NCBI GenBank assembly: GCA_037132075.1
Contig: JBAXPV010000007.1
Coordinates: 1 to 64,000, forward strand
Source: Bacteroidota bacterium
GTDB lineage: Bacteria > Bacteroidota > Bacteroidia > Bacteroidales > CAIXZF01
DNA: 64,000 nt
Reading direction: 5' to 3'
Shown here: positions 1 through 64,000 of the stretch, one piece after another
Position numbering within the stretch: position 1 is the stretch's first letter
Layout of the letters: every line of letters begins with the position of its first letter
Program-made: the position numbers and the translations under genes
Notes under the pieces: model-generated
What the model saw: the letters and a program-made list of their open reading frames with translations, nothing else
Databases searched by the model: none
Told to the model about the DNA's origin: nothing

Positions 1-101
1 AATATATGCAATACCATTTCATGATTGGGCATCAGTCGAATTGAATTGATAATATATTAATCTGGAAACTCATCATAATTTGTGGAATACTATCATGTAG
101 T

Positions 102-1040
102 TTGACCTGGCTGGTGCGTTCCTGGGCAATCAGGAAAGCGGTACTTGATCATCCTAATGAGAGAAGCTCTCACACTATCGCAACACCACGAGGCGGAGGA
201 ATCGCGCTTGCAATCAGCTGGTTTATCGGACTTATTGTCTTGTTTTGGCAAAATGGGATTCCGTCACCATTGTTCTTTGCATTGCTCTGTGGATTGCCGG
301 TCTCGGTGATAGGACTCATAGATGATATGATGACGATCACACCCAAAATCCGACTTCTGATTCAATTGGCTGCCGCAACTGCGGCAATCATTTTTTTAGG
401 CGGAATGCAACAGTTGGATTTGGGGTTTATGATGATTTCAATTCCTTTGGTACTAAGTATTGCTGCGGTTGTCGGAATCGTTTGGTTTACCAATCTGTTT
501 AACTTTCTCGATGGGATCGATGGATATATCAGCCTGGAAGTTATCTTTATTGGCCTGGCTGTTTATTTCTTGTTTGGTGCAGCATTGCCCTTACTGATGG
601 CTGCTGCTACACTGGGATTTTTATTGTGGAACTGGCAGCCGGCAAAGATCTTTATGGGAGATGTTGGCAGTACTCTGTTGGGCTTTTCTGTTGCTGTTTT
701 GGGGATATATTATCAGAATGTTAATTTGGTTTCAATCCCTGTTACATTGATTCTGACATCGGTTTTTTGGTTTGACGCGACAGTGACATTGTTCAGACGA
801 ATGCTGAATAAAGAGAGTCTTCATCTGGCACACCGGAAACATGCCTATCAGCGGATTGTACAGGCAGGATTTAGTCACCAGAAAACAGTGATCTGGGCGT
901 TTGTGCTGAATCTTTTTGGGCTGGGATTGGTGCTGATCGCCAATAGATATGCAAATTATGGATGTTTGTTTTTGCTCCTGGATTTGCTGATGCTGATGCT
1001 AGTGATGAAGTTTGTTGATGGGAAGAAAGCGTTTCGGTAG
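102..1040 (+). CDS. UDP-HexNAc:undecaprenyl-phosphate HexNAc-1-phosphate transferase (glycosyltransferase family 4, MraY/WecA/WbpL-like)
   Basis: Polytopic membrane protein with the motifs DHPNERSSH...PRGGG and NLFNFLDGIDG typical of the MraY/WecA family. The track start is a TTG. The N-terminus is shorter than typical, so the start is uncertain. Confidence 0.8.
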   Translation: MTWLVRSWAIRKAVLDHPNERSSHTIATPRGGGIALAISWFIGLIVLFWQNGIPSPLFFALLCGLPVSVIGLIDDMMTITPKIRLLIQLAAATAAIIFLGGMQQLDLGFMMISIPLVLSIAAVVGIVWFTNLFNFLDGIDGYISLEVIFIGLAVYFLFGAALPLLMAAATLGFLLWNWQPAKIFMGDVGSTLLGFSVAVLGIYYQNVNLVSIPVTLILTSVFWFDATVTLFRRMLNKESLHLAHRKHAYQRIVQAGFSHQKTVIWAFVLNLFGLGLVLIANRYANYGCLFLLLDLLMLMLVMKFVDGKKAFR

Positions 1041-1042
1041 CT

Positions 1043-1294
1043 GAGCACGAAACCGGATATGAGAGAACATGCTGTACTTATTCCAGACGACCTGTAAAAC
1101 TTGTTTTCCATGAAGTGTTTCCTGACCCAAAACAAGCAATTTCCTGGGAAAAACAAATCAAAGGTTGGTCAAGAAATAAGAAAAAAGCTTTGATTGATGG
1201 GGATTATGCCAAATTGCAAGAGTTTGCCATGTGTCTTAATGTTACTTCACAGATGCAGCATGGCATATATGCGCATCGGCACATTTGTAAATAA
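1043..1294 (+). pseudogene. N-terminally truncated GIY-YIG nuclease-family remnant
   Basis: This frame translates to ...YSRRPVKLVFHEVFPDPKQAISWEKQIKGWSRNKKKALIDGDY.... That matches the conserved C-terminal half of Bacteroidota GIY-YIG family proteins (RRPVKLVY..E.F......A...EKQIKGWSR.KK.ALI). There is no start codon or GIY-YIG N-terminal motif. It abuts the stop of the upstream gene and is not in the ORF track. Confidence 0.5.
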
Positions 1295-1421
1295 TTAAAC
1301 AATTTAAGTATGTTTCTTCTTGTGTGTTGATTTGATTTTGTTTACGTTTGTGGGAAAGTTAGTTCCTGTAGAAAAATTGCTTCGGTAGATATGTCTCCAT
1401 TGATATAATTTTAAAGTAATA

Positions 1422-3377
1422 ATGAAAAAGCGGTTTTACGATTTTGTTTCCGGCAGATATATGCCACGATGGCTGGTCCTGGTCTTCGACCTGAGCGTTG
1501 CGCTCATCACATTTTACATGGCTTATTTGTTGCGCTTCAACCTGGATATTATAGCAGCTGACAATGCCATTAACCTCGATGTATGGCTGCTGATCACCCC
1601 GGTATTTCTTTGTAGTTTCCTGATCATCAGGCCCTTTGCAGGTATCCTGAGACATAGTACAACCAGTGACGTGGTGAAAATCATCATCGCCATCAGTGCC
1701 GGGTCAATGTTTATTTTTACCGCCTCATTCCTGTCCAGGAGTTTTACACTTCCCCTGGTTTTTAATATTCCTTTGTCAGTGGTCATTATCCACTATGCCC
1801 TGGCGAACCTCGTGCTTGTAGCCTCGAGGCTGATCATCAAAACAGTTTTCCTGGATTATATGATGGAGAGACAGCGTCATAAGGACTTACACCAGGTGAT
1901 GATTTATGGCGCAGGTCAATTGGGACAAATTGCACGGGATGTTATGCTGGCTGATAGCATGACGCAGATAAACCTGGTGGGTTTTATCGACGACAATACT
2001 TTTTTGCAAGGGAAGCGATTGGGAGATATCCCTGTATATTCTCCTGAGAAAGCCTTTGGTAAAATTATTGATCAGTATAAAGTCAATGAGATCATCCTGG
2101 CGATCAGCAAGGATAAGATCAGCATGAAACGGAAGCGTGCGTTTATTGACCTCTGCCTGCAGCATAGCCTGGCGATCAAGGAAATCCCGCCTGTGCATAG
2201 CTGGATTAACGGGGAATTAAATCTGAAAATGATCCGTAAGGTTCGGATTGATGATCTTCTGGAGAGAGATGCGATAAAGTTAGATGTAAATAATATTCGT
2301 GAAGGGCTTCAGGAGTCGACGATACTTGTCACGGGTGGTGCCGGCTCTATCGGCTCAGAGATCGTGCGGCAATTGCTGGCTTTTCATGCAAAAAGAGTGA
2401 TATTGCTCGACCAGGCTGAGACACCGCTGTATGATATCAGGAATGAGATTTTAAGCAATCATCCCGACGCTCAGGTTGACCTGGTGATTGCCGACGTATC
2501 GAATCAGAATCGGCTTCGATCGGTGTTTGAGAAATTCAGGCCGGATATCGTCTTTAATGCCGCTGCCTACAAGCATGTCCCCATGATGGAAGATCATCCG
2601 TATGAGGCCATTAATATCAACGTACGGGGCACGAAATACCTGGCTGACCTGGCTGTGGAATTCGGGGTGAAGAAATTTGTGATGATTTCGACAGACAAGG
2701 CGGTGAATCCAACCAATGTGATGGGAGCCTCGAAACGGATCTGTGAGATGTACATTCAGTCTCTGGTGCATCAGAATGGAATAAAGACTCAGTTTATCAC
2801 GACACGTTTTGGCAATGTGCTGGGATCAAATGGATCAGTGGTGCCTATGTTTAAGAAACAGATCGAAGAAGGCGGGCCGATTACGGTCACGCATCCCAAG
2901 ATCACCCGTTATTTCATGACGATCCCAGAGGCTTGTCAGCTCGTCCTGGAAGCTGGCTTTATGGGCAAAGGCGGTGAGATTTACCTCTTCGACATGGGTG
3001 AGCCGGTTGTGATCTATGAGATGGCCAAGAAAATGATCAGGCTATCAGGGCTTACCTACAAAAAGGATATTGATATTGTATTCACCGGATTACGCCCGGG
3101 AGAGAAGTTATACGAAGAACTCCTGGCGACTGCAGAAGATACCCTCCCGACGCACAATGAGAAAATCATGATCAGCAATGTCGTGGTTCACGAATATGAC
3201 AAGGTGAATGCACAGATCACAGCGATGCTCGAAGCCCTGGATCAGGAGACTGACGAAGCGCTTGTAAGCAGGATGAAAGAGATCGTCCCGGAATATGTGT
3301 CGGAGAACTCGAGGTTTTGTTCTCTGGATGGGAAGGGTTTGGAGTTAGGAGTTAGTGGGGGGGCGCCTAAATTCTAA
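1422..3377 (+). CDS. Polysaccharide biosynthesis protein, membrane-anchored UDP-sugar 4,6-dehydratase (CapD/PglF/WbpM family)
   Basis: N-terminal TM segments are followed by a second Rossmann fold and an SDR domain (TGGAGSIGSE, YKH active-site region, GSNGSV). This is classic CapD/WbpM architecture. Confidence 0.85.
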   Translation: MKKRFYDFVSGRYMPRWLVLVFDLSVALITFYMAYLLRFNLDIIAADNAINLDVWLLITPVFLCSFLIIRPFAGILRHSTTSDVVKIIIAISAGSMFIFTASFLSRSFTLPLVFNIPLSVVIIHYALANLVLVASRLIIKTVFLDYMMERQRHKDLHQVMIYGAGQLGQIARDVMLADSMTQINLVGFIDDNTFLQGKRLGDIPVYSPEKAFGKIIDQYKVNEIILAISKDKISMKRKRAFIDLCLQHSLAIKEIPPVHSWINGELNLKMIRKVRIDDLLERDAIKLDVNNIREGLQESTILVTGGAGSIGSEIVRQLLAFHAKRVILLDQAETPLYDIRNEILSNHPDAQVDLVIADVSNQNRLRSVFEKFRPDIVFNAAAYKHVPMMEDHPYEAININVRGTKYLADLAVEFGVKKFVMISTDKAVNPTNVMGASKRICEMYIQSLVHQNGIKTQFITTRFGNVLGSNGSVVPMFKKQIEEGGPITVTHPKITRYFMTIPEACQLVLEAGFMGKGGEIYLFDMGEPVVIYEMAKKMIRLSGLTYKKDIDIVFTGLRPGEKLYEELLATAEDTLPTHNEKIMISNVVVHEYDKVNAQITAMLEALDQETDEALVSRMKEIVPEYVSENSRFCSLDGKGLELGVSGGAPKF

Positions 3378-3461
3378 TCACAGTGAAGAAGGTTCTGGGG
3401 GCAAATAAAATCCCTCATCAGATTTACGAGTTCCCAAACGTCTAAGGTTTTTATAAATCCC

Positions 3462-3534
3462 TGCGCCCTTGTGCCTTTGCGAGAAAGAAAAACATCTCAC
3501 GCAGAGGCGCAAGGACGCATGGAGTTTTTATTTT
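3462..3534 (+). terminator. Putative rho-independent terminator (imperfect long hairpin plus T-tract) downstream of the dehydratase gene
   Basis: Imperfect inverted repeat tgcgcccttgtgcctttgcgag / cacgcagaggcgcaaggacgca, followed by TTTTTATTTT. Confidence 0.4.
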
Positions 3535-3602
3535 AGGATAGTTTTCTCAAGATAGGGAATTAGTTTCCCGGCGACATCTTTAAAATCCTAACAATTTGTA
3601 AT

Positions 3603-5207
3603 TTGGTCCTTGTGAAAATTTCTGATGACAGTCGGGTAAATACTTTTGAAAGCTTTATAAATCAAGGCAATTCCTTATTTAAGGATCAAGCTCTTTGTAT
3701 AGGTTCTGCAAGCGATGTGATTTTAAGTTATCGTCAATGCCTTGATTTAATTAAACGTGCTTCAGCAAAGCTTTCGGAAGCGGGAATTATGAAAGGAGAT
3801 AAGGTGCTTAGTTATACACCTTTGTCTTTAGAGTCTGTTTTATTGTGTTGGGCTTGTTTATATTGTGGCGTAATTTTCGTTCCGGTTGATCATAATTGGC
3901 CAAAGATCCTGCTTACATTAATATTAGATGAAACGTCTCCAAAACTAATCCTAACAGATTCTGTTCGGATTAATAATGTTCAAAGGAAGGAGATTAATCC
4001 CAAGATTTTGCTTGTGCAAGCTGAGATTTTAGGCAATAGTCCTCTTTTTCTAGAGTGGATTGGAAATGAAACCGAAGCTGATGTTATGCCTCAAGCAATA
4101 GTTGAAAGCAATGATCTTGCAGTAATCCTATATACTTCCGGGTCAACAGGAATTCCTAAAGGTGTTATGTTATCACAAGAGGCATTGCTTAATAGTGGAG
4201 CCTTGTTTGCAGCGCATTTTGGGTGGGTGCGTGGAGACATTTTTCTAAACCTGGGTGACTTACATTCCATGAGTGGATTTAGGAATACTTGTTTGGCGCC
4301 TGTACATGCAGGCGCTTCTTTTATCATTGCCACTGAGACAGAAAGAAATAATGTGTTGTCTGTTCAGGATTTGGTGGAAAAATTCAGGGTTCATTATCTT
4401 GGTGTTGCCCCGACAATGGTTCGCCAGATGAACATTGTCTATTCCGAATCCAGGAAAAATAAACTATCATCGATAAAAGCGATACTTTGTACCGGAGGAA
4501 TGCTTGCTAAAGATCAGCTTACAGCATTCTATGAGCAATATGAAAAGCCAATATTGAATTATTACGGTTTGACAGAAACAGCTGGTATTTGTTTGGGGCA
4601 AAAGGTTGACTCCTTTAATCCACATGACAACAGTATTGGAATAGCAATTGGATGCGAACTTAAAATATTGACAGATCCTGAAATGAATAGTGACAATGAC
4701 TTTGGAGAATTGTTGGTTAAAAGTGATCAGTTAATGCGTGGGTATTATGGTAAAGAATTGGAAACAGATGAAGTATTGAAAGAGGGCTGGTTTTATAGTG
4801 GTGATATTGTGCAAAAAAGGGAGGATGGCTATTATGAGCTCCGGGGAAGGTCGCGCAATATTATAAAAAGCATCAGTTCTGAGTTGATTTATCTGGAGGA
4901 AGTTGAGCTCGCAATAGAAGCGATCCCTTTTGTTAGCGAGTGCTGTTGCTGTAGTTTTGCTCAAAATGAAGAAGATGAGAAAATGATCGCCTTTGTCGTA
5001 ATACAGGATGATTTGGAATTAACTTTACAAGAACTTACAAATAGAATTAGATTAGCTTTAACAGAGAAATTAGGCAAAAACAGATTGCCCTGGTGTTATT
5101 ATTATATAGATAGTTTCCCACGGAATAGCAGTGGTAAGATACTGAGACCAGAACTAAAAGAAATTTTAAATGGATTTATTGAATCACATCGGAAAGGATA
5201 TTTTTAA
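3603..5207 (+). CDS. ANL-superfamily adenylate-forming enzyme (AMP-dependent synthetase/ligase), first of two
   Basis: AMP-binding core motifs LYTSGSTGIPKGV, YGLTETAG and GDIV..R.DGYYELRGRS. The start is uncertain: the track start is TTG and the first in-frame ATG is far downstream. Confidence 0.8.
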   Translation: MVLVKISDDSRVNTFESFINQGNSLFKDQALCIGSASDVILSYRQCLDLIKRASAKLSEAGIMKGDKVLSYTPLSLESVLLCWACLYCGVIFVPVDHNWPKILLTLILDETSPKLILTDSVRINNVQRKEINPKILLVQAEILGNSPLFLEWIGNETEADVMPQAIVESNDLAVILYTSGSTGIPKGVMLSQEALLNSGALFAAHFGWVRGDIFLNLGDLHSMSGFRNTCLAPVHAGASFIIATETERNNVLSVQDLVEKFRVHYLGVAPTMVRQMNIVYSESRKNKLSSIKAILCTGGMLAKDQLTAFYEQYEKPILNYYGLTETAGICLGQKVDSFNPHDNSIGIAIGCELKILTDPEMNSDNDFGELLVKSDQLMRGYYGKELETDEVLKEGWFYSGDIVQKREDGYYELRGRSRNIIKSISSELIYLEEVELAIEAIPFVSECCCCSFAQNEEDEKMIAFVVIQDDLELTLQELTNRIRLALTEKLGKNRLPWCYYYIDSFPRNSSGKILRPELKEILNGFIESHRKGYF

Positions 5208-7005
5208 TGAGGCATTTCATCAAAAGGGAAACAAGATTTTTGTCGATTTTGGTGATCGGAAATTAAGCTATGGCGCATTTAGAACTGAGCTTAGAAAATA
5301 TACCACATATTTCAGGAACGAGGGTCTTACAGCAGGACAAAGAGTTGTAATCTCCTCAAGAGATGAATATTTTATATGTTGTTTTTATCTTTCTTTGATT
5401 GCCAACGGCATAACAGTCATCCTGCTTGACCCAGACAGCGGGACTGAGCGGGCCAAGGCAATCGTGAATCATACCAAGGCATCCTTTCTTTTTTTGGATG
5501 CAGAGATTCAGGAGTTATGGGAAATTCCTGTTGATCAAGACATCCGAGTGATTCCTATTCAGCAGGCCACAGCTGCTAATGTATTTCGGAAGTTATTGCA
5601 GAAGGGAAAATCTCAAAATATATTATTCCCGCAATGTGTCGAAAGGCTTGCCGAATCTGACTTTATCCCTCCGGAGGATCCCGAATCAGACGCGTATATT
5701 TTGTATACGTCAGGAACAACATCTGCACCAAAAGGAGTCCGTATTTCATACAGGGCCTTGTTGTCACACCTGGACAGCCTTTCCCGGGTTTACCAGATGG
5801 ATCATGACTCAAAGATCTTCAACAACCTGATACTCTCGCATGCTGATGGAATTGTCCAGGGTCCTTTGCTGGCATTGTACAATGCAGGGACATTATACCG
5901 GCCTTTCCCATTTTCCATTCAAAATATTGAAGATGCATTCGATATAATATATCGTGAGAAGATAAATTATTGGATAATGGTTCCAACGATGATGGCTTTG
6001 ATATACCAGTTCAAAAAGGACGATAAGGATTGCCTGGATCAAGCAGGTTTTCGAAATGTTATTTCCTGTGGTGCAAAATTGGATGCTGTTTTATGGAAAC
6101 AGTTTGGGGAGAAATTTAACACCAGGATCATTAACGTTTATGGATTAACTGAAACGGTAACCGGTGGAATATATGCAGGACATGATGATAAATCAAATAT
6201 AATTGGAAGTATTGGGAATGCTGTTGATTGTGACATCAGAATATCAGGTATTCACGATGAAGAAATGGGCATTAACGAGACCGGAGAACTATGGATACGT
6301 GGCAGTTTGCTGATGAGCGGATACCTGGATGCTCCTGAAGCCAACCAGGAGGTTTTTGAGGGAGCATGGCTAAAAACCGGGGATATTGGTTACCTGGGTG
6401 AGGATGGGTGTTACAGATTGACAGGGCGGAAGAAGCTAATCATCATCTCGGGTGGCGTTAATATTTTTCCGGAAGAGGTAAGCGAGATTATCCGTACACA
6501 TCCTGCAGTCCAGGATGCAGTGACTTTTGGCATTGAGGACGGGATTTGGGGAGAAATTGTTGCCGCAGCATTGGTTATCAGGGAAAACATAAAGCTTAGT
6601 AATGAAGAAATTGTAGCGTTTTGCCGGGAACATATGGAGGAACAGAAGGTACCTTCCAGGGTCTATTTCCTGGAGGCCCTGCCTTATGGAAGATCCGGCA
6701 AAGTACAAATGCAATTGCTAAGAGAAAAAGTACTTCAAACGGCTGACAATGGGGTTTCCGAGGCTGAGCCAGTTCAGACATTTCTGCAAATTGTTTCCAA
6801 AATTCTTCAATTGCCGCTACACGATCTCAATATGGATCTGCGGTTTGACAACAGTCGTGCCTGGGATTCTATTTCGCACCTTATGTTGGTTGTAGCCATG
6901 GAAAAACACTATCAAATCGAATTTACAGCCCTTGAAGTGATGAACGTTAAAAGCCTTGCTGATTTGTTTTCAATTATAAAAGGAAAGCAGTTTGAAGCAA
7001 ACTGA
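5170..7005 (+). CDS. ANL adenylate-forming enzyme fused to a C-terminal acyl/peptidyl carrier protein (PP-binding) domain
   Basis: Motifs ILYTSGTTSAPKGV, YGLTETV and a LPYGRSGKV C-terminal lysine region. An extra ~80 aa C-terminal domain follows, with a phosphopantetheine-attachment-like motif RAWDSISHL(M)L...A.E..Y.IEF. The gene overlaps the upstream gene by 38 nt. Confidence 0.8.
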   Translation: MDLLNHIGKDIFNEAFHQKGNKIFVDFGDRKLSYGAFRTELRKYTTYFRNEGLTAGQRVVISSRDEYFICCFYLSLIANGITVILLDPDSGTERAKAIVNHTKASFLFLDAEIQELWEIPVDQDIRVIPIQQATAANVFRKLLQKGKSQNILFPQCVERLAESDFIPPEDPESDAYILYTSGTTSAPKGVRISYRALLSHLDSLSRVYQMDHDSKIFNNLILSHADGIVQGPLLALYNAGTLYRPFPFSIQNIEDAFDIIYREKINYWIMVPTMMALIYQFKKDDKDCLDQAGFRNVISCGAKLDAVLWKQFGEKFNTRIINVYGLTETVTGGIYAGHDDKSNIIGSIGNAVDCDIRISGIHDEEMGINETGELWIRGSLLMSGYLDAPEANQEVFEGAWLKTGDIGYLGEDGCYRLTGRKKLIIISGGVNIFPEEVSEIIRTHPAVQDAVTFGIEDGIWGEIVAAALVIRENIKLSNEEIVAFCREHMEEQKVPSRVYFLEALPYGRSGKVQMQLLREKVLQTADNGVSEAEPVQTFLQIVSKILQLPLHDLNMDLRFDNSRAWDSISHLMLVVAMEKHYQIEFTALEVMNVKSLADLFSIIKGKQFEAN

Positions 7006-7912
7006 ACAAAAGACCGGAATGCCGCTCTTTCTGTGGCTGGTAAGCGTACTCGTTGCAACAGGATTTCTTGTTTCTGCTTTTTTTTTACTTCAGTTCCGCG
7101 ACAAAGAATTAGGTATAAAAGGTGTGCAAAATGTCACTGTAACTCAATACACTAATGCCGGAAATGACAGTCTGGACGGGTATTTCCTTGGGACTTCCCT
7201 GACAAGTTGCGCCTTAATTCAATATAGAGCCCTGGATAGCCTGATTCGCATTCGGAAAGAAAAATTCAGGTATAAGTTTTTAATCGCACCTGGAGCGACC
7301 CTTAAAGATTATAATTACACAATTGATGAAATCAGAAGGTTGAGACCCAAATGTCTTTTTATAGAATCAAATACCGCATGTGTAGATATGAGTGGGCAGG
7401 ACTCATGGAGTATGATCAATTTTAGGATCAGGATGGCCAGGGTTCCGGTTTATTTATTTGGGATGGGTTTTAATGCGTTGCATCTGTTTAAAAGTTATGT
7501 TCCGGCCGATTTTGCTGAACGGCATCGAAAAAAAATCTATTTGGATGAACAGAATCTATTAGACGACTTTGAAGTTGGGAAACGCTTCAGGGTAAGAGAT
7601 CCCGGGGAATTCCCTCTTTGGGAGAATTTTTTTAAGGAAGCAGGAAGTTTGGGGATTAAAATTTATTTTCTTGATTTGCCCCGTTCCATGGAAGCGGAGC
7701 ATGGCCTGCCACGAAAATTTTCCGAAAAATTTAAAACCCATATTGCAACATATAATAAACAGTATCATATAGAATATATTCATTTCCCAATCCCTTTGAG
7801 AAGGGAAGCTTACTTCATTGACCGGGCTCATTTTAACAGATCGGGAAGTAAAATATACAGCATGTGGTTGACCCACGAATTCGAAACCAGGAAAATAATA
7901 ACAAGGAGATAA
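6992..7912 (+). CDS. Membrane-anchored SGNH-like protein, putative DltD/AlgX/AlgJ-type acyltransfer partner of the MBOAT
   Basis: N-terminal TM helix. There is a GNDSLDG block (resembles SGNH block I GDSxx) and a C-terminal FIDRAHFN block (DxxH, SGNH block V). It sits immediately upstream of, and translationally coupled to, the MBOAT gene. The functional call is inferential. Confidence 0.5.
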   Translation: MKQTEQKTGMPLFLWLVSVLVATGFLVSAFFLLQFRDKELGIKGVQNVTVTQYTNAGNDSLDGYFLGTSLTSCALIQYRALDSLIRIRKEKFRYKFLIAPGATLKDYNYTIDEIRRLRPKCLFIESNTACVDMSGQDSWSMINFRIRMARVPVYLFGMGFNALHLFKSYVPADFAERHRKKIYLDEQNLLDDFEVGKRFRVRDPGEFPLWENFFKEAGSLGIKIYFLDLPRSMEAEHGLPRKFSEKFKTHIATYNKQYHIEYIHFPIPLRREAYFIDRAHFNRSGSKIYSMWLTHEFETRKIITRR

Positions 7913-9021
7913 TGGATTTTGTTTCTTACATATATTTAGCTTGGATTCTATTGTTTGCAGGGTTTGCATGGATTCCTTCATACAAATATAGTCCGTATGT
8001 TTTTGCAGTTTTTGGGATTGTTTTTATTATGATCGCATCCCCGATTTCGGCTGCGGTATTGCTTGCTGAATCCACGCTGGCTTTCGTTGTTGCCCGAAGA
8101 CATTCTCTTTCACATTGGAGCAGTACTTTTATCAGTGTTTTGTTTGTCTTTTCAGCTTTTCTTTTGTGTAAGTACTTTGCATTAAAAGGGATGTTTGCAT
8201 TACCAATTGGAATTTCCTATTTTACTTTCAGGCTGATACATTATCTCCAGGAAGCCTACAGGCAAAAGCTCAGACAACATACGTTTCCGGAGTTTATGGC
8301 TTATATGACCTTCTTCCCGACTTTCCTGGTAGGGCCGATCAATCTGTTCCCGGATTTTTTAGTCAATTTGCGCAGACGGAAATGGGATAGCCACGAATTC
8401 TCCCGGGGACTGGAAAGGCTTGTCTATGGCTACGCCCAGTTGATAATCATCGGGAATTATTTGCTTAATTATTTATTAAAGGCCTGGGTCAACACGAACC
8501 TGCAAAATACAGGAACGATGACGACTTTGGTCATTCATTCTGTTCAACTTTGGCTCGATTTGTATATTCGCTTTTCTGCTTATAGTAGTATTGCCATTGG
8601 GATCGCTGCAATGGCGGGTTTCAGCGTACCGGAAAATTTTCGTTATCCATTTCTGGCAAGCAACATCCGTGATTTCTGGCAACGATGGCATATGTCACTG
8701 ACAAATTGGTGCAGAGATTATATATTCATACCGCTTGCTTCCCACAGCAGAAACGCATTTCTTGCCATCGTTGCCACGATGATCACAATAGGCGTTTGGC
8801 ATGAATTGAGTTTTCGTTATATATTGTGGGGCATTTATCATGCTCTTGGGATTATATTCTATGAGAATTATGCACGTTTTACAAAGGGGAGATTTCCGGA
8901 TCGTAAAAGATTAACGATGATTAGAAAGGCTGTTGGAATGATTATAACGCTTGTTTTTGTGATTATGAGTTTCCCGCTTACGACAATAATTAACGATTAT
9001 ATAATGAGTTTTGTACGATGA
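7912..9021 (+). CDS. MBOAT-family membrane-bound O-acyltransferase (DltB/AlgI/PatA-like)
   Basis: Polytopic protein with the MBOAT signature region FWQRWHMSLTNWCRDYIFIPL (invariant His) and the C-terminal GVWHELSFRYILWGIYHALG (W-H-G / WG..HG motif). The start is chosen at ATG 7912, which overlaps the upstream stop. The track ORF starts at 7864. Confidence 0.8.
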   Translation: MDFVSYIYLAWILLFAGFAWIPSYKYSPYVFAVFGIVFIMIASPISAAVLLAESTLAFVVARRHSLSHWSSTFISVLFVFSAFLLCKYFALKGMFALPIGISYFTFRLIHYLQEAYRQKLRQHTFPEFMAYMTFFPTFLVGPINLFPDFLVNLRRRKWDSHEFSRGLERLVYGYAQLIIIGNYLLNYLLKAWVNTNLQNTGTMTTLVIHSVQLWLDLYIRFSAYSSIAIGIAAMAGFSVPENFRYPFLASNIRDFWQRWHMSLTNWCRDYIFIPLASHSRNAFLAIVATMITIGVWHELSFRYILWGIYHALGIIFYENYARFTKGRFPDRKRLTMIRKAVGMIITLVFVIMSFPLTTIINDYIMSFVR

Positions 9022-9123
9022 TGAATTTGAATTATTTTATCGTTACTCATGGTTTTGGACGGTCGTCCTTCGATTCCGCTCAGGATGGCTAAGGCAAACC
9101 TAATTGAAAAAAAATAAAAAAAT

Positions 9124-9267
9124 ATGACTTATCATTTTTTATGCAAGCTTTTCAATTCAAAAATAGCTGCCTGGATTACTGTTTTATGGTTTGCTTTTTT
9201 ATTCATTGCGATGTTTGCCTTGTCGGCATATCGTGAAGATGCTTTTCTATATCTCAATTTTAAATAG
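9124..9267 (+). CDS. Small hydrophobic ORF (47 aa, MTYHFLCKLFNSKIAAWITVLWFAFLFIAMFALSAYREDAFLYLNFK) immediately upstream of the radical SAM gene. It is a candidate precursor peptide or small membrane protein.
   Basis: Uninterrupted ATG-initiated ORF ending 7 nt before the radical SAM start. It is absent from the track only because it is under 60 aa. No homology-based support is available. Confidence 0.25.
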   Translation: MTYHFLCKLFNSKIAAWITVLWFAFLFIAMFALSAYREDAFLYLNFK

Positions 9268-9273
9268 GTATTA

Positions 9274-10230
9274 ATGGATGAAAAAGTCAGAAAACTGAAT
9301 CAGTCAGAACTTCCCTCTTTTCTGAAGAGCCGCGAGGGATGGGGGAAGCTGTTTGAGATGAAACGTTCGCCCTACCCGCATCTGCATCAGATTGAACCTA
9401 CCAATGTATGTCCATATCATTGTATCATGTGTCCCAGGGGCAATGAAATGACTCGTAAGACCGGACATATGGATTTTGCAGTTTTCAGCAAAGTCATTGA
9501 GGAAGTGGCTACTTATCCTGACGAGATTAAGAGGAAAGAGATCGAATTATTTCATTTCGGGGAATCCCTGATTCATCCGCTAATAGCCGAAATGAATGAA
9601 TATGCTTCATCAAAAGGATTAAAAACTTTGCTTTCAGTGAATGCCATTGAATTGAATCAGGAAATTGCGCACAAATTGATTTCCGGTAAGGCAGGGAAAA
9701 TTATTGTTTCACTTGATGGTTTTGATGCCAAAAGTTTTCAGGAGATCCGTGGTCGTAAGATTGATTATGATCAGGCGATTGAAAATATAGTACAGGCGGA
9801 TTCTTTGATAAAATCAATGAAAGCCACGACAAGACTTACTGTCAGGATGATTGCATTGAATCAGAATATGCATATGACGGAGTTCTTTAAGGATTTTTGG
9901 TCATCGAAAAATATTGAGGTAGAGATACGGCCATTTTTTCCCTGGGGTGAAAAAGAGATGGTAAAATTGGGGGTTTATGAAAAATATCCTCCTTTCATGC
10001 CATGTCCTTTTGCCTGGCAATACCTTGTGGTGCAATGGAATGGTGATGTTGTGGCTTGTTGTCGTGATTATAATGCAGAAAACCTCATGGGCAATGTTAA
10101 AGACGAGACGCTCCTTCAAATCTGGAATGGAGAAAAATACGCCAAATTCAGGAGCAGTATGATTGCTGGCGAATACGGGAATTCTATTTGTGGCCCGTGT
10201 ATGGCGCTTTACTATACTGAAGAAAGTTAG
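9274..10230 (+). CDS. Radical SAM enzyme with a C-terminal SPASM/twitch-like auxiliary Fe-S domain
   Basis: Canonical CxxxCxxC motif (CPYHCIMC) near the N-terminus. C-terminal cysteine pattern C-x12-G-x4-C-C ... CGPC with a GNV..ETLLQIWN block, as seen in SPASM/twitch maturases. Confidence 0.8.
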   Translation: MDEKVRKLNQSELPSFLKSREGWGKLFEMKRSPYPHLHQIEPTNVCPYHCIMCPRGNEMTRKTGHMDFAVFSKVIEEVATYPDEIKRKEIELFHFGESLIHPLIAEMNEYASSKGLKTLLSVNAIELNQEIAHKLISGKAGKIIVSLDGFDAKSFQEIRGRKIDYDQAIENIVQADSLIKSMKATTRLTVRMIALNQNMHMTEFFKDFWSSKNIEVEIRPFFPWGEKEMVKLGVYEKYPPFMPCPFAWQYLVVQWNGDVVACCRDYNAENLMGNVKDETLLQIWNGEKYAKFRSSMIAGEYGNSICGPCMALYYTEES

Positions 10231-10260
10231 CCCTTAGGTGGGCCTTATGGTTTCGCCCAG

Positions 10261-11607
10261 TCACCCAGTCGCCTGGTCCCCCATTCCCCCAGTCGCCTTG
10301 TCGTCCTTTTTAGAGATCAATTTAAGCAAGTAACCCGACAACAAGCCACCCGTACTCTCATCCCCCTGCACGAGGAAGTCAGGCGTGACCTTGATCTGGC
10401 CCATGGCGATTTGTTTGGCGATTTCGATTGCGGTGACGCCTTGCTGGCCGATGGATTTGTTCTGGAGTTCGTAGGCTTTGGCGGTAGACTCGCCGATCGC
10501 GAGGATCTTTGATCCTTCAGCATTCCCGATGGCGATGATTCCTTTGGCTTCACCTTCTGCACGGATCCTTGTGCTCTCAGCTTCGCCTTCTGCGAAGCGT
10601 ATGGTTTTGAGCTTTGTCTGCTCGGCTATCTTAACCCCGATTTCTGCTTCCATGAGGATCTTCTGGAGTTCTGCTTCGGAACGTGTCTTTTCTGTGGCAA
10701 TCCTTGTCTGTTCTGCTTTCTGTTGCTCCTGGTACATGGCCATTTGCTGCTGGGCGATGATTTTTTTCGTCTGGGTATCCATGAGTTCCTGGGGCAGGAC
10801 GATCTGGCAGATGAGGACAGAGACACATTCAACATGGTATTTCTCGAGTTCGAGGCGGGTCCGTTCTTCGGCTTTACGTTGTTCTTCCTGCCGATCCTGG
10901 AGGAAGTTCATGGCAGACGTAGAAGAGGCCTGGTTGCGGAAGCTGGAGTCGATCATGGGGTGGATGACGTGGTTGATGAGGTTGTCGATGGAGCCGATTT
11001 TGGCCACCATATACGGTGCCTGGTCGGGTCTGACACGGATGATGACTTTGACGGAGACGCTGATCTCGAAGCCGTCGCGTGAAACGACTTTGAGCTGATC
11101 GAATTTCGTTTCCTGCGCATCGTCCCAGTCGATGGTGATGTTGGTGGTATCGACGATATAGATGATGAAAGCCCTTCGGTTGATATAATAGATCCCCGGG
11201 CCTGCGACTTCTTTCTGGATGCCACGGTAGCCTTTGGGCACGACATAGCGTTCGATGCCGTATTTCAGACGTTGCTCGGCTTCTGAAAGTGTGGTTGTAT
11301 CGGAAGCTTGCGGTGGTGCTCCGACCATGTCTTTGTCGAGGTTTGCGATGATATGCTGGGGTTCTTCTCCAACGTTTGAGATGACGACAGCAACCTGGCC
11401 TCTTTCCACGACGGCGACTTCATCGAGCTCAGTCTTGAACATCAAAGGGTTGACGTAATAGGTTCCGGGTTTCAGAACATCGAACTGGGGACCGCGCTGG
11501 CCACCGTTTTCGAGGAATTTCGAGACATTTTGAAAGTCGTTGTGGTTGGGTACTGACTTGGCAACATATTCTGTTTCCGGCAGGGGTTCTCCGTCGAGTG
11601 CTGTCAC
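10261..11607 (-). CDS. Flotillin-like SPFH/band-7 protein, C-terminal fragment (YqiK family). It is the downstream part of a frameshift-split gene.
   Basis: SPFH domain plus a long EA-rich coiled coil (AEGEAESTRIRAEGEAKG...). The N-terminus carries the third copy of the repeat motif KIGLVTALDGEPL...FLENGGQRGPQ..LKPGTYYVNP, found twice in the upstream ORF. Confidence 0.7.
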   Translation of the reverse strand: MTALDGEPLPETEYVAKSVPNHNDFQNVSKFLENGGQRGPQFDVLKPGTYYVNPLMFKTELDEVAVVERGQVAVVISNVGEEPQHIIANLDKDMVGAPPQASDTTTLSEAEQRLKYGIERYVVPKGYRGIQKEVAGPGIYYINRRAFIIYIVDTTNITIDWDDAQETKFDQLKVVSRDGFEISVSVKVIIRVRPDQAPYMVAKIGSIDNLINHVIHPMIDSSFRNQASSTSAMNFLQDRQEEQRKAEERTRLELEKYHVECVSVLICQIVLPQELMDTQTKKIIAQQQMAMYQEQQKAEQTRIATEKTRSEAELQKILMEAEIGVKIAEQTKLKTIRFAEGEAESTRIRAEGEAKGIIAIGNAEGSKILAIGESTAKAYELQNKSIGQQGVTAIEIAKQIAMGQIKVTPDFLVQGDESTGGLLSGYLLKLISKKDDKATGGMGDQATG

Positions 11608-12326
11608 AAGACCGATTTTCTGTGAAGGGATGACTGTGGCTTCTTTGATCTCAACCCTGAAGAGTCGAGGTTGATACGGTAGGTACCGGGGAGTAAGATC
11701 TGAGACTGGGGCCCTTTTTGGCCGCCATTTTTCAAGAAAGACTCACCACTTTCGAAGTTATTATGACCTTCGACAAATTTCGAAAGCAGGCGGCCGGGTT
11801 GGATCGGATCGCCATCCATCGAAGTAACCAGTCCGATCTGCCCTTTGTCGATGACGACTGAGGGCATTTTTTTTACCATGAACAGAATTGGGTTTATCCT
11901 GAAGAATCCAGGAGGCAGGATGCTGATCTGAGGTCCTTTTTCCCCGCCATTCTGAATGAAGGCTTCGCCATCCTGGAAGGAGTTATGGTTTTCTATGACT
12001 TTGGCAAAGATTTTTCCGGGAGGAACCGGGCTGCCATCGATAGATTCGACGATTCCGACTTCGTTTTCAGAGATGACGGTGAATTCGAGTTTGCGGGCTT
12101 TGTAGATAAAGGGGACAAGCAGATGTAGTCCTGGTCCGAGGGTACGTGCCTGGACTCCCATTTCGTTTTTCATGGCGATGACACGACCCTGGGGCATTTT
12201 GGTGCCGAACCAACGGCGTTCGAGAACAGCGATGCCACGACCGCCAACGATGACAATGGTGTTAAGGATGACGACGACGACGAGCAGCAGTATTACTGCT
12301 AAGATGATTAAGTTAAGGGGTAGCAT
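11604..12326 (-). CDS. Flotillin-like protein, N-terminal fragment (TM helix plus two YqiK-type repeats). It is the upstream part of the frameshift-split gene.
   Basis: N-terminal TM helix, then two copies of the motif G.VES.DG.P..PG......V..HN.F..GE.F..NGG.KGPQ...LPPG..RINP. Reading across about 11667-11672 in the -1 frame joins seamlessly to the downstream ORF. Confidence 0.7.
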   Translation of the reverse strand: MLPLNLIILAVILLLVVVVILNTIVIVGGRGIAVLERRWFGTKMPQGRVIAMKNEMGVQARTLGPGLHLLVPFIYKARKLEFTVISENEVGIVESIDGSPVPPGKIFAKVIENHNSFQDGEAFIQNGGEKGPQISILPPGFFRINPILFMVKKMPSVVIDKGQIGLVTSMDGDPIQPGRLLSKFVEGHNNFESGESFLKNGGQKGPQSQILLPGTYRINLDSSGLRSKKPQSSLHRKSVL

Positions 12327-12588
12327 AATGTATATTTTTGATTTTGAATGGTTGACTTTGGACTGAGGTATTTTGACTTTATGATTGGGTTTTGCCCCTG
12401 TGTATTCGGTTCTAAAAGTACTAAAAAACTAAGTGATTTTGTTAGAGAAATACACATTGAAATATGAAAGCAAAGGAAAAAAAGCATTAATTTTATCCCA
12501 TTGTTCTTTTTTTAAGGGGGGTGGAGCAAACCAATTTTATTTTTAGGTGTCTTAAATAGATCAACCAATAATTTTGATTGAAACGTAA

Positions 12589-15500
12589 ATGCATAGGATT
12601 TATATAATTATCCTGTTTTTGTTACAATTTTTTTCCCTGAAGGCTCAGCCACCACCCTGTGTTGCGAATCCTTTGGCAGATGATTTTTGTGCCTCGGCTA
12701 CTGCAATCTGCAACCTGAATGGCTATTGCGGGAATACAAGTGCAACCTATACGAACACTGTCAGCCCGACAAATCTTACAAATGAGACGAATACGCCACT
12801 GGGTGCGGTATTTTGTGCTACGATTCAAAACAACTCCTGGCTGAAATTCATTGCGGATTCCACTACGGCCATTTTTGACGTCTGGTGTAGCAATTGTGCG
12901 CACAACCACGGGATACAGATGCAGATTTATAAGACAACGAATTGTTACAACTTTACGTCTGTCTCGAACTGTTGGAATCCCGGGTATCCGACGAATGGTC
13001 AGATTATTGCCACAGGACTAATTGTTGGTAGTGTCTATTATTTCATGATTGACGGCACTGCCGGTGATAATTGTGATTATGTCATTGCCTGTAGCGTTGG
13101 TGTTAATGCGGCTCCTGCAGTTTCTCTGAATCAAAATATTTGTGAAGGCATGACAGCAACAGTAGCCGCCACGGGTGGTCTGACGTATTTTTGGACTGCG
13201 AATCCTCCGGATCCTGCAGTGACAGCACAGCAGACCCAGGCAGTTGTCACTGTAACGCCTTCTGTGACAACAGTATATACAGTCATTGTTAACAATCCCG
13301 GGCTGAATACTTTTTGTGCTACTGACACAACGATTTTAAGTACCATCATCACTGTAAATAATGTTGCAGGCCAGATCAGCAATGTCACCGCGGCTCATTG
13401 TAATCTGAACAACGGTGCCATCACTGTTGCAGGTACAGGCGGAACCGGAACGTATGCTTACCTGTGGAACACTACGCCGGCACAAAGCACGCCTACCATT
13501 GCGGGATTGGCACCGGGCTCATATACCGTGACGGTTAGTAGCGGGGGGTGCAACAAAACAGTTACTGCGATAGTGCCGATGATTCCGGCACCTGTGGCAT
13601 CGGTGGCTTCTTTTTCTGATGCACATTGTAACCAGGCCGATGGTAGTGCTGTCGTCCAGATCAATGGCGGCAGCGCTCCATTTACCTATGTATGGAGCAG
13701 TGTCCCTGTTCAGAATACCAATCACCTGCAAAATGTTATCGCAGGGACGTATACGCTTACCGTCACCGACCAGGAGAACTGTACGTCAAATCTCACTGTC
13801 ACCCTGGCCAATGTGCCTGGCCCAACAGTCGCTTTAGCCACGATTACGCCGGTATGTATCAATGGCGGCACCATCAATCTTTCAGGAGGGACTCCGGTCG
13901 GAGGGACTTACAGCGGACCAGGTGTTCTTGGTAGTATTTTTGATCCTGTGGTTGTGGGCGCTGGAACCTACAACATCACCTATGCCTATACGGATGCTTT
14001 CGGCTGTAGCGGATCTGCCATGAAAACGCTGCAGGTGCTTGCATTGCCTGTGCTTAGCTTTCTTACATTAACTTCAGCCTGTGTTGATGCTCCTGTCATT
14101 ACCCTCACTATGGCAACACCTTCAGGAGGTACCTATTCAGGTACAGGTGTTAGTGCCGGTGTCTTTAACCCTGCCACTGCCGGTGCCGGAATTCATATTC
14201 TACTTTATACATTTACAGGCCCAAATGGCTGTACCAATGAGATAACACAGAGCATCACCGTAAATGCGTTACCTATAGTTTCTTTAAGTCCGATACCGGG
14301 AACCTGTATCAATGCGCCCCCACAGGCGCTTGCAGGCGGAACGCCTGTGGGGGGAACTTATTCCGGGACAGGTGTGTCAGGCGGGATGTTTAGTCCTGCA
14401 AGTTCCGGATTGGGAACTTTTACGATAACCTATGTCTATAAGGATGGCAATCTATGTATCAGCTCTGCACAGCAGACGATTTTAGTGTCTCCAACCCCGA
14501 ATGTGACCTTCAATACGATCCCGAACATTTGTTTGAATGCCGGGGTCACCCCGATGCAGGGGGGGAGCCCTGTTGGTGGCATCTACTCAGGTGTGGGAGT
14601 CAACAATAATCTCTTTAGTCCTGCAGTCACAGGGACAGGCACTTTCCAGGTCTTTTATAATTATTCTGTTTTGGGATGTGTTGGTGCTGACACGCAGACG
14701 ATCACTGTGTTGCCAATCCCGACAGCATCATTTCCTGCAGTAGGGGAGTTATGCGTCGATGCGGCCCCGATCACGCTCAGCGGGGGATTGCCTTCGGGAG
14801 GAACTTATGTAGGGACGGGAGTAAACGGCACGAGCTTTGATCCTGCCACAAGCGGAGCCGGCACTTTTAGTCTGGGCTATGCCTGGTCAGCCGCCAATGG
14901 CTGCACGGATACTGCCTTTCAGCCTATGTTGGTGCGCCCTTTGCCGGTGATTACCTATACGCCTATTGCGGGGCGATGTATCAGTGACAGTCCGTTTGGA
15001 TTTTCTGAAGCGACGCCAACGGGCGGGACCTATAGCGGGACGGGTATCGTGAATGGTATTTTCGACCCTGCTGCTGCCGGTGTAGGTACTTATTCCATCC
15101 TGTATACCTATACTGATCCTTTTGGATGTACAAACAATGCTTCCCGGGATCTCACCATAAATCCGCTGCCACTTCAGGTGCCTTTGAGCGGAGGTGGTGT
15201 CATTTGCGATGGCATTGGAGGGATGCCTGTGGGTTTGGATAGTTCTCAACCGGGGATCAATTATTATTTGATCGTGAATGGCTGGGTAACGTTACAGGCT
15301 TATCCGGGCACGGGTGCAGCCCTCAGCTTTGGCAACCAGAGTGCGCAAGGCAATTATATTGTGAAAGCGGTGGACTCAATCACAGGATGTGTGAATATGA
15401 TTCTGGATACGGTTCATATCAAGCTGTTGCCAAAACCGGTGGTGAACCTGGGTTTGCCGATGTATCTGTGTGATTTGCCACAGATCGTTCTGGATGGCGG

Positions 15501-15936
15501 GACTTACCTCGACAGTGTCACTTATGAATGGCCGGATGGCAGCACGAACAGGTATTTCAACGTATTTGAGCCGGGTAACTATTGGGTTAAGGTATATATG
15601 GGGAATTGTGTGAGTGAAGACAATATTGACATCATGGATTGCAGTTTGCTTGAGTTACCCAATATTTTCACTCCGAACGGCGATGGAAAGAATGAGCGTT
15701 TTAAGCCAAAGAAGACGGGAGAAATCGTGGAATACCAGATAGAGATCTTCAACCGCTGGGGAAATATGGTTTATCAATCGGATAAACTTGAAGAGGGCTG
15801 GGATGGCCGGACAGACAGCAATGGTGCGGATTGCCCTGACGGGGTTTACTTTTTTGTTGCAAGGTATGTTGCGCATATCTTTCCGCAGCCTGACACACAG
15901 CGGAAGCTGACTGGGACGGTTACGCTGATGCGGTAG
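12589..15936 (+). CDS. Large T9SS-secreted cell-surface adhesin (SprB-repeat / Ig-like repeat protein) with a type-B T9SS C-terminal domain (gliding-motility-associated CTD)
   Basis: Signal peptide. SprB-type repeats (AHCNLNNGAITV..GGTG.Y.YLW). Six ~75-aa tandem units (C..AP....GG.P.GGTYSG.GV....F.P...G.GT..I.Y.Y.D..GC). C-terminal LPNIFTPNGDGKNERFKP motif of the CHU_C/T9SS type-B domain. Confidence 0.85.
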   Translation: MHRIYIIILFLLQFFSLKAQPPPCVANPLADDFCASATAICNLNGYCGNTSATYTNTVSPTNLTNETNTPLGAVFCATIQNNSWLKFIADSTTAIFDVWCSNCAHNHGIQMQIYKTTNCYNFTSVSNCWNPGYPTNGQIIATGLIVGSVYYFMIDGTAGDNCDYVIACSVGVNAAPAVSLNQNICEGMTATVAATGGLTYFWTANPPDPAVTAQQTQAVVTVTPSVTTVYTVIVNNPGLNTFCATDTTILSTIITVNNVAGQISNVTAAHCNLNNGAITVAGTGGTGTYAYLWNTTPAQSTPTIAGLAPGSYTVTVSSGGCNKTVTAIVPMIPAPVASVASFSDAHCNQADGSAVVQINGGSAPFTYVWSSVPVQNTNHLQNVIAGTYTLTVTDQENCTSNLTVTLANVPGPTVALATITPVCINGGTINLSGGTPVGGTYSGPGVLGSIFDPVVVGAGTYNITYAYTDAFGCSGSAMKTLQVLALPVLSFLTLTSACVDAPVITLTMATPSGGTYSGTGVSAGVFNPATAGAGIHILLYTFTGPNGCTNEITQSITVNALPIVSLSPIPGTCINAPPQALAGGTPVGGTYSGTGVSGGMFSPASSGLGTFTITYVYKDGNLCISSAQQTILVSPTPNVTFNTIPNICLNAGVTPMQGGSPVGGIYSGVGVNNNLFSPAVTGTGTFQVFYNYSVLGCVGADTQTITVLPIPTASFPAVGELCVDAAPITLSGGLPSGGTYVGTGVNGTSFDPATSGAGTFSLGYAWSAANGCTDTAFQPMLVRPLPVITYTPIAGRCISDSPFGFSEATPTGGTYSGTGIVNGIFDPAAAGVGTYSILYTYTDPFGCTNNASRDLTINPLPLQVPLSGGGVICDGIGGMPVGLDSSQPGINYYLIVNGWVTLQAYPGTGAALSFGNQSAQGNYIVKAVDSITGCVNMILDTVHIKLLPKPVVNLGLPMYLCDLPQIVLDGGTYLDSVTYEWPDGSTNRYFNVFEPGNYWVKVYMGNCVSEDNIDIMDCSLLELPNIFTPNGDGKNERFKPKKTGEIVEYQIEIFNRWGNMVYQSDKLEEGWDGRTDSNGADCPDGVYFFVARYVAHIFPQPDTQRKLTGTVTLMR
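13820..15175 (+). repeat. Six in-frame tandem ~225-nt coding repeats (Ig-like/PKD-like units) inside the adhesin gene
   Basis: Repeated peptide pattern LP..S.....C.....I.L.GG.P.GGTYSGTGV....F.P...G.GT......Y......GC... visible in the translation. Confidence 0.6.
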
Positions 15937-15976
15937 GAGGATTTCGAAGGGGCTGTACGCAACAAGCCCTATCTAT

Positions 15977-18361
15977 CTATTTGTTTAGTAATTCTTTGTA
16001 TTTCTCCTGAACTGAGAAATACGAAATCATTTCTTTCGCCGGACCGGATAGTTTGGGATTCCAATAGCTTGCAGCTTTGTTGAGGTTTTTGGCGATATCG
16101 GCATCGAGGTAATTCAGTTTTTTGAATTGATTTAATGCATTGAGCCGGGTTTCGAAATCAAAGGAAGGGCTTGTGTAGTCTTTTAATTCTGCCAGATATT
16201 CTTTGTTTTCAGGGTTCTGGCCCAGGGCAATGCCAAGCCAGGCCGTCCTGATATTACGGCCACGCCAGCCTGTTTCCTGTCGGGTGATGTCGAGATAGGA
16301 GGCAATTGCTGTTGTGTTATTGTTCTTCACTGCTGTTTCGCAAAGGTTTATCAATGCGGATTCCACGATAAAATAAGAGGAGTCTTTCAATAAGGTTTCG
16401 TAATCGTGGAGGAGGCCGGGTGGTATGATTTTTATGTTATCAGTGAGTGATTTTCTCAGCATGGCATTTTTATCATGAATCGCCTGGTGAAAGAGGTCAT
16501 CGGAAAGGCTGTCTTTGGCAAGCTGGGAGAGCACTTCCGCTTTGATTACCGGGTAGCTTTCCCTGGCATAGCACGCTGTCAAAGCCTTTCTTTTCTGCAT
16601 AAAAGGGAAGGCTTGCATGGCTCTGAGTGCTTCCAGGCGGTTGGACACATGTTTTGCTTGTATTAGCTGATCCGCAAGTGCCTCAAAAGAGCGTTCATAC
16701 TGGAGCTTTTTCAGGATACGGTTGCCGGCATCGAAGACGACAAAAGAGACTGTTTTGTTTAAGATGTTTGGAATCTCGAATTGCTGATCTGCTTTGTCAA
16801 CCCAGATCGTTCTCGTTTCAATGCTTTCGTCAGAATAATAGGTCTCGATATTCACAGGCATTTTGAAAAGCTCATCGGGATATTTTGTCAACTGAAGCTG
16901 TTCAACATGCAATAATGTTGTGTTTTCCCCGGAAGCATTTTTATTGGGTTTCCAAGATACTTTGTATTCAGGTTCCCCGCCATTATGGATCCATTCCTTG
17001 AAAAACCAATTCAGTGATTTGCCGCTGGTTTTGTAAATTGCTTTGAGCAAGTCGTTAGACTCTGCTTCGGCATAGGCATTGCTGATGATATACTCATGGA
17101 TTGCGGCTTTGAATTCTGTATCACCAACGACATCCCGCATCATATCCATCACGAGCGAGCCTTTCTGGTACCAGCGTTCCACGCCGGCCTGTCCGCTGCC
17201 GAGGGGAAAATTGTTGGATTCAGCGATTTTTAAGGCTTTTTGTGTCTCAAGTTCGCGTTGGTATTCATACGCCAATTCCCCCTTGTATTTTCTCTCAAAG
17301 ATCTTTGCGAAATAGGTAGCGAAGCTCTCAGTGAGCCAGAGATCATCTACCGTTTTGTCATTGATGCAATTTCCAAACCATTGATGGGCAAGTTCATGGG
17401 CATTGGTGTTCAGATAATTTCGTCCAAAACTGGCACGTTTGTCGACCTGCAGGAAGTCAGCATAAACAGTACTTGTCGTGGTTTCCATGGCGCCATAGAG
17501 GTAGTCGGCCAGGGGGATGTTGCGGTAAAGCGAATAGGGATAAGAAAACCCGGTTTCTGATTCAAAAAAGTCAAACATTTCTTTTTGAAGGGCATAAGTC
17601 GTATTAAAACGATCTTCATATTCGGGGTAGTACCAGAGTTCCAGCGGTAGTCCTTTACTGGTTTTCAGGGATTTATAACGATAATCCCCTGCTACAAAGC
17701 ATACTGAATAAAAGGGATGGGGTTTGTCGAGGCGATAGTGCCAGCATATAGCAGTGTCGCCGGAAGCTTTTTTGTCGATACGTTCGCCATTGGCAACGAC
17801 GAGGTATTTTTTATCGAAAGTGATCAAGATATCCTGGGTGCACATCTGGTCGACAAAGGGTATCCAGCCGGAAGGTCTGTGGGCCCATAGCTGTTTGCGC
17901 ATCCTTCCGGTGGTGTCGTCCCAGCCGGTCAGGTGCAGCTCTTTGGGGGCGAGTGCAGAATAAACGATCGTAATGAGATAGTTTGGTTTTCCCGGATTTT
18001 CGCGGGTCATTGAAAAGCCCGGGTAAATGACCAAGTCATCATGAAGCCTGGCGAAACGTGCTTTTTGTAATGAAGAAGCCTGCTTGATTTCATGGATATT
18101 CACTGAAGTGATTTCCATCCCCGGCGTTGAGAAAACCAGGCTATCTGTCCTGGTTCTGAGCATGGAGACTTCAAATTCCGCTTCTCCTTTAAGAAGTTTC
18201 GTATAAGGATCAAAAGAGATTCGGGCTGTATAATGATGTAGCTGGAAACTGCGTTCAGCAGGGACTGATTCCTGGGAAGAAACAATTTTATATAAGCAAA
18301 GCAGCAGGCTGGTAAAAATACCCAATTTTAATCCATGATATTTTCGCCAGTCCAAAATCAA
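15977..18361 (-). CDS. M1-family zinc aminopeptidase (aminopeptidase N-like)
   Basis: HELAHQWFGN...WLTESFATYF (HExxH + E zinc-binding signature). N-terminal signal peptide. Confidence 0.85.
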   Translation of the reverse strand: MILDWRKYHGLKLGIFTSLLLCLYKIVSSQESVPAERSFQLHHYTARISFDPYTKLLKGEAEFEVSMLRTRTDSLVFSTPGMEITSVNIHEIKQASSLQKARFARLHDDLVIYPGFSMTRENPGKPNYLITIVYSALAPKELHLTGWDDTTGRMRKQLWAHRPSGWIPFVDQMCTQDILITFDKKYLVVANGERIDKKASGDTAICWHYRLDKPHPFYSVCFVAGDYRYKSLKTSKGLPLELWYYPEYEDRFNTTYALQKEMFDFFESETGFSYPYSLYRNIPLADYLYGAMETTTSTVYADFLQVDKRASFGRNYLNTNAHELAHQWFGNCINDKTVDDLWLTESFATYFAKIFERKYKGELAYEYQRELETQKALKIAESNNFPLGSGQAGVERWYQKGSLVMDMMRDVVGDTEFKAAIHEYIISNAYAEAESNDLLKAIYKTSGKSLNWFFKEWIHNGGEPEYKVSWKPNKNASGENTTLLHVEQLQLTKYPDELFKMPVNIETYYSDESIETRTIWVDKADQQFEIPNILNKTVSFVVFDAGNRILKKLQYERSFEALADQLIQAKHVSNRLEALRAMQAFPFMQKRKALTACYARESYPVIKAEVLSQLAKDSLSDDLFHQAIHDKNAMLRKSLTDNIKIIPPGLLHDYETLLKDSSYFIVESALINLCETAVKNNNTTAIASYLDITRQETGWRGRNIRTAWLGIALGQNPENKEYLAELKDYTSPSFDFETRLNALNQFKKLNYLDADIAKNLNKAASYWNPKLSGPAKEMISYFSVQEKYKELLNK

Positions 18362-18365
18362 AAGC

Positions 18366-18713
18366 TCAGGAAATCAAAGTCATGCGATAGGTAATAAGTT
18401 CCTGTGAGAGCTCAATGACGGCAGGTTTAAGCTTTTGAAATACTTCAATCAAGCCTTCGTTTTTATTTTCAGCGCCCATTTGTTCCAGTTCCCTGGCCAG
18501 TGCTTCGGGTAATGATGCTCTGAAGTTTCCGGTGAGGCTTTTAAGGTCGTGGGCATTTGATTTTACATGAGCAAAGTCAAGATCCAGGATGTTCTGTTCG
18601 ATCACTGACAGACGTGCATCATATTCAGCTAAAAACATGTCGATAATTTGTAATACAAAGGCTTTGTCGAAATACTGAACAAACTCCTCATTAAATCTTT
18701 CCCAATCAATCAT
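18366..18713 (-). CDS. Hpt (histidine phosphotransfer) domain protein
   Basis: 115-aa all-helical protein with the block HVKSNAHDLKSLTGNF resembling the Hpt AH.LKG motif. Confidence 0.45.
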   Translation of the reverse strand: MIDWERFNEEFVQYFDKAFVLQIIDMFLAEYDARLSVIEQNILDLDFAHVKSNAHDLKSLTGNFRASLPEALARELEQMGAENKNEGLIEVFQKLKPAVIELSQELITYRMTLIS

Positions 18714-18731
18714 TTTATAATGGAGTGTTTA

Positions 18732-19679
18732 TTACTGATTCGCTATTAAGGCACTGAAGTAATCAATTGTTTTGACGAGGCCATCTTCGATTTGTATCGT
18801 AGGTTCCCAGTCCAGTTCTTTCTTTGCCAGGCTGATATCGGGTTGTCGTTGTGTTGGATCATCGGGCGGAAGGGGCATTCGGATGATTTTGGATTTTGAG
18901 CCGGTGAGCCTGATCACTTTTTCAGCCAATTCAAGAATCGTAAATTCATTGGGGTTCCCGATATTCACTGGTCCGGTAAATTCATCCCTTGAAGCCATCA
19001 TCCGGATCATTCCTTCTACAAGGTCATCGACATACTGGAAACTACGGGTTTGTTGTCCGTCGCCATAAATCGTAATATCTTCATTTTGTAGGGCTTGCAT
19101 GATGAAGTTGGACACCACCCTGCCGTCATGAGGATGCATCCTTGGGCCGTAGGTATTGAAAATACGTATGATCTTGATTTTTACATTGTTTTGTTTGTGA
19201 TAATTGACAAACAATGTTTCCGCTGAGCGCTTTCCTTCATCATAACAGGACCGTTCTCCGATAGGATTCACGTGGCCCCAATATGTTTCAACCTGGGGAT
19301 GAATCTGGGGATCACCGTATACCTCACTTGTCGAAGCTTGCAGGATTTTGGCCCTGATTCTTTTGGCGAGTCCCAGCATATTAATGGCGCCCATCACTGA
19401 AGTCTTGATGGTTTTTATGGCATTATACTGATAATGAATGGGAGAAGCAGGGCAAGCCAGGTTATAGATTTCGTCGACTTCGATAAAGAAGGGCATAGTC
19501 ACGTCATGGCGAATCAACTCAAAAAACGGGTTGTCGAGGAGGTGAACTATGTTTTGTTTTTGTCCGGTGAAATAATTGTCGAGACAAACGACTTCATTGC
19601 CTTCTTTCAAAAGCCGGTCGCAAAGGTGTGATCCGACAAAGCCTGCACCACCCGTCACCAATACTTTTTTCCTGATCAT
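18732..19679 (-). CDS. UDP-glucuronate decarboxylase (UDP-xylose synthase)
   Basis: [38 protein letters not shown]: near-diagnostic N-terminus of the UXS family. SDR fold. Confidence 0.9.
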
Positions 19680-19705
19680 GATTGAAGATTTAGGATAATG
19701 AGAGA

Positions 19706-21031
19706 TTATTTGGTGGTATCAATACCGATGCAGAAATAATCGAAACCTAGTTTTTTCATTTCAATAGGGTCATAGATGTTACGACCATCGAAGATGACAG
19801 GCCCGGTCATGAGTTTTTTTACGATTTTGAAGTTAGGGAATTTGAACTCTGGCCATTCGGTAATCAATGCAAGGCAGTCGGCATCAATAAGCGCATCATA
19901 TTGATCATCAGAATAAGCGATGGTCTCACCAAGGTGATGTTTTGCTTCTTTCATGGCAACGGGGTCATAGGCTTTTACTTTAGCACCTGCCTCAAGTAAC
20001 TTTTTGATGATGACAAGAGCAGGGGCTTCACGCATATCATCGGTTTGTGGTTTGAAAGACAATCCCCAGAGGGCAATGGTTTTGCCTTTAATATCTCCAT
20101 TGAAATATTTCATGATCTTATTGTAGATCACAGATTTCTGGTCCTTGTTAACGGCTTCCACTGCTTTTAATACGCGGAGTTCATAGCCAAAACCTTCAGC
20201 CGTGTTCACCAAAGCCTGGACATCTTTTGGGAAGCAGGAGCCACCATATCCGATTCCGGGGTAGATGAATTTTGTGCCAATCCTGGAGTCGGAACCGATG
20301 CCTTTTCGGACCATATTAACATCAGCACCGACGATTTCGCAAAGGTTTGCGATGTCGTTCATAAAGCTGATTTTAGTAGCCAGCATTGAGTTTGCGGCAT
20401 ATTTCGTCATCTCGGCAGAGGTGATGTCCATGAAAATAACAGGATGCCCGTTGAGGGTGAAAGGCTTGTAAAGGCTTTTCATTACTTCTTCTGCCCTGGA
20501 TGAATCGAGACCGACAACGATACGGTCAGGTTTCAGGAAATCATCGATTGCAGCGCCTTCTTTGAGAAATTCGGGGTTTGAGGCAACATCAAAATCAATA
20601 GAAACATTTCGTTTTGAAAGTTCGTCAGTAATTGCATCCCGTACTTTTTTCGCGGTTCCGACAGGCACAGTGCTTTTTGTAACGACCAGGAGGTAATCGG
20701 TCATGTGCTTCCCGCATTCACGGGCAACGGCAATTACATATTTTAAATCGGCGCTGCCGTCTTCATCGGGAGGAGTCCCTACAGCGATAAAGACCACTTC
20801 ACATTCAACGAGAGCTTCAGCAAGATTGGTTGTGAAAGTCAGACGACCTTTTTTGCTGTTACGAAGCAACATCTCATCCAGGCCTGGTTCATAAATTGGG
20901 ACGATTCCGTTTTTAAGATTTTCAATTTTTTTCTGATCAATGTCAACACAGGTGACTTCGATCCCAACTTCTGAGAAGCATGTTCCGGTGACCAGACCGA
21001 CGTATCCGCTTCCAACAATAGCGATTTTCAC
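19706..21031 (-). CDS. ugd: UDP-glucose 6-dehydrogenase
   Basis: [23 protein letters not shown]...PIYEPGL plus catalytic Cys region GGSCFPKD. Classic Ugd/Udg. Confidence 0.9.
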
Positions 21032-21177
21032 AGTACAAGGTTTTGAGTTAGTAATTCAGACAAATATAATGAAACAATCCAAAAACCAATAAAAACTTTG
21101 TTATCTTAGTGCTTTAATCCTACATATGAGGGGGTCAAATGCTGAATTGACATGTATTAATTATAAATATAATACTT

Positions 21178-22008
21178 ATGTTCCGTCCTGTAGTTCCTGC
21201 AAATATAAGAATACATAGGTTTGATTATCATAAACTTGAAGAGATTCCTGACGGAGTTTTTGAGAAGATACGTGCAGGATTTAAGGCCCAATATTCTGAT
21301 AATCCAGTTGTTTCGGTTAATATTATTGCATGGAATGAGGAGTCCAATATTCTTCGGAATTTGTCATCATTAAGTGCGATGAAAAGCAAATATCAGGTTG
21401 AATATATTTTTGTCAATAATAACTCTACAGACAATACAGCTGAAATTATTCGCAAGTGCGGCATTACGCCTATTTTAGAGACGAAGCAAGGGTATGGGTT
21501 TGCCAGGCAGGCTGCCCTGGAGAACAGCCATGGTAAATATATTCTTACCGGGGATTCTGATACCATTTATCCGCCAGGATGGGTAGATACAATGATTAAA
21601 CCTTTGATTGCGGAAAAGGCTTTAGCCAGTTATGGTACTTATTCCTTTATTCCTGAACCAGGGCAATCGCGTTTACGATTTGCATTTTACGAATTTTTCA
21701 GGGACATGGTCCATTCTCTTCGAACCATTAAACGGCCAGAGCTGGCTGTTGGCGGTGTGAATTTCTGTTTCCCGCGTGAAGAAGCATTGAAAATTGGCTT
21801 TATAAAAAGTGACTCACGTATGGAAGACGGACAAATGGCTTTGGCCCTGAGAAGAAAGGGTAAACTCCACAGAGTCACAAAAATGTCGTCAATTGCATGG
21901 ACAGTCACCCGTTCTATCGAAAAAAGCGGGTCTTTCTTTAATGCTATTACAACCAGGATTGTCAAAGAGATCAAACGTTTCAGCCTCTATTTTCATAAGG
22001 AGAAATAA
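21178..22008 (+). CDS. Glycosyltransferase family 2
   Basis: GT-A fold hallmarks: VSVNIIAWNEE, DNNSTDNT, TGDSDTIYP (DxD-like). Confidence 0.7.
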   Translation: MFRPVVPANIRIHRFDYHKLEEIPDGVFEKIRAGFKAQYSDNPVVSVNIIAWNEESNILRNLSSLSAMKSKYQVEYIFVNNNSTDNTAEIIRKCGITPILETKQGYGFARQAALENSHGKYILTGDSDTIYPPGWVDTMIKPLIAEKALASYGTYSFIPEPGQSRLRFAFYEFFRDMVHSLRTIKRPELAVGGVNFCFPREEALKIGFIKSDSRMEDGQMALALRRKGKLHRVTKMSSIAWTVTRSIEKSGSFFNAITTRIVKEIKRFSLYFHKEK

Positions 22009-22048
22009 CTTAAACTAATAGTCCGGATTAACGTATACATTTAAATAT

Positions 22049-22435
22049 ATGAAACAAAAAATTTTGGTAATAGATGATGAACGCAGTATTTGCCTGCTGC
22101 TTGAGAATTTCCTTTCAAATCTTTATGAAGTAGTAACTAAGAATGATGGGAATGAAGCTCTTGAATGGCTTGAGGGGAATCAGCCTGACCTGATCATTTG
22201 TGATATCCAGATGCCAGTGATGGACGGATATCATTTTGTCGAAAAAGTCAGGCAGAGAGGCTATACAAAACATACCCCGGTTGTCATGCTATCAGGAGCT
22301 GAGAGTAGCAAGGAAAGGATTAAATGTTACAAATTGGGCGCTCAGGATTTCCTGGCCAAGCCTTTTAATCCTGAAGAACTGGGTGAGTTGATTAAAAAAA
22401 ATCTGTTTCCCATTCATTATGCCCTGAAATGGTGA
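22049..22435 (+). CDS. Stand-alone response-regulator receiver protein (CheY-like, no output domain)
   Basis: KILVIDDE...DLIICDIQMPVMDGY...KHTPVVMLSG...KLGAQDFLAKP: canonical REC motifs including the acceptor Asp. Confidence 0.85.
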   Translation: MKQKILVIDDERSICLLLENFLSNLYEVVTKNDGNEALEWLEGNQPDLIICDIQMPVMDGYHFVEKVRQRGYTKHTPVVMLSGAESSKERIKCYKLGAQDFLAKPFNPEELGELIKKNLFPIHYALKW

Positions 22436-22453
22436 GTTAGTATCTGAATCTGA

Positions 22454-23689
22454 GTGAAGGAACTCCAAACCAATGGTCTGAAATCTATGGAAAACACAAT
22501 AAAAATTCTTTATATCGGGAAATCCCAGGAGAGTATCGATGCGTTAAAATTATCATCAGGGATTGTTCTCAACGTGAAAGACAACACTTTGGGTGCGATA
22601 CAATTTCTCAAGGATGAGCAGCGGCCTGATGCAATTCTTTGCGAGAATGTTGTTTCAGGAGGCAGTGCAATTGAAATCTTTGACTGGGTTCGTGCCCGTG
22701 AGCATTTTGACCTTGTGGCTTTTTTCCTGGTATCTTATGAGTTTAAGGAAGAAATGCTGAAAGAAGCTTTTTTAAAGCGTATCGATGACTATTATGTATT
22801 GCCGCTTCCTCCGGCAAAAGATTTAATCGGACGGATTCAATTTTTGAAGAATTTCCGGGCCAAATTGGAGAAGACACCCAAAGAAATATTAGAAGAGCCT
22901 GTCGTTGCTTACAAGATGCCTGTTTCAAAGAGAATTTTCGACATCCTGGTCGCCTCTTTCGCTTTGATTTTTTTATCCCCCATTTTGCTGCTGGTTGTTA
23001 TCGCCATCAGGCTTGAATCGAAAGGGAAAGTTTATTACACCTCAAAAAGGGTGGGACGTAAACCTTTTGATTTTTATAAATTGAGATCAATGCGTGTTGG
23101 TGCTGATGCAGAATTAAGTAAGCTGGCCAAGGACAAAAATCAATACAATACAGCCAAACAGGCTGAAGTTGATTTCTCGAAAGTATGTCCAAGATGTTCT
23201 TCTTTGCCTGAAGGTCAGACTTGTTCTGCCGTTTTGCATATCGGAGATCACGATATCTGTGATTATTGGTATAATATTCAAAAGAAAGAAGTCGCCAGTT
23301 CAAAATCTGCGTTTATAAAAATTGTTGATGACCCACGTATAACCAAAGTAGGAAAGGTGATTCGGAATACCAGCATTGATGAACTTCCCCAGTTAATTAA
23401 TGTGCTGAAGGGAGATATGTCGATCGTAGGCAATCGTCCTTTACCTGTTTATGAGGCAGAGATTCTGACCCAGGACATTATGTCGAAGCGATTTCTGGCA
23501 CCAGCAGGGATAACAGGTTTGTGGCAGGTTGAGCTCAGGGGAAGGGGTGGTGATATGTCGGAGGAAGAACGCAAACGCCTTGACAATGAATATGCGAACC
23601 ATTTTGTAGGGGATAATTACTCTTTCTGGTATGATTTGAAATTGATCTTAAGGACCATTCCGGCGATGTTTCAAAAAGACACTGTTTAA
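22454..23689 (+). CDS. Undecaprenyl-phosphate sugar phosphotransferase (bacterial sugar transferase, WbaP/ExoY family) with an N-terminal receiver-like domain
   Basis: C-terminal PF02397-type motifs (KRVGRKPFDFYKLRSM, DELPQLINVLKGDMSIVGNRP, TGLWQV). The N-terminal ~120 aa has a REC-like fold pattern (ILYIG...DAILCE...) with Glu where the acceptor Asp is expected. There is a Cys-rich insertion (CPRCSSLPEGQTCS). Confidence 0.8.
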   Translation: MKELQTNGLKSMENTIKILYIGKSQESIDALKLSSGIVLNVKDNTLGAIQFLKDEQRPDAILCENVVSGGSAIEIFDWVRAREHFDLVAFFLVSYEFKEEMLKEAFLKRIDDYYVLPLPPAKDLIGRIQFLKNFRAKLEKTPKEILEEPVVAYKMPVSKRIFDILVASFALIFLSPILLLVVIAIRLESKGKVYYTSKRVGRKPFDFYKLRSMRVGADAELSKLAKDKNQYNTAKQAEVDFSKVCPRCSSLPEGQTCSAVLHIGDHDICDYWYNIQKKEVASSKSAFIKIVDDPRITKVGKVIRNTSIDELPQLINVLKGDMSIVGNRPLPVYEAEILTQDIMSKRFLAPAGITGLWQVELRGRGGDMSEEERKRLDNEYANHFVGDNYSFWYDLKLILRTIPAMFQKDTV

Positions 23690-23706
23690 ATCTCCGAACA
23701 ATACCA

Positions 23707-24489
23707 ATGCAGCCTATGAAAATAATCCGTTTCCCATTGCTTTTAATCAGCTTTATTTTATGTTGGCAAGGCAATCTTTTTGGACAGCCTAAAAAACTTT
23801 TTGATCCCATCAATTCTGATATCAGCAATTATATTCCACCATTAAGCGCCCTTCTTGATTCTGCGATCCTTCATAATCCAAATGTTGCATTCAGGGATCT
23901 TCAGACGACAATAAACAATTGCAAATTTAGAGCGGCACAAATAGACTGGACAAAGAACATTGGTTTTTTAACGGACATCCGTTATGGGACTTTTGACAAT
24001 TATTCAACGGATTATACCGGAGGGACTGGCCCCGTAAACAACATGACCACACGTACTGAGCTGCGGTGGGGTTATGGCGCTTATATCAGTCTCCCGATTT
24101 TTACTGTAATGAACAGGAGAAACCTGGTTAGGATTTCAAAATATGAGATGGAGCAGGCCAAAAGTATGGCCGATGCCCAGCGTAGTGAATTGACGCAGGA
24201 AATAATCAGGCAGTATAATGATCTCATTTTGAAGCAACGACTGTTAAGAATCAAGTCAAAAAGTTTTGAAACGGCCCGTATAAATCTGCAAATGGCGGAA
24301 AAGGAGTTCTCAAATGGTTCGATCAACGTTACAGAATTATCACAGATTTCTATGGCAGTGTCGGGTTCGGAGAGCGATTTTGAAACGGCCCGTATGGATC
24401 TGCTGACAGCTTATCTTATCCTGGAAGAATTGGTTGGCATTAAGTTTAACCTGACAAACTCAATACAAGGTACGAATGAAGTTAATTGA
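23707..24489 (+). CDS. Secreted TolC-like (outer-membrane-efflux-protein-like) half-length protein, possible outer-membrane export partner
   Basis: Signal peptide. LLDSAILHNPNV..A...L...R.A....Y.P and coiled-coil helices reminiscent of OEP/TolC repeats, but only ~260 aa. It overlaps the Wzc-like gene by 14 nt. Confidence 0.35.
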   Translation: MQPMKIIRFPLLLISFILCWQGNLFGQPKKLFDPINSDISNYIPPLSALLDSAILHNPNVAFRDLQTTINNCKFRAAQIDWTKNIGFLTDIRYGTFDNYSTDYTGGTGPVNNMTTRTELRWGYGAYISLPIFTVMNRRNLVRISKYEMEQAKSMADAQRSELTQEIIRQYNDLILKQRLLRIKSKSFETARINLQMAEKEFSNGSINVTELSQISMAVSGSESDFETARMDLLTAYLILEELVGIKFNLTNSIQGTNEVN

Positions 24490-26992
24490 CATCTTACGTT
24501 TATTGCGTAAACATCTGGTATTGTTATTGATTACTCCAGTTTTACTGGCTGGTTTAGTTGCCTATTTAACAAGAAATCCAACCTATGTCTTTTCATCCGA
24601 AACGACGCTTTTCACTGGTATTGCTTCAGGATCCAGTGTTGAGATGGACAAATCTTTCAATTATTTTGCAGCCAATATCGCTTTTGATAATCTTATAAAC
24701 ATCATCAAATCACGTGAGACGCAGCAGGAAGTAGCCATTCGATTGCTGGCACAGCACCTGATGCTAAAAAGCTATGATCCGAGGTATATTTCTAAGAAGT
24801 CATTTGATGAGTTAAGGAAGATCACCCCGAATTATATCTTTAAAATGGTTGTCAAAGATGGAAAATCCGTAGATGTCGCTAAAGATCATCCTGCGAAAGA
24901 GGCCGTAAGCGCCGGGGATGAAGAAGATACTATTTCTCAGAAGGACACCTTTTCATTCAAGGATTTGAATATGGGTGATTCAATGCAGATATTTCCACCT
25001 TCAATTGATCCAATCGCCTATGAACAGACTGTTAAGAATCTGGAAAACTATATGGCGAGCAGTGATACCAATTTTGTATACATGCTTCTTAATTTTGGTC
25101 ATCCCCATTATTCCATCAAGGCGATTTCTGCTGTGAATGTACAAAGGATTGCCACCAGCGATCTGGTCAGGTTAAAATATGATTCGGATGATCCAGGGAT
25201 TTGCCGGCAAACCTTAAGTTTGTTTACAGAAGCATGCATAAAAAATTATAAAGTCATCAAGGAAAATCGATCTGATGCCGTCGTGAAGTATTTTGAATTT
25301 CAGTTAAAACAAGCTGCTGATCGTCTCAAAGTCGGAGAGAGTAAGCTGTTGAAATTCAATGAGGATAATAACATTATCAATTATTACGAGCAAAGCAAGG
25401 CTGTTGCAGTTGTTAAGGAAGACCTGGAAGTAGATTACAACAAGATGAAGATAAAGGTCGCTGGAACCGAGGCTTCAATCAAACGTATAGAGGAAAAACT
25501 CGGGAACCAGCAGCTAATTCAGCTTAAAAGCGGTTCGATTATTCAAAAGCGAAATCAGCTGGGAGAAATAAGTGCTAAAATTGCTACTGCGGAAACAATA
25601 GAATATGGTAAGACAATTGATGATAAGGAACTTAGTAAGCTCAAGGCTGAGGCAGAAAATCTAAAAGAAGAGATTCGGAAAAATGTTAATGACCTGTACA
25701 GCTACAGTAACTCGACTGAAGGATTGCCAACAGCAAGGTTGCTTAACGATTGGATCACCAATGTGATTGAATTTGAGGATACTAAAGCAGGATTGCAGGT
25801 GCAGGCAGACCGGATCAAGGAATTCCAGAAGCAATATGCGATTTATGCACCTGCAGGAGCTAACCTAAAACGGATTGAACGGGAGATTAATGTTTCAGAG
25901 CAGGAATTCCTGGAAATATTGCATGGTCTCAATCTGGCCAAACTCAAAATGCAGGATGTAGAGTTATCATCGAATATCAAAGCGGTGGATCCTCCCTTTT
26001 TTCCACTGTCGCCTAACCCGACAAAGCGGAAGTTATTGGTGATAGTTGCTGCCTTGCTGGGTTTTCTCATGGTACTGACCACCGCGCTTGTGATGGAGTA
26101 TTTTGATGGGACGCTGAAAGATCCATCCAGAGCGGGTAAAAAGCTAAAGGTTAGGTCGGCCGGCGTTTTTCCGAAGATATTCCTGACAATAGGCTCCCTG
26201 AATTTTCCCTTTATAACCAATCGCGTTTTGGAGATGATTCTTCAAAGTATTGGCTTTTATTCGAAAACGAAGATTGAAGGCGGCAATCCACACATATTAT
26301 TGATATTCAGTACTTTAAATGATGAAGGCAAGACTGTTATCGCAGGAAATCTTGCCTTGAAAATGAAGATGCAGGGAAAGAGAGTCCTTTTTCTGAATTA
26401 TTCCCGGGAGTCATTACGTGAAAACGAATACTCGCAAATTGGATATACCGAAGCATCTGCCCCGGCTATTCCGGATGAATTCGGCCGTAAACAGCATCGT
26501 TTTTCCTTTATCAGCAGAATGTTCGGATATAGTGATACACGGGTGAATTACGACAGTCCGTTTTTGCAAAAACCGGAAAGCTACCTGAGCAAGGAAGAAT
26601 ATATTGAATACCGGATCGATGCCGGTTATTACTCTGCCAGGGGATTTGAAGATTTTTTAAAAACAAACAATATAACGCTGAATGTCGAGCCAGAGATTGT
26701 TTTAATAGAATTGCCACCGGTTTTATACTACCAATACCCGGCCAATCTGCTTGCCGCTGCCAATACTGTTGTTCTGGTATGCAGGGCAAACAGGATATGG
26801 TCAAAGGCTGATGAAGGTGTTATTAGTCATTTAAAGAAATTAACCAGCCAGGAACCCTATTTTATACTCAATGGTGTAGACTTGCCAGTTATTGAGGGTG
26901 TTTTGGGTGATCTCCCAAAGAGGAGGAGCCGGATGCGGCGTATAATTAAGAACATAGCCAGATTTCAATTCTTTAACCGACAAGAACTTTAG
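24476..26992 (+). CDS. Polysaccharide co-polymerase / chain-length determinant protein (Wzc/GumC-like, PCP-2 architecture)
   Basis: N-terminal TM, long periplasmic coiled-coil region and a second TM (LLVIVAALLGFLMVLTTALV). Cytoplasmic domain with a Walker-A-like LIFSTLNDEGKTVIAGNLA. No C-terminal Tyr cluster is evident. Confidence 0.7.
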   Translation: MKLIDILRLLRKHLVLLLITPVLLAGLVAYLTRNPTYVFSSETTLFTGIASGSSVEMDKSFNYFAANIAFDNLINIIKSRETQQEVAIRLLAQHLMLKSYDPRYISKKSFDELRKITPNYIFKMVVKDGKSVDVAKDHPAKEAVSAGDEEDTISQKDTFSFKDLNMGDSMQIFPPSIDPIAYEQTVKNLENYMASSDTNFVYMLLNFGHPHYSIKAISAVNVQRIATSDLVRLKYDSDDPGICRQTLSLFTEACIKNYKVIKENRSDAVVKYFEFQLKQAADRLKVGESKLLKFNEDNNIINYYEQSKAVAVVKEDLEVDYNKMKIKVAGTEASIKRIEEKLGNQQLIQLKSGSIIQKRNQLGEISAKIATAETIEYGKTIDDKELSKLKAEAENLKEEIRKNVNDLYSYSNSTEGLPTARLLNDWITNVIEFEDTKAGLQVQADRIKEFQKQYAIYAPAGANLKRIEREINVSEQEFLEILHGLNLAKLKMQDVELSSNIKAVDPPFFPLSPNPTKRKLLVIVAALLGFLMVLTTALVMEYFDGTLKDPSRAGKKLKVRSAGVFPKIFLTIGSLNFPFITNRVLEMILQSIGFYSKTKIEGGNPHILLIFSTLNDEGKTVIAGNLALKMKMQGKRVLFLNYSRESLRENEYSQIGYTEASAPAIPDEFGRKQHRFSFISRMFGYSDTRVNYDSPFLQKPESYLSKEEYIEYRIDAGYYSARGFEDFLKTNNITLNVEPEIVLIELPPVLYYQYPANLLAAANTVVLVCRANRIWSKADEGVISHLKKLTSQEPYFILNGVDLPVIEGVLGDLPKRRSRMRRIIKNIARFQFFNRQEL

Positions 26993-27003
26993 ACCCAACC
27001 TTC

Positions 27004-28380
27004 GTGAAAGTTGCACTGAATAAATTAGTCCGTGAGGCAAATTTCTTGTCATTGGCAGGTAATGTTTCTATTGCATTCTTTGGTTTTGCCGGGTTCGCGA
27101 TTCTGGCACGTTCATTTCCTGTTGAAATTTTCGGACAATGGGTTTTGTTTATTTCTTCGGGGACATTTATTGAGATGTTCCGTTTTGGGATCACTAACAC
27201 GGCAATAATCAGATATCTGGCGGGTGTGGAACATGAGGATCGCCTAAAGTTTGTTGGGTCTAATGGTTTGATTGGTCTGATTGCCACGGCTGGAATTGCT
27301 GTGATTTTATGGGCCTTTTACCTTGCATTTCCTGGCGCCATTGACAGGTCTGGTTACACTTTGTTTTTCGTCTGGTATCCTATCATGGCGTTTTTTAACT
27401 TACCGTATAATACTGCTTTAGTCATCATGCAAGCGGATATGCAGTTTGGGAAAATATTCCTGGTTAAACTCGTAAGTAGCGGAGGCTTTTTCCTAGTTCT
27501 TCTTTTGAATTTTTTATTTTTTAAGATGCCACTCATTCAACTTGTATGGGCTCAACTGGGGATCAGTCTGGTAACCTCTGCGCTTTGTGTGATGAAAGGC
27601 TGGGATGGCCTGAGACATGTTCGAAAAGCAACAAGCCGGACGAATAAAGTGCTGCTTGATTTCGGAAAATATACAACTTTTACGTTGATTGGCACCAACC
27701 TGTTGCGAAGTGCCGATACCCTGATCATCAGTCTCAGCCCTCTTGGTACGGCTGCAGTCGCTTTGTATAGTATCCCGATGAAACTTACTGAATTACAACA
27801 AATACCCTTGCGCAGTTTTGCTGCGACGGCTTTTCCTAAGATGTCGAAAGCAAGCATTCAGGGGAAAGTGGAGGAAGTGAAGGGGTATTTTTATTCCTAT
27901 TCCGGCGCCATGACTTACCTTTTCATCTTTATCAGCCTGGTGACTTTTGTGTTTGCTGATTTTTTTGTATTAATTTTAGGAGGAAAGCAATATATTGGAT
28001 TTGACCCTGTTACACGAACCAATACCGTTGAGATCGTTAGGATATTCTCATTTTATGGCCTGATTCTGCCGATTGACAGGATGACAGGTATAGGCCTTGA
28101 TGCGATCAACCGCCCTGACAAAAACTTTGTCAAGGTATTATATATGGTGATTGCAAATGTGGTAGGAGATTTAATTGCTGTGTTTATTTTTAAATCACTG
28201 GCAATAGTGGCTGTCGCTTCTATACTCTTTACATTGATTGGCGTAATTGTCGGTTATCATTTTCTGGATAAAGAGTTACGGCTTAATCACCGTTCTGTAT
28301 TTATAGAAGGTTTTGAGTTTTACAAGTCCAGTTTTTATAAAATACGAAGCCATCTTCCTAAATACCAGAGAAATAACTGA
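27004..28380 (+). CDS. Oligosaccharide-unit flippase (Wzx-like, MOP superfamily)
   Basis: About 12 predicted TM helices with no soluble domain. Position and size are typical of Wzx. Confidence 0.6.
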   Translation: MKVALNKLVREANFLSLAGNVSIAFFGFAGFAILARSFPVEIFGQWVLFISSGTFIEMFRFGITNTAIIRYLAGVEHEDRLKFVGSNGLIGLIATAGIAVILWAFYLAFPGAIDRSGYTLFFVWYPIMAFFNLPYNTALVIMQADMQFGKIFLVKLVSSGGFFLVLLLNFLFFKMPLIQLVWAQLGISLVTSALCVMKGWDGLRHVRKATSRTNKVLLDFGKYTTFTLIGTNLLRSADTLIISLSPLGTAAVALYSIPMKLTELQQIPLRSFAATAFPKMSKASIQGKVEEVKGYFYSYSGAMTYLFIFISLVTFVFADFFVLILGGKQYIGFDPVTRTNTVEIVRIFSFYGLILPIDRMTGIGLDAINRPDKNFVKVLYMVIANVVGDLIAVFIFKSLAIVAVASILFTLIGVIVGYHFLDKELRLNHRSVFIEGFEFYKSSFYKIRSHLPKYQRNN

Positions 28381-28396
28381 ATCTTCTGAATAATCT

Positions 28397-29884
28397 ATGC
28401 TGACAAACAACAATCCATTTGAGATAAGGACAGGGTCGGGGAAGCTGGGATCCCCTGTCTCTGTTATTCTCTTTTTGTGTGTTGGAGGGTTTTTGTCGTT
28501 GGTGATCAGCAAAGGTGGAATTCTTGCCGGAATCGGGCTTATCATTCTTCCATTTATTTTTGCTTACCTGGTATGGCTTTTCACTGATCCGATTGTAGGA
28601 ATCTATACCGCGATCGTTTTGGCATTTCTGATTTTGGGAATAGGAAGATATATTAGCGGAGTTCAGTGGGGACTGGCGATGGATTCCATATTGATCCTTA
28701 CGTTTTTAGCATTGATATTCAACAGGTTCAAAACCAGAATAGATTGGACACCAGCAAAAAAGGACATTACCTACCTGACAATTATCTGGTTTGTCTTTAC
28801 AATACTTGAGGCAGCAAACCCTGAGATCCGAAGTATGGAAGCCTACATCGGGGGCGTACGAGGAATTTCGTTTTATATGTTGCTTCTCATTCCGCTTACT
28901 TTATTGCTCATGAATACCAGGCGGAAAATGGATATATTCATATATATATGGTGTGGTTTCTCTCTGTTAGTTTCGCTCAAAGGAATCGTACAGTTGACGA
29001 TTGGAGTAGATCCCTGGGAAAGTGCATGGCTGGAGGCAGGTGCCAAAGTAACACATGTCATTTTCGGGAAATTGAGAATTTTCTCGTTTTTGTGTGATGC
29101 CGGGCAATTTGGCGCCAACCAGGCATATTCTGCAGTGGTGGCTTTAATCATTTCCTTTACAGAACCTGACAAGCGAAAAAAGGCATTTTACATTGTCGTG
29201 GCTGTATTGGGTTTGTATGGGATGTTGATTTCAGGAACACGCGGTGCGATCAGTATCCCCCTGGTAGGATTCATTTTGTATTTCGTAGTGAGGAAAAATG
29301 TCACTGTAATGGTGAGTGGCTTCTTTATTCTGGCAGTTGTTTTTTATTTCTTTAAATTTACAACAATTGGCCAGGAAAATCAGCAAATCAGGCGGATGCG
29401 GACAGCTTTTGACCCGAATGATGCCTCATTCCAGGTTAGGTTGGAAAACCAGCAAAAGCTAAAAGTATATCTGGCTTCACGACCTTTTGGAGGCGGAATT
29501 GGACACGGAGGCGTGAAGGCTCAGCGATATCTTCCTAATGCATTCCTGTCGAATATTGCTACTGACAGTTGGTATGTACTGATATGGGCTGAACAAGGCA
29601 TCATAGGTTTGGTGCTCCACCTTTTTATTCTTTTTTATGTTCTTATAAAATCGTCGTATCTTATCATGTTCAGAATAAGGGATCCAATAGTGAAAGCGAA
29701 GATGACCGCATTTGCTGCAGGGATGGCCGGGGTTATGGTTGCCTCCTACGGTAATGCAGTACTGGGAACACTGCCTACCGGAATGTTATTATATACAAGC
29801 ATGGCATTGATGTTAAATTCTGAAGTCTTTGATAGCAAGCCCGAAGGTGTGACTTTAATCCCCGAAAAGACAAGTAACATATAA
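28397..29884 (+). CDS. O-antigen ligase/polymerase-like membrane protein (Wzy family)
   Basis: Polytopic, with a large loop containing SGTRGAISIP (Wzy_C-like GTRG motif). Confidence 0.6.
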   Translation: MLTNNNPFEIRTGSGKLGSPVSVILFLCVGGFLSLVISKGGILAGIGLIILPFIFAYLVWLFTDPIVGIYTAIVLAFLILGIGRYISGVQWGLAMDSILILTFLALIFNRFKTRIDWTPAKKDITYLTIIWFVFTILEAANPEIRSMEAYIGGVRGISFYMLLLIPLTLLLMNTRRKMDIFIYIWCGFSLLVSLKGIVQLTIGVDPWESAWLEAGAKVTHVIFGKLRIFSFLCDAGQFGANQAYSAVVALIISFTEPDKRKKAFYIVVAVLGLYGMLISGTRGAISIPLVGFILYFVVRKNVTVMVSGFFILAVVFYFFKFTTIGQENQQIRRMRTAFDPNDASFQVRLENQQKLKVYLASRPFGGGIGHGGVKAQRYLPNAFLSNIATDSWYVLIWAEQGIIGLVLHLFILFYVLIKSSYLIMFRIRDPIVKAKMTAFAAGMAGVMVASYGNAVLGTLPTGMLLYTSMALMLNSEVFDSKPEGVTLIPEKTSNI

Positions 29885-29913
29885 AGTAAGCATAAACATA
29901 TAAAAAGCACTAT

Positions 29914-30936
29914 ATGAAAAAAATATTAGTTACAGGTGGAACAGGATTTATTGGTTCACATACAGCTGTAGAACTGATGCAACATGGTTATTGTGTTATC
30001 ATTGTCGATAATTTGTCAAATTCTTCTATCGGGGTTCTCGATAACATAGCCAAGATTACTGGAATCAGACCTGAATATGAACAGTTTGATCTGGCAGATG
30101 GCGCACTTACAGCAGATTTTTTTGCACGTAACAGTGACATTTCCGGGATCATCCATTTTGCTGCATATAAGGCAGTTGGGGAGTCTATGGAAAAGCCCCT
30201 TGACTATTACAGGAATAACCTGCAATCATTGATTAATGTCCTGGAGGGAATGAAAACGCAGAACATCCGTGACATCGTTTTCAGTTCATCCTGTACTGTT
30301 TACGGGCAGCCTGATGAATTGCCCGTCACGGAAGAAGCTCCAATGAAACCGGCCTGGTCGTCTTATGGCAATACCAAGCAGATGTGTGAAGACATTCTGA
30401 AATTTGCAACGCAGGCGCATCCCTTGCATGCCATCGCCTTACGTTATTTTAATCCTATCGGGGCACATGAATCTGCGCTTATCGGGGAGCTACCACTGGG
30501 TGTTCCAAGTAATCTTGTGCCTTTTATTACTCAAACTGCCATTGGCATTCGCCCATTTTTGAGGGTATTCGGAGATGATTACAACACTACTGATGGCACT
30601 GCAATCCGGGATTATATTCATGTGGTGGATATTGCCAGGGCGCATGTTGTTGCCGTGGAACGTATGGTTAATGGTAAAGGCAAATCAAATCTGGAGGTAT
30701 TCAATCTGGGTACTGGTAATGGTTTCTCGGTGCTGGATGTTATTAATTCCTTTGAAAAGGTGAGTGGCGAAAAATTGAATTATTCTATCGTACCGCGTCG
30801 TCCAGGCGATGTGGAGATGGTATGGGCTGATACTCGATTTGCAAACGAAGAACTTGGATGGAAAGCAGAGAAAAGCCTGGATGAGATGATGTCTTCTGCA
30901 TGGAAATGGGAAAAAGCGTTGGCAAGTAAAGCATAG
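29914..30936 (+). CDS. galE: UDP-glucose 4-epimerase
   Basis: MKKILVTGGTGFIGSHT..EL...GY.V...DNLSNS and YGNTK catalytic region. Full-length GalE. Confidence 0.9.
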   Translation: MKKILVTGGTGFIGSHTAVELMQHGYCVIIVDNLSNSSIGVLDNIAKITGIRPEYEQFDLADGALTADFFARNSDISGIIHFAAYKAVGESMEKPLDYYRNNLQSLINVLEGMKTQNIRDIVFSSSCTVYGQPDELPVTEEAPMKPAWSSYGNTKQMCEDILKFATQAHPLHAIALRYFNPIGAHESALIGELPLGVPSNLVPFITQTAIGIRPFLRVFGDDYNTTDGTAIRDYIHVVDIARAHVVAVERMVNGKGKSNLEVFNLGTGNGFSVLDVINSFEKVSGEKLNYSIVPRRPGDVEMVWADTRFANEELGWKAEKSLDEMMSSAWKWEKALASKA

Positions 30937-30978
30937 GTTAGAAAAAGTAGTATATTTAATAAATTTAAGCACAGATCG

Positions 30979-32031
30979 ATGAAAAAGATTCTTGTTACAG
31001 GCGGTGCAGGTTTTATCGGCTCGCACCTGGTCAGGTTACTGGTGAAGAAATATCCTGACACACACATTGTTAATATCGACAAACTAACTTATGCCGGAAA
31101 TCTGGCTAATCTTACTGATATTCAAGATTCTGCGAATTATGAGTTTCTCAGAGGTGACATCGTGGATGATGACTTTGTACTTGAGACCTTCAAGTCTTAC
31201 AATTTTGACGGCGTGATCCACCTTGCCGCAGAATCGCATGTTGACCGTTCCATTACCAATCCCAAGGAATTTATCATGACGAATATTGTTGGCACATTAA
31301 ACTTGCTGAATGCAGCCAAGTTTTATTGGAAAGACAATTTTTCAGGAAAGCGTTTTTACCATGTCTCTACTGATGAAGTTTATGGTTCATTAGGCGATGA
31401 TGGTAAATTCGTGGAAACAACACCTTATGATCCCCGGAGTCCTTATTCAGCCTCCAAGGCCAGTAGCGATCACCTGGTACGGGCTTACCACCATACGTTT
31501 GGCTTACCTATAGTTATTTCTAATTGTTCCAATAACTATGGGCCCAATCAATTCCCTGAGAAGCTTATTCCTTTGATTATTAATAATATAAGGCATAATA
31601 AGCCATTGCCGGTGTATGGTCAGGGATTGAATATCCGTGATTGGCTTTATGTGGAGGATCATGCAAAAGCTATCGATCTTATCTATGAAAAAGGGATTAA
31701 TGGAGAAACCTACAATATCGGTGGTAACAATGAAAGGCAGAACATTGACATTGTCAAGACTTTATGTCATATCATGGACCGTAATCTTGGGAGGGCTGTT
31801 GGTGAGGGTGAAAAGCTGATCACCTATGTCACTGATCGGGCAGGTCATGATTTCAGATATGCCATTGATGCCTCCAAACTCCAAAATAGTCTGGGCTGGG
31901 CACCTGAAGTAAAATTTGACGAGGGCTTTGAGCAGACCGTTGCCTGGTACCTTGGGAATCAGGCCTGGCTTGATGAAGTCACATCGGGAAATTACCTGAA
32001 TTACTATGAAAAGATGTATCACAACCGTTAG
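30979..32031 (+). CDS. rfbB: dTDP-glucose 4,6-dehydratase
   Basis: [20 protein letters not shown]...YPD..IVNIDKLTYAGNLANL and a YSASKASSD catalytic block. Classic RfbB. Confidence 0.9.
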   Translation: MKKILVTGGAGFIGSHLVRLLVKKYPDTHIVNIDKLTYAGNLANLTDIQDSANYEFLRGDIVDDDFVLETFKSYNFDGVIHLAAESHVDRSITNPKEFIMTNIVGTLNLLNAAKFYWKDNFSGKRFYHVSTDEVYGSLGDDGKFVETTPYDPRSPYSASKASSDHLVRAYHHTFGLPIVISNCSNNYGPNQFPEKLIPLIINNIRHNKPLPVYGQGLNIRDWLYVEDHAKAIDLIYEKGINGETYNIGGNNERQNIDIVKTLCHIMDRNLGRAVGEGEKLITYVTDRAGHDFRYAIDASKLQNSLGWAPEVKFDEGFEQTVAWYLGNQAWLDEVTSGNYLNYYEKMYHNR

Positions 32032-32048
32032 ATTCTTTAATCTCTAAA

Positions 32049-32972
32049 TTGGTCGGGATGGATTATCCACTGGTCTCAATTGTTACGGTCAACTACGACC
32101 ACCCTGAAGTTACATGTGCATTGCTGGGTTCTTTGCGCAAAGCGACCTACAAGAATATTGAGATATTGGTTGTCGATAATGCCTCCCCGAATGATGACCC
32201 TGACATCATCGTTCAATTTTATCCTGAAGTTGTTTTTATACAAAGTAAAGAAAACCTGGGGTTTGCCGGGGGTAACAATCTTGCTATCCGGCAGGCAAAA
32301 GGAAAGTATGTTTTACTGCTTAATAATGATACAGAAGTTGAGCCCGGATTCCTGGAGCCCCTGGTTGAAAAATGTGAGTTGAATCCGGCAATAGGTGCCG
32401 TTAGTCCGAAAATCCGTTATTACTCACAGCCAGATACCCTTCAGTTTACAGGACAGGCCCCAATAAATCCTTATACAATAAGAAGTTATGGGTATGGGCA
32501 TGGACAAAAAGACAATGGCCAGTTCGACAAGGACAGTCTGACTTATTTTGTACACGGAGCGGCCATGATGATCCCGATGGCGGTTATTCGTAAAGTAGGT
32601 CTGATGGCGGAATCGTATTTTCTGTATTATGAGGAGCTTGACTGGGGTGCCCGTGTCAGGGCTGCAGGGTATGAATTGTGGTATGTACATAATTCCATGA
32701 TACTTCATAAAGAATCGATTTCGACAGGGAAGTTATCTCCCTTCAAGACGTATTACATGAATCGGTCACGCTTTCTTTACCTAAGAAGAAATGTTCGGGG
32801 TTTCACCTTTTTCATCGCGATGCTGTTCCAGGTGTTTGTGGCAATTCCGAAGAATATTACCGTATACCTCTTCAAAAGGCAGGGTGGCCATTTGAAAGCC
32901 TATCTCAATGCAGTTTCATGGCATCTCGGTCATATGTCGGCTATTGAAATCCATAAAAATCCGGTGCTGTAA
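32049..32972 (+). CDS. Glycosyltransferase family 2
   Basis: LVSIVTVNYD..E.T...L.SL.....NIEILVVDNAS..D, LLLNNDTEV. Confidence 0.8.
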   Translation: MVGMDYPLVSIVTVNYDHPEVTCALLGSLRKATYKNIEILVVDNASPNDDPDIIVQFYPEVVFIQSKENLGFAGGNNLAIRQAKGKYVLLLNNDTEVEPGFLEPLVEKCELNPAIGAVSPKIRYYSQPDTLQFTGQAPINPYTIRSYGYGHGQKDNGQFDKDSLTYFVHGAAMMIPMAVIRKVGLMAESYFLYYEELDWGARVRAAGYELWYVHNSMILHKESISTGKLSPFKTYYMNRSRFLYLRRNVRGFTFFIAMLFQVFVAIPKNITVYLFKRQGGHLKAYLNAVSWHLGHMSAIEIHKNPVL

Positions 32973-32997
32973 ACCATCAAAACCAAAACCAACAAAA

Positions 32998-34215
32998 ATG
33001 ATGTATCCCGCACTCTTCACCTTATATCAATCTTTCCAGATCCTGGTTTTTATATTGTTGGCTTTGGCCTCCCTGTACATTTTTGTATTTGCCTTTGCCG
33101 GATTATTTTACAGGCAAGCGGCCTATGTTTCTAACCCAAAACTTCGGAAAATTGCTGTGTTGATTCCCGGTTATAAAGAAGATGATGTCATCCTTGAAGT
33201 TGCGCAAGATGCTTTGAATCAGGATTATCCGCAGGACTTATATGATGTGGTTATCATTGCAGATTCTTTTCAGCAAGAAACAATTGACAAGCTTAAGGCA
33301 TTGCCAATAATAGTTATTGATGTCAAATTTGACAAAAGCACCAAATCAAAAGCCTTAAACAAGGCGATGGATCAGCTTCCTGCGGGTTATGAGATTGCGG
33401 TGGTACTGGATGCCGATAATCTGATGGCTAAGGATTTTCTTGCAAAGGTAAATGCTTCTTTTGAAAAGGGTTACATGGCTGTACAGGGGCATCGAGCTGC
33501 AAAAAATATGGATACTTCGCTGGCGGTACTTGATGCAGTCAGCGAGGAAATCAACAACCATATCTTTAGAAAAGGTCATCGTGTACTTGGGCTTTCATCT
33601 GCGATAATCGGTTCTGGTATGGCTTTTCAGTATGAATTTTTTAAAAGTATGATGTCGTCGGTCACTGCAGTTGGCGGGTTTGATAAGGAAATTGAGCTTA
33701 AAATGCTGAAGGATCAGTATAAGATCGCCTACCTAGATGATGCTTATGTTTATGACGAGAAGGTTCAGAAAGCCGAGGTATTCAGCAATCAAAGAAGACG
33801 GTGGTTGTCAGCCCAATTGCATTATTTCCGTAAAGATTTCTTTGCGTCATTAAAAGCATTGATTTTAAAAGGGAATGTTGATTATTTCGATAAATCCATA
33901 CAGTTTATTCAGCCACCCAGGGTCTTGTTGCTGGGGGCTATGATCATTTTTAATTTCTTTTTTATATTTGTTAATGTACTGATAGATAGATTTATATCAT
34001 ACAATTATTTCTGGCTTTCAATGGCAGGAGTTTGTCTGATGGCTTTCCTGTTCTCAGTACCTGCTTCTTTCTATAATATAAGAACATTAAGAGCCCTGGC
34101 AAGCCTGCCTAAAGGCATGTTGCTGATGCTTGGGTCATTGCTTAAAATCAAAGGGGCAAACAAGCAGTTCATTCATACCAAGCACAGTTCGGTCAAGTCA
34201 AAAACAGACTTATAA
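32998..34215 (+). CDS. Membrane-embedded processive-type glycosyltransferase family 2 (QxxRW motif)
   Basis: N- and C-terminal TM helices flank a GT-A domain with IAVLIPGYKED, VLDADNLM (DxD) and QRRRW. The start is chosen at ATG 32998 (MMYPALF). The track ORF begins at 32908, inside the upstream gene. Confidence 0.75.
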   Translation: MMYPALFTLYQSFQILVFILLALASLYIFVFAFAGLFYRQAAYVSNPKLRKIAVLIPGYKEDDVILEVAQDALNQDYPQDLYDVVIIADSFQQETIDKLKALPIIVIDVKFDKSTKSKALNKAMDQLPAGYEIAVVLDADNLMAKDFLAKVNASFEKGYMAVQGHRAAKNMDTSLAVLDAVSEEINNHIFRKGHRVLGLSSAIIGSGMAFQYEFFKSMMSSVTAVGGFDKEIELKMLKDQYKIAYLDDAYVYDEKVQKAEVFSNQRRRWLSAQLHYFRKDFFASLKALILKGNVDYFDKSIQFIQPPRVLLLGAMIIFNFFFIFVNVLIDRFISYNYFWLSMAGVCLMAFLFSVPASFYNIRTLRALASLPKGMLLMLGSLLKIKGANKQFIHTKHSSVKSKTDL

Positions 34216-34247
34216 ATGGCTCAAAGTCATCATATAAAATACTTACT

Positions 34248-35402
34248 ATGAAAATAGGAATAGAAGGACAGCGGCTTTTTCGACAGAAGAAACACGGGAT
34301 GGATATGGTAGCCCTTGAACTGATTCGTAACCTCCAGCGTATTGATCATGAGAATGAATATATCATCTTTGTCAAACCGGATGTTGATGATAAAGTTATC
34401 AGTGAAACTCCCAATTTCAGGATCGTCAAGCCAGATGGTGGTTTTTACCCCCAATGGGAACAATTCGCCCTGGCACGTGCTGCACGTGAAGCTGGATGTG
34501 AGATCCTGCATTGTACCAGTAATACCGCACCGATTAACACAAGTATCCCTTTGGTAGTGACTTTACATGACATTATTTACATGGAAAGCAGCTATTTTCA
34601 AATCTTAGAGGGAAGCGGAACACCCTATCAAAAATTCGGAAATGCTTATCGTCGGATGGTGGTCCCGCGTATTGTACAATCCAGCCGCAAGATCATCACC
34701 GTTTCTCATTTTGAGAAAAACAGGATTGGTGAATTTTTCGGAATCCAGGGTGACCCGCGGTTGACAGCCGTATATAATGGTGTTAGTGAGCATTTTAAGC
34801 CTGTTTCAGACCTATCTGAATTATCAAGGGTCAAAGAAAAATATCGTTTGCCTGAGCGTTACTTTTTTTTCCTGGGGAATACGGATCCCAAGAAAAACAC
34901 GAAAGGAACCTTGAAAGCCTATTCAGAATTTGTAAAAAAAACCGGCAGTGACATTCAATTGGTAATGCTCGATTACGATGGTGCAGCGTTGATTAAAATC
35001 CTAACTGATATTGGAGATCCGGGCTTGATTTCCCGGATTAAGCTGACGGGTTATGTCGTAAATACGGATTTGCCTGCCATTTATAGTCAATGTGAGTTGT
35101 TTCTCTATCCATCACTGCGAGAGAGTTTTGGCATCCCGATGCTGGAAGCCATGGCATGCGGTGCTGCAGTGATAACTTCAAACACATCCTCTATGCCGGA
35201 AGTAGCAGGTGATGCAGCCCTTATAGTCGACCCCTTTAAACCCGAAGAGATTACCGCGGCCATTATAAAACTGATTGAAGATAAATCACTTAAGGAATCC
35301 TTTGTACAGAAAGGCTACGTTCAGGCTGCCAAATTTTCATGGAAAGCAATGGCTGAAAATGTACTTGAGATCTATAGAGAAATAAGTTCCAGCAAGAAAT
35401 GA
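34248..35402 (+). CDS. Glycosyltransferase family 4 (GT-B, retaining)
   Basis: C-terminal E.FGIPMLEAMACGAAVITSNTSSMPEVAGDAALIVDP (EX7E region). Confidence 0.85.
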   Translation: MKIGIEGQRLFRQKKHGMDMVALELIRNLQRIDHENEYIIFVKPDVDDKVISETPNFRIVKPDGGFYPQWEQFALARAAREAGCEILHCTSNTAPINTSIPLVVTLHDIIYMESSYFQILEGSGTPYQKFGNAYRRMVVPRIVQSSRKIITVSHFEKNRIGEFFGIQGDPRLTAVYNGVSEHFKPVSDLSELSRVKEKYRLPERYFFFLGNTDPKKNTKGTLKAYSEFVKKTGSDIQLVMLDYDGAALIKILTDIGDPGLISRIKLTGYVVNTDLPAIYSQCELFLYPSLRESFGIPMLEAMACGAAVITSNTSSMPEVAGDAALIVDPFKPEEITAAIIKLIEDKSLKESFVQKGYVQAAKFSWKAMAENVLEIYREISSSKK

Positions 35403-35422
35403 ACGGGTAAAAAATTATCGCT

Positions 35423-36613
35423 ATGATCAAAAACCGCGACATCATTGTAGTTGGCATTCAATCCTGGGACATTGAAATCGGGAGTAATTGCAAGAATATT
35501 GCCATTGAGTTTGCGAAACATAACCGTGTATTGTATGTGAATTCGCCTCTTGACCGGATGACGATATGGCGAAAAGGGAAGACACCCTATGTTAAGAAAA
35601 GACTGGAGATGATCAAAAGCGGTGCTGATGATCTCGTGAAACTCGATGAGAATCTTTGGAATCTTTATCCGGCAACGATCCTGGAATCGAATTCCCGTAT
35701 ACCCGGCAAGATATTGTTTGAGATTTTGAATCGAATCAACAACAAGCGTTTTGCAAAAGAAATTGCCAAGGCGGTGAAACGGCTTGATTTCAAAGATTTT
35801 ATCATCTTCAACGACAGCGATATGTTTCGTAGTTATTCGCTTGCTGATCTCTTATCTCCCAAACTTTACACTTATTATACACGTGACAACCTAATGGCTG
35901 TTGATTATTATGCAAAGCACGGCTTTAGGTTAGAGCCGGCTTTGATGGCAAAATCAGACCTTGTCGTGGCGAATTCGACCTACCTGGCAGCATTGGCAGC
36001 AAAGTACAATCCTAAGAGTTTTTACGTCGGCCAGGGTTGCGACCTGAGTATCTACGACAAAACGAAATTAAGCAATGTCCCGGTTGATATGACCGCTATC
36101 CCCAAACCGATTATTGGGTATACCGGCGCTTTATACAACATCCGGCTCGACATTGACATCCTGGTCCATATTGCCCGAGAAAAGCCTGAATGGAGCCTCG
36201 TCTTGATCGGACCTGAGGATAATGACTTTAAAAACAGCGATTTACATAAGATGTCAAATGTGCATTTTCTTGGAAATAAAAAGCCTGAGGAATTGCCAGC
36301 TTATGTCAATTGCTTTGATGTAGCCTTAAACCCGCAAAAGCTGAATGAGGTGACGCGCGGCAATTATCCCCGTAAAATCGATGAGTATCTCGCAATGGGT
36401 AAACCAACCGTCGCAACAAAAACGGAAGCCATGTCGGTATTCGCGGATTACACTTATCTTGCGGCAAATAACCTCGAATATATTCGATTTATCGAAAAAG
36501 CACTTTTGGAAAATTCGCCTGAGCTTGAATCAGGGCGCGAGGCTTTTGCGCGAAGCCACTCGTGGGAGAACAGCGTAAAGGCTATCTATGAACAGATGGA
36601 GAAATTTTTATAA
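35423..36613 (+). CDS. GT-B fold glycosyltransferase (GT4-like)
   Basis: C-terminal LVLIGPED....KMSNVHFLGNKKPEELPAYVNCFDVALNP...KIDEYLAMGKPTVAT pattern of GT-B nucleotide-binding domains. Confidence 0.55.
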   Translation: MIKNRDIIVVGIQSWDIEIGSNCKNIAIEFAKHNRVLYVNSPLDRMTIWRKGKTPYVKKRLEMIKSGADDLVKLDENLWNLYPATILESNSRIPGKILFEILNRINNKRFAKEIAKAVKRLDFKDFIIFNDSDMFRSYSLADLLSPKLYTYYTRDNLMAVDYYAKHGFRLEPALMAKSDLVVANSTYLAALAAKYNPKSFYVGQGCDLSIYDKTKLSNVPVDMTAIPKPIIGYTGALYNIRLDIDILVHIAREKPEWSLVLIGPEDNDFKNSDLHKMSNVHFLGNKKPEELPAYVNCFDVALNPQKLNEVTRGNYPRKIDEYLAMGKPTVATKTEAMSVFADYTYLAANNLEYIRFIEKALLENSPELESGREAFARSHSWENSVKAIYEQMEKFL

Positions 36614-36624
36614 AAAGGAAGACA

Positions 36625-37251
36625 ATGGGATCGCAAAGCATGATTTCAAGGGTTAAGTCAAATCCATCACTGAAGAAATTGGTACTTTGGTCGTTGATGC
36701 CTAAAAACCAGGCCAGGCCGAGGTTGTGGGTCAAGTGGTTTGTCAATCCATTTGTTCATCATCATGGAAAACGGAGCCTTGTTCGCCGCAGGACACGCAT
36801 GGATGTGATGCCGTTCAATAGTTTTTATATTGGTGATGACTCTACCATTGAGGATTTTTGTACGGTAAATAACGGTGTGGGAACAGTGAAAATCGGTGAC
36901 AGGACTCGGATTGGACTGGGTAGTGTTTTAATTGGTCCGGTGGAAATTGGCAATGACGTTCGCCTTGCCCAGAATGTCGTAATGAGTGGATTAAATCATA
37001 ATTATGAGGATGTTTCAAAGTCAATCAGTCAGCAAGGCGTGAGTATGAAGCCAATCCTGATCAGCGATGAAACCTGGATCGGCGCCAATGTCTTCATTTC
37101 CGCCGGGGTCACAATCGGGAAGCATTGCGTGGTGGCAGGAGGAAGTGTTGTTACCAAGAATGTTCCTGATTATTCAATTGTTGTTGGGAATCCTGCCAAA
37201 GTGATCAAACAATACAATTCGAATTCAAAAAGCTGGGAACGTGTGAGTTAA
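36625..37251 (+). CDS. Hexapeptide-repeat (left-handed beta-helix) sugar O-acetyltransferase (WcaF/WbbJ-like)
   Basis: Repeating [LIV]GxxxxIG hexapeptides (IGDRTRIGLGSVLIGPVEIGNDV...IGANVFISAGVTIGKHCVVAGGSVV). Confidence 0.8.
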   Translation: MGSQSMISRVKSNPSLKKLVLWSLMPKNQARPRLWVKWFVNPFVHHHGKRSLVRRRTRMDVMPFNSFYIGDDSTIEDFCTVNNGVGTVKIGDRTRIGLGSVLIGPVEIGNDVRLAQNVVMSGLNHNYEDVSKSISQQGVSMKPILISDETWIGANVFISAGVTIGKHCVVAGGSVVTKNVPDYSIVVGNPAKVIKQYNSNSKSWERVS

Positions 37252-37269
37252 TTAAGAATTATTCAATAA

Positions 37270-38040
37270 ATGAGAAAAATACTTACCTATCTGGCTTATC
37301 TGTATGATTACTTGAAACATGGAGACCTTACTTCTGTTTATGCCTCCATTAACTATATTTTTAACAAGAAATCACATCAGAAGGATAGGGTTATCATCAC
37401 TTCAGCGGGAACATTCTTCTGCAGGAAAAACACCAATGACTTCCAGTTTGCCAATTACTATTATGAGTGGACCGTAAGAAAGTTCTTTGTAAATCACCAC
37501 AAAGAATTTAGTGTATTTATCGATGGAGGTTCCTGTATTGGTAATTATAGTGTATTAATGTCAGGATTGGGTTTGCGTTGCATTGCCTTCGAGCCCATGA
37601 GCAGCAATTATGATGTACTTCGTAAAAATTTGGAATTAAACAATTTACAGCAGAAGGTAATGGCCTTGCCCTATGGATTGGGTTCTGAAAACACGACTTT
37701 GAGTTTTGCTTTTGATACAGTGAATACAGGAGCATCACATAGAATCAGGATCAGTTCCAACAATGTGCAGCAGGTTGAAATCAGAACTTTTGACTCTTTG
37801 TTGCCGGAACTTTCTCTTGCATTGACAGAGAAAATTTTGTTTAAATTGGATGTGGAAGGTATGGAGTCAGAAGCCATTCAAGGGGCTGCTCAATTCATTA
37901 AAACATACCCGAATCTTACTTTTGTTATTGAAGACAAGCACAGCGGAGAAATCCGTATTAAAGAAGAGCTTCTCAAAATCTGCAAATTTGAGTTTGGTGT
38001 TGTAGATGAATTCAATATTTATGCAAGAAAAGTGAATTAA
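37270..38040 (+). CDS. FkbM-family SAM-dependent methyltransferase
   Basis: IDGGSCIGNYS Rossmann motif and overall FkbM-like layout. Confidence 0.65.
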   Translation: MRKILTYLAYLYDYLKHGDLTSVYASINYIFNKKSHQKDRVIITSAGTFFCRKNTNDFQFANYYYEWTVRKFFVNHHKEFSVFIDGGSCIGNYSVLMSGLGLRCIAFEPMSSNYDVLRKNLELNNLQQKVMALPYGLGSENTTLSFAFDTVNTGASHRIRISSNNVQQVEIRTFDSLLPELSLALTEKILFKLDVEGMESEAIQGAAQFIKTYPNLTFVIEDKHSGEIRIKEELLKICKFEFGVVDEFNIYARKVN

Positions 38041-38060
38041 AATCATTTTATTCTAAGCTT

Positions 38061-39251
38061 ATGCTGGCACTTAAAATTATCTTCTGGACCCTCTTGTTTA
38101 TAGTGTTCTATGCATATATTGGATATGGCATATTGTTATATATCCTGATTAAATTCAAGCGATTGTTATTTCCCGGGAAAGGAAATGCTCAATTCCCTGA
38201 AGTCGAGCCTGAAGTCACACTTTTTATCACAGCTTTTAATGAGAAAGCTATGGTTGCCGATAAAATCAGGAACTCACTTGAGTTGGATTATCCTGCGGAA
38301 AAGCTTCATATGGTTTGGGTTACTGATGGTTCCGATGATGGAACTCCGGAATTACTCAGGCAGTATGAAGGGATCTCAGTATATCATAAGCCTGAGCGTA
38401 AGGGAAAAATTGCTGCCATGAATCGTGGGATGGAATTTGTAAAAACCCCGATCGTAGTGTTTTGTGATGCAAACACTTTATTGGGGAAGGAGTCGATTCG
38501 CCGTATCGTCCATCTCTTCAATAATCCTAAAGTAGGTTGTGTATCAGGAGAGAAACGGATTTTCAGCAAAGATAAAGACAATGCTGCCGGTGCCGGCGAA
38601 GGTCTTTACTGGAAATATGAATCGACCTTAAAAAAATGGGATGCGGAGCTTTATTCTGTGGTGGGTGCTGCCGGTGAGTTGTTTGCCATTAGAACCCCTC
38701 TGTATCGTGAAGTGGAGGGTGACACCTTACTCGATGACTTCATCGTTTCATTAAGGGTAGCCATGGAAGGATATACCATTCAATATGACCCTGAGGCCTA
38801 TGCCATTGAGACTGCTTCTGCCAATGTTAAAGAAGAGCTAAAACGTAAAATCAGGATATCTGCAGGTGGAATTCAATCAGTAATTCGGTTGAGTCCATTG
38901 CTCAATGTGTTCAAATACGGGACTTTGTCATTTCAGTATATTTCTCATCGTGTTTTAAGGTGGACTTTGGCACCCTTGTCCTTACTCTTTCTGCTTCTGA
39001 TCGGTTTCTGGCTGGCCTTTAATGAAGGCATGCTTGCAGGCGGTTTTTATGGGATTATTTTTTGGCTTCAGGTTGTGTTTTACCTGGCCGCTTTGTTGGG
39101 TTGGTATCTTGAGAATAAATCCATACGTGTGAAACTACTTTTTGTGCCCTATTACTTTTTTATCATGAACTTATCAGTTTTCCTGGGGTTTAATCGTTAT
39201 GTGAAACGGACTCAGTCGGTGAACTGGGAACGCGCCAAACGGGCGGGTTAG
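38061..39251 (+). CDS. Membrane-associated glycosyltransferase family 2
   Basis: TM N-terminus, then LFITAFNE, DGSDDGT and VFCDANT (DxD) motifs. C-terminal TM helices. Confidence 0.8.
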   Translation: MLALKIIFWTLLFIVFYAYIGYGILLYILIKFKRLLFPGKGNAQFPEVEPEVTLFITAFNEKAMVADKIRNSLELDYPAEKLHMVWVTDGSDDGTPELLRQYEGISVYHKPERKGKIAAMNRGMEFVKTPIVVFCDANTLLGKESIRRIVHLFNNPKVGCVSGEKRIFSKDKDNAAGAGEGLYWKYESTLKKWDAELYSVVGAAGELFAIRTPLYREVEGDTLLDDFIVSLRVAMEGYTIQYDPEAYAIETASANVKEELKRKIRISAGGIQSVIRLSPLLNVFKYGTLSFQYISHRVLRWTLAPLSLLFLLLIGFWLAFNEGMLAGGFYGIIFWLQVVFYLAALLGWYLENKSIRVKLLFVPYYFFIMNLSVFLGFNRYVKRTQSVNWERAKRAG

Positions 39252-39279
39252 CTTCCTGTTGATTTAATTAACCTCTGGA

Positions 39280-40965
39280 ATGATCATTTTTAAGCACAAA
39301 TATTTATTACTCATTTTTGCCATCATTGTATGCCAGGCCAAGCAACTTGAAGCCGAAGTTAGCAGCCTGGTCGTTGACAATCTGACAACCTTCGTTGATG
39401 GGAATGCATCACCTTATAACCAGTTAGGCCCCGGAGATACTCTGTTTATACTATCCGGAACGAGAGATTTTCTGCAAATCAAGAACCTGACTGGGACTGC
39501 AGCAGGTCCCATTATCATCATCAATAAAGGAGGTGTTGTAAGCATTGATGCGTTCAACTATTATGGGATTTCAATCCAGAACTGCCGGTATTTTCGACTG
39601 ACAGGAACCGGAAGCATTGGGAATTTCTATGGGATTAAAATTATTTATGTTTCCGGTGGTGCTGGTCTTGGAATCGGTGGTATGAGTTCTGATTATGAGG
39701 TTGACCATATTTCTATAGAAAATACATTCATAGGCGGATTTTATGGGAAAACGGACCCTGATTGTACATTTGCAGCGACCCGTGATAATTTTACTCAATT
39801 CAATACTCGTATTCATGACAACTACATTGCCAATGTTGCCAATGAGGGGATGTACATTGGAAGTACAAAATACCATGGACAAACAGTTAACTGTAATGGT
39901 CATGATACATTGCTGCTTCCGCATGTTTTAGAAGGTGTTTGGGTTTACAACAATATTATCAATCACGTCGGATGGGACGGGATTCAGGTAAGTTCTTCCG
40001 TTTCTGATTGTCATGTTTTCGGTAACCTGGTTTTGTATGATAGCCAGGAAGAATCCGTAGGACAAATGTCGGGCATTTCCCTTGGCGGGGGCTCGAAATG
40101 TGACTGTTACAACAATTATATCAGTCAGGGTAAGGGAAATGGCATTGAAAGCCACGGACTTGGGGGTTACAGAATCTTCAACAACATTATTGTGGATGCC
40201 GGGAGGACTTTTCAACCCGGCGACACCACCTTGATGAAGCATGGGATCTACGTTTCAGATGTTTCTGTTGAGGCGGATTCTTCGTTTTATATTCTATATA
40301 ATGACATTATTAATCCAAAGTCTGACGGGATACGATTTAACAGTATGATCAGCAGGAATAACCTTATCGCCTCTAACCTGATTGTCAATCCTGGTAATTA
40401 TGATTATTATGAAAACGGGAATACCAGTTTCACTGGAAATGATGCTTATATCATGATTCCGGACACAATTTCACAAGTTGATCTTCAACATAATTTTCTG
40501 ACACGATATCTCGACAGTGCTTTAGTATCACCCGTTGATTATACCATTCTGCCTGGTTCTCCGCTTATTGATGCTGCATTTTCCAACAGCGTAGGAATCA
40601 CTTTTGATTATTATCATCATCTGCGACCTTTTGGCATTACGAACGATATAGGTGCATTTGAATTTGATCCGGCAGTGGTGGGCATTAAGCCAGGATTGCT
40701 CTTACAGACCAGGCAGGCCGTTGTTTTCCCGAATCCTGTGAAGACTGTTCTGACTATAAAATATCAATCTGAATTTGCTGCTCCGGTGATTCTTTCTGTG
40801 TTTAATCTGCAAGGAAATCTTCTTTTGCAGAATCAGAGGAACAATATGCCTGGTGAGGTGCAACAAATTCAGATTGATGTAGGAACCCTTTCCCCCGGGC
40901 TATATCTTTACCAGCTTCGTAATAATGACCAGCTTTCATCTGGAAGGTTTATTAAAATTAGATAA
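39280..40965 (+). CDS. Secreted right-handed parallel beta-helix (PbH1-repeat) protein with a T9SS type-A C-terminal sorting domain. Candidate polysaccharide lyase/depolymerase.
   Basis: Signal peptide. Multiple PbH1-like repeats (NNIINHVGWDGIQV, GNLVLYD, NNYISQGKGNGIESHG, NNIIVDAG). C-terminal VFPNPV...LSVFNLQGNLL...LSPGLYLYQL motif of the Por/T9SS CTD. Confidence 0.75.
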   Translation: MIIFKHKYLLLIFAIIVCQAKQLEAEVSSLVVDNLTTFVDGNASPYNQLGPGDTLFILSGTRDFLQIKNLTGTAAGPIIIINKGGVVSIDAFNYYGISIQNCRYFRLTGTGSIGNFYGIKIIYVSGGAGLGIGGMSSDYEVDHISIENTFIGGFYGKTDPDCTFAATRDNFTQFNTRIHDNYIANVANEGMYIGSTKYHGQTVNCNGHDTLLLPHVLEGVWVYNNIINHVGWDGIQVSSSVSDCHVFGNLVLYDSQEESVGQMSGISLGGGSKCDCYNNYISQGKGNGIESHGLGGYRIFNNIIVDAGRTFQPGDTTLMKHGIYVSDVSVEADSSFYILYNDIINPKSDGIRFNSMISRNNLIASNLIVNPGNYDYYENGNTSFTGNDAYIMIPDTISQVDLQHNFLTRYLDSALVSPVDYTILPGSPLIDAAFSNSVGITFDYYHHLRPFGITNDIGAFEFDPAVVGIKPGLLLQTRQAVVFPNPVKTVLTIKYQSEFAAPVILSVFNLQGNLLLQNQRNNMPGEVQQIQIDVGTLSPGLYLYQLRNNDQLSSGRFIKIR

Positions 40966-41038
40966 GTTAAATGGGCAAATTTTGGATGTTTCTCAAAGCA
41001 GTTCAGCCCTTAACCCCTCCAGGCGTTTAGTTCTCTTT

Positions 41039-41309
41039 GCACCTCATCCCCCAACCCCTTCTACTGAAGGAGAAGGGGAGTAGGACACTGCTAATATTTA
41101 CCATTATTACTACTATTATGAACAAATATTAAATATAATAGAGTGATGCATCAATGCTAAAATTTCCGGCAATCTGCCCCCCTTCTCCTTCAGGAGAAGG
41201 GGTTGGGGGATGAGGTGCCAAGAATAAATCTCCTTCAGGAGAAGGGGTTGGGGGATGAGGTGCCAAGAATAAATCTCCTTCAGGAGAAGGGGTTGGGGGA
41301 TGAGGTGCC
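41039..41309. repeat. MITE-like palindromic element copy A. It has 15-bp terminal inverted repeats (GGCACCTCATCCCCC) and two extra 45-bp tandem duplications of its right end.
   Basis: TIRs gcacctcatccccc...gggggatgaggtgcc bound the core taggacactgctaatatttaccattattactactattatgaacaaata. A 45-bp unit, aagaataaatctccttcaggagaaggggttgggggatgaggtgcc, is repeated directly twice more. A second copy lies at 43617-43759. Confidence 0.8.
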
Positions 41310-41331
41310 ACAATTAATTCTCAATAAGTAG

Positions 41332-41366
41332 AAGGGGTTGTGGAATGAAGACCACAACCCCTTTTA
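41332..41366 (+). terminator. Stem-loop with T-tract (aaggggttgtgg-loop-ccacaacccctt-tt), putative terminator
   Basis: 12-bp perfect stem with 8-nt loop, followed by TTTT on the plus strand. Confidence 0.4.
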
Positions 41367-41404
41367 GTACAATTTAAGATGTTTCGGTTGAATTATCTGT
41401 TTTG

Positions 41405-43438
41405 TCAGTGGGTGAAAATATTGCTCAAATTCCTGTATCCTGTCATTGGCTTATACCAGTCATAGTAGTCCATTCCTGAAGATTGACCCCAGGTAAAGAA
41501 CTTTAAATGAGCCTGGGTAACGACTACTTTTTCTTTCGGATAGTCGAAAGGACCGGCAATGTCGATGGCATAGGGGAGATTGTTTTTTGTCACATAAAAC
41601 CTACCCTGAGCTGGTTTACTGTCATCCTGGCCCGTACCTAAAAAGGAGGTGTTGGCGAGGTCGGTTGGTTTGTTGTCGATTAAGTGTACTTCCTTAGTAC
41701 GGTCTTCATTGATAATCATAAAAGGATTATACGGCGGCGTACCGAGGGTGGAAAGATTTACGGGTGACGTAAGATTAATCGTGATTTTCAAGGTGTCTGG
41801 CGTTACATAGGGAGCGCCTACTGTTGTATTTACCCCAACCGCTCCACCTCCCGGGTATGGAAGTTCATTGAAGGCATTGTCGTAGCAGATAATTACAGCT
41901 TTAGATTGACTGGCTTCTGTACCATTTGCATTTCTTACAATATAAGATTCTTTAATAGAAGTTCCGGTGACACTCGAGATAAGACTTGGGCTGATTGGCA
42001 ATTGAAATCCAAAGCCGTTTTGATAACTGGCTCCGATGGCTTTCAGGATAATCTTAGCCTTAATTTGAACGGCCTGATTTTGGCCATTGGTGATTTCATT
42101 GAAATTGTAATCCACAACCATATCATTAAAGTCATAGTCACCTTTAGAAGGCCAGAGGTCTTCAAATGCAATTGTTCCGACAGCATTTTCTGAAGGATAA
42201 AAGTTATCAAAAGCTTTGGTGGCATCAGTAGGATAGTCATCAAAATTGTCGGATACTCCGTCATGATCTGAATCTGTAGCTGTATAATTTGGTAGCGGAA
42301 TATTCGTGGTCTGAATATTCTGAATAGGATCAGCCTTTACATAAAAGATAGCGTCATTAAAGTCATTGTCTGTAGTGCCGTCACGACGCTGGTCTTCGAA
42401 GCTTAACAAGAATTTTCCACGTCCAAGATCGTTCAGAAGGATTGAGTGTTTCTTTAAACTTGGATTTGTCTCAGGATTGAGGTTGGTATTTGAGTAGAGC
42501 ATTCCCAGGCCATTTGTAATGGTAGTTCCGTTATAGCCATTGGCGATGAGTACCCATCCAATTGTGCTTCCAGGACCAAAGGTTCCGATGTGTACTTTGT
42601 TTCCAGAAGCCAATCCGCCACCACTCCCGCTAAACGAAACATTTGGGAAAATAATGTGAATAGTGTCAATAGCAGCAGCAGTAGCAGGCGGGTTGTTTGT
42701 ATTGTACCTGTAATATCCCATTACATTGCGGTAACCTGCACCTTCGTGCACAAAGGATACCCATACATTACAAGCATCGGTAATGACAAGGTTTGGCTCA
42801 TTAGATGCTATAAAATATTGGGGATGACTTGTTGTAAGTGCCTGGTATTCAGGAAGTGTAGCATTGATATCTGCCAGTGTCGCGGCATCAATCACATCAT
42901 TCGGGAAGCTCAGGTAATTCGGGACACCGTTGCTGTTGTATGTCCCCAGTGGCTGGATAATAGAATTGGTTGTACTGAATAAGGACTCAGAACTTTTCAG
43001 TATCTTTACTTGTTTCCCTCCTAAGGTTAGGTTTACACTACCCGATACAATTTTTACTTTTTGCATATTGGGAAATCCCAGGGTTCTGGTTCCTATAGTT
43101 AATGAGTCTACGCCAGCCGGAATCCGGTAATTGGCTTTGTATTGACCGCTGGCGTCTGTAATGCCGCCTAAAATCCGGCTACCTCCATTGGCTGGTAGGT
43201 CTGAATAAATATCAATACGAACGTTGGGCACTGGTGCATCCATGTTATCCAGCGCAGTTACATTAATGTTAATATCCTGGGTTGTTCTGAATTTGAAATT
43301 TGGACTAACATTCATGTTTTCGATGTTTGTTTCATCAACAGACGGAACGTTATCAAATTTCTTGCAGGAATTTAATGAAAGCGCCAGAGAAATAAGAATG
43401 ATCAATAATAAGTATGATTTTCTGCTCTTGATTTTCAT
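41405..43438 (-). CDS. LruC-domain lipoprotein
   Basis: Lipoprotein signal peptide (LSLNSCKK). Block AFEDLWPSKGDYDFNDMVVDYNF characteristic of the LruC domain. Confidence 0.65.
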   Translation of the reverse strand: MKIKSRKSYLLLIILISLALSLNSCKKFDNVPSVDETNIENMNVSPNFKFRTTQDININVTALDNMDAPVPNVRIDIYSDLPANGGSRILGGITDASGQYKANYRIPAGVDSLTIGTRTLGFPNMQKVKIVSGSVNLTLGGKQVKILKSSESLFSTTNSIIQPLGTYNSNGVPNYLSFPNDVIDAATLADINATLPEYQALTTSHPQYFIASNEPNLVITDACNVWVSFVHEGAGYRNVMGYYRYNTNNPPATAAAIDTIHIIFPNVSFSGSGGGLASGNKVHIGTFGPGSTIGWVLIANGYNGTTITNGLGMLYSNTNLNPETNPSLKKHSILLNDLGRGKFLLSFEDQRRDGTTDNDFNDAIFYVKADPIQNIQTTNIPLPNYTATDSDHDGVSDNFDDYPTDATKAFDNFYPSENAVGTIAFEDLWPSKGDYDFNDMVVDYNFNEITNGQNQAVQIKAKIILKAIGASYQNGFGFQLPISPSLISSVTGTSIKESYIVRNANGTEASQSKAVIICYDNAFNELPYPGGGAVGVNTTVGAPYVTPDTLKITINLTSPVNLSTLGTPPYNPFMIINEDRTKEVHLIDNKPTDLANTSFLGTGQDDSKPAQGRFYVTKNNLPYAIDIAGPFDYPKEKVVVTQAHLKFFTWGQSSGMDYYDWYKPMTGYRNLSNIFTH

Positions 43439-43616
43439 TTTAATTGGTTTTGTATTTGTGAATAGTAGCTTTATCTGTATTTTTATAGAAAGGAGATTTG
43501 CGAAATCTATGCCATGGTCGTAATGTATTGAATAGCAGGAATATGCACTTGAAATGCTTTTACTAAAATGTATTAAAAAGATACAAATGTATTAAAATGA
43601 GACACTTTGGTTTTTA

Positions 43617-43759
43617 GCCTCATCCCCCAACCCATTTCTCCTGAAGAGAGAAGGGGAGTAGGACACAGCTAATATTTATCATTATTACTACTATTATGAA
43701 CAAATAATTAATATAATAGAGTCATGCATTTATATCAAAGTTTGTGGGGGATGAGGTGC
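43617..43759. repeat. MITE-like palindromic element copy B (same TIRs and core as copy A)
   Basis: gcctcatcccccaaccc...taggacacagctaatatttatcattattactactattatgaacaaata...gggggatgaggtgcc. It is about 90% identical to copy A over the shared core. Both ends are followed by acaatta. Confidence 0.8.
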
Positions 43760-43813
43760 CACAATTATACCATCTTTAAAAGAACTGGTTAGAGAATGAG
43801 GCTTATGACAATT

Positions 43814-46800
43814 TTATTTCAAATATTTACTGATTTTATCATACAGATCTTCAGGATTAAATGGTTTTGAGATGTAATCATTCATGCCTGAGAGAAAAAT
43901 TTTCTCAAATACATCAGCTTTTGAGGAAGCTGTCAGTGCAATAATCGGAATTGTAGTATAGGGTGCAATTTTCAGTTTACGAATCTCTGAAGTAGCCTGA
44001 TAGCCGTCCATTTCCGGCATCTGAAGGTCCATCAGGATTAGATCAAACGAGTGTTTTGTTATTTTATCCACTGCAATTAATCCATTTTCAGCAGTGTCCA
44101 CTTTTAGATTCCAATCAGAAAGGAATTTACTGGCAATGAGCTTATTTACTTTATTGTCTTCAACAAGCAATATTCGTTGTCCTGTAAATTGTTTGAATAC
44201 ATTACTGGTATTCTTAGGCTCAATTGTGGCATTTGTAACCGAACCTTCGTTGAAAAGAATCGAAAAGTAAAACCGGGATCCTTTTCCAAATTCACTTTCA
44301 ACATATATTTTACTGCCGAAAAGCTCGAGAAGCTTACCGGTAATCGTTAAGCCCAGACCAGTTCCTCCATATTTTCTTGAGGTCTCTGAACTAGCCTGCG
44401 TGAAAGCATCAAAGATACTTTGAAGTGTTTCAGGCTGCATCCCTATCCCGGAGTCGGTCACTGAAAAATCAACTATAATTTGTTTTAGCTTGTTGGAATT
44501 TAGCTTCAAGGCAATAGTGACTTTCCCGGTTTCTGTAAATTTCAGTGCATTACTCAAAAGGTTATTAATGATTTGAGACAGGCGAAGTGGATCTCCGATT
44601 ACATTTACGGGAATGCTGTCGTCAAAATCAAAATTAAGTTCAATATTTTTCTCCTGGGCTTTACTTGTCATGGATGAGACAATTTCCTCGACAATCGTCC
44701 TGAGGTTAAAATCAATATACTCAAGGGAGACTTTCCCAACTTCTATTTTATTGAAATCTAGGATATTGTTGATAAGAGACAATAGGTTTTCTGCTGAGAA
44801 TCTGAGTATCCTTAAATCTTCACTTTGGTCAGGTCTTGGATTATTTTTGAACAGTAAATGTGAGGTTCCAATCACAGCATTTAGTGGTGTTCGTAGTTCA
44901 TGACTCATCACTGACAGGAATTCACTTTTTGTTTTCAATGCTTTTTCAGCATTAATTTTTGCCTGTTCCAGTTCAATGTTTGTCTGTGCCAATACCGCAT
45001 TTTTCATGATGATACTTTGGGATTGCCCTTCAATTTGTTCTTTTTGAATCAAGATTTCGCGTGTGCGTTCGTTGATGGCTTGTTCAAGTTTGTCGTTGTT
45101 TCGTAAAAGATTTCGAGTGTATAATTTGAGGCCGACCCAATAAAATAGCAAAAGAAATATTCCCTCGAGCAGGATGACCCACCACAGAAAATACCATGAT
45201 TTACTTACGTGGAATTCCCATTTCAGCGGACTGGAATAAAGATAATTTCCATATTTTTTTGCACGAATATACAGGGTGTATTTGCCTGATGCCAGGTTTA
45301 CAAGGTCAATTTCCTGTGTTTTGTCTACAGGAATCCAGGAAGTATCCCGGCCCAGTAACAGCATTTCGATTTTTACAAATTTTGCAGGATAATCCGGGAC
45401 ACCCAGTTTAATCTTCAGAAAAGCCCGTTGGTTGAGGGTAATCCCATCTGTTTTGTAATTAAAGGGGTTGTTGTTGATCAGCATATCAACGATAACAGGC
45501 TTTACTGTTCTCACCGCAGGCAAAATGGGTAAGGAAACAGTTATTCCATTGACTGTTCCAGCCCAGATCCTGTTATATCTGTCAACATGGATGCTTCGAT
45601 AATTTATTGATTTAGAAGGCATCCCTGTTCTTTCATCAAACGACAGCAATTCCCCTCTTACAAATTGATGCAGACCCAGGCTTGTTCCGAACCAAACATT
45701 GTCGTCTCGATCAAGAGTAACCGCTTTTACTGAAGCATCTGTCAACGACGAAATTTGCATGCGGTTAAAAATCCCATTTTCATATTTTATCAGGCCAAAA
45801 GAAGAGCCTAGCCAGATTATTCCCTTTTTACTGAAAGCAATATCATTGATATTGATGTCGATATTATGTTCAAAGGTTAATGGTTTGCTTAAGTTGGTAA
45901 ACCTGTCAGTAGTGGGATTATAAGCAAACAAATATGCCTCATCTGACATCCCGCCTGCATAAATATTTCCGGCATGGTCAAGCCCAACGGTAAGGGGTCT
46001 GGAGGCAATCCCTTCATTAACACCATATGTTTTCACCGAAAAGTCAGGAGAAATACAAATCAGAGACTGGTTCAGATCCTGGCATGCCCAAAGTCTTCCC
46101 TTGTGGTCAAAGGTCAGATAAAAAACGGCATGCCCTGAAGAACGAAAATCAAACCGTTTTTCGATAAGGCCGGCGGTATTTTCAAACCATACGAATCCAC
46201 TCACATCAGCGTACCAGGTCCCATTTTGAAGTGGAATGGCTTGAAGGATTAGTTCACGTGAGCTTTTTATTGTTAATGGGGATTCTGAAATATCCTTTTT
46301 AGTGGAAAACACTTTCTCCCCGTCGGTAAAGCAAATCCTGCCATCAGGATATTCTGCGATACTTTGAATATATTTTGAAGTTGAATTTATATAAGGCGAG
46401 CTAAAGAAGTAAGGTCGCATCAGGTACAGGCCATTGTCGGTTGCAACCCATAAATTACCGTCAGATTGCAGACAAAAGTGGTTGATCGTTTTTTCCGGGA
46501 ATTCGGTCATCGGCTTCACTGAATACCCGGATTCAGTGAAGCTGATCTGATAAAGGCCATTTGTCCAGGTGCCTGCTAAAAACAGATTCTGTTTGACACG
46601 GATGAGCGTTGAAGCCTCAATTTGGGTGTCCAGCGCTATTAATTTCGTACAGGACCCCTCTTTATCCGTTTGGAATTCAAATAATCCTGTATGCGTTCCG
46701 ATAAAAATTTTGCCGACATCAATATTTACAACACTTTGAATGCTAGATAATTTCAGGGGAAGATTGATCTCAATTAACGCATTTTTGTTTTTATCAAAGC

Positions 46801-47416
46801 GATAGATAAACCCAGGCTCAGAGAATATATATAAATTGCCAAAACCATCTTCCGAAAAGGAGAATGTTCTTTGGTAGTTGTTCGAAGAGGCTTTACTTCC
46901 GGGAAAAAATGACTTAATTACTTTGTCTTTCAGACAGTAAATATTTTGGTTATCACAAAACCACAAATACTTGTCTTTATCTTCATAAATAGTTTTGGGA
47001 AACCATACCAAACTATCTGCTTTTTTTATTGATCCCCGTTTGAGCAGATTAACTGTCAGAAAAGGAGGGTTATTGAGAATCTGTACCACACCAAGATCTG
47101 TGGATGAAATGATGTCTCCATTGGATCTGCAATAGACAGATTTTATAAATTGGCTTGGAAGATCGTTTTGAATCTGTGTAAAATAGCGCCCATCGAAACG
47201 GAAAAGACCGCCATCAGTTCCTACCCAGATGAACCCGTTTTTGTCAGCAGTAACAGATTTAACCAGCGAATTGCTAAGGCCTTCGTCCTCACCATAGCGG
47301 ATAAATTGAAGCGATTGTCCATAGCACTCGTGAATTTCCGGGAAAATTAACAGGAAAGATCCCAGGAAAAGAAAAATATTCCGCTTGCAGAATTTTATAA
47401 CAGCAATTAAATTCAA
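43814..47416 (-). CDS. Hybrid sensor histidine kinase/response regulator with periplasmic two-component-regulator propeller + Y_Y_Y sensor domains (no AraC output domain)
   Basis: Long periplasmic beta-propeller-like repeats, a TM helix, HisKA (SHELRTPLNAVIG), HATPase (GTGLGL) and a C-terminal REC (ILLVEDNKVN...DLILMDLQMPEMDGY). The protein ends after REC. Confidence 0.85.
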   Translation of the reverse strand: MNLIAVIKFCKRNIFLFLGSFLLIFPEIHECYGQSLQFIRYGEDEGLSNSLVKSVTADKNGFIWVGTDGGLFRFDGRYFTQIQNDLPSQFIKSVYCRSNGDIISSTDLGVVQILNNPPFLTVNLLKRGSIKKADSLVWFPKTIYEDKDKYLWFCDNQNIYCLKDKVIKSFFPGSKASSNNYQRTFSFSEDGFGNLYIFSEPGFIYRFDKNKNALIEINLPLKLSSIQSVVNIDVGKIFIGTHTGLFEFQTDKEGSCTKLIALDTQIEASTLIRVKQNLFLAGTWTNGLYQISFTESGYSVKPMTEFPEKTINHFCLQSDGNLWVATDNGLYLMRPYFFSSPYINSTSKYIQSIAEYPDGRICFTDGEKVFSTKKDISESPLTIKSSRELILQAIPLQNGTWYADVSGFVWFENTAGLIEKRFDFRSSGHAVFYLTFDHKGRLWACQDLNQSLICISPDFSVKTYGVNEGIASRPLTVGLDHAGNIYAGGMSDEAYLFAYNPTTDRFTNLSKPLTFEHNIDININDIAFSKKGIIWLGSSFGLIKYENGIFNRMQISSLTDASVKAVTLDRDDNVWFGTSLGLHQFVRGELLSFDERTGMPSKSINYRSIHVDRYNRIWAGTVNGITVSLPILPAVRTVKPVIVDMLINNNPFNYKTDGITLNQRAFLKIKLGVPDYPAKFVKIEMLLLGRDTSWIPVDKTQEIDLVNLASGKYTLYIRAKKYGNYLYSSPLKWEFHVSKSWYFLWWVILLEGIFLLLFYWVGLKLYTRNLLRNNDKLEQAINERTREILIQKEQIEGQSQSIIMKNAVLAQTNIELEQAKINAEKALKTKSEFLSVMSHELRTPLNAVIGTSHLLFKNNPRPDQSEDLRILRFSAENLLSLINNILDFNKIEVGKVSLEYIDFNLRTIVEEIVSSMTSKAQEKNIELNFDFDDSIPVNVIGDPLRLSQIINNLLSNALKFTETGKVTIALKLNSNKLKQIIVDFSVTDSGIGMQPETLQSIFDAFTQASSETSRKYGGTGLGLTITGKLLELFGSKIYVESEFGKGSRFYFSILFNEGSVTNATIEPKNTSNVFKQFTGQRILLVEDNKVNKLIASKFLSDWNLKVDTAENGLIAVDKITKHSFDLILMDLQMPEMDGYQATSEIRKLKIAPYTTIPIIALTASSKADVFEKIFLSGMNDYISKPFNPEDLYDKISKYLK

Positions 47417-47465
47417 AACGAATAGATTTAATCAATTTAAATGTAAATATACTGTTTTCTTCTTT

Positions 47466-48923
47466 CTATTCTACAACTAAGGTTTGTATTGAATGGGGCA
47501 AGCTTGTCGTTGCTGCACCTTGTCCGCTAATCCAGATCCGGTAAGGGATTTTATCGTTGGTTTGGTTCATGACCACGATAACAATTTTTCCATCTGTATT
47601 CTCAAAAGCTGTGGTTAGTAATTGTCCCCGGCTTCCGGCACTGATGATACGTTTGGCTCCCGGCCTGATAAACTTCGAGAAATGCCCGATATAATAAAAA
47701 GAGCTGAGGTAATAGATTTCACCCGTTTTGGTATTGGCGTGAACCGGTGCAAAACACAGGTTTCCAACGTGGTTTGGGCCACCGGTTTCGTCGAGCAGAA
47801 CATTCCAGTCTGTCCAGCCCACTGTGCCGTTGTTGAAGTCGTTGATCATGGATCTTCCATATTTTTCACCCCATTTCCAGTTATTCATCTGTTCAAAATT
47901 GAAACTTTCTGCACAGCCTTCAGTAAAGAGGAGATGCTTTTCCGGAAATGACTCATAAACACGTCTGACGTTGTCATAAATATTCCCGCCACCAGTCCAG
48001 TCTTCATACCAGTGAAATCCAATACCCCAAACAAATTTCGCAGCTTCCGGATCTCCCAGAATGGTGTTTGCCCTCTGATAAATCAAGTCACGGTTGTGAT
48101 CCCAGGCAATGAGTTTCTTTTCTGCCAGTCCTGCCTGCAGCATGGTCGGGCCGAGTACTTTTTTAATAAAGTCTCTTTCTTCTTCAGCAGTGAAGATACA
48201 AGACTCCCATTTTTGTTTGGCCATGGGTTCGTTTTGAACACTATATCCCCATACCGGAATACCTTCTGCTTCGTAGGCTTTGATAAATTTCACAAAGTAG
48301 TTGGCCCAGCTCTGATAATATGCTGGCAGAAGTTTTCCTCCTTGTAACATGTTTTTATTGTCTTTCATCCAGGCGGGCGGGCTCCAGGGACTCGCATATA
48401 AAGTGAGCTTTCCCCCGGTGGCAGCGATTGCCTGTTTGATAAATGGAATACGGAATTGCTTGTCATGGGCGATACTGAAGGAATTTAGAAGCACATCATC
48501 GTCATTTACATATGTATAGCTTCCGCTTGAGAAGTCACAGCTATGGATGTTTGTCCGGGCCAGGGTATAACCAATTCCTTTGATGGGATCAAAATACTGT
48601 TGCAGGATCTCCTTTTGCTTGTCTTTTGGCATTTTGGCAAAAGTCTCTGCAGCAGCATCTGTGATCGCGCCCCCGATTCCGATAAAGGTCTGGAATGTCT
48701 TCGAAGGATCTACAAAAACACAGGGTTCTGTTTCCAAAGGCTGGGGAAAACTGCTGAAATACAGTGTGTCAGTGAGAGATAACCTGAATTTTGTACTGTC
48801 AGCGGTGGTATAAACGCTTACTTTCTTTCCTTTTGCTGAAAAGATGCGGGTTTCAGGATTCCCTGCAAGAAGGGACCCTTTCATCAAAAGAAGGATGATG
48901 CAATAAGATAAAATATGTTTCAT
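47466..48923 (-). CDS. Glycoside hydrolase family 30 (beta-1,6-glucanase/glucosylceramidase-like)
   Basis: Signal peptide, ASPWSPPAWMK and VQNEP blocks typical of GH30, and a beta-sandwich C-terminus. Confidence 0.75.
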   Translation of the reverse strand: MKHILSYCIILLLMKGSLLAGNPETRIFSAKGKKVSVYTTADSTKFRLSLTDTLYFSSFPQPLETEPCVFVDPSKTFQTFIGIGGAITDAAAETFAKMPKDKQKEILQQYFDPIKGIGYTLARTNIHSCDFSSGSYTYVNDDDVLLNSFSIAHDKQFRIPFIKQAIAATGGKLTLYASPWSPPAWMKDNKNMLQGGKLLPAYYQSWANYFVKFIKAYEAEGIPVWGYSVQNEPMAKQKWESCIFTAEEERDFIKKVLGPTMLQAGLAEKKLIAWDHNRDLIYQRANTILGDPEAAKFVWGIGFHWYEDWTGGGNIYDNVRRVYESFPEKHLLFTEGCAESFNFEQMNNWKWGEKYGRSMINDFNNGTVGWTDWNVLLDETGGPNHVGNLCFAPVHANTKTGEIYYLSSFYYIGHFSKFIRPGAKRIISAGSRGQLLTTAFENTDGKIVIVVMNQTNDKIPYRIWISGQGAATTSLPHSIQTLVVE

Positions 48924-48938
48924 AACAGAATCAATGGA

Positions 48939-51788
48939 TTATTGGACAGTAAGTTTCGTTTTCCAGGTCGTGCCCGGCAACTCTAATTCTATCAGGTACA
49001 TTCCTTTCGCCAGGTCCCCGATAAATACCTCTTCGGATTCTTTGCTGGCCGACAGTTTAATTTCTTTTGCGAGCATTCCGTTCAGGGTCCTGAAGTAAAT
49101 TGTTTTTTTTGAACCGAGATAGCCGGTAGTTTCGACCGTGATGGCATCAGAGGCCGGGTTGGGAAAGACTTTGATTTGCTTGATTTTCTGAGGAATTGTA
49201 TCAATAATTTTTTCGGTGAATTTATACCAATTCATGTTAAATTCAGGCTGAATGACTTTAACCCTTAAAACAGACGGGCCGACATTCAAGGGTATTTCAG
49301 TAAAAATGCTCTGCCAGCTTTGCCAGCCTCCGGTAACAGGAATTACAACATTGACTGAATGAAGGATGATGCCCGAGTCAGAGATTTGTTGAACCTGAAT
49401 CATCCCTGACTGGCTCATACAGGCAATCCGGACCTCCATTTTATAGGTAGCCGTTTTCATCACCTTGACTTTATAATCAAGATAATCACCGGCGTTGGTG
49501 TACGCAATATTTTGCCCGCCACCAAGGTCGGTGGTGTTCTCAAGTTGCAAGCCCTGATTAAAGCTAAAGGCTTCAGCTTCAATCTTTCCGGGGATTGAAA
49601 GTAAAATCGGTAAATTGTTTTTCACGGGAAGATTGAGAAAATCCTGGAGCAAAGTGCCATCTGTGGCAGTCATAGCCCCATTGTTATAGTTTAACAGGAT
49701 GACATCTCCTGAAGTCAATAACTGACTCAAGGTTATGATGACCCGGAACGGGTTTAACGGATCCGGGAGGAGGCTGGAGATGTTCACCGCATTGCCGTTT
49801 ACAAAACAGCTAAACCCTTCTGGTTTTATGGTGGTGTCGACAAGTTTCTTGTTGAATGTGCAATAAATAAGCTGAGTCTCATTGTAGGTTTCGGCTGAAA
49901 GGGCTTTCAGTGCAACATCAGTGATTTTTTTACTCAATGTAAAATTCAGGAAGCCAAAATTCAGACCTCCGACTTCAAATTTCATTTTGAGGCTTTGAAG
50001 TCCTTTGTAAAGGATGACATCATTGATCATCAAATTGCTCCAGAGTTGATTTCCACCTGTTGCAGGAATGACAATTGGTCCGGTAATATCTGCATCGTCT
50101 GCATAGAGGATTATTTTTGAACCGGAAGCAGGGGCAGCGTATCTAAGCTGGATGTTATAGGCAGCAGCAGAATCGACCCTTGTTAAATATGTCATCCATT
50201 CATTGTTTGATGTCCAGCCGACATTATAACCGTTGGAAGCTGTATGTGTATCTAATGATTTCTCAATATCAACGCCATCATTCCGGTAAGTTCCGCCACT
50301 GTTCCAGGTGGTGTATACCCCGGTACTCACGTGGTAGTCAGCAAAATCTTTGTCCCACCAGGCTTTATTCATTCTTCCGAGGTCATAATCTGAGGCATGG
50401 ATAACTCCCGGAATTATATTATTGGAGAAAGCCATGTTAGTAGAGTCATGGACCTGTCTGAACATCGCATCAATGAGATCTTTGCGGTAGGTGTTAGTGG
50501 AAATATTAGCGTTGGATGCCATCTGCATCAGTGTATAGGCAGCAAATCCTGCATTAGGAGCGGTTCCCCCGTTTTCCCAATAGTCAAGTAAGGACTGGTA
50601 TTCCGGAGTTTTCCTGATGGTGAGCGGGCAAACCACGGAATTGATTTTTTTCAATGGCCACCAGGCCCAGCCAATTTTATTTTTCTCTGCCAAACTGATT
50701 GCGTCGGTAAACCATGCATTTGAATTTTCCCCGGATTCTCCCAGCCATATGGGTACATTATACTGGTTTCTCAGGTTGATAATTCCCTGGATAGAGCCCT
50801 GGTCATTGGTCGACCAATATTTATGAAAACTCAGAGCCATATTGGCATCCCATAAGGGAAACATACCGTTGTAGTTGTTTCCCCAGCAATTCCCCTCGAT
50901 AATGATCATATGAGTTGAGTCCACCTGGCGGATTGCATTCGTAAGGTTAATATAGAGTTGACGCAGGGGGGCATTGGAGTTTTCAGAGCATCCGTTTGGA
51001 TTGCCTCCGGATGTAAAGCTCCAGTTCGGTTCATTGATCAGGTCATAACCACCGACCCAGGGTTCGTTAGCATAACGCTGGGCAAGTTTTACCCATAGGG
51101 CAATTGTCTTTTGTTTGTTAACATCACTTTCCCAAAGCGAAGGTTTTGCAGGGTTTCCATCGCAGATGGCATAGTCTTTTCCCTGGCCTCCGGGGGCCGC
51201 ATGTAAATCGAGGATGACATAGATGTGATTTGCGGAGCACCATTTCACAAGACTATCGGTAAGTGCAAATCCCTTGGTGAGCCAGGTCTGGGTTCCGGGA
51301 ATAGCTTCGTCTTCAATAGGCAATGTGAATAAGTTATAATGCATGGGAAGCCTGACAGAGTTGAATCCCCAGGAAGCCAGGGAATCAATATCTCTTTTCG
51401 TCATATGGTTGGCAAGCCAGGCATCATAAAATGTATTGGTATTGGCCGGGCCAATGAGATCCTGAATCTTTTGCTTTATTTGCCATTGAGCACTGGCAAA
51501 ACTGCTCATTTCCATCATATAAGGCTCCTGGAGCATCCATCCGCCAAGGCCCATACCTCTCAGGATGACCTCATTTCCGTTCTGGTCAACGATTTTCTTT
51601 CCGCTCTGTCTCAGACCCTGAGCATTAGAACTGATGGCTATCATGAGAATCGCTATCAGTAACAGGAATGTCTTTTGTAAAAAAGATTCACCGCGGAGGC
51701 GGGGAGAACGCAAAGTTTCGCAGAGGGTTTGATTGAACATTATGAATATTATAATAATAAATAAAATTAAAATAATATTCCGAATCAA
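48939..51788 (-). CDS. Glycoside hydrolase family 5 with CBM6-like domains and a T9SS type-A CTD. The 5' end is affected by an inserted palindromic element.
   Basis: LINEPNW (acid/base) and IWLGESGE (nucleophile). C-terminal ...VFPNPASDAITVE...LAKGMYLIELE... sorting domain. The first 41 codons of the track ORF translate an AT-rich palindromic element. The expected signal peptide KTFLLLIAILMIAISSNAQG has no canonical start codon directly upstream. Confidence 0.7.
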   Translation of the reverse strand: MIRNIILILFIIIIFIMFNQTLCETLRSPRLRGESFLQKTFLLLIAILMIAISSNAQGLRQSGKKIVDQNGNEVILRGMGLGGWMLQEPYMMEMSSFASAQWQIKQKIQDLIGPANTNTFYDAWLANHMTKRDIDSLASWGFNSVRLPMHYNLFTLPIEDEAIPGTQTWLTKGFALTDSLVKWCSANHIYVILDLHAAPGGQGKDYAICDGNPAKPSLWESDVNKQKTIALWVKLAQRYANEPWVGGYDLINEPNWSFTSGGNPNGCSENSNAPLRQLYINLTNAIRQVDSTHMIIIEGNCWGNNYNGMFPLWDANMALSFHKYWSTNDQGSIQGIINLRNQYNVPIWLGESGENSNAWFTDAISLAEKNKIGWAWWPLKKINSVVCPLTIRKTPEYQSLLDYWENGGTAPNAGFAAYTLMQMASNANISTNTYRKDLIDAMFRQVHDSTNMAFSNNIIPGVIHASDYDLGRMNKAWWDKDFADYHVSTGVYTTWNSGGTYRNDGVDIEKSLDTHTASNGYNVGWTSNNEWMTYLTRVDSAAAYNIQLRYAAPASGSKIILYADDADITGPIVIPATGGNQLWSNLMINDVILYKGLQSLKMKFEVGGLNFGFLNFTLSKKITDVALKALSAETYNETQLIYCTFNKKLVDTTIKPEGFSCFVNGNAVNISSLLPDPLNPFRVIITLSQLLTSGDVILLNYNNGAMTATDGTLLQDFLNLPVKNNLPILLSIPGKIEAEAFSFNQGLQLENTTDLGGGQNIAYTNAGDYLDYKVKVMKTATYKMEVRIACMSQSGMIQVQQISDSGIILHSVNVVIPVTGGWQSWQSIFTEIPLNVGPSVLRVKVIQPEFNMNWYKFTEKIIDTIPQKIKQIKVFPNPASDAITVETTGYLGSKKTIYFRTLNGMLAKEIKLSASKESEEVFIGDLAKGMYLIELELPGTTWKTKLTVQ

Positions 51789-51858
51789 ATCAAAATAAAT
51801 CGGTTCTCTAACATTCTCTCTGCGGAACTCCGCGTTCTCCGTTTCTCAGCGGTGAGTC
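51686..51858. repeat. About 170-bp imperfect palindromic element (about 55-bp inverted arms around an AT-rich core) between susD and the GH5 gene
   Basis: Left arm gattcaccgcggaggcggggagaacgcaaagtttcgcagagggtttgattgaacat. Reverse complement of the right arm is gactcaccgctgagaaacggagaacgcggagttccgcagagagaatgttagagaacc. Confidence 0.45.
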
Positions 51859-51864
51859 TTAAAA

Positions 51865-53364
51865 TCAATAATTCGGATTTTGTTTCAGTTTTGTATTGTT
51901 AAGCTCGGTTAATGGAATTGGAAGGATCTCATTTTTACCGGTAGTAAATCCATCGGCAGCCAGCACTGTAGCGGCTTTCCCGGTGCGAACGAGGTCAAAC
52001 CAGCGATGTCCTTCTGTTGCCAGTTCCAGCCTGCGTTCCTTGTAAATATTGTCAAGGGTGGCCGGAATTGATGGAAGCCCAACACGGGCACGAACCTGAT
52101 CGAGGTAGTACTGTGCTTTGGTAATATCTCCACCGGCACGAACCAAAGCCTCTGATTCCAGCAAGTAGGTGTCAGCAAGGCGGATTTCTATATCATTGTT
52201 GGGGTAGTTTAACATCGGGTCGCCTCCAATGGAAGAATAGAACTCCTGAAGCGGTGCAAACTTGGCGACGAAATAACCGGTATTCTGGAAGCCTTTTTCA
52301 TAGTTGGCAACGCCTGCAGTTTTCAGACTATCCACATTAACGATAGTGTATTTGTATCTCGGGTCATTTTTCATCAAATTAACAAGATCCATTGTTACGG
52401 GTGTAAATCCCCAGCCTGCTACATAGGTAATGCCAGTATAAGCCCGTGGGCCACACATTTGGGTGTAAATATTACCTTCGACATTAGGCCATAGTTCCCA
52501 TCCGTTCAATCCCTGGGCAGTATGTACGACCTCAAAAATTGATTCAGCATTGAATTTATTGTCGGCTCGGAAGACCATACCATAATCTGCAAGCAAATGA
52601 TATTCCGTTGCTGTGTTTACTGATTCAAAAAGGTCGGCAGCTTCCTGCATACGGCTTTCGTTGTTTTGGGTTAAGATTACTTTTCCCAGTAGCGCTTTGG
52701 CAGCCATTTTTGTAGCACGTCCATTTTCGTCAACAATGACAGATTGCGGAAGATCAGTGATTGCCTCGTTCAGGTCTTTTTCTATCTGGGCCCATACATC
52801 TTCAGGTTTGGCCTGGGTTGCAGTAAAGAATTCACTGGGTTCAAGAGGTTTGGTAAACAGGGGAACATTTTTGAATAAGCGAACAAGGTCAAAATAGAAA
52901 TATGCCCGCAAGAACTTACACTCTGCGGTATAGCGTGCTTTAAGTTCATCACTCAAGCCCGGAACTCCATTGATTTTTGTGAGGAGCAGGTTGGAACGGT
53001 AAATGCCAGTGTAGTTCCTCCCCCATAAATCGATCTGAGGGCCCGTGGCAGCATCGATGGTATAGTTATCCCAGGCCACCCATTCGATCCTGTCAGTGGA
53101 ACTGCCTCCACCTGCAAAACAGTCATCAGAGGCAGCGTTGAGCAGTCCGACTCTGGGAGCATAGGATTTTCCTAACGCCAGACCCAGAGGATCATAGCAG
53201 GCAACCAGGCCATTTAATGCCTCCTGGGGGTTTTTATAATAATTTGTTTCCAGGGCAGTTCCAATCGGGTCAACTTCAAGGAAACTCTTTGAACATGAAT
53301 TTAACAGCAGTACTGCTATCAGTGTCAATCCTAAATGTATGTTTATCTTTTTCATGGTTTTCAT
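51865..53364 (-). CDS. SusD/RagB-family nutrient-binding outer-membrane lipoprotein
   Basis: Lipoprotein signal (LLNSCSK), TPR-like SusD N-terminus (FLEVDP...YY.NP.EALNG) and C-terminal RW.DL.R.G motif. Confidence 0.9.
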   Translation of the reverse strand: MKTMKKINIHLGLTLIAVLLLNSCSKSFLEVDPIGTALETNYYKNPQEALNGLVACYDPLGLALGKSYAPRVGLLNAASDDCFAGGGSSTDRIEWVAWDNYTIDAATGPQIDLWGRNYTGIYRSNLLLTKINGVPGLSDELKARYTAECKFLRAYFYFDLVRLFKNVPLFTKPLEPSEFFTATQAKPEDVWAQIEKDLNEAITDLPQSVIVDENGRATKMAAKALLGKVILTQNNESRMQEAADLFESVNTATEYHLLADYGMVFRADNKFNAESIFEVVHTAQGLNGWELWPNVEGNIYTQMCGPRAYTGITYVAGWGFTPVTMDLVNLMKNDPRYKYTIVNVDSLKTAGVANYEKGFQNTGYFVAKFAPLQEFYSSIGGDPMLNYPNNDIEIRLADTYLLESEALVRAGGDITKAQYYLDQVRARVGLPSIPATLDNIYKERRLELATEGHRWFDLVRTGKAATVLAADGFTTGKNEILPIPLTELNNTKLKQNPNY

Positions 53365-53374
53365 TTTTTAGGGC

Positions 53375-56300
53375 TTAAAAAGTAACGCTTAATCCGGCCA
53401 TAAACGATTTGGCTTGTGGGTAAACGCCACGGTCGATACCAAAACTACTTCCGCCGATTTCCGGGTCATATCCCTTGTATTTTGTGAAAGTCAGTGGGTT
53501 ATTGGTGCTTATATAAATACGGAGACTTTGCATGCCAAATTTCTTGATAAGGTCTTTTGGCAAGGTATATCCAAGCTGTATTGTTTTAACCCTTAAGTAA
53601 GAACCATCGGTTAAAAAGAAAGTGGATGGGTTACTGAAGTTTTTGTTGGGATCGCCGAGGACCAGTCGTGGGTAATCGGACGAAGTGTTAATTCCGTGCC
53701 AACGGCCCAGGGCATCCGTAGTCCAGTTTGCAGAAGGCATGTCAAGACGGCGTAATCCGTTAAAGACATCATTCCCTGCGACACCCTGGCAAAACAATAC
53801 AAGGTCAAGTCCTTTCCAGGCGGCATTAATAGTAAACCCAAATGACCATGTCGGGGTAGGATCTCCAATAAAAGTACGGTCATTGGCATCGATTTTACCA
53901 TCGCCGTTCAAATCAGCCCATTTAAAATCACCAGGTTTGGCATTGGGCTGAATCATGTTGCCATTTTTATCAACATAATGCTGTACCTGCGACATAGATT
54001 GGAAAATGTCCAGGACCTCAAAGCCATAAAAAGACCCGATGGGATGGCCAACTTGCAAACGGCTGATTTCATAACTGCTTGATTGGAAACTTGCTCCGGT
54101 GATATAGTCCACTGTACCCAGGTCAGTGATTTCATTTTTCAGGTAAGAGACATTACCGCTGACACCAAGATCGAAATCACCAAGTTTGGTTTTATACCCG
54201 AGTTCAATTTCAACACCTTTGTTTGACATGGAGCCAACATTCCCGGTTGGATACCCTGCAGTACCTACATAAGCAGGCAAAACGACATCCTGGAGCATTC
54301 CTGTGGTTTTTTTATTGTACCAATCGAATACAAGGGTGAGACTTTCGAAAAATGTTGCCTCAAACCCAAGATTTAACTGGCTGGTTTGTTCCCACTTCAG
54401 ATCAGGATTGGATGGGGCATTGGGGCTATACCCAATGGTATAGATATCCTGGCCAAAAGTGTAGTTTCTGCCTCCGCCAACGGTAGCCAGGTAGCGGAAA
54501 TCACCGATATTGTCATTGCCGTTTACGCCGTAAGAACCGCGAATCTTGGCAAATGTGACGACATTGTTTCTTGGCCAGAAGTCTTCCCTTGAAGTTACCC
54601 ATCCCAAAGAAGCAGAAGGGAACATCCCGTATTGGTTGTTGCTGCCGAAGCGAGAGGATCCATCACGACGAACGATCCCTGTAAACAAATACTTTTCGTC
54701 ATAGTTATAAATCACACGGGCAAAAGTTGAAGCCACCTTATGAGCTGCTGATTCCCAGCCACCACCAACACGATCTGTAGCAATAACGCTATAATTCATG
54801 GAAGCTTCATCAAATGTGGTCACAGGTAAATTTTTATAAACAGCATTTACTCCGGATGCATGTTCATAAAATGCACTCATCCCTAATAACACCGTTAAAT
54901 TATGTTTTTCAACAATTTTATTGTAGGCGGCTGTATTTTCCCAGTTCCACATCAAGACCTGGTTGTTGGCCCGGTAATAGGAGTTTATGGCTGTATAAGT
55001 CGAAGCATTTAACCAGGAAACAGGAGTAAAACTTTCATCTCCGTAAAACGCCAGTTTTGAACCAATGTCAGACCGTAATTTCAAACCTTTGATAGGCTCA
55101 ATTTCTGCGAAAATGTTCCCGATAAGAGCATCAGACCATCCATAGTTTCCTTGTCTGGTTTTAATGTAAGCCAATGGATTGGTCATTTCCTGTCCTACGT
55201 ATTTTGATATGGCATAAGGGTTGCCATTTTCATCTCTGATTACAGGATGATCGATATAGGGTGACGTATCAGCCACTGCCGGATCTGTAATGATCACCGG
55301 AGTGATCGGGTCGAGGTTGATGGCAGAGGAGAGTGGTCCGCCAAATTCACTGTTGGTATTGAGTGAACCCTGGCTCTTGATGTGTGAATAACCGATATTG
55401 TTTCCAAATCGCAGCCAGTCCTTTAACTTATGTGTTGAGTTAAACCTCAGGTTAAGCCTTTTATAGTTTGAAATTGAAGACGCGACCACACCTTCCTGGT
55501 TATAATATCCCATAGAAGTATAATAGGTCGATTTTTCGTTTCCCCCACTTACACTCAGTTCATAATTTGCAATACCGGCATTGTTGTTAAAAATGGTGCT
55601 TTGCCAGTCAGTTCCGCTACCAAAAGATTCCGGGTTCTGGAAAATTATTGAACCTCCGCCATTAACTGCGGCTTCATTTCTTAACGTTGCATACTGTGTG
55701 GCATTCAGCAGATCCAGTTTTTTTGCTGGTTTCTGAGTTCCGATATAGCTATTAAATGACACCTGAAATCCGCCAGGTCCGGTTGATGTACCTGCTTTTT
55801 TCCCTTTTTTGGTGGTTACGATAATTACACCGCTGGCAGCACGTGTCCCGTAAATAGCGGCTGAAGCAGCATCTTTGAGAACTTCGATGGATTCAATATC
55901 ATCAGAATTCAAATAGTCAATTCCTCCATTATCAACAGGAACACCGTCAACCACGTATAAAGGGTTGCTGTTGTTGATTGTTGTGGTGCCACGGACTCTT
56001 ACTGTTGAGGAAGCGCCCGGCTGACCTGAACTATTCGCAATGGTCAGACCTGTTGTCCTCCCTTGTAATGCCTGCTCAATACGAAGTACGGGCATATGCT
56101 CCAGGTCGCCGGCCTTAACCTGCGAAATTGCACCTGTTACAACACTTTTTTTCTGGACGCCATAGCCAATGACAACAAATTCATTCAGTACAACGGAACT
56201 GGGCTCCAGGACAATTTTCAGGGGAACGCCTGCTTTTGCCGAAACCTCCTGTTTCACATAGCCTACAAATGAAAATATCAAGACGTCTTCAGATTTTGTG

Positions 56301-56533
56301 GATGTCAATTTGAATTTTCCCTGTATGTCAGTTGAAACTCCAATAGTAGTGCCTTTAAATACGACACTGACACCCGGTAAGGTTTCCCCTGTTTTGTCAG
56401 ACACTGTCCCGCTATAATCATAAGTTTTTTGCGCAAACAGCGAGCTGGTTCCAAGTAAGGTAATCAGGGTCAAAAGCAAGAACATACTTCTGATGCTGTT
56501 ACACTTGAAATTACTTGCGTAAGGTTTTTTCAT
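53375..56533 (-). CDS. SusC/RagA-family TonB-dependent outer-membrane transporter
   Basis: Signal peptide, carboxypeptidase-D-like N-domain, plug (DIESIEVLKDAASAAIYGTRAASGVIIVTTKKG) and a 22-strand barrel ending in a terminal F. The start is chosen at ATG 56533 (MKKPYAS...). The track ORF extends to 56596. Confidence 0.9.
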   Translation of the reverse strand: MKKPYASNFKCNSIRSMFLLLTLITLLGTSSLFAQKTYDYSGTVSDKTGETLPGVSVVFKGTTIGVSTDIQGKFKLTSTKSEDVLIFSFVGYVKQEVSAKAGVPLKIVLEPSSVVLNEFVVIGYGVQKKSVVTGAISQVKAGDLEHMPVLRIEQALQGRTTGLTIANSSGQPGASSTVRVRGTTTINNSNPLYVVDGVPVDNGGIDYLNSDDIESIEVLKDAASAAIYGTRAASGVIIVTTKKGKKAGTSTGPGGFQVSFNSYIGTQKPAKKLDLLNATQYATLRNEAAVNGGGSIIFQNPESFGSGTDWQSTIFNNNAGIANYELSVSGGNEKSTYYTSMGYYNQEGVVASSISNYKRLNLRFNSTHKLKDWLRFGNNIGYSHIKSQGSLNTNSEFGGPLSSAINLDPITPVIITDPAVADTSPYIDHPVIRDENGNPYAISKYVGQEMTNPLAYIKTRQGNYGWSDALIGNIFAEIEPIKGLKLRSDIGSKLAFYGDESFTPVSWLNASTYTAINSYYRANNQVLMWNWENTAAYNKIVEKHNLTVLLGMSAFYEHASGVNAVYKNLPVTTFDEASMNYSVIATDRVGGGWESAAHKVASTFARVIYNYDEKYLFTGIVRRDGSSRFGSNNQYGMFPSASLGWVTSREDFWPRNNVVTFAKIRGSYGVNGNDNIGDFRYLATVGGGRNYTFGQDIYTIGYSPNAPSNPDLKWEQTSQLNLGFEATFFESLTLVFDWYNKKTTGMLQDVVLPAYVGTAGYPTGNVGSMSNKGVEIELGYKTKLGDFDLGVSGNVSYLKNEITDLGTVDYITGASFQSSSYEISRLQVGHPIGSFYGFEVLDIFQSMSQVQHYVDKNGNMIQPNAKPGDFKWADLNGDGKIDANDRTFIGDPTPTWSFGFTINAAWKGLDLVLFCQGVAGNDVFNGLRRLDMPSANWTTDALGRWHGINTSSDYPRLVLGDPNKNFSNPSTFFLTDGSYLRVKTIQLGYTLPKDLIKKFGMQSLRIYISTNNPLTFTKYKGYDPEIGGSSFGIDRGVYPQAKSFMAGLSVTF

Positions 56534-56589
56534 GGTTGCTGAATTTTGATTTATATTAATATGAGGGTTATTGGGATTCATTTCTCTTT

Positions 56590-58047
56590 TTACCATACCA
56601 TGGAAACTACAGAAAGTGCTGGAATTGTGTAGTCAAAATTGTGTTTCCCCTGGGATACGCTGAAACTTTTGGAATTGCTTCCATAATTACAAATCACCAT
56701 GGTTTTGGTCCCGTCAGGATTGGTAAAGGCAACTGCCCCTACTTCCGTGAGCCCTGCAGGCAGGCTTAATCCTACTCTAATGGCCCCCGGTCTGACGAAT
56801 TTTGAGAAATGAGCAATTGAATAATATTCTTCGTTAAAACTAACCTGGCTACTGGATGAGTTAATGGTAACCACCCCCCGGCAATTACTGCAGCCATTGT
56901 TGGTTGGCCCGTAATTCTGATCGAGTGCCAGGTTCCAAAGGAGGGCACATTTCGACCAGTTCTGCATCGTGCCGATAAAGATGTTCTTCATGTTCCACAT
57001 CAGGTTGCCACTAAAGTCTGAAGCCCAGGCCCCACCTGAGATCTCTGTGAAATAGAGACCCTTGTCAGGATAAACATTGTGAACCGTACTCATTGCCAAT
57101 ACATCACCGGCATAGGCATGAAAGGCTGATCCAGAGACATATGTTTTTGCAGCAGCATCATTAAGAATTGAGATGGCATAAGCTGTATTGTCCCAGTTAT
57201 GATCGTAAATGATTATTTTACTTTGAATGCCGGCCGCATTGAATATCGGACCCAGGCTGATCTTGATGAAATCAGCCTGCTCTGTTGCTCCCATACTCAT
57301 GCATGGATAGTTTGCCGTGGAATACAAAGGTTCATTCTGAGGTGTGATAGCTGAAATAGTGATTCCCAGCGCCTTCATTTGCTCAATATATCTGACAAAA
57401 TAATATGCATAAACTGCATAGCAGTTTGTTTTCAGTGCTCCGCCTTTCAGGCTGCCATTGGTTTTCATCCAGGCCGGCGGGCTCCAGGGAGAGCCAAGTA
57501 AAGCCACTGATGGGCTTATTTGAGCAATCTCTTTCAGAATCGGGATCACATCAAGGGTATCCTGTGCCAGGCTAAAGTGATCCAGTGGAAAATCAGTTTG
57601 CCCGGCGGGCATGTCGTCGTAAGTAAAATCAGAAAGTGAGAAATCGGAAGCCCCAATTGTTAACCTGAGAAAGGAAATCCCGGCGCCGTTCACCGTATCA
57701 AATAATTTTAACAGAAGTGTCTGTCTGGCACCTGTACTAAGCTTGCGATTTATTAGATAGGCAGAGGAACCTGTTAATGCAGCACCAAAACCCTCAATTG
57801 TTTGATAATGCATCACAGTATCGATAGTGATCACAGGAAGCCCGGATGTTGGCTGTGAGTGAATCAGGAGATCAGCCCCGCGACTCAATAAAACTGATTT
57901 ATCACCTTTGGTGAGCCAGACCTTTGCCTTACCGCTGTCAGCAGGAGTTTGCGGCTGTGGGTCTGCTTTGTTTTTACTACAGTTGAGCAGACTTAATACA
58001 ATTCCTATTAAAAAGATAGTCTGGAAGTTGAGTCTTTTTTGTTTCAT
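56590..58047 (-). CDS. Glycoside hydrolase family 30 lipoprotein (second copy)
   Basis: Lipoprotein signal (LLNCSK), LLGSPWSPPAWMK and PQNEP blocks. Confidence 0.75.
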   Translation of the reverse strand: MKQKRLNFQTIFLIGIVLSLLNCSKNKADPQPQTPADSGKAKVWLTKGDKSVLLSRGADLLIHSQPTSGLPVITIDTVMHYQTIEGFGAALTGSSAYLINRKLSTGARQTLLLKLFDTVNGAGISFLRLTIGASDFSLSDFTYDDMPAGQTDFPLDHFSLAQDTLDVIPILKEIAQISPSVALLGSPWSPPAWMKTNGSLKGGALKTNCYAVYAYYFVRYIEQMKALGITISAITPQNEPLYSTANYPCMSMGATEQADFIKISLGPIFNAAGIQSKIIIYDHNWDNTAYAISILNDAAAKTYVSGSAFHAYAGDVLAMSTVHNVYPDKGLYFTEISGGAWASDFSGNLMWNMKNIFIGTMQNWSKCALLWNLALDQNYGPTNNGCSNCRGVVTINSSSSQVSFNEEYYSIAHFSKFVRPGAIRVGLSLPAGLTEVGAVAFTNPDGTKTMVICNYGSNSKSFSVSQGKHNFDYTIPALSVVSMVW

Positions 58048-58061
58048 GGGGAATCTCCGGA

Positions 58062-59528
58062 TTAATAACCCGGATTTTGCACCAGTTTCGTATTCTTATC
58101 CAGCTCTGATTGCGGAATAGGCCATACCAGCCGGTTTGTGGTTACATTATAACCTTTGGGAAGTCCATCTGCCCCAACGGCATTCGTCATGACCGGAATC
58201 AACCTCCCGTTACGCTTGAGATCAAACCAGCGGTGAGCCTCAAAAGCAAGTTCAAGCCTTCTTTCTTTTTCGATGGCCAGGCGCATATTTTCAGTCGTTG
58301 TGGCAGTAGTATTTGGGAGAAAAACCCTGGTCCTTACCTGGTTGACAAGAGCAGCAGCTCCGGAAACATCACCCAGTTCGTTCAGTGCTTCTGCCTTCAA
58401 CAGCAGGATGTCAGCCAAACGGAGGAAGATGTAGTTCTGGTCACTGCCTTCAGCAAAGTTCCTGTATTTGTTGATAAAGGGATAATGAGTCTGTGGCCAG
58501 TTGGGATCAGACCAATGTCCTGTGACATCCTCGAAAACAATGGAAGCGTTTTTTCTTAAAGTGTCATGCTCATCATCAAAAGCTTTAACCAGGTCGTTGG
58601 AAGGCAGGTTGAATTTTTTCCAGTCCATCCCCCTGAATATCTTTACACCCCAGTTGCCATCAGAGGATCCCCCTGAATAGTTGATTTCAAAAATGGCTTC
58701 TGTGGAATTCTCATGCAAATTGTCCCACAAATCATTATAATTCGGGACAAGATTATATCCCCCTGCGATAACGGCAGCACAATAATCTCTCACTTTTCCC
58801 CAATCATGTGGTTCCTGTGTGGCATAAACGTTAGCCATCATGGCATTGGCAGCCCCTTTCGTAACATAGCCTTTGTTTACGGCTGTAAGTGGGGAATTGG
58901 CAACAGCGGTGTCAAAATCACTTATAATCTGGCTGTATATCATAACCATCTGAGTTCTCGGCGGGAATAAAATCGGATAAATCTGTTCAAGGTTAGACGC
59001 GCTGATGGAGGTAACTTCCTTGAGCATCAATGGCGCATCTCCCCATAGCTGAACAATCTGGAAATACATGAAAGCCCTGATAAAACAGGCTTCGCCAACG
59101 ATCTCCTTTTTACGCTGAGGGGTCAGAATCGGATCCGGACAATTATATACATTGTTGATGATGGAGTTTGTTTTGCCAATAGTCGAATATAGATAGCCCC
59201 AATCGCGGCTCACATTTTTATTGGTTGCATCAATTTTAAACTCATCAATCTGTATGTTAGCCGGGTTATCACCACCAGCATAAGCATCGTCGGATTGGCC
59301 ATCTCCGTTTACAAAATAGTCAAGCTGGTAATATTCGTTTTTGAAATCGCCATAAGCCCCGCCCAATGCTGCTTCAACTTCATCTGCGGTCTTATACAAT
59401 ACGGAATCGGAACTGTTATTCTGAACGGCAATTCCCTGGGAAACCGGCTTCAGGTCCAGAAATTTCTCGCAGGACTGAAAAGATACCGCAAATACCAAAA
59501 GTGCTGAAATTATATATACTCTTTTCAT
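58062..59528 (-). CDS. SusD/RagB-family lipoprotein (second pair)
   Basis: MKRVYIISALLVFAVSFQSC lipoprotein signal. SusD-like TPR core and RWFDLKRNG C-terminal motif. The start is chosen at 59528. The track ORF starts 21 nt upstream. Confidence 0.9.
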   Translation of the reverse strand: MKRVYIISALLVFAVSFQSCEKFLDLKPVSQGIAVQNNSSDSVLYKTADEVEAALGGAYGDFKNEYYQLDYFVNGDGQSDDAYAGGDNPANIQIDEFKIDATNKNVSRDWGYLYSTIGKTNSIINNVYNCPDPILTPQRKKEIVGEACFIRAFMYFQIVQLWGDAPLMLKEVTSISASNLEQIYPILFPPRTQMVMIYSQIISDFDTAVANSPLTAVNKGYVTKGAANAMMANVYATQEPHDWGKVRDYCAAVIAGGYNLVPNYNDLWDNLHENSTEAIFEINYSGGSSDGNWGVKIFRGMDWKKFNLPSNDLVKAFDDEHDTLRKNASIVFEDVTGHWSDPNWPQTHYPFINKYRNFAEGSDQNYIFLRLADILLLKAEALNELGDVSGAAALVNQVRTRVFLPNTTATTTENMRLAIEKERRLELAFEAHRWFDLKRNGRLIPVMTNAVGADGLPKGYNVTTNRLVWPIPQSELDKNTKLVQNPGY

Positions 59529-59538
59529 AGTAAACATA

Positions 59539-62469
59539 TTAAAATTCAATGTTTAAGCCACCGATAATATTAATCGACTGAGGATAAGTTCCATAATCGA
59601 TCCCCATTTCAACAGCGTTGTTTCCATAGGCGCTCACTTCAGGGTCAAAGCCTTTGTATTTGGTAAAGGTCAGCAGGTTCTGGCCTGTGATGTAAACCTG
59701 GAGCTTTGAAATCCCTTTTATTTTCTTCTTGTTTTCGATGATTTTGTAGGAGAAGGTGATAGACTTCAGCCTCAGGTAAGAACCATCCTCAACGAAGCGG
59801 CTTGAGTTGTATACGTTATATACGTTGTTATTCCCAACAGCTTTTGGAATATCAGTATGTGTATTGGTTGGGGTCCATCGATCGAGCACCACTGTGCTTT
59901 GGTTTTTTGAATCGAACATCCCTTCAAGATCTACCCTTGTTGCGTTGTAGATGTCATTACCAAAGCTACCCTGGAAAAAGAATGAAAGGTCAAACTTCCC
60001 GTAGCTCATGTTGTTAGTGAAACCCAGGAAGCATTTGGGTTGGGCATGACCAATAACGGTTCGGTCGCCCGGATCAAAGATGCCATTGTGGTTCAGGTCG
60101 GCATATTTCATCATGCCGGTGGCAGGGTCAACGCCTTGTGACACATAGCCGTAAAAAGTCCCTAAAGGCAAACCGGCTTTCACGATAGAAACGTCCTGGT
60201 TGTTGCTGTAAATATTGCCAAAGTAATAAACATCAGAAATCTTTAACTCTTTCACCTTATTGCGGTTGAAAGAGATGTTGAAGTCAGTATCCCAGCGGAA
60301 TTTCTTGGCGATGTTCACGGTATTCAGGTTCAGTTCCAGTCCTTTGTTCTCCATGGTACCGGCATTGGTTTGTATGCTGGAGATAGGCATGGAAGTTGGA
60401 AGCTGAACATTCAATATTTCATCTGTTGTATATTTGTAATAGGCATCAATGTTAAGGGTGATCCGGGAATTCAACATCGACAGGTCAATTCCAATATTGG
60501 TTTGTGCTGTGGTTTCCCATTTCAGGTCAGGATTTCCATAAGTCGTCTGAACGGAAGAGGGGCCCGACAAAGGATTGGTGGGTGTTCTCCGGTAATAATC
60601 GGTGAGCCCGTACCTGGCATAATTGGGAATGCCTTCCTGGTTACCGTTTTTACCCCAGCCACCGCGCAGTTTAAGGTCATTGATGATGGTGACGTCTTTC
60701 ATGAAATCTTCACCCGAGATTCTCCATCCTGCGGAAAAAGCAGGCATGGTGCCCCAGGGGTTCGCCAGCTTGGAGGAGCCATCGCGACGAAGACTCAGAC
60801 TCAAATAATATTTGCTTTCATAGTCATAGGTTGCCCGTCCAAAGAATGAAGCCAGCGCCCATTCCTGAATATTGGTTGACGCACTGATGATATTCGCTGC
60901 ATTTAAGGTAGTTACAGAAACATCAGCAGGGAAGTCATTGCCACTGATATAGGAATCATTGCCTGAAAAATGCTGCATACTCGTCCCAACAAGGCCAGTA
61001 ACTTTATGTTTGCCAAATGATTGCGAATAGTTAAGGGTGTTCTCCCAAAGCCAGGTCATGTTGTTGTATTTGTCGGCCCTGCCAACACCATTCATGTTAC
61101 GGCCATAATTGGTCTTCCATGAGTCGAGGTAATAATCCCATTGGTGGGTGTTCATATCCAGACCAAAATTGGTCTTGAAGTTGAGTTCTTTCGTAATCTC
61201 AGCAGTAGCATTTAAAGTCCCGAAGAAGCGGAAGTCCATGGCTTTCTGGCTGGGTCCTTCCATATAAGCAATAGGGTTCTCCCAGGAATTCTGGAAGGGG
61301 TTAGGGTCATACTGCCCACTGCCGTCTTGCTTGTAGACATGAAGAAAAGGAGGTGTATTCAGTGTACTCATGATAACTCCGCCTCGTCCCGAACTGGCAT
61401 TGTCCTGGGTGTCTTTGGTCTTGGAATAAAGGATATTGAAACTACTTCCAAGTTTCAACCAGGGTCTGAGTTCATTATCCAGGTTCACCCTGAATGAATA
61501 ACGCTTGAATTCAGCGGGTTTCACCATACCAACGTCATTTAGGATACCCATTGAGGCGAAAAATCGGTTTTTCTCATTACCACCGGAGGCTGAGAGCTGG
61601 TAACTTTGGTTGTTACCTGTCCCGAAGACTTTGTTCCCCCAGTTGGTATAGTCTGTCCAGGATGGATCAAGCGTCCCTGGCGCAATTTCATTGATCAGTG
61701 CGCGGTATTGTTTGGTATTGAGCACATCTATCGGTTTACGAAGCCAGGAAAAACCGAAATAGGTATTAAATTTAATGACAGGTGTATTTTCTTTTCCACG
61801 ATATGTGGTGATGGTCACGACGCCATTGGCAGCCCTGGCTCCATAGATCGCAGCGGAGGAAGCATCTTTAAGAACACTCATGGAGGCAATATCCGAAGGA
61901 TTTAGTCCACGGATATCTGTTGTCGGGACGCCATCAACCACATAGAGTGGCTCATTGCCGGCAAGTACCGAGGTTGTTCCGCGGACATGGACTGAGATGT
62001 CACCACCAGGTTTCCCGGAAGGCTGAACTACTTGTACACCTGCTGCTTTCCCTTGCAGAGCCTGCGATGCCGTAGAAATAGGTCGTGACTGAATATCTTT
62101 TTCACTGACTGTTGAAACAGCAGTGGTCAGGTCTTTCTTGACTTGTGTTCCATAACCGATTACAACAACTTCATTGAGGAGGTTGACTTTCTCCTGAAGC
62201 ACTACGTTGATTATGGTCTGGTTTTCTATCTTTATTTCCTGTGACATAAAACCGATAAAGCTGAATTTCAGAACACCTTTGTCGGCGCTAATTTTATACT
62301 GCCCGTCGATGTCGGTCGTCGTCCCTTTACTTGTCTCAAGTAACTGTACCGTAACTCCTGGAATAGTGATCCCGCTTGCATCCGTCACTTTACCTGTGAT
62401 AGCACGGTTTTGGGCGAATCCGGATAATGACAAAACGAGTAGAAAAAGCAGGGTAAAGGTTCTAATCAT
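59539..62469 (-). CDS. SusC/RagA-family TonB-dependent transporter (second pair)
   Basis: Signal peptide, N-terminal extension domain, plug (DIASMSVLKDASSAAIYGARAANGVVTITT), barrel and a C-terminal F. Confidence 0.9.
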   Translation of the reverse strand: MIRTFTLLFLLVLSLSGFAQNRAITGKVTDASGITIPGVTVQLLETSKGTTTDIDGQYKISADKGVLKFSFIGFMSQEIKIENQTIINVVLQEKVNLLNEVVVIGYGTQVKKDLTTAVSTVSEKDIQSRPISTASQALQGKAAGVQVVQPSGKPGGDISVHVRGTTSVLAGNEPLYVVDGVPTTDIRGLNPSDIASMSVLKDASSAAIYGARAANGVVTITTYRGKENTPVIKFNTYFGFSWLRKPIDVLNTKQYRALINEIAPGTLDPSWTDYTNWGNKVFGTGNNQSYQLSASGGNEKNRFFASMGILNDVGMVKPAEFKRYSFRVNLDNELRPWLKLGSSFNILYSKTKDTQDNASSGRGGVIMSTLNTPPFLHVYKQDGSGQYDPNPFQNSWENPIAYMEGPSQKAMDFRFFGTLNATAEITKELNFKTNFGLDMNTHQWDYYLDSWKTNYGRNMNGVGRADKYNNMTWLWENTLNYSQSFGKHKVTGLVGTSMQHFSGNDSYISGNDFPADVSVTTLNAANIISASTNIQEWALASFFGRATYDYESKYYLSLSLRRDGSSKLANPWGTMPAFSAGWRISGEDFMKDVTIINDLKLRGGWGKNGNQEGIPNYARYGLTDYYRRTPTNPLSGPSSVQTTYGNPDLKWETTAQTNIGIDLSMLNSRITLNIDAYYKYTTDEILNVQLPTSMPISSIQTNAGTMENKGLELNLNTVNIAKKFRWDTDFNISFNRNKVKELKISDVYYFGNIYSNNQDVSIVKAGLPLGTFYGYVSQGVDPATGMMKYADLNHNGIFDPGDRTVIGHAQPKCFLGFTNNMSYGKFDLSFFFQGSFGNDIYNATRVDLEGMFDSKNQSTVVLDRWTPTNTHTDIPKAVGNNNVYNVYNSSRFVEDGSYLRLKSITFSYKIIENKKKIKGISKLQVYITGQNLLTFTKYKGFDPEVSAYGNNAVEMGIDYGTYPQSINIIGGLNIEF

Positions 62470-62487
62470 ATTTAAAGGGGTTAGATA

Positions 62488-63543
62488 TTATTGAAGAATT
62501 AATTTATGGGTTTGGGTGCTTGAGCCTGCTGACAGTGTAATGAAGTACATTCCTTTGGGCAAGGAACTGACATCAAACGTATTTATGTCATTACTTGCTT
62601 GAAAATGAAACACATCAGCTCCAGTTAGGTTGTAAATTGTTCCTTGAATCTTTTTTCCAGCGGGGATCTTGATCTGTATTTTACCATTGCTGGGGTTAGG
62701 CATAAATGATAGGGTCTTCCCATCGTTCGAAGGAAATTCTTCGATGGCAGAAGAGGGTGCATAAACTCTTACATAGTCAATTTCCATACGAGCTACGCTG
62801 AGTGCAGGATCTATTCCATTTTTTAAACCATTGGTTTCATACTGTGGGTCGCTGCCCCAGTTGCCACCCATGGCGACATTCATGATGATAAAACAGGGAT
62901 TGTAAAAAGGCCAGGTGGCGTTGTTTTTAACAGGAGGGTTATAGGTGTAAAAGATGTTCCCGTCGATGCTGAATTCAATTTTTTCAGCAGTCCAGTTGGC
63001 TGCATAAACGTGAAATTGAGTCGTTGCGTTATAGATAAAGGTATTGCTGGTGTTGATGGTATTCCCACTACTGGAGGTGGTATGGATAGAGCTGTGGATA
63101 TATCCCTGGTGTTTTCCTACATGTTCCATCACATCGACTTCTCCGCATCCAGGCCATCCGGCACCGGTGAACAGGGATTCTCCGAGCATCCAAAGTGCAG
63201 GCCAGGTGCCGATTCCAGCCGGGATTTTAGCTCTGTATTCTATCTTTCCATAAGTAAAATTGAATTTGTTGTGGGAGATGAGCCTGGCAGAAGTCCAGGC
63301 ATTCCCTACTTTATGCGCTTCAATGACAAGATTCCCACTCTCCTGGCGTACGTTATACGCAACGCTGGTATAGGTTTGAATTTCGTTGTTACCCCAGCCT
63401 CCGGCTCCAAGGTCAAAACCCCAGTTAAGGGAGTTAGGAGATCCGGTTCCATCGAATTCATCGGACCAGATAAGCTGCTCTTGTTGTTGAGCCTTGATGC
63501 TTGTAGACATCAGGATAAGGAATACAATAACAAATACTCTCAT
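62488..63543 (-). CDS. Glycoside hydrolase family 16 beta-glucanase (laminarinase-like) with a T9SS type-A CTD
   Basis: Signal peptide. GH16 catalytic motif GEVDVMEHVG (ExDxxE). C-terminal MPNPSNGKIQIK...LPKGMYFITL sorting domain. Confidence 0.85.
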   Translation of the reverse strand: MRVFVIVFLILMSTSIKAQQQEQLIWSDEFDGTGSPNSLNWGFDLGAGGWGNNEIQTYTSVAYNVRQESGNLVIEAHKVGNAWTSARLISHNKFNFTYGKIEYRAKIPAGIGTWPALWMLGESLFTGAGWPGCGEVDVMEHVGKHQGYIHSSIHTTSSSGNTINTSNTFIYNATTQFHVYAANWTAEKIEFSIDGNIFYTYNPPVKNNATWPFYNPCFIIMNVAMGGNWGSDPQYETNGLKNGIDPALSVARMEIDYVRVYAPSSAIEEFPSNDGKTLSFMPNPSNGKIQIKIPAGKKIQGTIYNLTGADVFHFQASNDINTFDVSSLPKGMYFITLSAGSSTQTHKLILQ

Positions 63544-63627
63544 AATACCTGTGTTGCATCATGATAAAATCAAGAGTGAGACAGATTGCTCACTCTTGAT
63601 TTTTACCAGACAAATTAAAAAAAAATT

Positions 63628-64000
63628 CTAACGTTCCAGAATCACTGACCAGGCAGCGCTTCCGTCATGCCCTGCAGAGATGTCAACAGAAACAAGAAGG
63701 TACTGATGTGTGCCTGAGTTGGCATACGCAATAACTTCATATTTGTTGGTTGGATTTCCTCCATTGGGTGGGTTTGCACCGGCAGTGTTTTCTCCACCAT
63801 AATATCCTTTGTAGAATCCAAGGAAAGCAGCTTTACCAGCACCATTGGTCAGGGTTATGATTGGATTTGTGCCGCCTGCAGCAGGCGTGAACACATACGA
63901 ATGGGTACCGCTTCCAAACATGGCACCATTGCCACTGGCTGCGATTGCGGCGTCGTCCCAGCATCCGTTAGGCGCACCCATATAACCATCGTTACGGGCA
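63628..64000 (-). CDS. C-terminal part of a Gly/Asn-rich secreted protein of unknown function (gene continues beyond window end)
   Basis: The open frame runs to the window edge. The stop is at 63628. No recognisable motif. Confidence 0.35.
   Translation of the reverse strand, partial: ARNDGYMGAPNGCWDDAAIAASGNGAMFGSGTHSYVFTPAAGGTNPIITLTNGAGKAAFLGFYKGYYGGENTAGANPPNGGNPTNKYEVIAYANSGTHQYLLVSVDISAGHDGSAAWSVILER

Follow-up and report, generated by a model that had tools for sequence, protein, structure and literature searches.

We analyzed a 64,000-nt stretch of a Bacteroidota genome (hereafter the window; contig JBAXPV010000007.1, positions 1 to 64,000) that carries, near its start, a conserved set of genes for adenylate-forming (ANL), carrier, SGNH, MBOAT, and radical SAM proteins. 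The features of this region, including two context genes that lie outside the conserved module, are as follows.

102-1040, plus strand: GT4/WecA-like phosphoglycosyl transferase gene, context, outside the conserved module (Pfam Glycos_transf_4, 5e-31)
1422-3377, plus strand: CapD/PglF-type membrane 4,6-dehydratase gene, context, outside the conserved module (Pfam Polysacc_synt_2, 7.6e-118)
3458-3520, plus strand: terminator-like hairpin and U-run between the CapD-type gene and ANL1 (RNA fold)
3603-5207, plus strand: ANL1, free-standing adenylate-forming enzyme without a carrier domain, 534 aa (Pfam AMP-binding, 1.4e-61; AMP-binding_C, 7e-6)
5170-7005, plus strand: ANL2-CP, adenylate-forming enzyme with a C-terminal ACP-like carrier domain, 611 aa (Pfam AMP-binding, 9.9e-56; AMP-binding_C, 1.1e-14; PP-binding at residues 537-599)
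6992-7912, plus strand: membrane-anchored SGNH-fold protein, 306 aa, predicted functional counterpart of DltD or PatB
7912-9021, plus strand: short DltB-like MBOAT without a fused acyl-shuttle motif, 369 aa (Pfam MBOAT, 3e-23; PDB match to DltB)
9124-9267, plus strand: DltX-like membrane microprotein, 47 aa (gene call, homologues, C-terminal motif)
9274-10230, plus strand: radical SAM/SPASM (twitch-like) enzyme, 318 aa, last gene of the module

The first four module genes appear in the ORF listing as co-directional frames that overlap or abut, and they were called as genes on five independent contigs. The original prediction had described them as a complete four-gene cassette comprising one ANL enzyme, a second one with a fused carrier domain, an SGNH protein, and an MBOAT. 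Its gene boundaries and domain assignments were borne out, by Pfam searches for the ANLs, the carrier, and the MBOAT and by an SGNH fold with a conserved S...DxxH for the remaining protein. The cassette was not complete at four genes, however. Downstream of the MBOAT gene, and in the same orientation, lie the microprotein gene (9124-9267) and the radical SAM/SPASM gene (9274-10230), which had been missed and which are conserved together with the other four. The conserved unit is six genes spanning 3603-10230, with adjacent genes overlapping or separated by at most 102 nt.

The full six-gene order was found in two further Bacteroidota loci (L011 and L012), in Mariprofundus sp. NF (L090), and in MAGs of Pseudomonadota (L091) and Desulfobacterales (L092); members of Bacteroidota, Zetaproteobacteria, other Pseudomonadota, and Desulfobacterota share this arrangement. 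Wherever the contig permits, the ANL-carrier, SGNH-like, and MBOAT genes are adjacent (L001, L006-L012, L094, and L095), even where the identity of the SGNH protein is only 22-27%. The radical SAM gene is the most conserved of the set. No further gene was consistently linked to the module. When searched against the PADLOC anti-phage models, five of the module proteins gave no match, and the radical SAM protein gave only a generic weak match to pVip (1.2e-10).

We then examined the two adenylate-forming enzymes. ANL1 starts at TTG 3603 or GTG 3612, and ANL2 overlaps it by 38 nt. Core motifs are intact in both, those of ANL1 (YTSGSTGIPKG, YYGLTET, SGD, GR, and SGK) being kept across phyla. The top NCBIfam and PDB matches of the two enzymes were fatty-acyl, oxalyl, and 4-coumaroyl CoA ligases, and the closest PDB relatives of ANL1 were 4-coumarate-CoA ligase, FadD13, and the A-domain of LgrA. 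Where amino-acid A domains carry the Asp that binds the alpha-amino group (Asp235-equivalent; the Asp of "FDGS" in LgrA), ANL1 has Ser. In ANL2, LILSHADGIVQG aligned to LPLFHVHGLLAG of oxalate-CoA ligase, and the A4 region "SHADG", which also aligned with FadD13, stood opposite "FHVHG" of the same ligase. A DltA-type ANL with the alpha-amino-binding Asp in motif A4 was found in neither ANL1 nor ANL2; judged by their sequences, neither enzyme resembles DltA, and both are of the acyl-CoA-synthetase type. Given this relationship, the group passed on probably derives from a carboxylic acid without an amino function. Among the aminoacyl, hydroxyacyl, and acyl substituents that had been suggested, the aminoacyl option is accordingly unlikely.

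The carrier domain fused to ANL2, predicted earlier from a Ser site in DSISHL, was confirmed: the PP-binding profile matched in all 13 homologous tails tested, and W-D-S was invariant. The predicted phosphopantetheinyl residue is Ser567 (6868-6870), and the best PDB match of the carrier-domain profile was the putative ACP 2lml (1.4e-12). Relative to canonical dltABCD or algIJF, the paired ANLs and the fused carrier are indeed unusual, as the original prediction remarked.

The SGNH protein has an N-terminal membrane anchor resembling that of DltD and PatB. Its predicted catalytic residues are Ser69 (7196-7198), Asp277 (7820-7822), and His280 (7829-7831), with block I formed by G67-T-S69-L-T. 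Among 51 sequences, G67 and H280 never vary, and at least 90% carry S69 and D277. The active site had been read as "GNDS" together with DRAH; the D277-x-x-H280 element stood, but "GNDS" (residues 57-60) is unconserved, with LNRK at the same place in one homologue (P0002), and the predicted nucleophile is instead Ser69. No match to Pfam DltD (PF04914) was obtained for the window protein, and hydrolytic GDSL esterases are at least as close to it as DltD or PatB. As in the MBOAT-SGNH class of systems, an SGNH-fold partner with Ser and Asp/His is encoded beside the MBOAT.

The start of the MBOAT at ATG 7912 is backed by homologues that begin with MEFVS or MSFVS. Its best PDB match was DltB (6bug, E 4.5e-29), in which GFWHG lay opposite GVWHE of the window protein, making His297 of WHE (8800-8802) the equivalent of DltB His336. 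A second conserved residue, His260 of WHMSL (WHxSL), is encoded at 8689-8691, and both H260 and H297 are invariant in the homologue alignment. Against the NCBIfam model LTA_dltB (TIGR04091) the protein scored 167.4 bits, below the equivalog cut-off of 375; at the superfamily level it is DltB-like. The FXYXXF motif is absent from its C-terminus, where the chain ends ...NDYIMSFVR. In a sample of 80 MBOATs, a fused C-terminal motif of this kind (FIYFRF type) was present in 57, which are 450-552 aa long. It was never present in the 368-370-aa MBOATs of the module, and in each of these cases a 45-48-aa ORF carrying the motif came next.

In the window this ORF is the 47-aa microprotein, which has a basic N-terminus, one hydrophobic helix, and the C-terminal sequence F41-L-Y43-L-N-F46-K. 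Its FLYLNF fits the DltX acyl-shuttle motif FXYXXF, described together with its Tyr in PMC12148441, and Tyr43 (9250-9252) is the predicted acyl acceptor. The distribution of charge would place the motif and its invariant Tyr on the extracytoplasmic side. DltX of B. thuringiensis is 48 aa long, has the same topology, and ends FIYNEF (PMC5541007). The microprotein gene was called on all contigs of this organism, and homologues lie directly 3' of the MBOAT gene in eight loci (L007, L010, L011, L012, L015, L090, L091, and L092). W22, F41, and Y43 were invariant in nine homologues from several phyla; the last motif position differed in two distant copies (FLYLNL and FIYWDN). Motif, size, and topology agree with those of DltX, a family of microproteins of up to 50 aa, but the searches did not demonstrate homology to it: Pfam DltX (PF12459) matched only two of nine members (E 0.033), and hhalign against B. 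thuringiensis DltX aligned six residues, namely the motif only (E 0.056). By analogy with DltX, we propose that the microprotein supplies the shuttle motif that the MBOAT lacks.

The last gene of the module starts 6 nt after the microprotein ORF. Its 318-aa product comprises a Radical_SAM domain (residues 40-181) and a SPASM domain (244-309), and the CxxxCxxC motif is encoded at 9409-9432. No NCBIfam model reached its cut-off for this protein, and similarity to the BtrN-like compact SPASM/twitch enzymes was limited to the SPASM/twitch region (BtrN, 2.6e-10). Enzymes of this compact type act on sugars and small molecules (BtrN, BlsE, and DesII) or on proteins and peptides (anSME and SuiB), and we know of no reported association of such enzymes with an MBOAT-SGNH relay.

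From this set of parts we infer, with moderate confidence, that the six genes at 3603-10230 form a self-contained module that acylates an extracytoplasmic molecule with a carrier protein as the donor. One or two carboxylic acids would be activated in the cytoplasm by the two acyl-CoA-synthetase-like ANLs, and the acyl group would be loaded as a thioester onto the phosphopantetheine arm of the ACP-like domain of ANL2 at Ser567. The MBOAT, through His297, would take the acyl group from the carrier and move it across the inner membrane to Tyr43 in FLYLNF of the microprotein. The microprotein would then hand it to the membrane-anchored SGNH protein in the periplasm, at Ser69, and there this protein would esterify the acceptor. 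The radical SAM/SPASM enzyme, presumably cytoplasmic, most likely modifies the acid itself or its acyl form on the carrier; alternatively, it may act on a precursor of the acceptor. Experiments on Dlt and PatAB have demonstrated the passage of an acyl group from the Tyr of FXYXXF to the Ser of an SGNH protein (PMC12148441). The Dlt-type logic of the original prediction (adenylation, carrier loading, MBOAT, and SGNH transfer) is supported, and more strongly than before through the DltB-like MBOAT and the separate shuttle microprotein. Against the relay, the second ANL and the radical SAM enzyme are not accounted for by the model.

The acceptor was considered from the genomic context. In the window, GT4 and CapD/PglF genes lie directly upstream of the module, with the contig end about 100 bp upstream of the GT4 gene. 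Between the CapD gene and the module, RNA folding of 3440-3545 gave a terminator-like hairpin of -42.4 kcal/mol (z -6.3; 0 of 200 shuffles as stable), followed by UUUUUAUUUU; this hairpin is likely the upstream boundary of the transcription unit of the module. Downstream are convergent SPFH genes and genes for an SprB/CHU_C protein and an M1 peptidase, and a Wzy-type EPS locus begins only at 18732, 8.5 kb from the module and beyond unrelated genes. The proposed location inside a polysaccharide locus applies only in a loose sense: it agrees with the two upstream genes but not with the intervening hairpin or the distance to the main EPS locus. Elsewhere, the module in L011 is embedded among glycan genes, flanked at one end by GT1 genes and at the opposite end by genes of the GT2, WecA-like, GDP-mannose dehydratase, and CapD types, and a GT2 gene lies directly upstream of it in L094. 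From neighbouring genes alone, our best guess for the acceptor at this locus is a glycan, either undecaprenyl-linked or a nascent polysaccharide. The broader reading, in which the ANLs and the radical SAM enzyme build or tailor a non-acetyl, non-D-alanyl acyl group on the fused carrier domain and the MBOAT, microprotein, and SGNH protein export it to form a new kind of ester on diderm envelope glycans, is offered tentatively, as a plausible proposal that may well prove wrong.

The same context leaves room for a relay that works as proposed on another acceptor. Glycan genes were absent beside the module in five of eight contexts (L010, L012, L090, L091, and L092). This raises the alternative that the acceptor is a part of the envelope common to many bacteria (peptidoglycan, LPS or lipid A-core, a periplasmic glucan, or a membrane lipid, for example) and that the module is a horizontally mobile unit that merely happens to sit beside glycan genes. 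The local polysaccharide as acceptor, as first suggested, draws on the neighbourhood in the window and in L011 and L094, and these five contexts speak against it. The six-gene order is kept across four phyla while its neighbours change, from toxin-antitoxin and restriction genes in L092 to SLT/LysM and solute-binding genes in L090, and the lack of any other constantly linked gene, the hairpin, and the separation from the EPS locus point the same way. Set against this are the embedded module of L011 and the glycosyltransferase genes directly upstream in L094 and, together with CapD, in the window. We regard a common component as possible but somewhat doubtful.

A different type of product is unlikely. 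MBOATs also acylate lipids and small alcohols, and the MBOAT could be a lipid or alcohol O-acyltransferase that receives its acyl group from the ANLs and the ACP domain. The SGNH protein would then serve as an esterase or thioesterase, and the lipid or small-molecule product would be tailored by the radical SAM enzyme. The SGNH protein's failure to lie closer to DltD/PatB than to GDSL esterases, the many contexts without glycan genes, and the fatty or short acyl-CoA-synthetase type of both ANLs would suit such a pathway. However, the nearest characterized relative of the MBOAT is DltB and not a lipid MBOAT, the SGNH protein has a DltD/PatB-like N-terminal anchor, and a strictly conserved microprotein with a C-terminal F-x-Y is known only from MBOAT-SGNH relays that acylate polymers.

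With only 6 nt between it and the SPASM radical SAM gene that follows, the small ORF also recalls a RiPP or lipopeptide pathway, in which the 47-aa protein would be a precursor peptide for the radical SAM/SPASM maturase, to be acylated or processed by the ANL-carrier, MBOAT, and SGNH proteins. We consider this very unlikely. Precursor and maturase do not constantly co-occur, as L010 and L015 keep the microprotein after the MBOAT without a radical SAM gene. The microprotein is a hydrophobic single-helix protein with the size and topology of DltX and an acyl-shuttle motif, and the module MBOATs are precisely those without a fused motif. In the radical SAM protein, only Radical_SAM and SPASM were found, no peptide-recognition (RRE) domain was detected, and the two domains leave no space for one within 318 aa.

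Acquisition of a true dltXABCD D-alanylation orthologue by Gram-negative bacteria has been reported in Dickeya and Pectobacterium. Such an origin would fit the best NCBIfam and PDB matches of the MBOAT to DltB and the full set of carrier domain, SGNH partner, and DltX-like motif, but we consider it highly improbable on the basis of the ANLs (top matches to acyl-CoA ligases, amino-binding Asp absent), the DltB score of 167 against 375 bits, the missing Pfam DltD match, the fused ACP-like carrier, the different gene order with the microprotein 3' of the MBOAT, and the additional radical SAM gene and second ANL.

A working relay of the proposed kind would point to a new ester on surface glycans or on some other part of the envelope, with Bacteroidota, iron-oxidizing Zetaproteobacteria, and relatives of sulfate reducers as candidate hosts. 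Such a substituent could alter surface charge, resistance to phages and antimicrobials, and the prediction of glycan structures. On the broader reading given above, carrier-dependent MBOAT relays with DltX-like microproteins would be a widespread and horizontally mobile form of surface decoration that extends beyond Gram-positive teichoic acids. The module also offers a compact system for the choice of carrier-bound donors by MBOATs, with S567, H297, Y43, and S69 as clear positions for point mutants.

Among known systems, the module shares several features with DltXABCD, which D-alanylates teichoic acids in Firmicutes. The module's donor, like that of Dlt, is predicted to depend on a carrier protein. 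Both systems have a short DltB-like MBOAT in which the catalytic His is kept and no shuttle motif is fused, a microprotein of about 47 aa encoded separately, with one transmembrane helix (predicted in the module) and a C-terminal F-x-Y-x-x-F, and an SGNH partner with an N-terminal membrane helix and Ser...Asp-x-x-His. The module differs in having two ANLs of the acyl-CoA-synthetase type rather than a single D-alanine ligase, an ACP-like carrier fused to ANL2 rather than a free DltC, a microprotein gene 3' of the MBOAT gene rather than first in the operon, and an added radical SAM/SPASM gene. Its hosts are diderms without teichoic acids, and no module protein reaches the DltB, DltD, or DltX family threshold.

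AlmEFG, which adds glycine to lipid A in Vibrio cholerae, and the ANL-plus-ACP N-acylation cassettes of O-antigen loci likewise use an ANL and a carrier to give a non-acetyl acyl group to an envelope glycolipid. In contrast to the module, they rely on LpxL- or GNAT-type acyltransferases at the cytoplasmic face and are not known to involve an MBOAT, SGNH protein, Tyr shuttle, or radical SAM enzyme.

The acetyl-CoA-dependent systems PatA/PatB, AlgI/AlgJ/AlgX, and WssH/WssI resemble the module in serving Gram-negative envelopes with an MBOAT and a periplasmic SGNH transferase and in passing the acyl group via the Tyr of FXYXXF (PMC12148441). Their MBOATs are about 450-550 aa long, with the motif fused on extra C-terminal helices, whereas in the module a separate microprotein bears it, and adenylating enzymes and a carrier are encoded alongside. 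These systems use an acyl-CoA donor and have neither a carrier protein nor a microprotein (PMC12148441). No description of the module was found in the searchable literature. In a 2025 account, a carrier protein and a DltX microprotein occur only in Dlt, and the other pathways combine acyl-CoA with a fused motif (PMC12148441). The module breaks this division, combining a carrier domain and a separate microprotein in Gram-negative phyla with ANLs unlike DltA and a linked radical SAM enzyme.

We found the four plus-strand ORFs of the original prediction exactly where it had placed them (3603-9021), but the set was not a complete cassette as claimed, because a gene for a 47-aa DltX-like microprotein had been overlooked and a radical SAM/SPASM gene is also part of the unit.

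Genes of the module in the window
3603-5207, plus strand, ANL1, an adenylate-forming enzyme; 38-nt overlap with ANL2
5170-7005, plus strand, ANL2, an adenylate-forming enzyme fused to a C-terminal carrier domain; 14-nt overlap with the third ORF
6992-7912, plus strand, SGNH protein, the third ORF; one base in common with the MBOAT gene
7912-9021, plus strand, MBOAT, the fourth ORF
9124-9267, plus strand, microprotein of 47 aa; 102 nt 3′ of the MBOAT gene
9274-10230, plus strand, radical SAM/SPASM enzyme of 318 aa; start 6 nt after the microprotein gene

Gene callers predicted these four ORFs identically on five independent contigs of the window organism, and the window carries Bacteroidota hallmarks, namely T9SS sorting domains and a SusC/D polysaccharide-utilisation locus. 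Most of the claimed domains were confirmed by Pfam: AMP-binding in ORF1 (1.4e-61) and ORF2 (9.9e-56), MBOAT in ORF4 (3e-23) and PP-binding at the end of ANL2. A GTG at 7864 was ruled out as the MBOAT start, since homologues begin at the ATG at 7912. A sigma-70 promoter scan was uninformative, with 23 sites where chance would give 19.7; its model does not cover Bacteroidota promoters.

The third protein had no sequence match in Pfam, NCBIfam or PDB, and its SGNH identity was revealed only by a fold search, after sequence and profile searches of the PDB had returned no meaningful match. The AlphaFold model was confident (pLDDT 89.6, pTM 0.84) and had a transmembrane helix (residues 12-39) ahead of an alpha/beta domain. 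In that domain the first core strand leads into a helix with Ser69 at its start, and the loop preceding the last helix holds D277/H280. The original prediction of an SGNH/DltD-like protein was therefore right as to the SGNH fold, whereas the protein lies outside the DltD Pfam family and the proposed motif was wrong: 'GNDS' (residues 57-60) is not conserved as SGNH block I, and the nearest relative has 'LNRK' instead. In a 51-sequence alignment, G67 and H280 were invariant, and S69, D277, P119, E125 and R231 each occurred in 90% or more of the sequences, which makes G-[ST]-S-L-T and D-x-x-H the conserved blocks. The family became visible only through an exhaustive phmmer search, which recovered 107 cluster representatives some 300 aa in length. 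A word-indexed protein search returned only the query itself and a single 37% relative, and the same kind of search with the 51-sequence profile returned three proteins. A few family members weakly matched the Pfam GDSL, DUF1574 and DltD models.

For the MBOAT, the best PDB match was DltB (6bug, E 4.5e-29), with its GVWHE aligned to the GFWHG of DltB that contains His336; judged from its sequence, the protein is DltB-like and lacks a shuttle motif. We scanned an alignment of four window-type MBOATs against one genome per species, which yielded 80 loci. At 57 of these, MBOATs of 450-552 aa ended in a FIYFRF or FIYFQF-type sequence, which is a fused 'acyl shuttle' motif FXYXXF; the Tyr of this motif carries the acyl group covalently in PatA and, acting in trans, in DltX (PMC12148441). 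Window-type MBOATs were 368-370 aa long and never had the motif. About eight more Anaerolineae or Chloroflexia-type MBOATs (473-490 aa) also had no fused motif. Furthermore, in three contigs from Acidobacteriota and Chloroflexota MAGs (L022 7383-7616, L073 2012-2128 and L083 2620-2820), a small ORF ending in FIYRGF or FIYQGF lay directly 5′ of a motif-less MBOAT gene, the canonical dltX position.

The microprotein, MTYHFLCKLFNSKIAAWITVLWFAFLFIAMFALSAYREDAFLYLNFK (47 aa), is encoded behind an A-rich leader and consists of a basic N-terminus, a single hydrophobic helix and F-L-Y-L-N-F at the C-terminus. Many other loci had a counterpart ORF of 45-48 aa directly 3′ of the MBOAT gene, with the C-terminal motifs FVYINF (loci L007 and L011, the latter Bacteroidota), FQYMNF (L010), FLYMDF (L012, also Bacteroidota), FIYLDF (L091, a Pseudomonadota MAG), FLYLNL (L092, a Desulfobacterales MAG), FIYWDN (L090, Mariprofundus sp. 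NF, GCA_013387455.1) and FRYGRY (L015). F41, Y43 and W22 were invariant among the homologues. The DltX of B. thuringiensis (48 aa, C-terminus ...STFIYNEF; PMC5541007) has the same layout. Pfam DltX matched two of nine members of the microprotein family, weakly (E 0.033), and hhalign aligned only DAFLYL with STFIYN (E 0.056). Because homology to DltX was not demonstrable, we call the protein a DltX-like analogue, as its motif, size, topology and genomic logic suggest.

ANL1 and ANL2 are only 26% identical, and core motifs including the A10 lysine are intact in both, for ANL1 across phyla. The nearest characterised relatives were 4-coumarate-CoA ligase and FadD13 for ANL1, and oxalate-CoA ligase and FadD13 for ANL2. 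In the A4-region alignments, 'LILSHADGIVQG' of ANL2 matched 'LPLFHVHGLLAG' of oxalate-CoA ligase, and a Ser in ANL1 stood opposite the Asp of the LgrA 'FDGS' motif. On account of these relatives and alignments, we consider, with moderate confidence, that the substrates would be carboxylic acids that lack an alpha-amino group. An alpha-amino acid substrate, D-alanine included, was rejected on the A4-motif alignments, again with moderate confidence only. The carrier domain with a conserved Ser that had been proposed on the second ligase held up, as PP-binding was matched by 13/13 homologous ANL2 tails and W-D-S was invariant, with Ser567 encoded at 6868-6870. In the PDB, the carrier profile matched best to a putative ACP, which shares its WDSLSH motif. 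Among ANL1 proteins, those of Bacteroidota-type modules had an unusual A4-region motif, NLGDLH(S/A)MSG(F/L)RNT, together with a conserved C-terminal ...R(K/R)xYF, and those of the Zetaproteobacteria type (L090 and L094) were about 80 aa shorter N-terminally.

The gene set and linkage of the module are established, as are its folds and conserved residues. An SGNH-like gene lay between the ANL-carrier and MBOAT genes in every contig that was long enough, even at 22-27% identity. The radical SAM gene was the most conserved of the module (72% identity in L011, 50-59% in Proteobacteria and Desulfobacterota). When we sampled the genomic context of four of its distant homologues, the full order of ANL, ANL-carrier, ~300-aa protein, MBOAT, microprotein and radical SAM was found in three (L090, L091 and L092), and in the fourth (L097) the set was rearranged and partly truncated within 5 kb. 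The radical SAM gene was absent from L010, where the other five genes were present. A search of plasmids for the radical SAM protein gave only 30-35% identical proteins in an unrelated Azospirillum plasmid context. The apparent split of ANL2 in L091 (4953-5291 and 5258-6793) points to a frameshift. Further genes lay directly 5′ of the module there (500-3211), among them another radical SAM gene, this one with an HMPTM zinc ribbon, fragmentary AMP-binding ORFs beyond those of the module, and genes for a C_GCAxxG_C_C protein and a methyltransferase. In L092, PIN/PhdYeFM and ParE toxin-antitoxin pairs and Eco57I/XhoI-type restriction genes flanked the module (2228-2921 and 10321-14709), a mobile or defence-island-like neighbourhood that fits horizontal transfer of the module.

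We also detected proteobacterial cassettes that were related to the module yet distinct.

Related cassettes in Proteobacteria
L013 1151-6379, Nitrosomonas MAG: ANL-carrier, sulfotransferase, 385-aa MBOAT, GDSL protein
L014 4071-10320, Pseudomonadota MAG: two ANLs, MBOAT, 346-aa membrane protein
L015 301-2691, Maricaulis MAG: MBOAT, 45-aa microprotein ending in FRYGRY, 363-aa membrane protein

Judging by these cassettes, carrier-dependent short-MBOAT relays seem to be a broader group among Gram-negative bacteria.

Upstream of the module, the window contains a GT4/WecA-like gene and a CapD/PglF-type dehydratase gene, with the contig end just before them. In the 225-nt gap between dehydratase and ANL1, RNA folding identified a near-perfect hairpin of about 19 bp (3458-3520, plus strand; -42.4 kcal/mol, z -6.3) 3′ of the CapD-type gene, followed by a U-run (downstream sequence UUUUUAUUUU). 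This is likely an intrinsic terminator between the glycan genes and the module, so that the module probably forms a transcription unit by itself. Downstream lie convergent SPFH genes, then a SprB/CHU_C protein and an M1 peptidase. In the SPFH region (10261-12326, minus strand), a 448-aa and a 240-aa SPFH/Band_7 ORF adjoin each other with a 4-nt overlap, and in another assembly of the organism (L003) the region is called as a single 688-aa gene, which suggests a one-base frameshift, from strain variation or assembly error. The Wzy-type EPS locus (18732-40965) is separate from the module; it encodes a UDP-glucose dehydrogenase, several epimerases/dehydratases, Bac_transf, an OEP-like protein, Wzy_C, GT1, GT2, a hexapeptide acetyltransferase, an FkbM methyltransferase and a T9SS-tailed protein, and its large ORFs 24476-26992 and 27004-28380 had no Pfam match at 1e-5. 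The polysaccharide-utilisation locus (43814-63543, minus strand) contains a hybrid two-component regulator, two GH30, two SusC/SusD pairs, a GH5 with CBM6/CBM35 and a T9SS tail, and a GH16 with a T9SS tail, a composition that suggests beta-glucan as its target.

Such cassettes do occur in related polysaccharide loci, contrary to what would have refuted the original prediction: the L011 module lies inside a glycan locus, with a TupA-like ATP-grasp gene and two GT1 genes upstream and GT2, WecA-like, GDP-mannose dehydratase, epimerase and CapD genes downstream. A GT2 gene also lies upstream of the module in L094, and no glycan genes were found beside it in L010, L012, L090, L091 and L092. The link between module and glycan genes is facultative.

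The simplest reading of the module would be a carrier-protein-dependent relay from MBOAT through a Tyr-shuttle to the SGNH protein; its chemical steps, topology, acyl group and acceptor are what we infer. Beside it, we considered the same relay serving another acceptor and, further, a lipid or metabolite pathway. We also considered a RiPP system with the small ORF as precursor. The radical SAM model (pLDDT 93.5) was similarly near to SPASM/twitch enzymes of the peptide and of the sugar/small-molecule types (fold match scores: SuiB 19.9, BlsE 19.1, BtrN 19.0, anSME 18.7, DesII 18.7), and the 318-aa protein is too short for a peptide-recognition domain. With regard to a true Dlt orthologue, the MBOAT scored 167 bits with the NCBIfam DltB equivalog model, whose cut-off is 375, and DltA was not among the best matches of ANL1 or ANL2 in NCBIfam and PDB searches. 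A defence system was considered as well, but a PADLOC scan gave it no support, the module being neither a known nor a candidate defence system.

The proposed carrier-dependent relay is mechanistically parallel to Dlt, from which the module differs in its other cytoplasmic front end and in having a radical SAM enzyme. Its gene set was not described in the papers that our literature search could reach. Non-Dlt MBOAT pathways are reported to have neither a DltX-like microprotein nor a carrier protein (PMC12148441), whereas the present module has both, in diderm bacteria. The combination of a carrier and a shuttle microprotein in a diderm MBOAT module departs from the Dlt-only pattern stated there.

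Follow-up and report, generated by a model that had tools for sequence, protein, structure and literature searches.

A putative Dlt-like cassette with a probable tyrosine-shuttle microprotein and a BtrN-like radical SAM enzyme

We have found that six adjacent genes of a Bacteroidales genome probably form a single operon-like, self-contained cassette, which follows the plan of the Dlt pathway but with different chemistry. The genes occupy positions 3603–10230 of the window, i.e. of the whole stretch of DNA analysed here (64,000 nt of contig JBAXPV010000007.1). In our best explanation of this Dlt-like cassette, to which we give a probability of about 0.6, an acyl group tailored by a radical SAM enzyme (rSAM) would be passed on through a tyrosine shuttle, the shuttle being a 47-aa membrane microprotein. 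The features of the locus are as follows.

102..3377, + strand: context, an initiating glycosyltransferase (Glycos_transf_4) and a CapD/PglF-like Polysacc_synt_2 dehydratase, both by Pfam
3603..5207, + strand: AMP1, stand-alone ANL (acyl-CoA-synthetase-like) adenylating enzyme, 534 aa (Pfam AMP-binding, E = 1.4e-61)
5170..7005, + strand: AMP2-PCP, ANL adenylating enzyme with a fused phosphopantetheine carrier domain, 611 aa (Pfam AMP-binding, AMP-binding_C and PP-binding)
6992..7912, + strand: membrane-anchored SGNH-fold protein with a putative DltD-like role, 306 aa
7912..9021, + strand: short DltB-type MBOAT, 369 aa (Pfam MBOAT, E = 3e-23)
9124..9267, + strand: predicted DltX-like acyl-shuttle microprotein, 47 aa (motif, TM helix and gene linkage)
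9274..10230, + strand: BtrN-like 'twitch' radical SAM enzyme, 318 aa (Pfam Radical_SAM and SPASM)

The polysaccharide locus at 102..3377 borders the cassette in the window, and Glycos_transf_4 and Polysacc_synt_2 genes likewise flank it in three loci of Prolixibacteraceae and Bacteroidales (L010, L011 and L028). All-against-all clustering of the flanking ORFs produced no seventh conserved cassette gene; in the 102-nt spacer between the MBOAT and microprotein genes nothing was found in Rfam or by RNA folding.

For comparison we used ∼39 related loci spread over many lineages of bacteria, among them Bacteroidota, Pseudomonadota (including Mariprofundus), several deltaproteobacterial/Desulfobacterota lineages, Nitrospirota, Planctomycetota, Riflebacteria, Victivallales and Mesoterricola. 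The hosts are Gram-negative lineages or uncultured MAGs, none of them labelled Firmicutes; most are uncultured, and one locus (L033) belongs to an isolate with a complete genome, Desulfopila sp. IMCC35008. The flanks of the cassette differ between lineages while the cassette itself is conserved.

The microprotein and the gene it follows

The initial annotation had reported, 7 nt upstream of the rSAM gene, a 47-codon ORF missing from the gene track. The ORF (9124–9267, + strand) is real, it encodes the 47-aa peptide quoted there and it does lie directly upstream of the rSAM gene; the spacing had to be corrected, since six bases (9268–9273) separate its stop codon from the ATG. Nor is it unannotated in the strict sense: the gene callers behind public records do call it, and the exact protein (P0123) is present in NCBI, JGI and ENA collections, where it is unnamed and assigned to no Pfam family. 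Homologues of 45–48 aa were detected in every related locus that spans the 3′ flank of the MBOAT gene, and dN/dS between close relatives is 0.04–0.05. Judged from these sequences, the small ORF is a gene conserved beyond chance.

The microprotein orthologues (n = 21; 45–48 aa) have one hydrophobic stretch of ∼20 residues. In the window the protein has a basic N-terminus, one TM helix and the C-terminal sequence FLYLNF(K). Y43 is the sole residue invariant in the family (21/21 orthologues), with F41 and Y3 conserved in at least 90%; the C-terminal motif of the family reads F-x-Y-x-x-[FLI], one subgroup having N at its end (FIYWDN, IIYLDN). Net charges sum to +36 for the N side and −19 for the C side, indicating an N-in/C-out topology.

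The position of the small ORF had been read as that of a RiPP-like precursor paired with its maturase, i.e. a peptide cross-linked or otherwise modified by the SPASM/twitch rSAM independently of the neighbouring genes. Such a reading draws on the 6-nt distance between the small ORF and the rSAM start in the window and on the commonest gene order, seen in 19 examined loci, where the two genes adjoin on the same strand. Comparison of the three gene orders in which the rSAM accompanies the cassette gives a different picture, with the microprotein gene tracking the MBOAT gene and not the rSAM gene in all three. It always lies within 140–310 nt of the 3′ end of the MBOAT gene, regardless of where the rSAM gene is. 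In the five loci where the rSAM gene comes first (L022, L027, L029, L034 and L038) the microprotein gene is directly 3′ of the MBOAT gene and 5.6–6.7 kb away from the rSAM gene, with no other conserved small ORF preceding the latter; in five more (L016, L017, L021, L037 and L040) the microprotein and rSAM are encoded on opposite strands. The co-occurrence expected of a precursor and its maturase thus fails in 10 loci, and since the small ORF follows the MBOAT gene irrespective of the rSAM, the precursor/maturase reading is unsupported and is largely refuted by gene order. The peptide itself is a membrane helix with its conserved Tyr predicted outside, which does not resemble a soluble leader/core precursor. 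L048 and L049 also encode similar microproteins, and the flanks available there (only 1.25 kb for L049) contain no rSAM.

We consider it very probable, from motif, predicted topology and linkage, that the microprotein is an acyl shuttle of the DltX type, with a predicted acyl-Tyr role. The FXYXXF motif and the acyl-Tyr mechanism of DltX have been described (PMC12148441), and DltX of Bacillus thuringiensis has the same layout as the microprotein, ending in FIYNEF (PMC5541007). As is characteristic of DltX, the microprotein is encoded together with a carrier, an SGNH protein and an MBOAT lacking a C-terminal motif of its own. Six microprotein orthologues gave no match to Pfam PF12459/DUF3687, the DltX family, at E up to 10; an hhalign comparison with B. 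thuringiensis DltX aligned 10 C-terminal columns, those of the motif, with a probability of 1.7%; and the microprotein profile produced only chance TM matches among PDB sequences. Searched against a database of 5.8 billion proteins, the profile retrieved 15 members, all unnamed and none with a Pfam domain. Because no model or profile matched DltX, we file the microprotein as one that works like DltX and not as a demonstrated homologue. As the putative acyl shuttle of the MBOAT, it would not be the substrate peptide of the rSAM.

Activation and transfer proteins

The core motifs of AMP1 (YTSGSTGIPKG, YGLTE and the C-terminal SSGK) are all intact. Its top NCBIfam match is long-chain-fatty-acid--CoA ligase (236 bits, under the cut-off) and its nearest PDB entry is 4-coumarate-CoA ligase; in most related loci with enough flank it adjoins AMP2-PCP. 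For AMP2-PCP the nearest PDB entries among the best 60 of 77 matches are oxalate-CoA ligase (E = 4e-49) and FadD13, and the carrier serine motif W-D-S is found in 26 of the 28 related sequences listed (the exceptions being WTS in L024 and IDS in L023). DltA is absent from the best 60 of 77 PDB matches of AMP2-PCP and from all 50 of AMP1. Among the matches listed, the best PDB and NCBIfam hits of the two ligases are oxalate-, fatty-acid-, succinylbenzoate- and coumarate-CoA ligases. By these listed matches the adenylating enzymes resemble acyl-CoA-type ligases and not DltA; AMP2-PCP is predicted to be the functional counterpart of DltA plus DltC.

The SGNH fold was assigned via structure prediction because a family-profile search of PDB sequences found no significant match. 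The predicted structure matches DltD and PatB. An invariant Ser/Asp/His pattern runs through the family, and the protein has the Ser of block I, the Asp-x-x-His of block V and the N-terminal TM anchor of SGNH/DltD-type proteins.

The MBOAT has an alternative GTG start at 7864, which would extend it to 385 aa. Its best-scoring NCBIfam family is TIGR04091 (DltB), co-linear over the full length; with 167 bits, where the cut-off is 375, it does not reach DltB equivalog status. Residues H260, H297 and H310 are invariant, and we take H297, in a 'WHExS' stretch, as the candidate equivalent of the His conserved in all MBOATs. The protein ends ∼115 aa past FWxRWH and has no C-terminal FxYxxF, whereas 64 related MBOATs with a fused FxYxxF end ∼196 aa past the same point, the cassette MBOATs being ∼80 C-terminal residues shorter. 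The missing C-terminus and motif match the published difference between DltB plus DltX and the MBOATs of PatA/AlgI type (PMC12148441).

The radical SAM enzyme and its putative substrate

The ORF at 9274–10230 (+ strand) encodes, as had been claimed, a protein of 318 aa, and its cysteine motifs are those described: C46-x3-C50-x2-C53 (CPYHCIMC), C244-x12-G257-x4-C262-C263 and C306-x2-C309 (CGPC). The HMM search places Pfam Radical_SAM at residues 40–181 (E = 4e-12) and SPASM at 244–309 (E = 5e-16); it detects these two domains only, with no RRE or PqqD-like domain. By sequence profile the closest solved relative is BtrN (E = 4e-22, in two co-linear stretches), and C244, C262, C306 and C309 align with the four Cys of the BtrN twitch domain, which in the BtrN structure reportedly ligate the auxiliary cluster. 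The rSAM has the CX3CX2C core and the truncated SPASM, CXnGX4C ... CX2C, of BtrN-type twitch enzymes. Thus, at the level of sequence, it is a 'twitch' enzyme of the BtrN type with one auxiliary cluster. A full SPASM domain with two auxiliary 4Fe-4S clusters was rejected: CX2CX5CX3C is missing and there are only five C-terminal Cys (C244, C262, C263, C306 and C309), all of them invariant. Cys263 is an extra invariant residue beyond the four aligned with BtrN.

These features bear again on the precursor/maturase reading. Many SPASM/twitch enzymes do mature peptides, and SuiB, CteB, SkfB and ChlB are among the structural neighbours of the rSAM, but its sequence-profile search reached no RiPP maturase at E 0.01 or better. 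In the structural model a single helix precedes the core, which starts near residue 36; the ∼35 residues before it leave no room for a peptide-recognition domain, and the cassette contains no conserved extra gene that could supply an RRE. Taken with the gene order, the membrane nature of the peptide and the small number of C-terminal Cys, this makes a RiPP pair highly improbable.

With high probability the rSAM is an integral part of the cassette. It co-occurs with it in many lineages and in all three gene orders, and a cassette-type rSAM was found in none of 80 control loci taken from the MBOAT-alignment scan, which contain more distant MBOATs (28–40% identity). In L015 the rSAM is kept with both ligases and the carrier domain in the absence of the MBOAT, SGNH and microprotein genes; a weak LpxL-like acyltransferase match (E = 0.02–0.04) replaces the export genes in this single locus. 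On its 5-kb contig L045 carries the cassette and no downstream rSAM, the contig being too short to show presence or absence elsewhere (L045–L047 are distant SGNH-family members on short contigs). The cassette almost always carries its own BtrN-like rSAM, an association that we regard as near-obligatory.

The other suggestion of the initial annotation, that a radical enzyme works on the sugar or acyl substituent which the adjacent cassette installs, fits this association, with the substrate itself putative. The co-occurrence fits equally well an rSAM that acts on the acyl donor, the acceptor or a protein of the pathway. The closest solved relatives by sequence are BtrN, BlsE and DesII; BtrN acts on a cyclitol, and BlsE and DesII act on nucleotide sugars. 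These relatives speak for an enzyme that prepares the acceptor, by oxidizing, deaminating or decarboxylating in the cytoplasm a nucleotide- or lipid-linked sugar later acylated by the MBOAT and SGNH proteins; so do the position of the Bacteroidota cassettes within polysaccharide loci and the distant relatives observed in the rfb-type plasmid of Brachyspira. However, most loci outside Bacteroidota are flanked by unrelated genes (toxin-antitoxin, restriction-modification, transporters), no sugar-pathway gene recurs in those flanks, and the cassette has no conserved aminotransferase or reductase to consume a keto-sugar product. That L015, which lacks the export module, keeps the rSAM beside its ligases and carrier domain also argues against an acceptor substrate, which we think unlikely.

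Even less probable, in our estimate, is that the rSAM modifies a protein of the pathway, e.g. the microprotein at its cytoplasmic N-terminus (Tyr3), or else the carrier domain, to make the shuttle competent. Twitch/SPASM enzymes often act on proteins (anSME), Y3 with its high conservation is predicted to be cytoplasmic, and the rSAM and microprotein genes are neighbours in the commonest gene order. Still, the N-terminal M-x-Y-x-[LF] is carried also by the microproteins of L048 and L049, where the available flank shows no rSAM; L015 keeps the rSAM without any microprotein; and Firmicute DltX functions without such an enzyme in the published pathway (PMC12148441).

The most likely substrate is the acyl unit, rather than a peptide or the acceptor sugar, and we give it roughly even odds. 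In the proposed route, the two acyl-CoA-synthetase-like ligases would activate one or two carboxylic acids. The ligase and carrier domains are present, and the activated acid or acids would be loaded onto the carrier domain fused to AMP2. In the cytoplasm the rSAM would convert the acyl unit, whether free or bound to CoA or the carrier, to the exported form by hydrogen-atom abstraction, its single, fully Cys-ligated auxiliary cluster serving as in oxidation, elimination or decarboxylation of the BtrN/DesII/BlsE type; we infer this tailoring step from the co-occurrence and the closest relatives. The short MBOAT would transfer the acyl group through the membrane to Tyr43 of the microprotein, a step to which motif, predicted topology and gene linkage point, together with the published mechanism of DltX and PatA. 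The SGNH protein may then take the acyl group from the Tyr ester to an envelope polymer; the acceptor in this Bacteroidota genome is probably the polysaccharide of the adjoining locus.

Significance and comparison with known systems

A literature search for links of MBOAT or DltB to radical SAM or SPASM enzymes found no relevant paper. The trans-acting Tyr acyl shuttle DltX has been described as peculiar to the Gram-positive Dlt pathway, other MBOAT/SGNH pathways having no such microprotein (PMC12148441), and DltX-like ORFs were noted only in a few enterobacteria, within their dlt operons (PMC5541007). Here a functional equivalent of DltX is predicted in a rare but phylogenetically widespread cassette of mostly uncultured Gram-negative lineages, one that pairs activation of the acyl-CoA-ligase type with a near-obligatory BtrN-like rSAM. 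Tentatively, and at somewhat under even odds, we suggest that it represents an undescribed, widespread class of envelope acylation: a carrier-dependent Dlt-type MBOAT/Tyr-shuttle/SGNH machine in Gram-negative lineages, whose acyl group would be made or tailored, possibly while tethered to the carrier, by a dedicated twitch rSAM. If true, this would mean a new, radical-tailored kind of acyl decoration of bacterial surface polymers and new rSAM chemistry, and would offer a compact six-gene system in which the shuttle mechanism could be reconstituted along with a new rSAM reaction. For annotation, the lesson is that a small ORF beside a SPASM/twitch enzyme need not be a RiPP precursor and that variation of gene order across genomes can settle the question.

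Compared with the SPASM peptide maturases (anSME, SuiB, CteB, PqqE, SkfB), the rSAM has one potential auxiliary cluster, lacks CX2CX5CX3C and an RRE, and has neither a profile match at E 0.01 or better nor a co-varying precursor gene. It is closer to BtrN, the 2-deoxy-scyllo-inosamine dehydrogenase of the butirosin pathway and founding 'twitch' enzyme, with which it shares the CX3CX2C core, the lack of a peptide-recognition domain and a twitch C-x17-C ... C-x2-C aligned residue for residue. Identity to BtrN is ∼20%, though, and the rSAM is longer (318 aa versus BtrN chains of ∼270 residues), with a conserved N-terminal extension of 35 residues, ∼80 more residues separating the aligned stretches and the additional invariant Cys263; its context is an acyl-transfer cassette and not an aminoglycoside cluster.

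The Gram-negative O-acetylation systems PatA/PatB and AlgI/AlgJ/AlgX, with related MBOAT-SGNH systems, likewise combine an MBOAT with an SGNH transferase and form acyl-Tyr on FxYxxF (PMC12148441). They differ in using acetyl-CoA as donor without a carrier protein, and in their MBOATs the motif is fused on ∼80 extra residues (64 background loci) and no rSAM accompanies them (0/80 loci).

The nearest known system is the Dlt pathway of Firmicutes (DltX-DltA-DltB-DltC-DltD; D-alanylation of teichoic acid). Unlike it, the cassette has two adenylating enzymes, acyl-CoA-synthetase-like and not DltA-like, with the carrier fused to the second; its microprotein gene follows the MBOAT gene, whereas dltX precedes dltA; outside the motif, no sequence homology between the microprotein and DltX is detectable, and the MBOAT scores under the DltB equivalog cut-off. 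The rSAM is very likely an integral member, and the hosts are not labelled Firmicutes. What the two have in common is an adenylating enzyme with a phosphopantetheinyl carrier, a short MBOAT that has no C-terminal Tyr motif of its own, a membrane-anchored SGNH protein and a separate microprotein of ∼46–48 aa with a basic N-terminus, one TM helix and a C-terminus of the FxYxxF type (PMC12148441, PMC5541007).

The small ORF and the genes around it

The initial annotation had placed a 47-aa ORF (the small ORF) directly before a radical SAM gene (rSAM), and both were confirmed, the closeness included, although the gap is six bases and not 7 nt. The small ORF, described as unannotated, is nameless, but gene callers of public records do call it. 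The rSAM motifs stand as noted (C46-x3-C50-x2-C53; C244-x12-G-x4-C262-C263 ... C306-x2-C309). The four upstream cassette genes share a strand, with ends overlapping or abutting.

Genes of the cassette in the window
3603-5207, +, ANL adenylating enzyme, upstream of the small ORF
5170-7005, +, second ANL enzyme fused to a phosphopantetheine carrier domain
6992-7912, +, 306-aa protein (SGNH partner), without Pfam match
7912-9021, +, MBOAT; best NCBIfam model DltB, 167 bits, under cut-off
9124-9267, +, small ORF; product MTYHFLCKLFNSKIAAWITVLWFAFLFIAMFALSAYREDAFLYLNFK
9274-10230, +, rSAM; 318-aa product

Where MBOAT starts is ambiguous: GTG 7864 gives the longest ORF (385 aa), while ATG 7912 (369 aa), whose first base is the last base of the SGNH stop codon, is backed by public gene calls and all orthologues. 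The 102-nt spacer between the MBOAT and microprotein genes (9022-9123) has no Rfam match and folds no better than shuffled sequence (z −0.55); in Bacteroidota relatives (L004, L009-L011) these genes abut, overlap or lie at most ~10 nt apart. Terminator-like hairpins number 18 in window 3000-10700 (6.6 ± 2.6 expected from shuffles); most fall within coding sequence, and the excess is probably compositional.

Farther 5′ are genes for an initiating glycosyltransferase and a CapD-like dehydratase, and two convergent SPFH-related genes close the unit 3′. The latter (10261-12326, −) are adjacent, overlap and converge on rSAM; one encodes a 448-aa SPFH/Band 7 protein, and the other a 240-aa protein without Pfam match whose internal repeats resemble the N-terminal part of the SPFH/Band 7 protein. 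The 1115-aa surface protein at 12589-15936 (+), which bears SprB repeats and a CHU_C signal for type IX secretion, is consistent with a Bacteroidota origin of the window.

Conservation of the cassette and the partner of the small ORF

Close homologues of rSAM (46-74% identity) occur in many bacterial lineages. Among about 39 distinct loci compared, 30 have an MBOAT gene within reach of rSAM; seven of the nine others are cut by a contig end or very short. Two ligases, the 300-aa protein and MBOAT accompany rSAM in three gene orders: (i) ligase, ligase/carrier, SGNH, MBOAT, small ORF, rSAM; (ii) rSAM first, followed by the same series from ligase to small ORF; and (iii) that series on one strand, converging on rSAM on the other. 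The flanks vary (toxin-antitoxin, restriction-modification, transporters), and all-against-all clustering of flanking ORFs yielded no seventh conserved gene; in four Bacteroidota loci, the window included, the cassette lies within or borders a polysaccharide locus. The cassette is thus a conserved, self-contained unit.

Some loci have features of their own. A Pseudomonadota locus (L006:1-5793, JAZDGN010000135.1) carries a second radical SAM gene 5′ of the cassette (Zn_ribbon_HMPTM + Radical_SAM, 447 aa), extra, apparently split AMP-binding ORFs upstream, and an AMP2 gene apparently split in two ORFs. Four deltaproteobacterial rSAM-first loci (L019, L022, L027, L018) share a similar short non-coding stretch about 100 nt 5′ of the rSAM start, which shows up as recurrent pseudo-peptide strings ('SSANF', for example) and could be a promoter or leader common to these loci, or no more than a sign that they are related.

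By six-frame inspection and then a profile HMM, an ORF of 45-48 aa was found in every locus covering the MBOAT 3′ flank. Between close relatives its dN/dS is 0.04-0.05, with synonymous sites near saturation; such values mark a gene that is translated and kept by purifying selection. The initial annotation had favoured a RiPP precursor/maturase pair. A precursor is expected to stay with its maturase, and an acyl shuttle with its MBOAT. In all cases 140-310 nt separate the small ORF from the MBOAT 3′ end. Its distance to the start of rSAM, by contrast, is 5.6-6.7 kb in five rSAM-first loci; in five convergent loci the ORF lies on the strand opposite to rSAM, and in the rearranged locus L026 it comes after the SGNH gene. 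No other conserved small ORF was found 5′ of rSAM in the rSAM-first loci. The small ORF is thus conserved, but follows MBOAT rather than rSAM.

DltX is a microprotein of <50 aa whose 'acyl shuttle' motif, a C-terminal FXYXXF, contains an invariant Tyr; the Tyr takes D-alanine from DltC via the MBOAT protein DltB and passes it to the SGNH protein DltD (PMC12148441). Tyr43 is the sole invariant residue in 21 aligned orthologues of the small ORF product, and sits in a C-terminal F-x-Y-x-x-[FLI] motif. A single hydrophobic helix, with summed net charge of +36 on its N side and −19 on its C side, indicates a predicted N-in/C-out topology. The layout is that of Bacillus thuringiensis DltX (11 + 22 + 15 residues, C-terminal FIYNEF; PMC5541007). 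Since a search for sequence homology to Firmicute DltX demonstrated none, we label the microprotein 'DltX-like' on the strength of its motif, size, topology and role in the locus, and do not count it as a demonstrated family member; its acyl-shuttle function is a prediction.

Length and motif of the MBOATs give a second, independent line besides gene order. In 80 more distant metagenomic loci, taken as a control, most MBOATs bear the motif fused at their own C-terminus (PF[IL]YF[RQ]F), and 64 ORFs with the fused motif stop about 196 residues past FWxRWH; cassette MBOATs stop about 115 residues past it and lack the motif. MBOATs of the PatA/AlgI type are reported to differ from DltB in just this way (PMC12148441); being short and motif-less, cassette MBOATs are thus of the DltB type, needing the motif in trans. 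In the metagenomic set L051-L127 the nearly fixed heptapeptide gives a clean in-silico view of the fused motif, and the short, motif-less MBOATs of L050, L064 and L118 may have undetected trans partners. The 306-aa protein is the SGNH partner: Gly67, Ser69, Asp277 and His280 are invariant in its family, and 8 of 23 members match Lipase_GDSL_2.

The radical SAM enzyme and the step it serves

HMM searches of the 318-aa protein, as the initial annotation had proposed, gave Pfam Radical_SAM and SPASM matches but reached no NCBIfam equivalog, the best being a tungsten-cofactor maturase model (98.8 bits against a cut-off of 380, N-terminal core only). Eight Cys are invariant in the family; three of them belong to the core and five are C-terminal, whereas a full SPASM domain, with its two auxiliary clusters, needs more. 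In the family-profile search BtrN stands well ahead of all other solved relatives (E 4e-22); the match forms two co-linear stretches spanning the core and twitch domain of BtrN, whose four Cys align with four of the five C-terminal ones in rSAM. TYW1, GDGT-MAS, BlsE, DesII and MoaA follow near 1e-5, and no RiPP maturase reaches 0.01. With only about 35 residues N-terminal to its core, rSAM has no peptide-recognition domain. Together with the gene orders, these features lead us to reject the precursor/maturase reading, which we regard as very improbable.

On a Brachyspira hyodysenteriae plasmid (L129; pBHWA1, NC_012226.1 1906-20844), an rfb/glycosyltransferase locus contains seven genes, five of them in a row, that carry the annotation 'radical SAM protein' or 'SPASM domain-containing protein'; the one that matched shares about 25% identity with rSAM. 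This suggests that twitch/SPASM enzymes linked to sugars or polysaccharides are commoner than annotated.

Radical SAM enzymes require SAM and a reductant, and so act in the cytoplasm; rSAM therefore cannot act on an exported polymer or an outward-facing Tyr. In a Nitrospirota locus (L015:8011-13386, Nitrospirae MAG JAJYIF010000013.1) rSAM adjoins the genes for the two ligases and the carrier domain, while genes for MBOAT, SGNH and microprotein are absent within 9 kb. The gene immediately 5′ of rSAM encodes a membrane protein of 305 aa that matches lipid A lauroyl acyltransferase weakly but co-linearly (LpxL-type; Pfam E 0.042, NCBIfam E 0.017); in this possible variant, an LpxL-type transferase would be supplied by the acyl-carrier. 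Conversely, sets of MBOAT, microprotein, SGNH and ligase genes exist with no rSAM in the available flank, such as L048. L015 and these sets suggest that rSAM belongs to the acyl-activation side. The radical enzyme serving the adjacent acylation cassette, the other idea of the initial annotation, is supported in outline. We propose that rSAM would tailor the acyl unit before its transfer, at a probability of about 0.5 because the basis is one locus and co-occurrence. Preparation of the acceptor sugar by rSAM we consider unlikely, and action on a protein of the pathway decidedly more so.

The metagenomic locus L048 (L048:10001-14845, Ga0316204_10003210) encodes, in this order, MBOAT, a microprotein of 46 aa with the C-terminus FNYLVL, an SGNH-like protein of 370 aa with GSS ... 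DTVH, an ANL ligase and a GNAT; no rSAM was found in the 10 kb on its upstream side or the 4 kb on its downstream side. Its neighbours include a relaxase, ArdA and a weak NikA-like match, so a trans Tyr-shuttle cassette also occurs on a mobile element.

The acyl group and comparison with Dlt

Neither ligase has lost its catalytic motifs, and the serine of the carrier domain is conserved. Among the matches listed, the closest ligase relatives are oxalate-, fatty-acid-, succinylbenzoate- and coumarate-CoA ligases; since the ligases resemble these and, in contrast to Dlt, are not DltA-like, the acyl group is probably a carboxylic acid other than D-alanine.

The export half of the cassette is like Dlt in function (MBOAT, trans Tyr shuttle, SGNH, carrier protein). 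MBOAT/SGNH pathways besides Dlt are stated to be without a DltX-like microprotein (PMC12148441). No system found in the searchable literature combines all of the following: this type of ligase, a second ligase, a fused carrier, this position of the microprotein gene, this taxonomic range and an integral BtrN-like rSAM.

Follow-up and report, generated by a model that had tools for sequence, protein, structure and literature searches.

Two palindromic repeats around an LruC-domain gene carry ends of a cross-phylum hairpin-tail family found beside DUF559 genes

Introduction

The REP and REPIN repeats of Escherichia coli and Pseudomonas are inverted doublets of palindromic units, about 100 nt in length and mostly extragenic, which leave no target-site duplications and are also found in tandem or mosaic arrays. 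In the REPIN-RAYT system, the repeats go together with a single small nuclease-type gene that is itself flanked by them. Insertion-sequence-derived MITEs, such as Correia and Nezha, are small, non-coding and foldable, have terminal inverted repeats and lie between genes. Rickettsia palindromic elements, palindromes of about 100-150 bp, can sit in frame inside protein-coding genes; we know of them from Rickettsia only, and of no nuclease gene associated with them. DUF559 is, to our knowledge, a very common domain without a known function. EDxHD/Vsr-like homing endonucleases, of which I-Bth0305I is an example, spread the genes that encode them (PMC3239194), and an intein gene containing DUF559 has been assigned to the same EDxHD/Vsr-like family (PMC9403480).

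Here, we describe a palindromic repeat without a gene, present as copies A (41039-41309) and B (43617-43760) in a 64-kb stretch of a Bacteroidota MAG, the whole of which we call the window. On balance, we read A and B as gene-less palindromic repeats in the same orientation, and as non-autonomous members of a family built from hairpin-tail modules. This family is defined provisionally, from the present analysis: a module consists of a C-rich hairpin (CCCCTTCTCC-loop-GGAGAAGGGG) and a tail of about 16 nt (TTGGGGGATGAGGTGC; GGGGTTGGGGGATGAGGTGC).

Architecture of copies A and B

An earlier note on this DNA had proposed, from the letters alone, that A and B represent a single palindromic element present twice. 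This is borne out by cores that share 89% identity over 96 nt (direct-repeat family D2 and the A/B alignment) and by ends that are inverted relative to each other, which allows the complete element to fold up in single-stranded form, whether DNA or RNA. The two copies themselves stand in direct, not inverted, orientation. The end motif GGGGGATGAGGTGC has five matches in the 64 kb, every one of them within A or B, where 0.36 would be expected by chance. A family profile HMM built from modules at unrelated loci likewise has five matches in the window (E = 7e-12 to 3e-6), all inside A and B, and detects no further module copy there.

Copy A opens with a left module (41039-41080, plus strand) in which the tail complement GCACCTCATCCCCCAA precedes the hairpin CCCCTTCTAC-TGAA-GGAGAAGGGG; the family HMM matches 41041-41080 with E = 2.6e-8, and the module forms the left arm of a 35-50-nt inverted repeat. 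It is followed by an AT-rich core without an ORF of its own (41081-41174, plus strand), the part that is 89% identical in B, and by the first unit of the right module (41175-41219, plus strand), with a full hairpin CCCCCCTTCTCC-TTCA-GGAGAAGGGG and the tail TTGGGGGATGAGGTGCC. This unit (HMM match 41175-41216, E = 6.8e-12) provides the right inverted-repeat arm. The ends had been described as 15-bp inverted repeats, which is correct as to their inversion, but those of A are longer, with arms of 35 nt at 97% identity that reach 50 nt at 92%.

In copy B, the left module (43617-43658, plus strand) is somewhat degenerate, reading GCCTCATCCCCCAACCCATTTCTCCTGAAGAGAGAAGGGG (HMM match 43618-43658, E = 2.7e-6), and the AT-rich core (43659-43742, plus strand) is identical in two more assemblies of the same organism. 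The right end (43743-43760, plus strand) is the tail alone, GTGGGGGATGAGGTGCC, recognized by a motif match and an alignment gap relative to A, and the terminal inverted repeat of B is perfect over 12 nt (CCTCATCCCCCA / TGGGGGATGAGG). The internal sub-hairpins noted earlier are present in A, but the right end of B has lost its own; copy B, given earlier as 43617-43759, extends to 43760. The left ends do not read GGCACC as had been thought: that of A is TGCACCTCATCCCCC and that of B is TAGCCTCATCCCCC.

Outside the elements, a gapped local alignment between the flanks of A and those of B gave nothing significant, and on the left side the homology ends at the left module. The earlier note had suggested looking for target-site duplications. 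None was seen as a direct duplication flanking A or B, nor did we see any duplication around the block formed by A, the LruC gene and B. No alignable empty site was obtained for the insertion boundaries, the closest LruC homologue outside the species being 70% identical.

The tandem array and its extra units

At its right end, copy A runs into a tandem array that TRF places at 41184-41348, with a period of 45 and 3.7 copies. A 36-nt end motif, TCTCC...GGTGCC, is repeated perfectly three times and the periodic run is perfect over 41184-41310, in agreement with the 45-bp triplication reported earlier; the count of three comes from one assembly, a MAG, only. The second and third units (41220-41309, plus strand) keep the 45-bp period; in each of them the hairpin is shortened and the tail complete, and the family HMM matches them at 41230-41261 and 41275-41306. 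Such extra units would most likely have arisen by replication slippage or by unequal recombination among units.

As the source is a MAG, and as every independent short-read assembly breaks within the array, one may ask whether the tandem triplication, or even the element itself, was created by misassembly. However, independent assemblies of the same organism reproduce the A core and at least two tandem units. Four of them carry the A left module, core, first unit and unit-to-unit junction, and two carry B exactly, which leaves an artefact very improbable. The repeats account for the short-read assembly breaks at the LruC locus as well as for spurious ORFs there, which the earlier note had correctly put down to the tandem repeats: 41116-41313 (minus strand), 65 aa, made by the tandem units and with HLIPQPLLLKE repeated in its translation; 41129-41311 (minus strand), from the ORF list; and 41203-41331 (plus strand), whose translation repeats EKGLGDEV.

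Beyond the perfect units lies a degenerate fourth unit of A (41310-41366, no strand assigned), an 87% match to the tandem unit (direct-repeat family D1). In this unit, an arm resembling the tail, AAGGGGTTGTGG, pairs with a downstream arm resembling the tail complement, CCACAACCCCTT (inverted repeat I19), and the two make up a terminator-like hairpin (41332-41363) immediately beyond the LruC stop codon. A homologous degenerate extra unit follows B (43761-43801, plus strand), agreeing with the fourth unit of A at 25 of 41 positions in register and ending about 12 nt ahead of the stop codon of a sensor kinase gene. Across the window, a score of 25/41 is reached only by the tandem units, by the site itself and by one unrelated site.

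These extra units bear on a reading in which nothing has moved here: A and B would stem from local duplication and be kept as transcript-end, insulating or other regulatory RNA structures around the LruC gene. Both copies lie at gene ends, the fourth unit of A is a terminator-like hairpin directly past the LruC stop, the A/B homology continues past the stated limit of the elements and takes in the degenerate extra unit, and the core is known in two copies only. The predicted fold is also strong, at -135.8 kcal/mol, with z = -9.5 relative to shuffled sequences. Several observations nevertheless speak against it. The A/B homology halts at the left module. The modules have no U-tract, a weak one being seen only at the hairpin 41332-41363, on either strand. 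A search of Rfam gave no family at the gathering threshold, the sub-threshold matches being to plant miRNA precursor hairpins only. Finally, the modules can face either way, lie at loci unrelated to one another in several phyla and are found even within coding genes, a distribution that a selfish repeat fits better. We regard local duplication with a retained RNA role as an unlikely origin for A and B. On the reading preferred here, too, the hairpins could, as a possible local side effect, act as transcript-end structures, at the convergent T9SS and LruC gene ends and in the gap between the kinase and LruC genes.

The LruC gene and the history of the locus

The sole gene between A and B is, as had been stated, the LruC-domain gene (41405-43438, minus strand), which encodes 677 aa with the Pfam domains DUF4114 and DUF4842, LruC being the NCBI name. 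It is bracketed by the repeats and is not part of them. That exactly one gene is enclosed had suggested a composite mobile unit, in which A and B jointly move the LruC gene. Yet A and B are direct rather than inverted, the block they delimit has no flanking duplication, and a transposase is absent. In addition, a relative with a 5.47-Mb genome (L164) has the LruC gene beside the same T9SS and GT2 (glycosyltransferase) genes in the same order, with a 101-nt spacer and no module. Because this relative keeps the gene order without the module, the comparison places the LruC gene at the locus before the repeats arrived, and joint transport of the gene is extremely improbable. Being direct copies, A and B could possibly serve in deletion of the gene, and they mark a spot at which LruC might be lost by deletion or transcribed differently.

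A repeat family across bacterial phyla

By comparison with other genomes, the ends of A and B belong to a repeat family that crosses phyla. A 19-23-mer is common to Bacteroidota, Cyanobacteriota, Myxococcota and Proteobacteria, mostly in gene-less doublets of about 97 nt, which is also the median span from left end to right tail. Isolates of Adhaeribacter carry the exact 19-mer, comprising the tail and a hairpin arm, as do Pseudanabaena and MAGs from Bacteroidales, Lentimicrobiaceae, Polyangiaceae and Alphaproteobacteria; the exact 23-mer is present on complete cyanobacterial plasmids and, in metagenomes, on at least 119 contigs. GTDB representative genomes hold 19 real loci, and Adhaeribacter aerolatus has five module loci. 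The commonest form consists of two inverted modules and a short spacer, a spacer that in the source lineage is the AT-rich core of about 95 nt. This core was found only at A and B and in assemblies of the same species, and a 23-mer taken from it had no match in the JGI metagenomes. The earlier note had held that occurrence at these two positions alone would make a mobile element unlikely. This applies in part only, to the core, which was found at A, B and in same-species assemblies, and not to the ends, which belong to a widespread repeat family.

Members of the family vary in their setting. A tandem array touches a module at 11 of 144 loci, one of which (L125) has a near-identical unit of 46 nt. 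At another locus (L033), a family repeat lies in frame inside a protein-coding gene, a placement that recalls the Rickettsia palindromic elements, likened here by description only. A 22-mer from the end had no match among viral contigs, and a chimeric peptide that combined the six reading frames of the module gave three weak matches only in a protein search, which was uninformative.

The earlier note had called the repeats MITE-like. As a classical MITE, the element would derive from an insertion sequence by deletion, and a DDE transposase recognizing its terminal inverted repeats would move it in trans. Like Correia and Nezha, A and B are small, foldable and intergenic, have no coding capacity and end in inverted repeats (35-50 nt), and the family is multi-copy in other genomes, with the five loci of A. 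aerolatus as an example. In contrast to such elements, the modules are accompanied neither by target-site duplications nor by a related element encoding a transposase: a flanking direct repeat of at least 2 nt is absent in 70 of 75 family doublets, which equals the mismatched-flank control, and none is present at A or B. No transposase-like ORF family recurs beside the modules in 144 loci (about 1 Mb), and the insertion at locus L029 is clean and bounded by tails. A MITE in the usual sense is therefore improbable.

The likeness to REP and REPIN repeats goes further. The family shares with them the inverted doublet of palindromic units at about 97 nt, the lack of target duplications, the largely extragenic location, tandem and mosaic arrays that recall BIMEs, and a small nuclease-type gene flanked by the repeats. 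If this were a REP/REPIN-type element, a RAYT would move it by acting on single-stranded hairpins. However, the module-flanked gene is DUF559, a Vsr-like PD-(D/E)XK nuclease, whereas RAYTs are HUH/Y1 transposases, and no RAYT was found near the modules: a tblastn search with E. coli RayT, run over the module-bearing loci (1.03 Mb) and the window, had no match at E <= 1. Because RAYT genes are single-copy per genome, one could lie outside the sampled loci. Furthermore, no GTAG-type tetranucleotide precedes the hairpin on its 5' side in the module sequences, which instead have a 13-16-nt tail on the 3' side (GGGGTTGGGGGATGAGG), and the module sequence is shared between phyla, whereas REPs are lineage-specific. 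Taken together, movement by a RAYT is unlikely.

Association with DUF559 genes

In an unbiased clustering of neighbouring ORFs, DUF559 (PF04480) was the sole recurrent small family always adjoining the modules. The association is seen from both directions. Among the metagenome loci listed, which were picked on the module, 6 of 119 have a DUF559 ORF no more than about 100 nt away from it; among DUF559 genes picked on protein similarity alone, 16 of 18 have a flanking module (HMM E < 0.01) or inverted repeat (z > 5). The latter sample comprises cyanobacteria, Deinococcus, alpha-, beta- and gammaproteobacteria and a Syntrophobacteraceae MAG, and E. coli ycjD is one of the module-flanked genes. 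Pfam PF04480 was confirmed in eight of the proteins, and the nuclease residues D, ExDG, H, D, R and R are invariant across 15 module-associated DUF559 proteins.

On a Synechocystis plasmid, a DUF559 gene between two modules forms a 516-nt insertion in a DUF1156 gene, with the reading frame equal on both sides, the tails as its bounds and no duplication. Two topologies exist, one with the DUF559 gene inside and outward tails, and one with the gene between modules and inward tails, and a single simple transposon model does not account for the two together. The DUF559-adjacent examples include none that is demonstrably from Bacteroidota, and no DUF559 gene was found in the 64-kb window.

Since DUF559 genes in other genomes lie alongside these modules or are enclosed by them, we tentatively propose that the family may be copied to new sites by a process that begins when a DUF559 endonuclease (Vsr-like, PD-(D/E)XK) acts on the hairpin and tail. 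A and B would then be non-autonomous relatives of DUF559-bearing cassettes, comparable to REPINs in their relation to RAYT genes. More speculatively, the modules and small DUF559 genes might constitute an undescribed selfish system that crosses phyla, laid out like REPIN-RAYT and driven by a PD-(D/E)XK nuclease, in which a gene-bearing cassette would insert cleanly, even into coding genes, and generate numerous doublets without a gene, A and B among them. Searches of the published literature yielded no account of the repeat, nor of its association with DUF559.

A parallel for such a nuclease is I-Bth0305I and its kind, which resemble the DUF559 proteins in their Vsr-like nuclease fold and in conserved E, D, H and D residues. 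Those enzymes reside in group I introns or inteins and have extra DNA-binding domains, whereas the DUF559 proteins described here are free-standing, with about 110-150 aa, and come with flanking hairpin-tail repeats and many gene-less copies. The association could also have the opposite sense, with DUF559 cassettes targeting the repeats or riding on them instead of moving them.

If a DUF559 nuclease does act on the hairpins, DUF559 would gain a function, and repeats that clutter annotation with false ORFs would be explained. It would also be a second type of enzyme among the few known to spread REP-like repeats.

Two further candidates were tried and rejected. Ten small ORFs adjacent to modules match neither the 23S-rRNA-IVS four-helix-bundle family (PF05635) nor the GxxExxY family (PF13366), and a T:C mismatch in the left hairpin, considered as a conserved Vsr-type substrate, is present in only 8 of 143 modules.

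Modules near ycjD in E. coli

The module beside ycjD in E. coli is a GC-rich imperfect palindrome with about ten copies per genome. It may correspond to the GC-rich palindromic repeat named 'Box C', which we take as a candidate identity; the MG1655 record has no repeat annotation at the ycjD module site. Should the proposed role of DUF559 be correct, ycjD, accompanied by roughly ten modules per genome, would offer a model at hand for experiments. In raw counts from 40 of 5,426 complete E. coli genomes, those with ycjD have 8-18 module sites and those without it 1-8.

Two repeat copies around the LruC gene

The LruC gene (41405-43438, minus strand; DUF4114 and DUF4842 domains, LruC being the NCBI name) lies between two palindromic, gene-less repeats, copy A (41039-41309) and copy B (43617-43760). 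The earlier note's description of this region holds, with small corrections to the left-end letters, the inverted-repeat length and the right end of copy B: copy A starts with TGCACC and not GGCACC, its inverted ends span 35 nt at 97% and are extendable to 50 nt at 92%, and copy B retains the tail alone on its right side. In the 64-kb window, all five occurrences of the GGGGGATGAGGTGC motif fall inside 41039-41309 and 43746-43759 (shuffled mean 0.36), and A and B share 89% identity across 96 nt of core. A profile HMM of the family's modules detects no further module copies in the window, and the spurious ORFs attributed to the repeats are indeed present, as plain translations of repeat sequence.

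Tandem Repeats Finder (TRF) delimits the array of copy A at 41184-41348, with a period of 45 and 3.7 copies; its 36-nt end motif occurs perfectly three times, and a degenerate fourth unit overlaps a hairpin at 41332-41363. A degenerate extra unit also follows copy B (43761-43801), with 25 of 41 positions matching the fourth unit of A in register, a score equalled by only one unrelated site in the window. TRF further reports a 24-nt tandem repeat, CCCAGTCACCCAGTCGCCTGGTCC, at 10256-10302 (two copies, 8-nt sub-period).

The source assembly is a MAG. As the left module, core and first unit of A, together with one unit-to-unit junction, recur in four independent assemblies of this organism, the element is real and at least duplicated; copy B is reproduced exactly in two of them. 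The array is a break point in every one, and the count of three hangs on this assembly. One public contig (L002) terminates, at 5268-5284, in the Nextera adapter CTGTCTCTTATACACA exactly at the start of the tandem array, which is contamination at an assembly break.

A hairpin-tail family across phyla

Each end of these elements is a module in which a C-rich hairpin, CCCCTTCTCC-loop-GGAGAAGGGG, continues into a tail, TTGGGGGATGAGGTGC. An exact 19-mer covering tail and hairpin arm turns up in 25 stretches among the GTDB representative genomes, and in 19 of them the hairpin follows; these 19 include five loci in Adhaeribacter aerolatus and others in several Bacteroidales and Lentimicrobiaceae MAGs, in Pseudanabaena, and in one MAG each of Polyangiaceae and an alphaproteobacterium. 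An exact 23-mer is found on complete Pseudanabaena and Synechocystis plasmids, and the metagenome contigs that carry it number at least 119. The hairpin arms co-vary (CTTCTCC/GGAGAAG versus CTCTCC/GGAGAG) and the loops vary freely. Most often, two inverted modules are paired across a short spacer to give a doublet (end-to-end median 97 nt), and with high confidence we consider A and B non-autonomous members of this family. Their AT-rich core is a lineage-specific filling: plasmid BLAST matches to the element are confined to modules and a 23-mer from the core has no match in JGI metagenomes; Adhaeribacter elements (about 190 and 330 nt) have ORF-free fillings of their own type, of about 130-250 nt.

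The label MITE-like fits the inverted ends and the existence of a repeat family, but not the flanks. With doublet end points placed where the inverted repeat stops (n = 75), 70 of 75 doublets have no flanking direct repeat, a mismatched-flank control gives an equal result, and the target-site duplications that the earlier note had proposed looking for are likewise missing at A and B.

Tandem arrays touch a module at 11 of 144 loci, and a 46-nt tandem unit on metagenome contig L125 is nearly identical to that of copy A, so the amplification in A is a family trait and not a local oddity. The same contig (Ga0364881_12004, 930-1160) carries same-orientation hairpin-tail modules followed by tail-only units (GGGGGATGAGGTG plus 13 nt, period 28), and L004, another outside locus, has a comparable 26-nt array of tails; in both, the repeated unit is the tail plus about 10-13 nt.

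LruC and the repeats

The LruC locus is in itself ordinary, with a T9SS-sorted beta-helix protein and glycosyltransferases on one side, and on the other a hybrid sensor kinase with a polysaccharide-utilisation locus (PUL) beyond it. A repeat-free relative (L164, 5.47 Mb; LruC 65% identical) has the identical LruC/T9SS/GT2 order, and its 101-nt gap between the convergent LruC and T9SS genes contains a plain hairpin and no module. LruC was therefore in place before the repeats, and the suggestion that A and B form a composite unit moving LruC is ruled out on this comparison. Synteny on the B side breaks: upstream of its LruC orthologue, the relative carries tRNA genes (two tRNA-like sequences at 5330-5540) in place of the window's copy B and kinase/PUL block, so that the break coincides with copy B. 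The start of the L164 locus carries a PF05635 (23S rRNA IVS protein) gene.

Two adjacent 19-nt direct repeats (43566-43603; AAATGTATTAAAAAGATAC / AAATGTATTAAAATGAGAC) lie in the gap that separates copy B from the LruC start; on the minus strand they contain TACATTTG, resembling the Bacteroidota -7 promoter motif TAnnTTTG. If TACATTTG is such a motif, copy B would sit just upstream of a putative LruC promoter. Sigma-70-like hexamer pairs also occur on the minus strand at homologous core positions (A, 41132-41160; B, 43710-43738, the latter facing LruC); such sites show no excess over chance in our scan, and their consensus is of another type than that of Bacteroidota promoters.

A secondary role as structures at transcript ends is compatible with the strong fold (z = -9.5), with the location of A and B at gene ends and with the hairpin that the fourth unit of A forms past the LruC stop. 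A dedicated RNA function is less consistent with modules that have no Rfam match and no U-tract, and with a family whose members lie in either orientation, at loci unrelated to one another and also within genes.

Association with DUF559 nuclease genes

Unbiased clustering of all ORFs of the 144 loci yields DUF559 (PF04480), a small Vsr-like PD-(D/E)XK endonuclease domain, as the sole recurrent small family always adjoining modules; a DUF559 ORF lies within about 100 nt of the module in 6 of 119 metagenome loci selected on the module alone. E. coli RayT as a tblastn query gave no match in 1.03 Mb of module-bearing DNA. In the reverse direction, 18 DUF559 genes were picked by protein similarity alone (13 from plasmid or chromosome records, five from assemblies), and 16 have a flanking module (independent HMM, E < 0.01) or inverted repeat (z > 5); at the other two (Neisseria, Methylobacterium) modules were seen by eye only. 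Hosts comprise Cyanobacteriota, Deinococcota, alpha-, beta- and gammaproteobacteria and a Syntrophobacteraceae MAG. Across 15 module-linked proteins the predicted catalytic residues do not vary; 3HRL is the one homologue with a solved structure.

One of the module-flanked genes is E. coli ycjD, and E. coli genomes carry its downstream module at a median of 10 sites each. Across 40 spread-sampled genomes there are 8-18 sites with ycjD (n = 27) and 1-8 without (n = 13), a difference confounded by phylogeny. In K-12 MG1655 the fabI-ycjD intergenic region (L161, 2541-2907) holds an unannotated hairpin-tail doublet after ycjD. In E. coli, ycjD stands where other phylogroups have the eefRABCD operon (PMC12817139).

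Several observations suggest that the gene-bearing unit moves. On Synechocystis sp. B12 plasmid CP101712.1 (L029, 4387-4902), module-DUF559-module interrupts a DUF1156 homologue between residues 196 and 203 as a 516-nt insertion, with equal frame on both sides, tails at both borders and no duplication. This defence-type methylase-like gene is annotated as two ORFs because of the cassette, and a gene-less doublet lies further along it (2958-3038). On Pseudanabaena galeata plasmid pPg_02 (L033, 412-3327), doublet-DUF559-doublet is stop-free inside a methyltransferase ORF annotated as 1621 aa, directly upstream of the motif DPACGSGHFL. At another locus, a DUF559 cassette interrupts a BREX PglX gene.

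Vsr-like nucleases can be homing endonucleases (PMC3239194), and 'DUF559 domain-containing protein' is enriched among predicted inversion targets with inverted-repeat flanks (PMC9881135). From the association we tentatively suggest that the DUF559 nuclease may mobilise the hairpin-tail family. We put this no higher because the 64-kb window has no DUF559 gene, no DUF559-adjacent example is clearly from Bacteroidota, the gene occurs in two topologies (tails outward or tails inward), and it could equally target the repeats or ride with them. A's fourth unit, a tail-like arm paired with a tail-complement-like arm, may correspond to the tails-inward arrangement minus the gene.

We found no description of the repeat or its DUF559 link in the literature, most subscription journals being outside our scope, and this cross-phylum link appears undescribed so far; reached from the present locus, it is open to experimental test. 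On a Comamonas sp. contig (L174, 601-1035), a DUF559 gene and two modules occupy the entire gap between fadB-like and thiolase genes, with 8 nt and 5 nt to spare.
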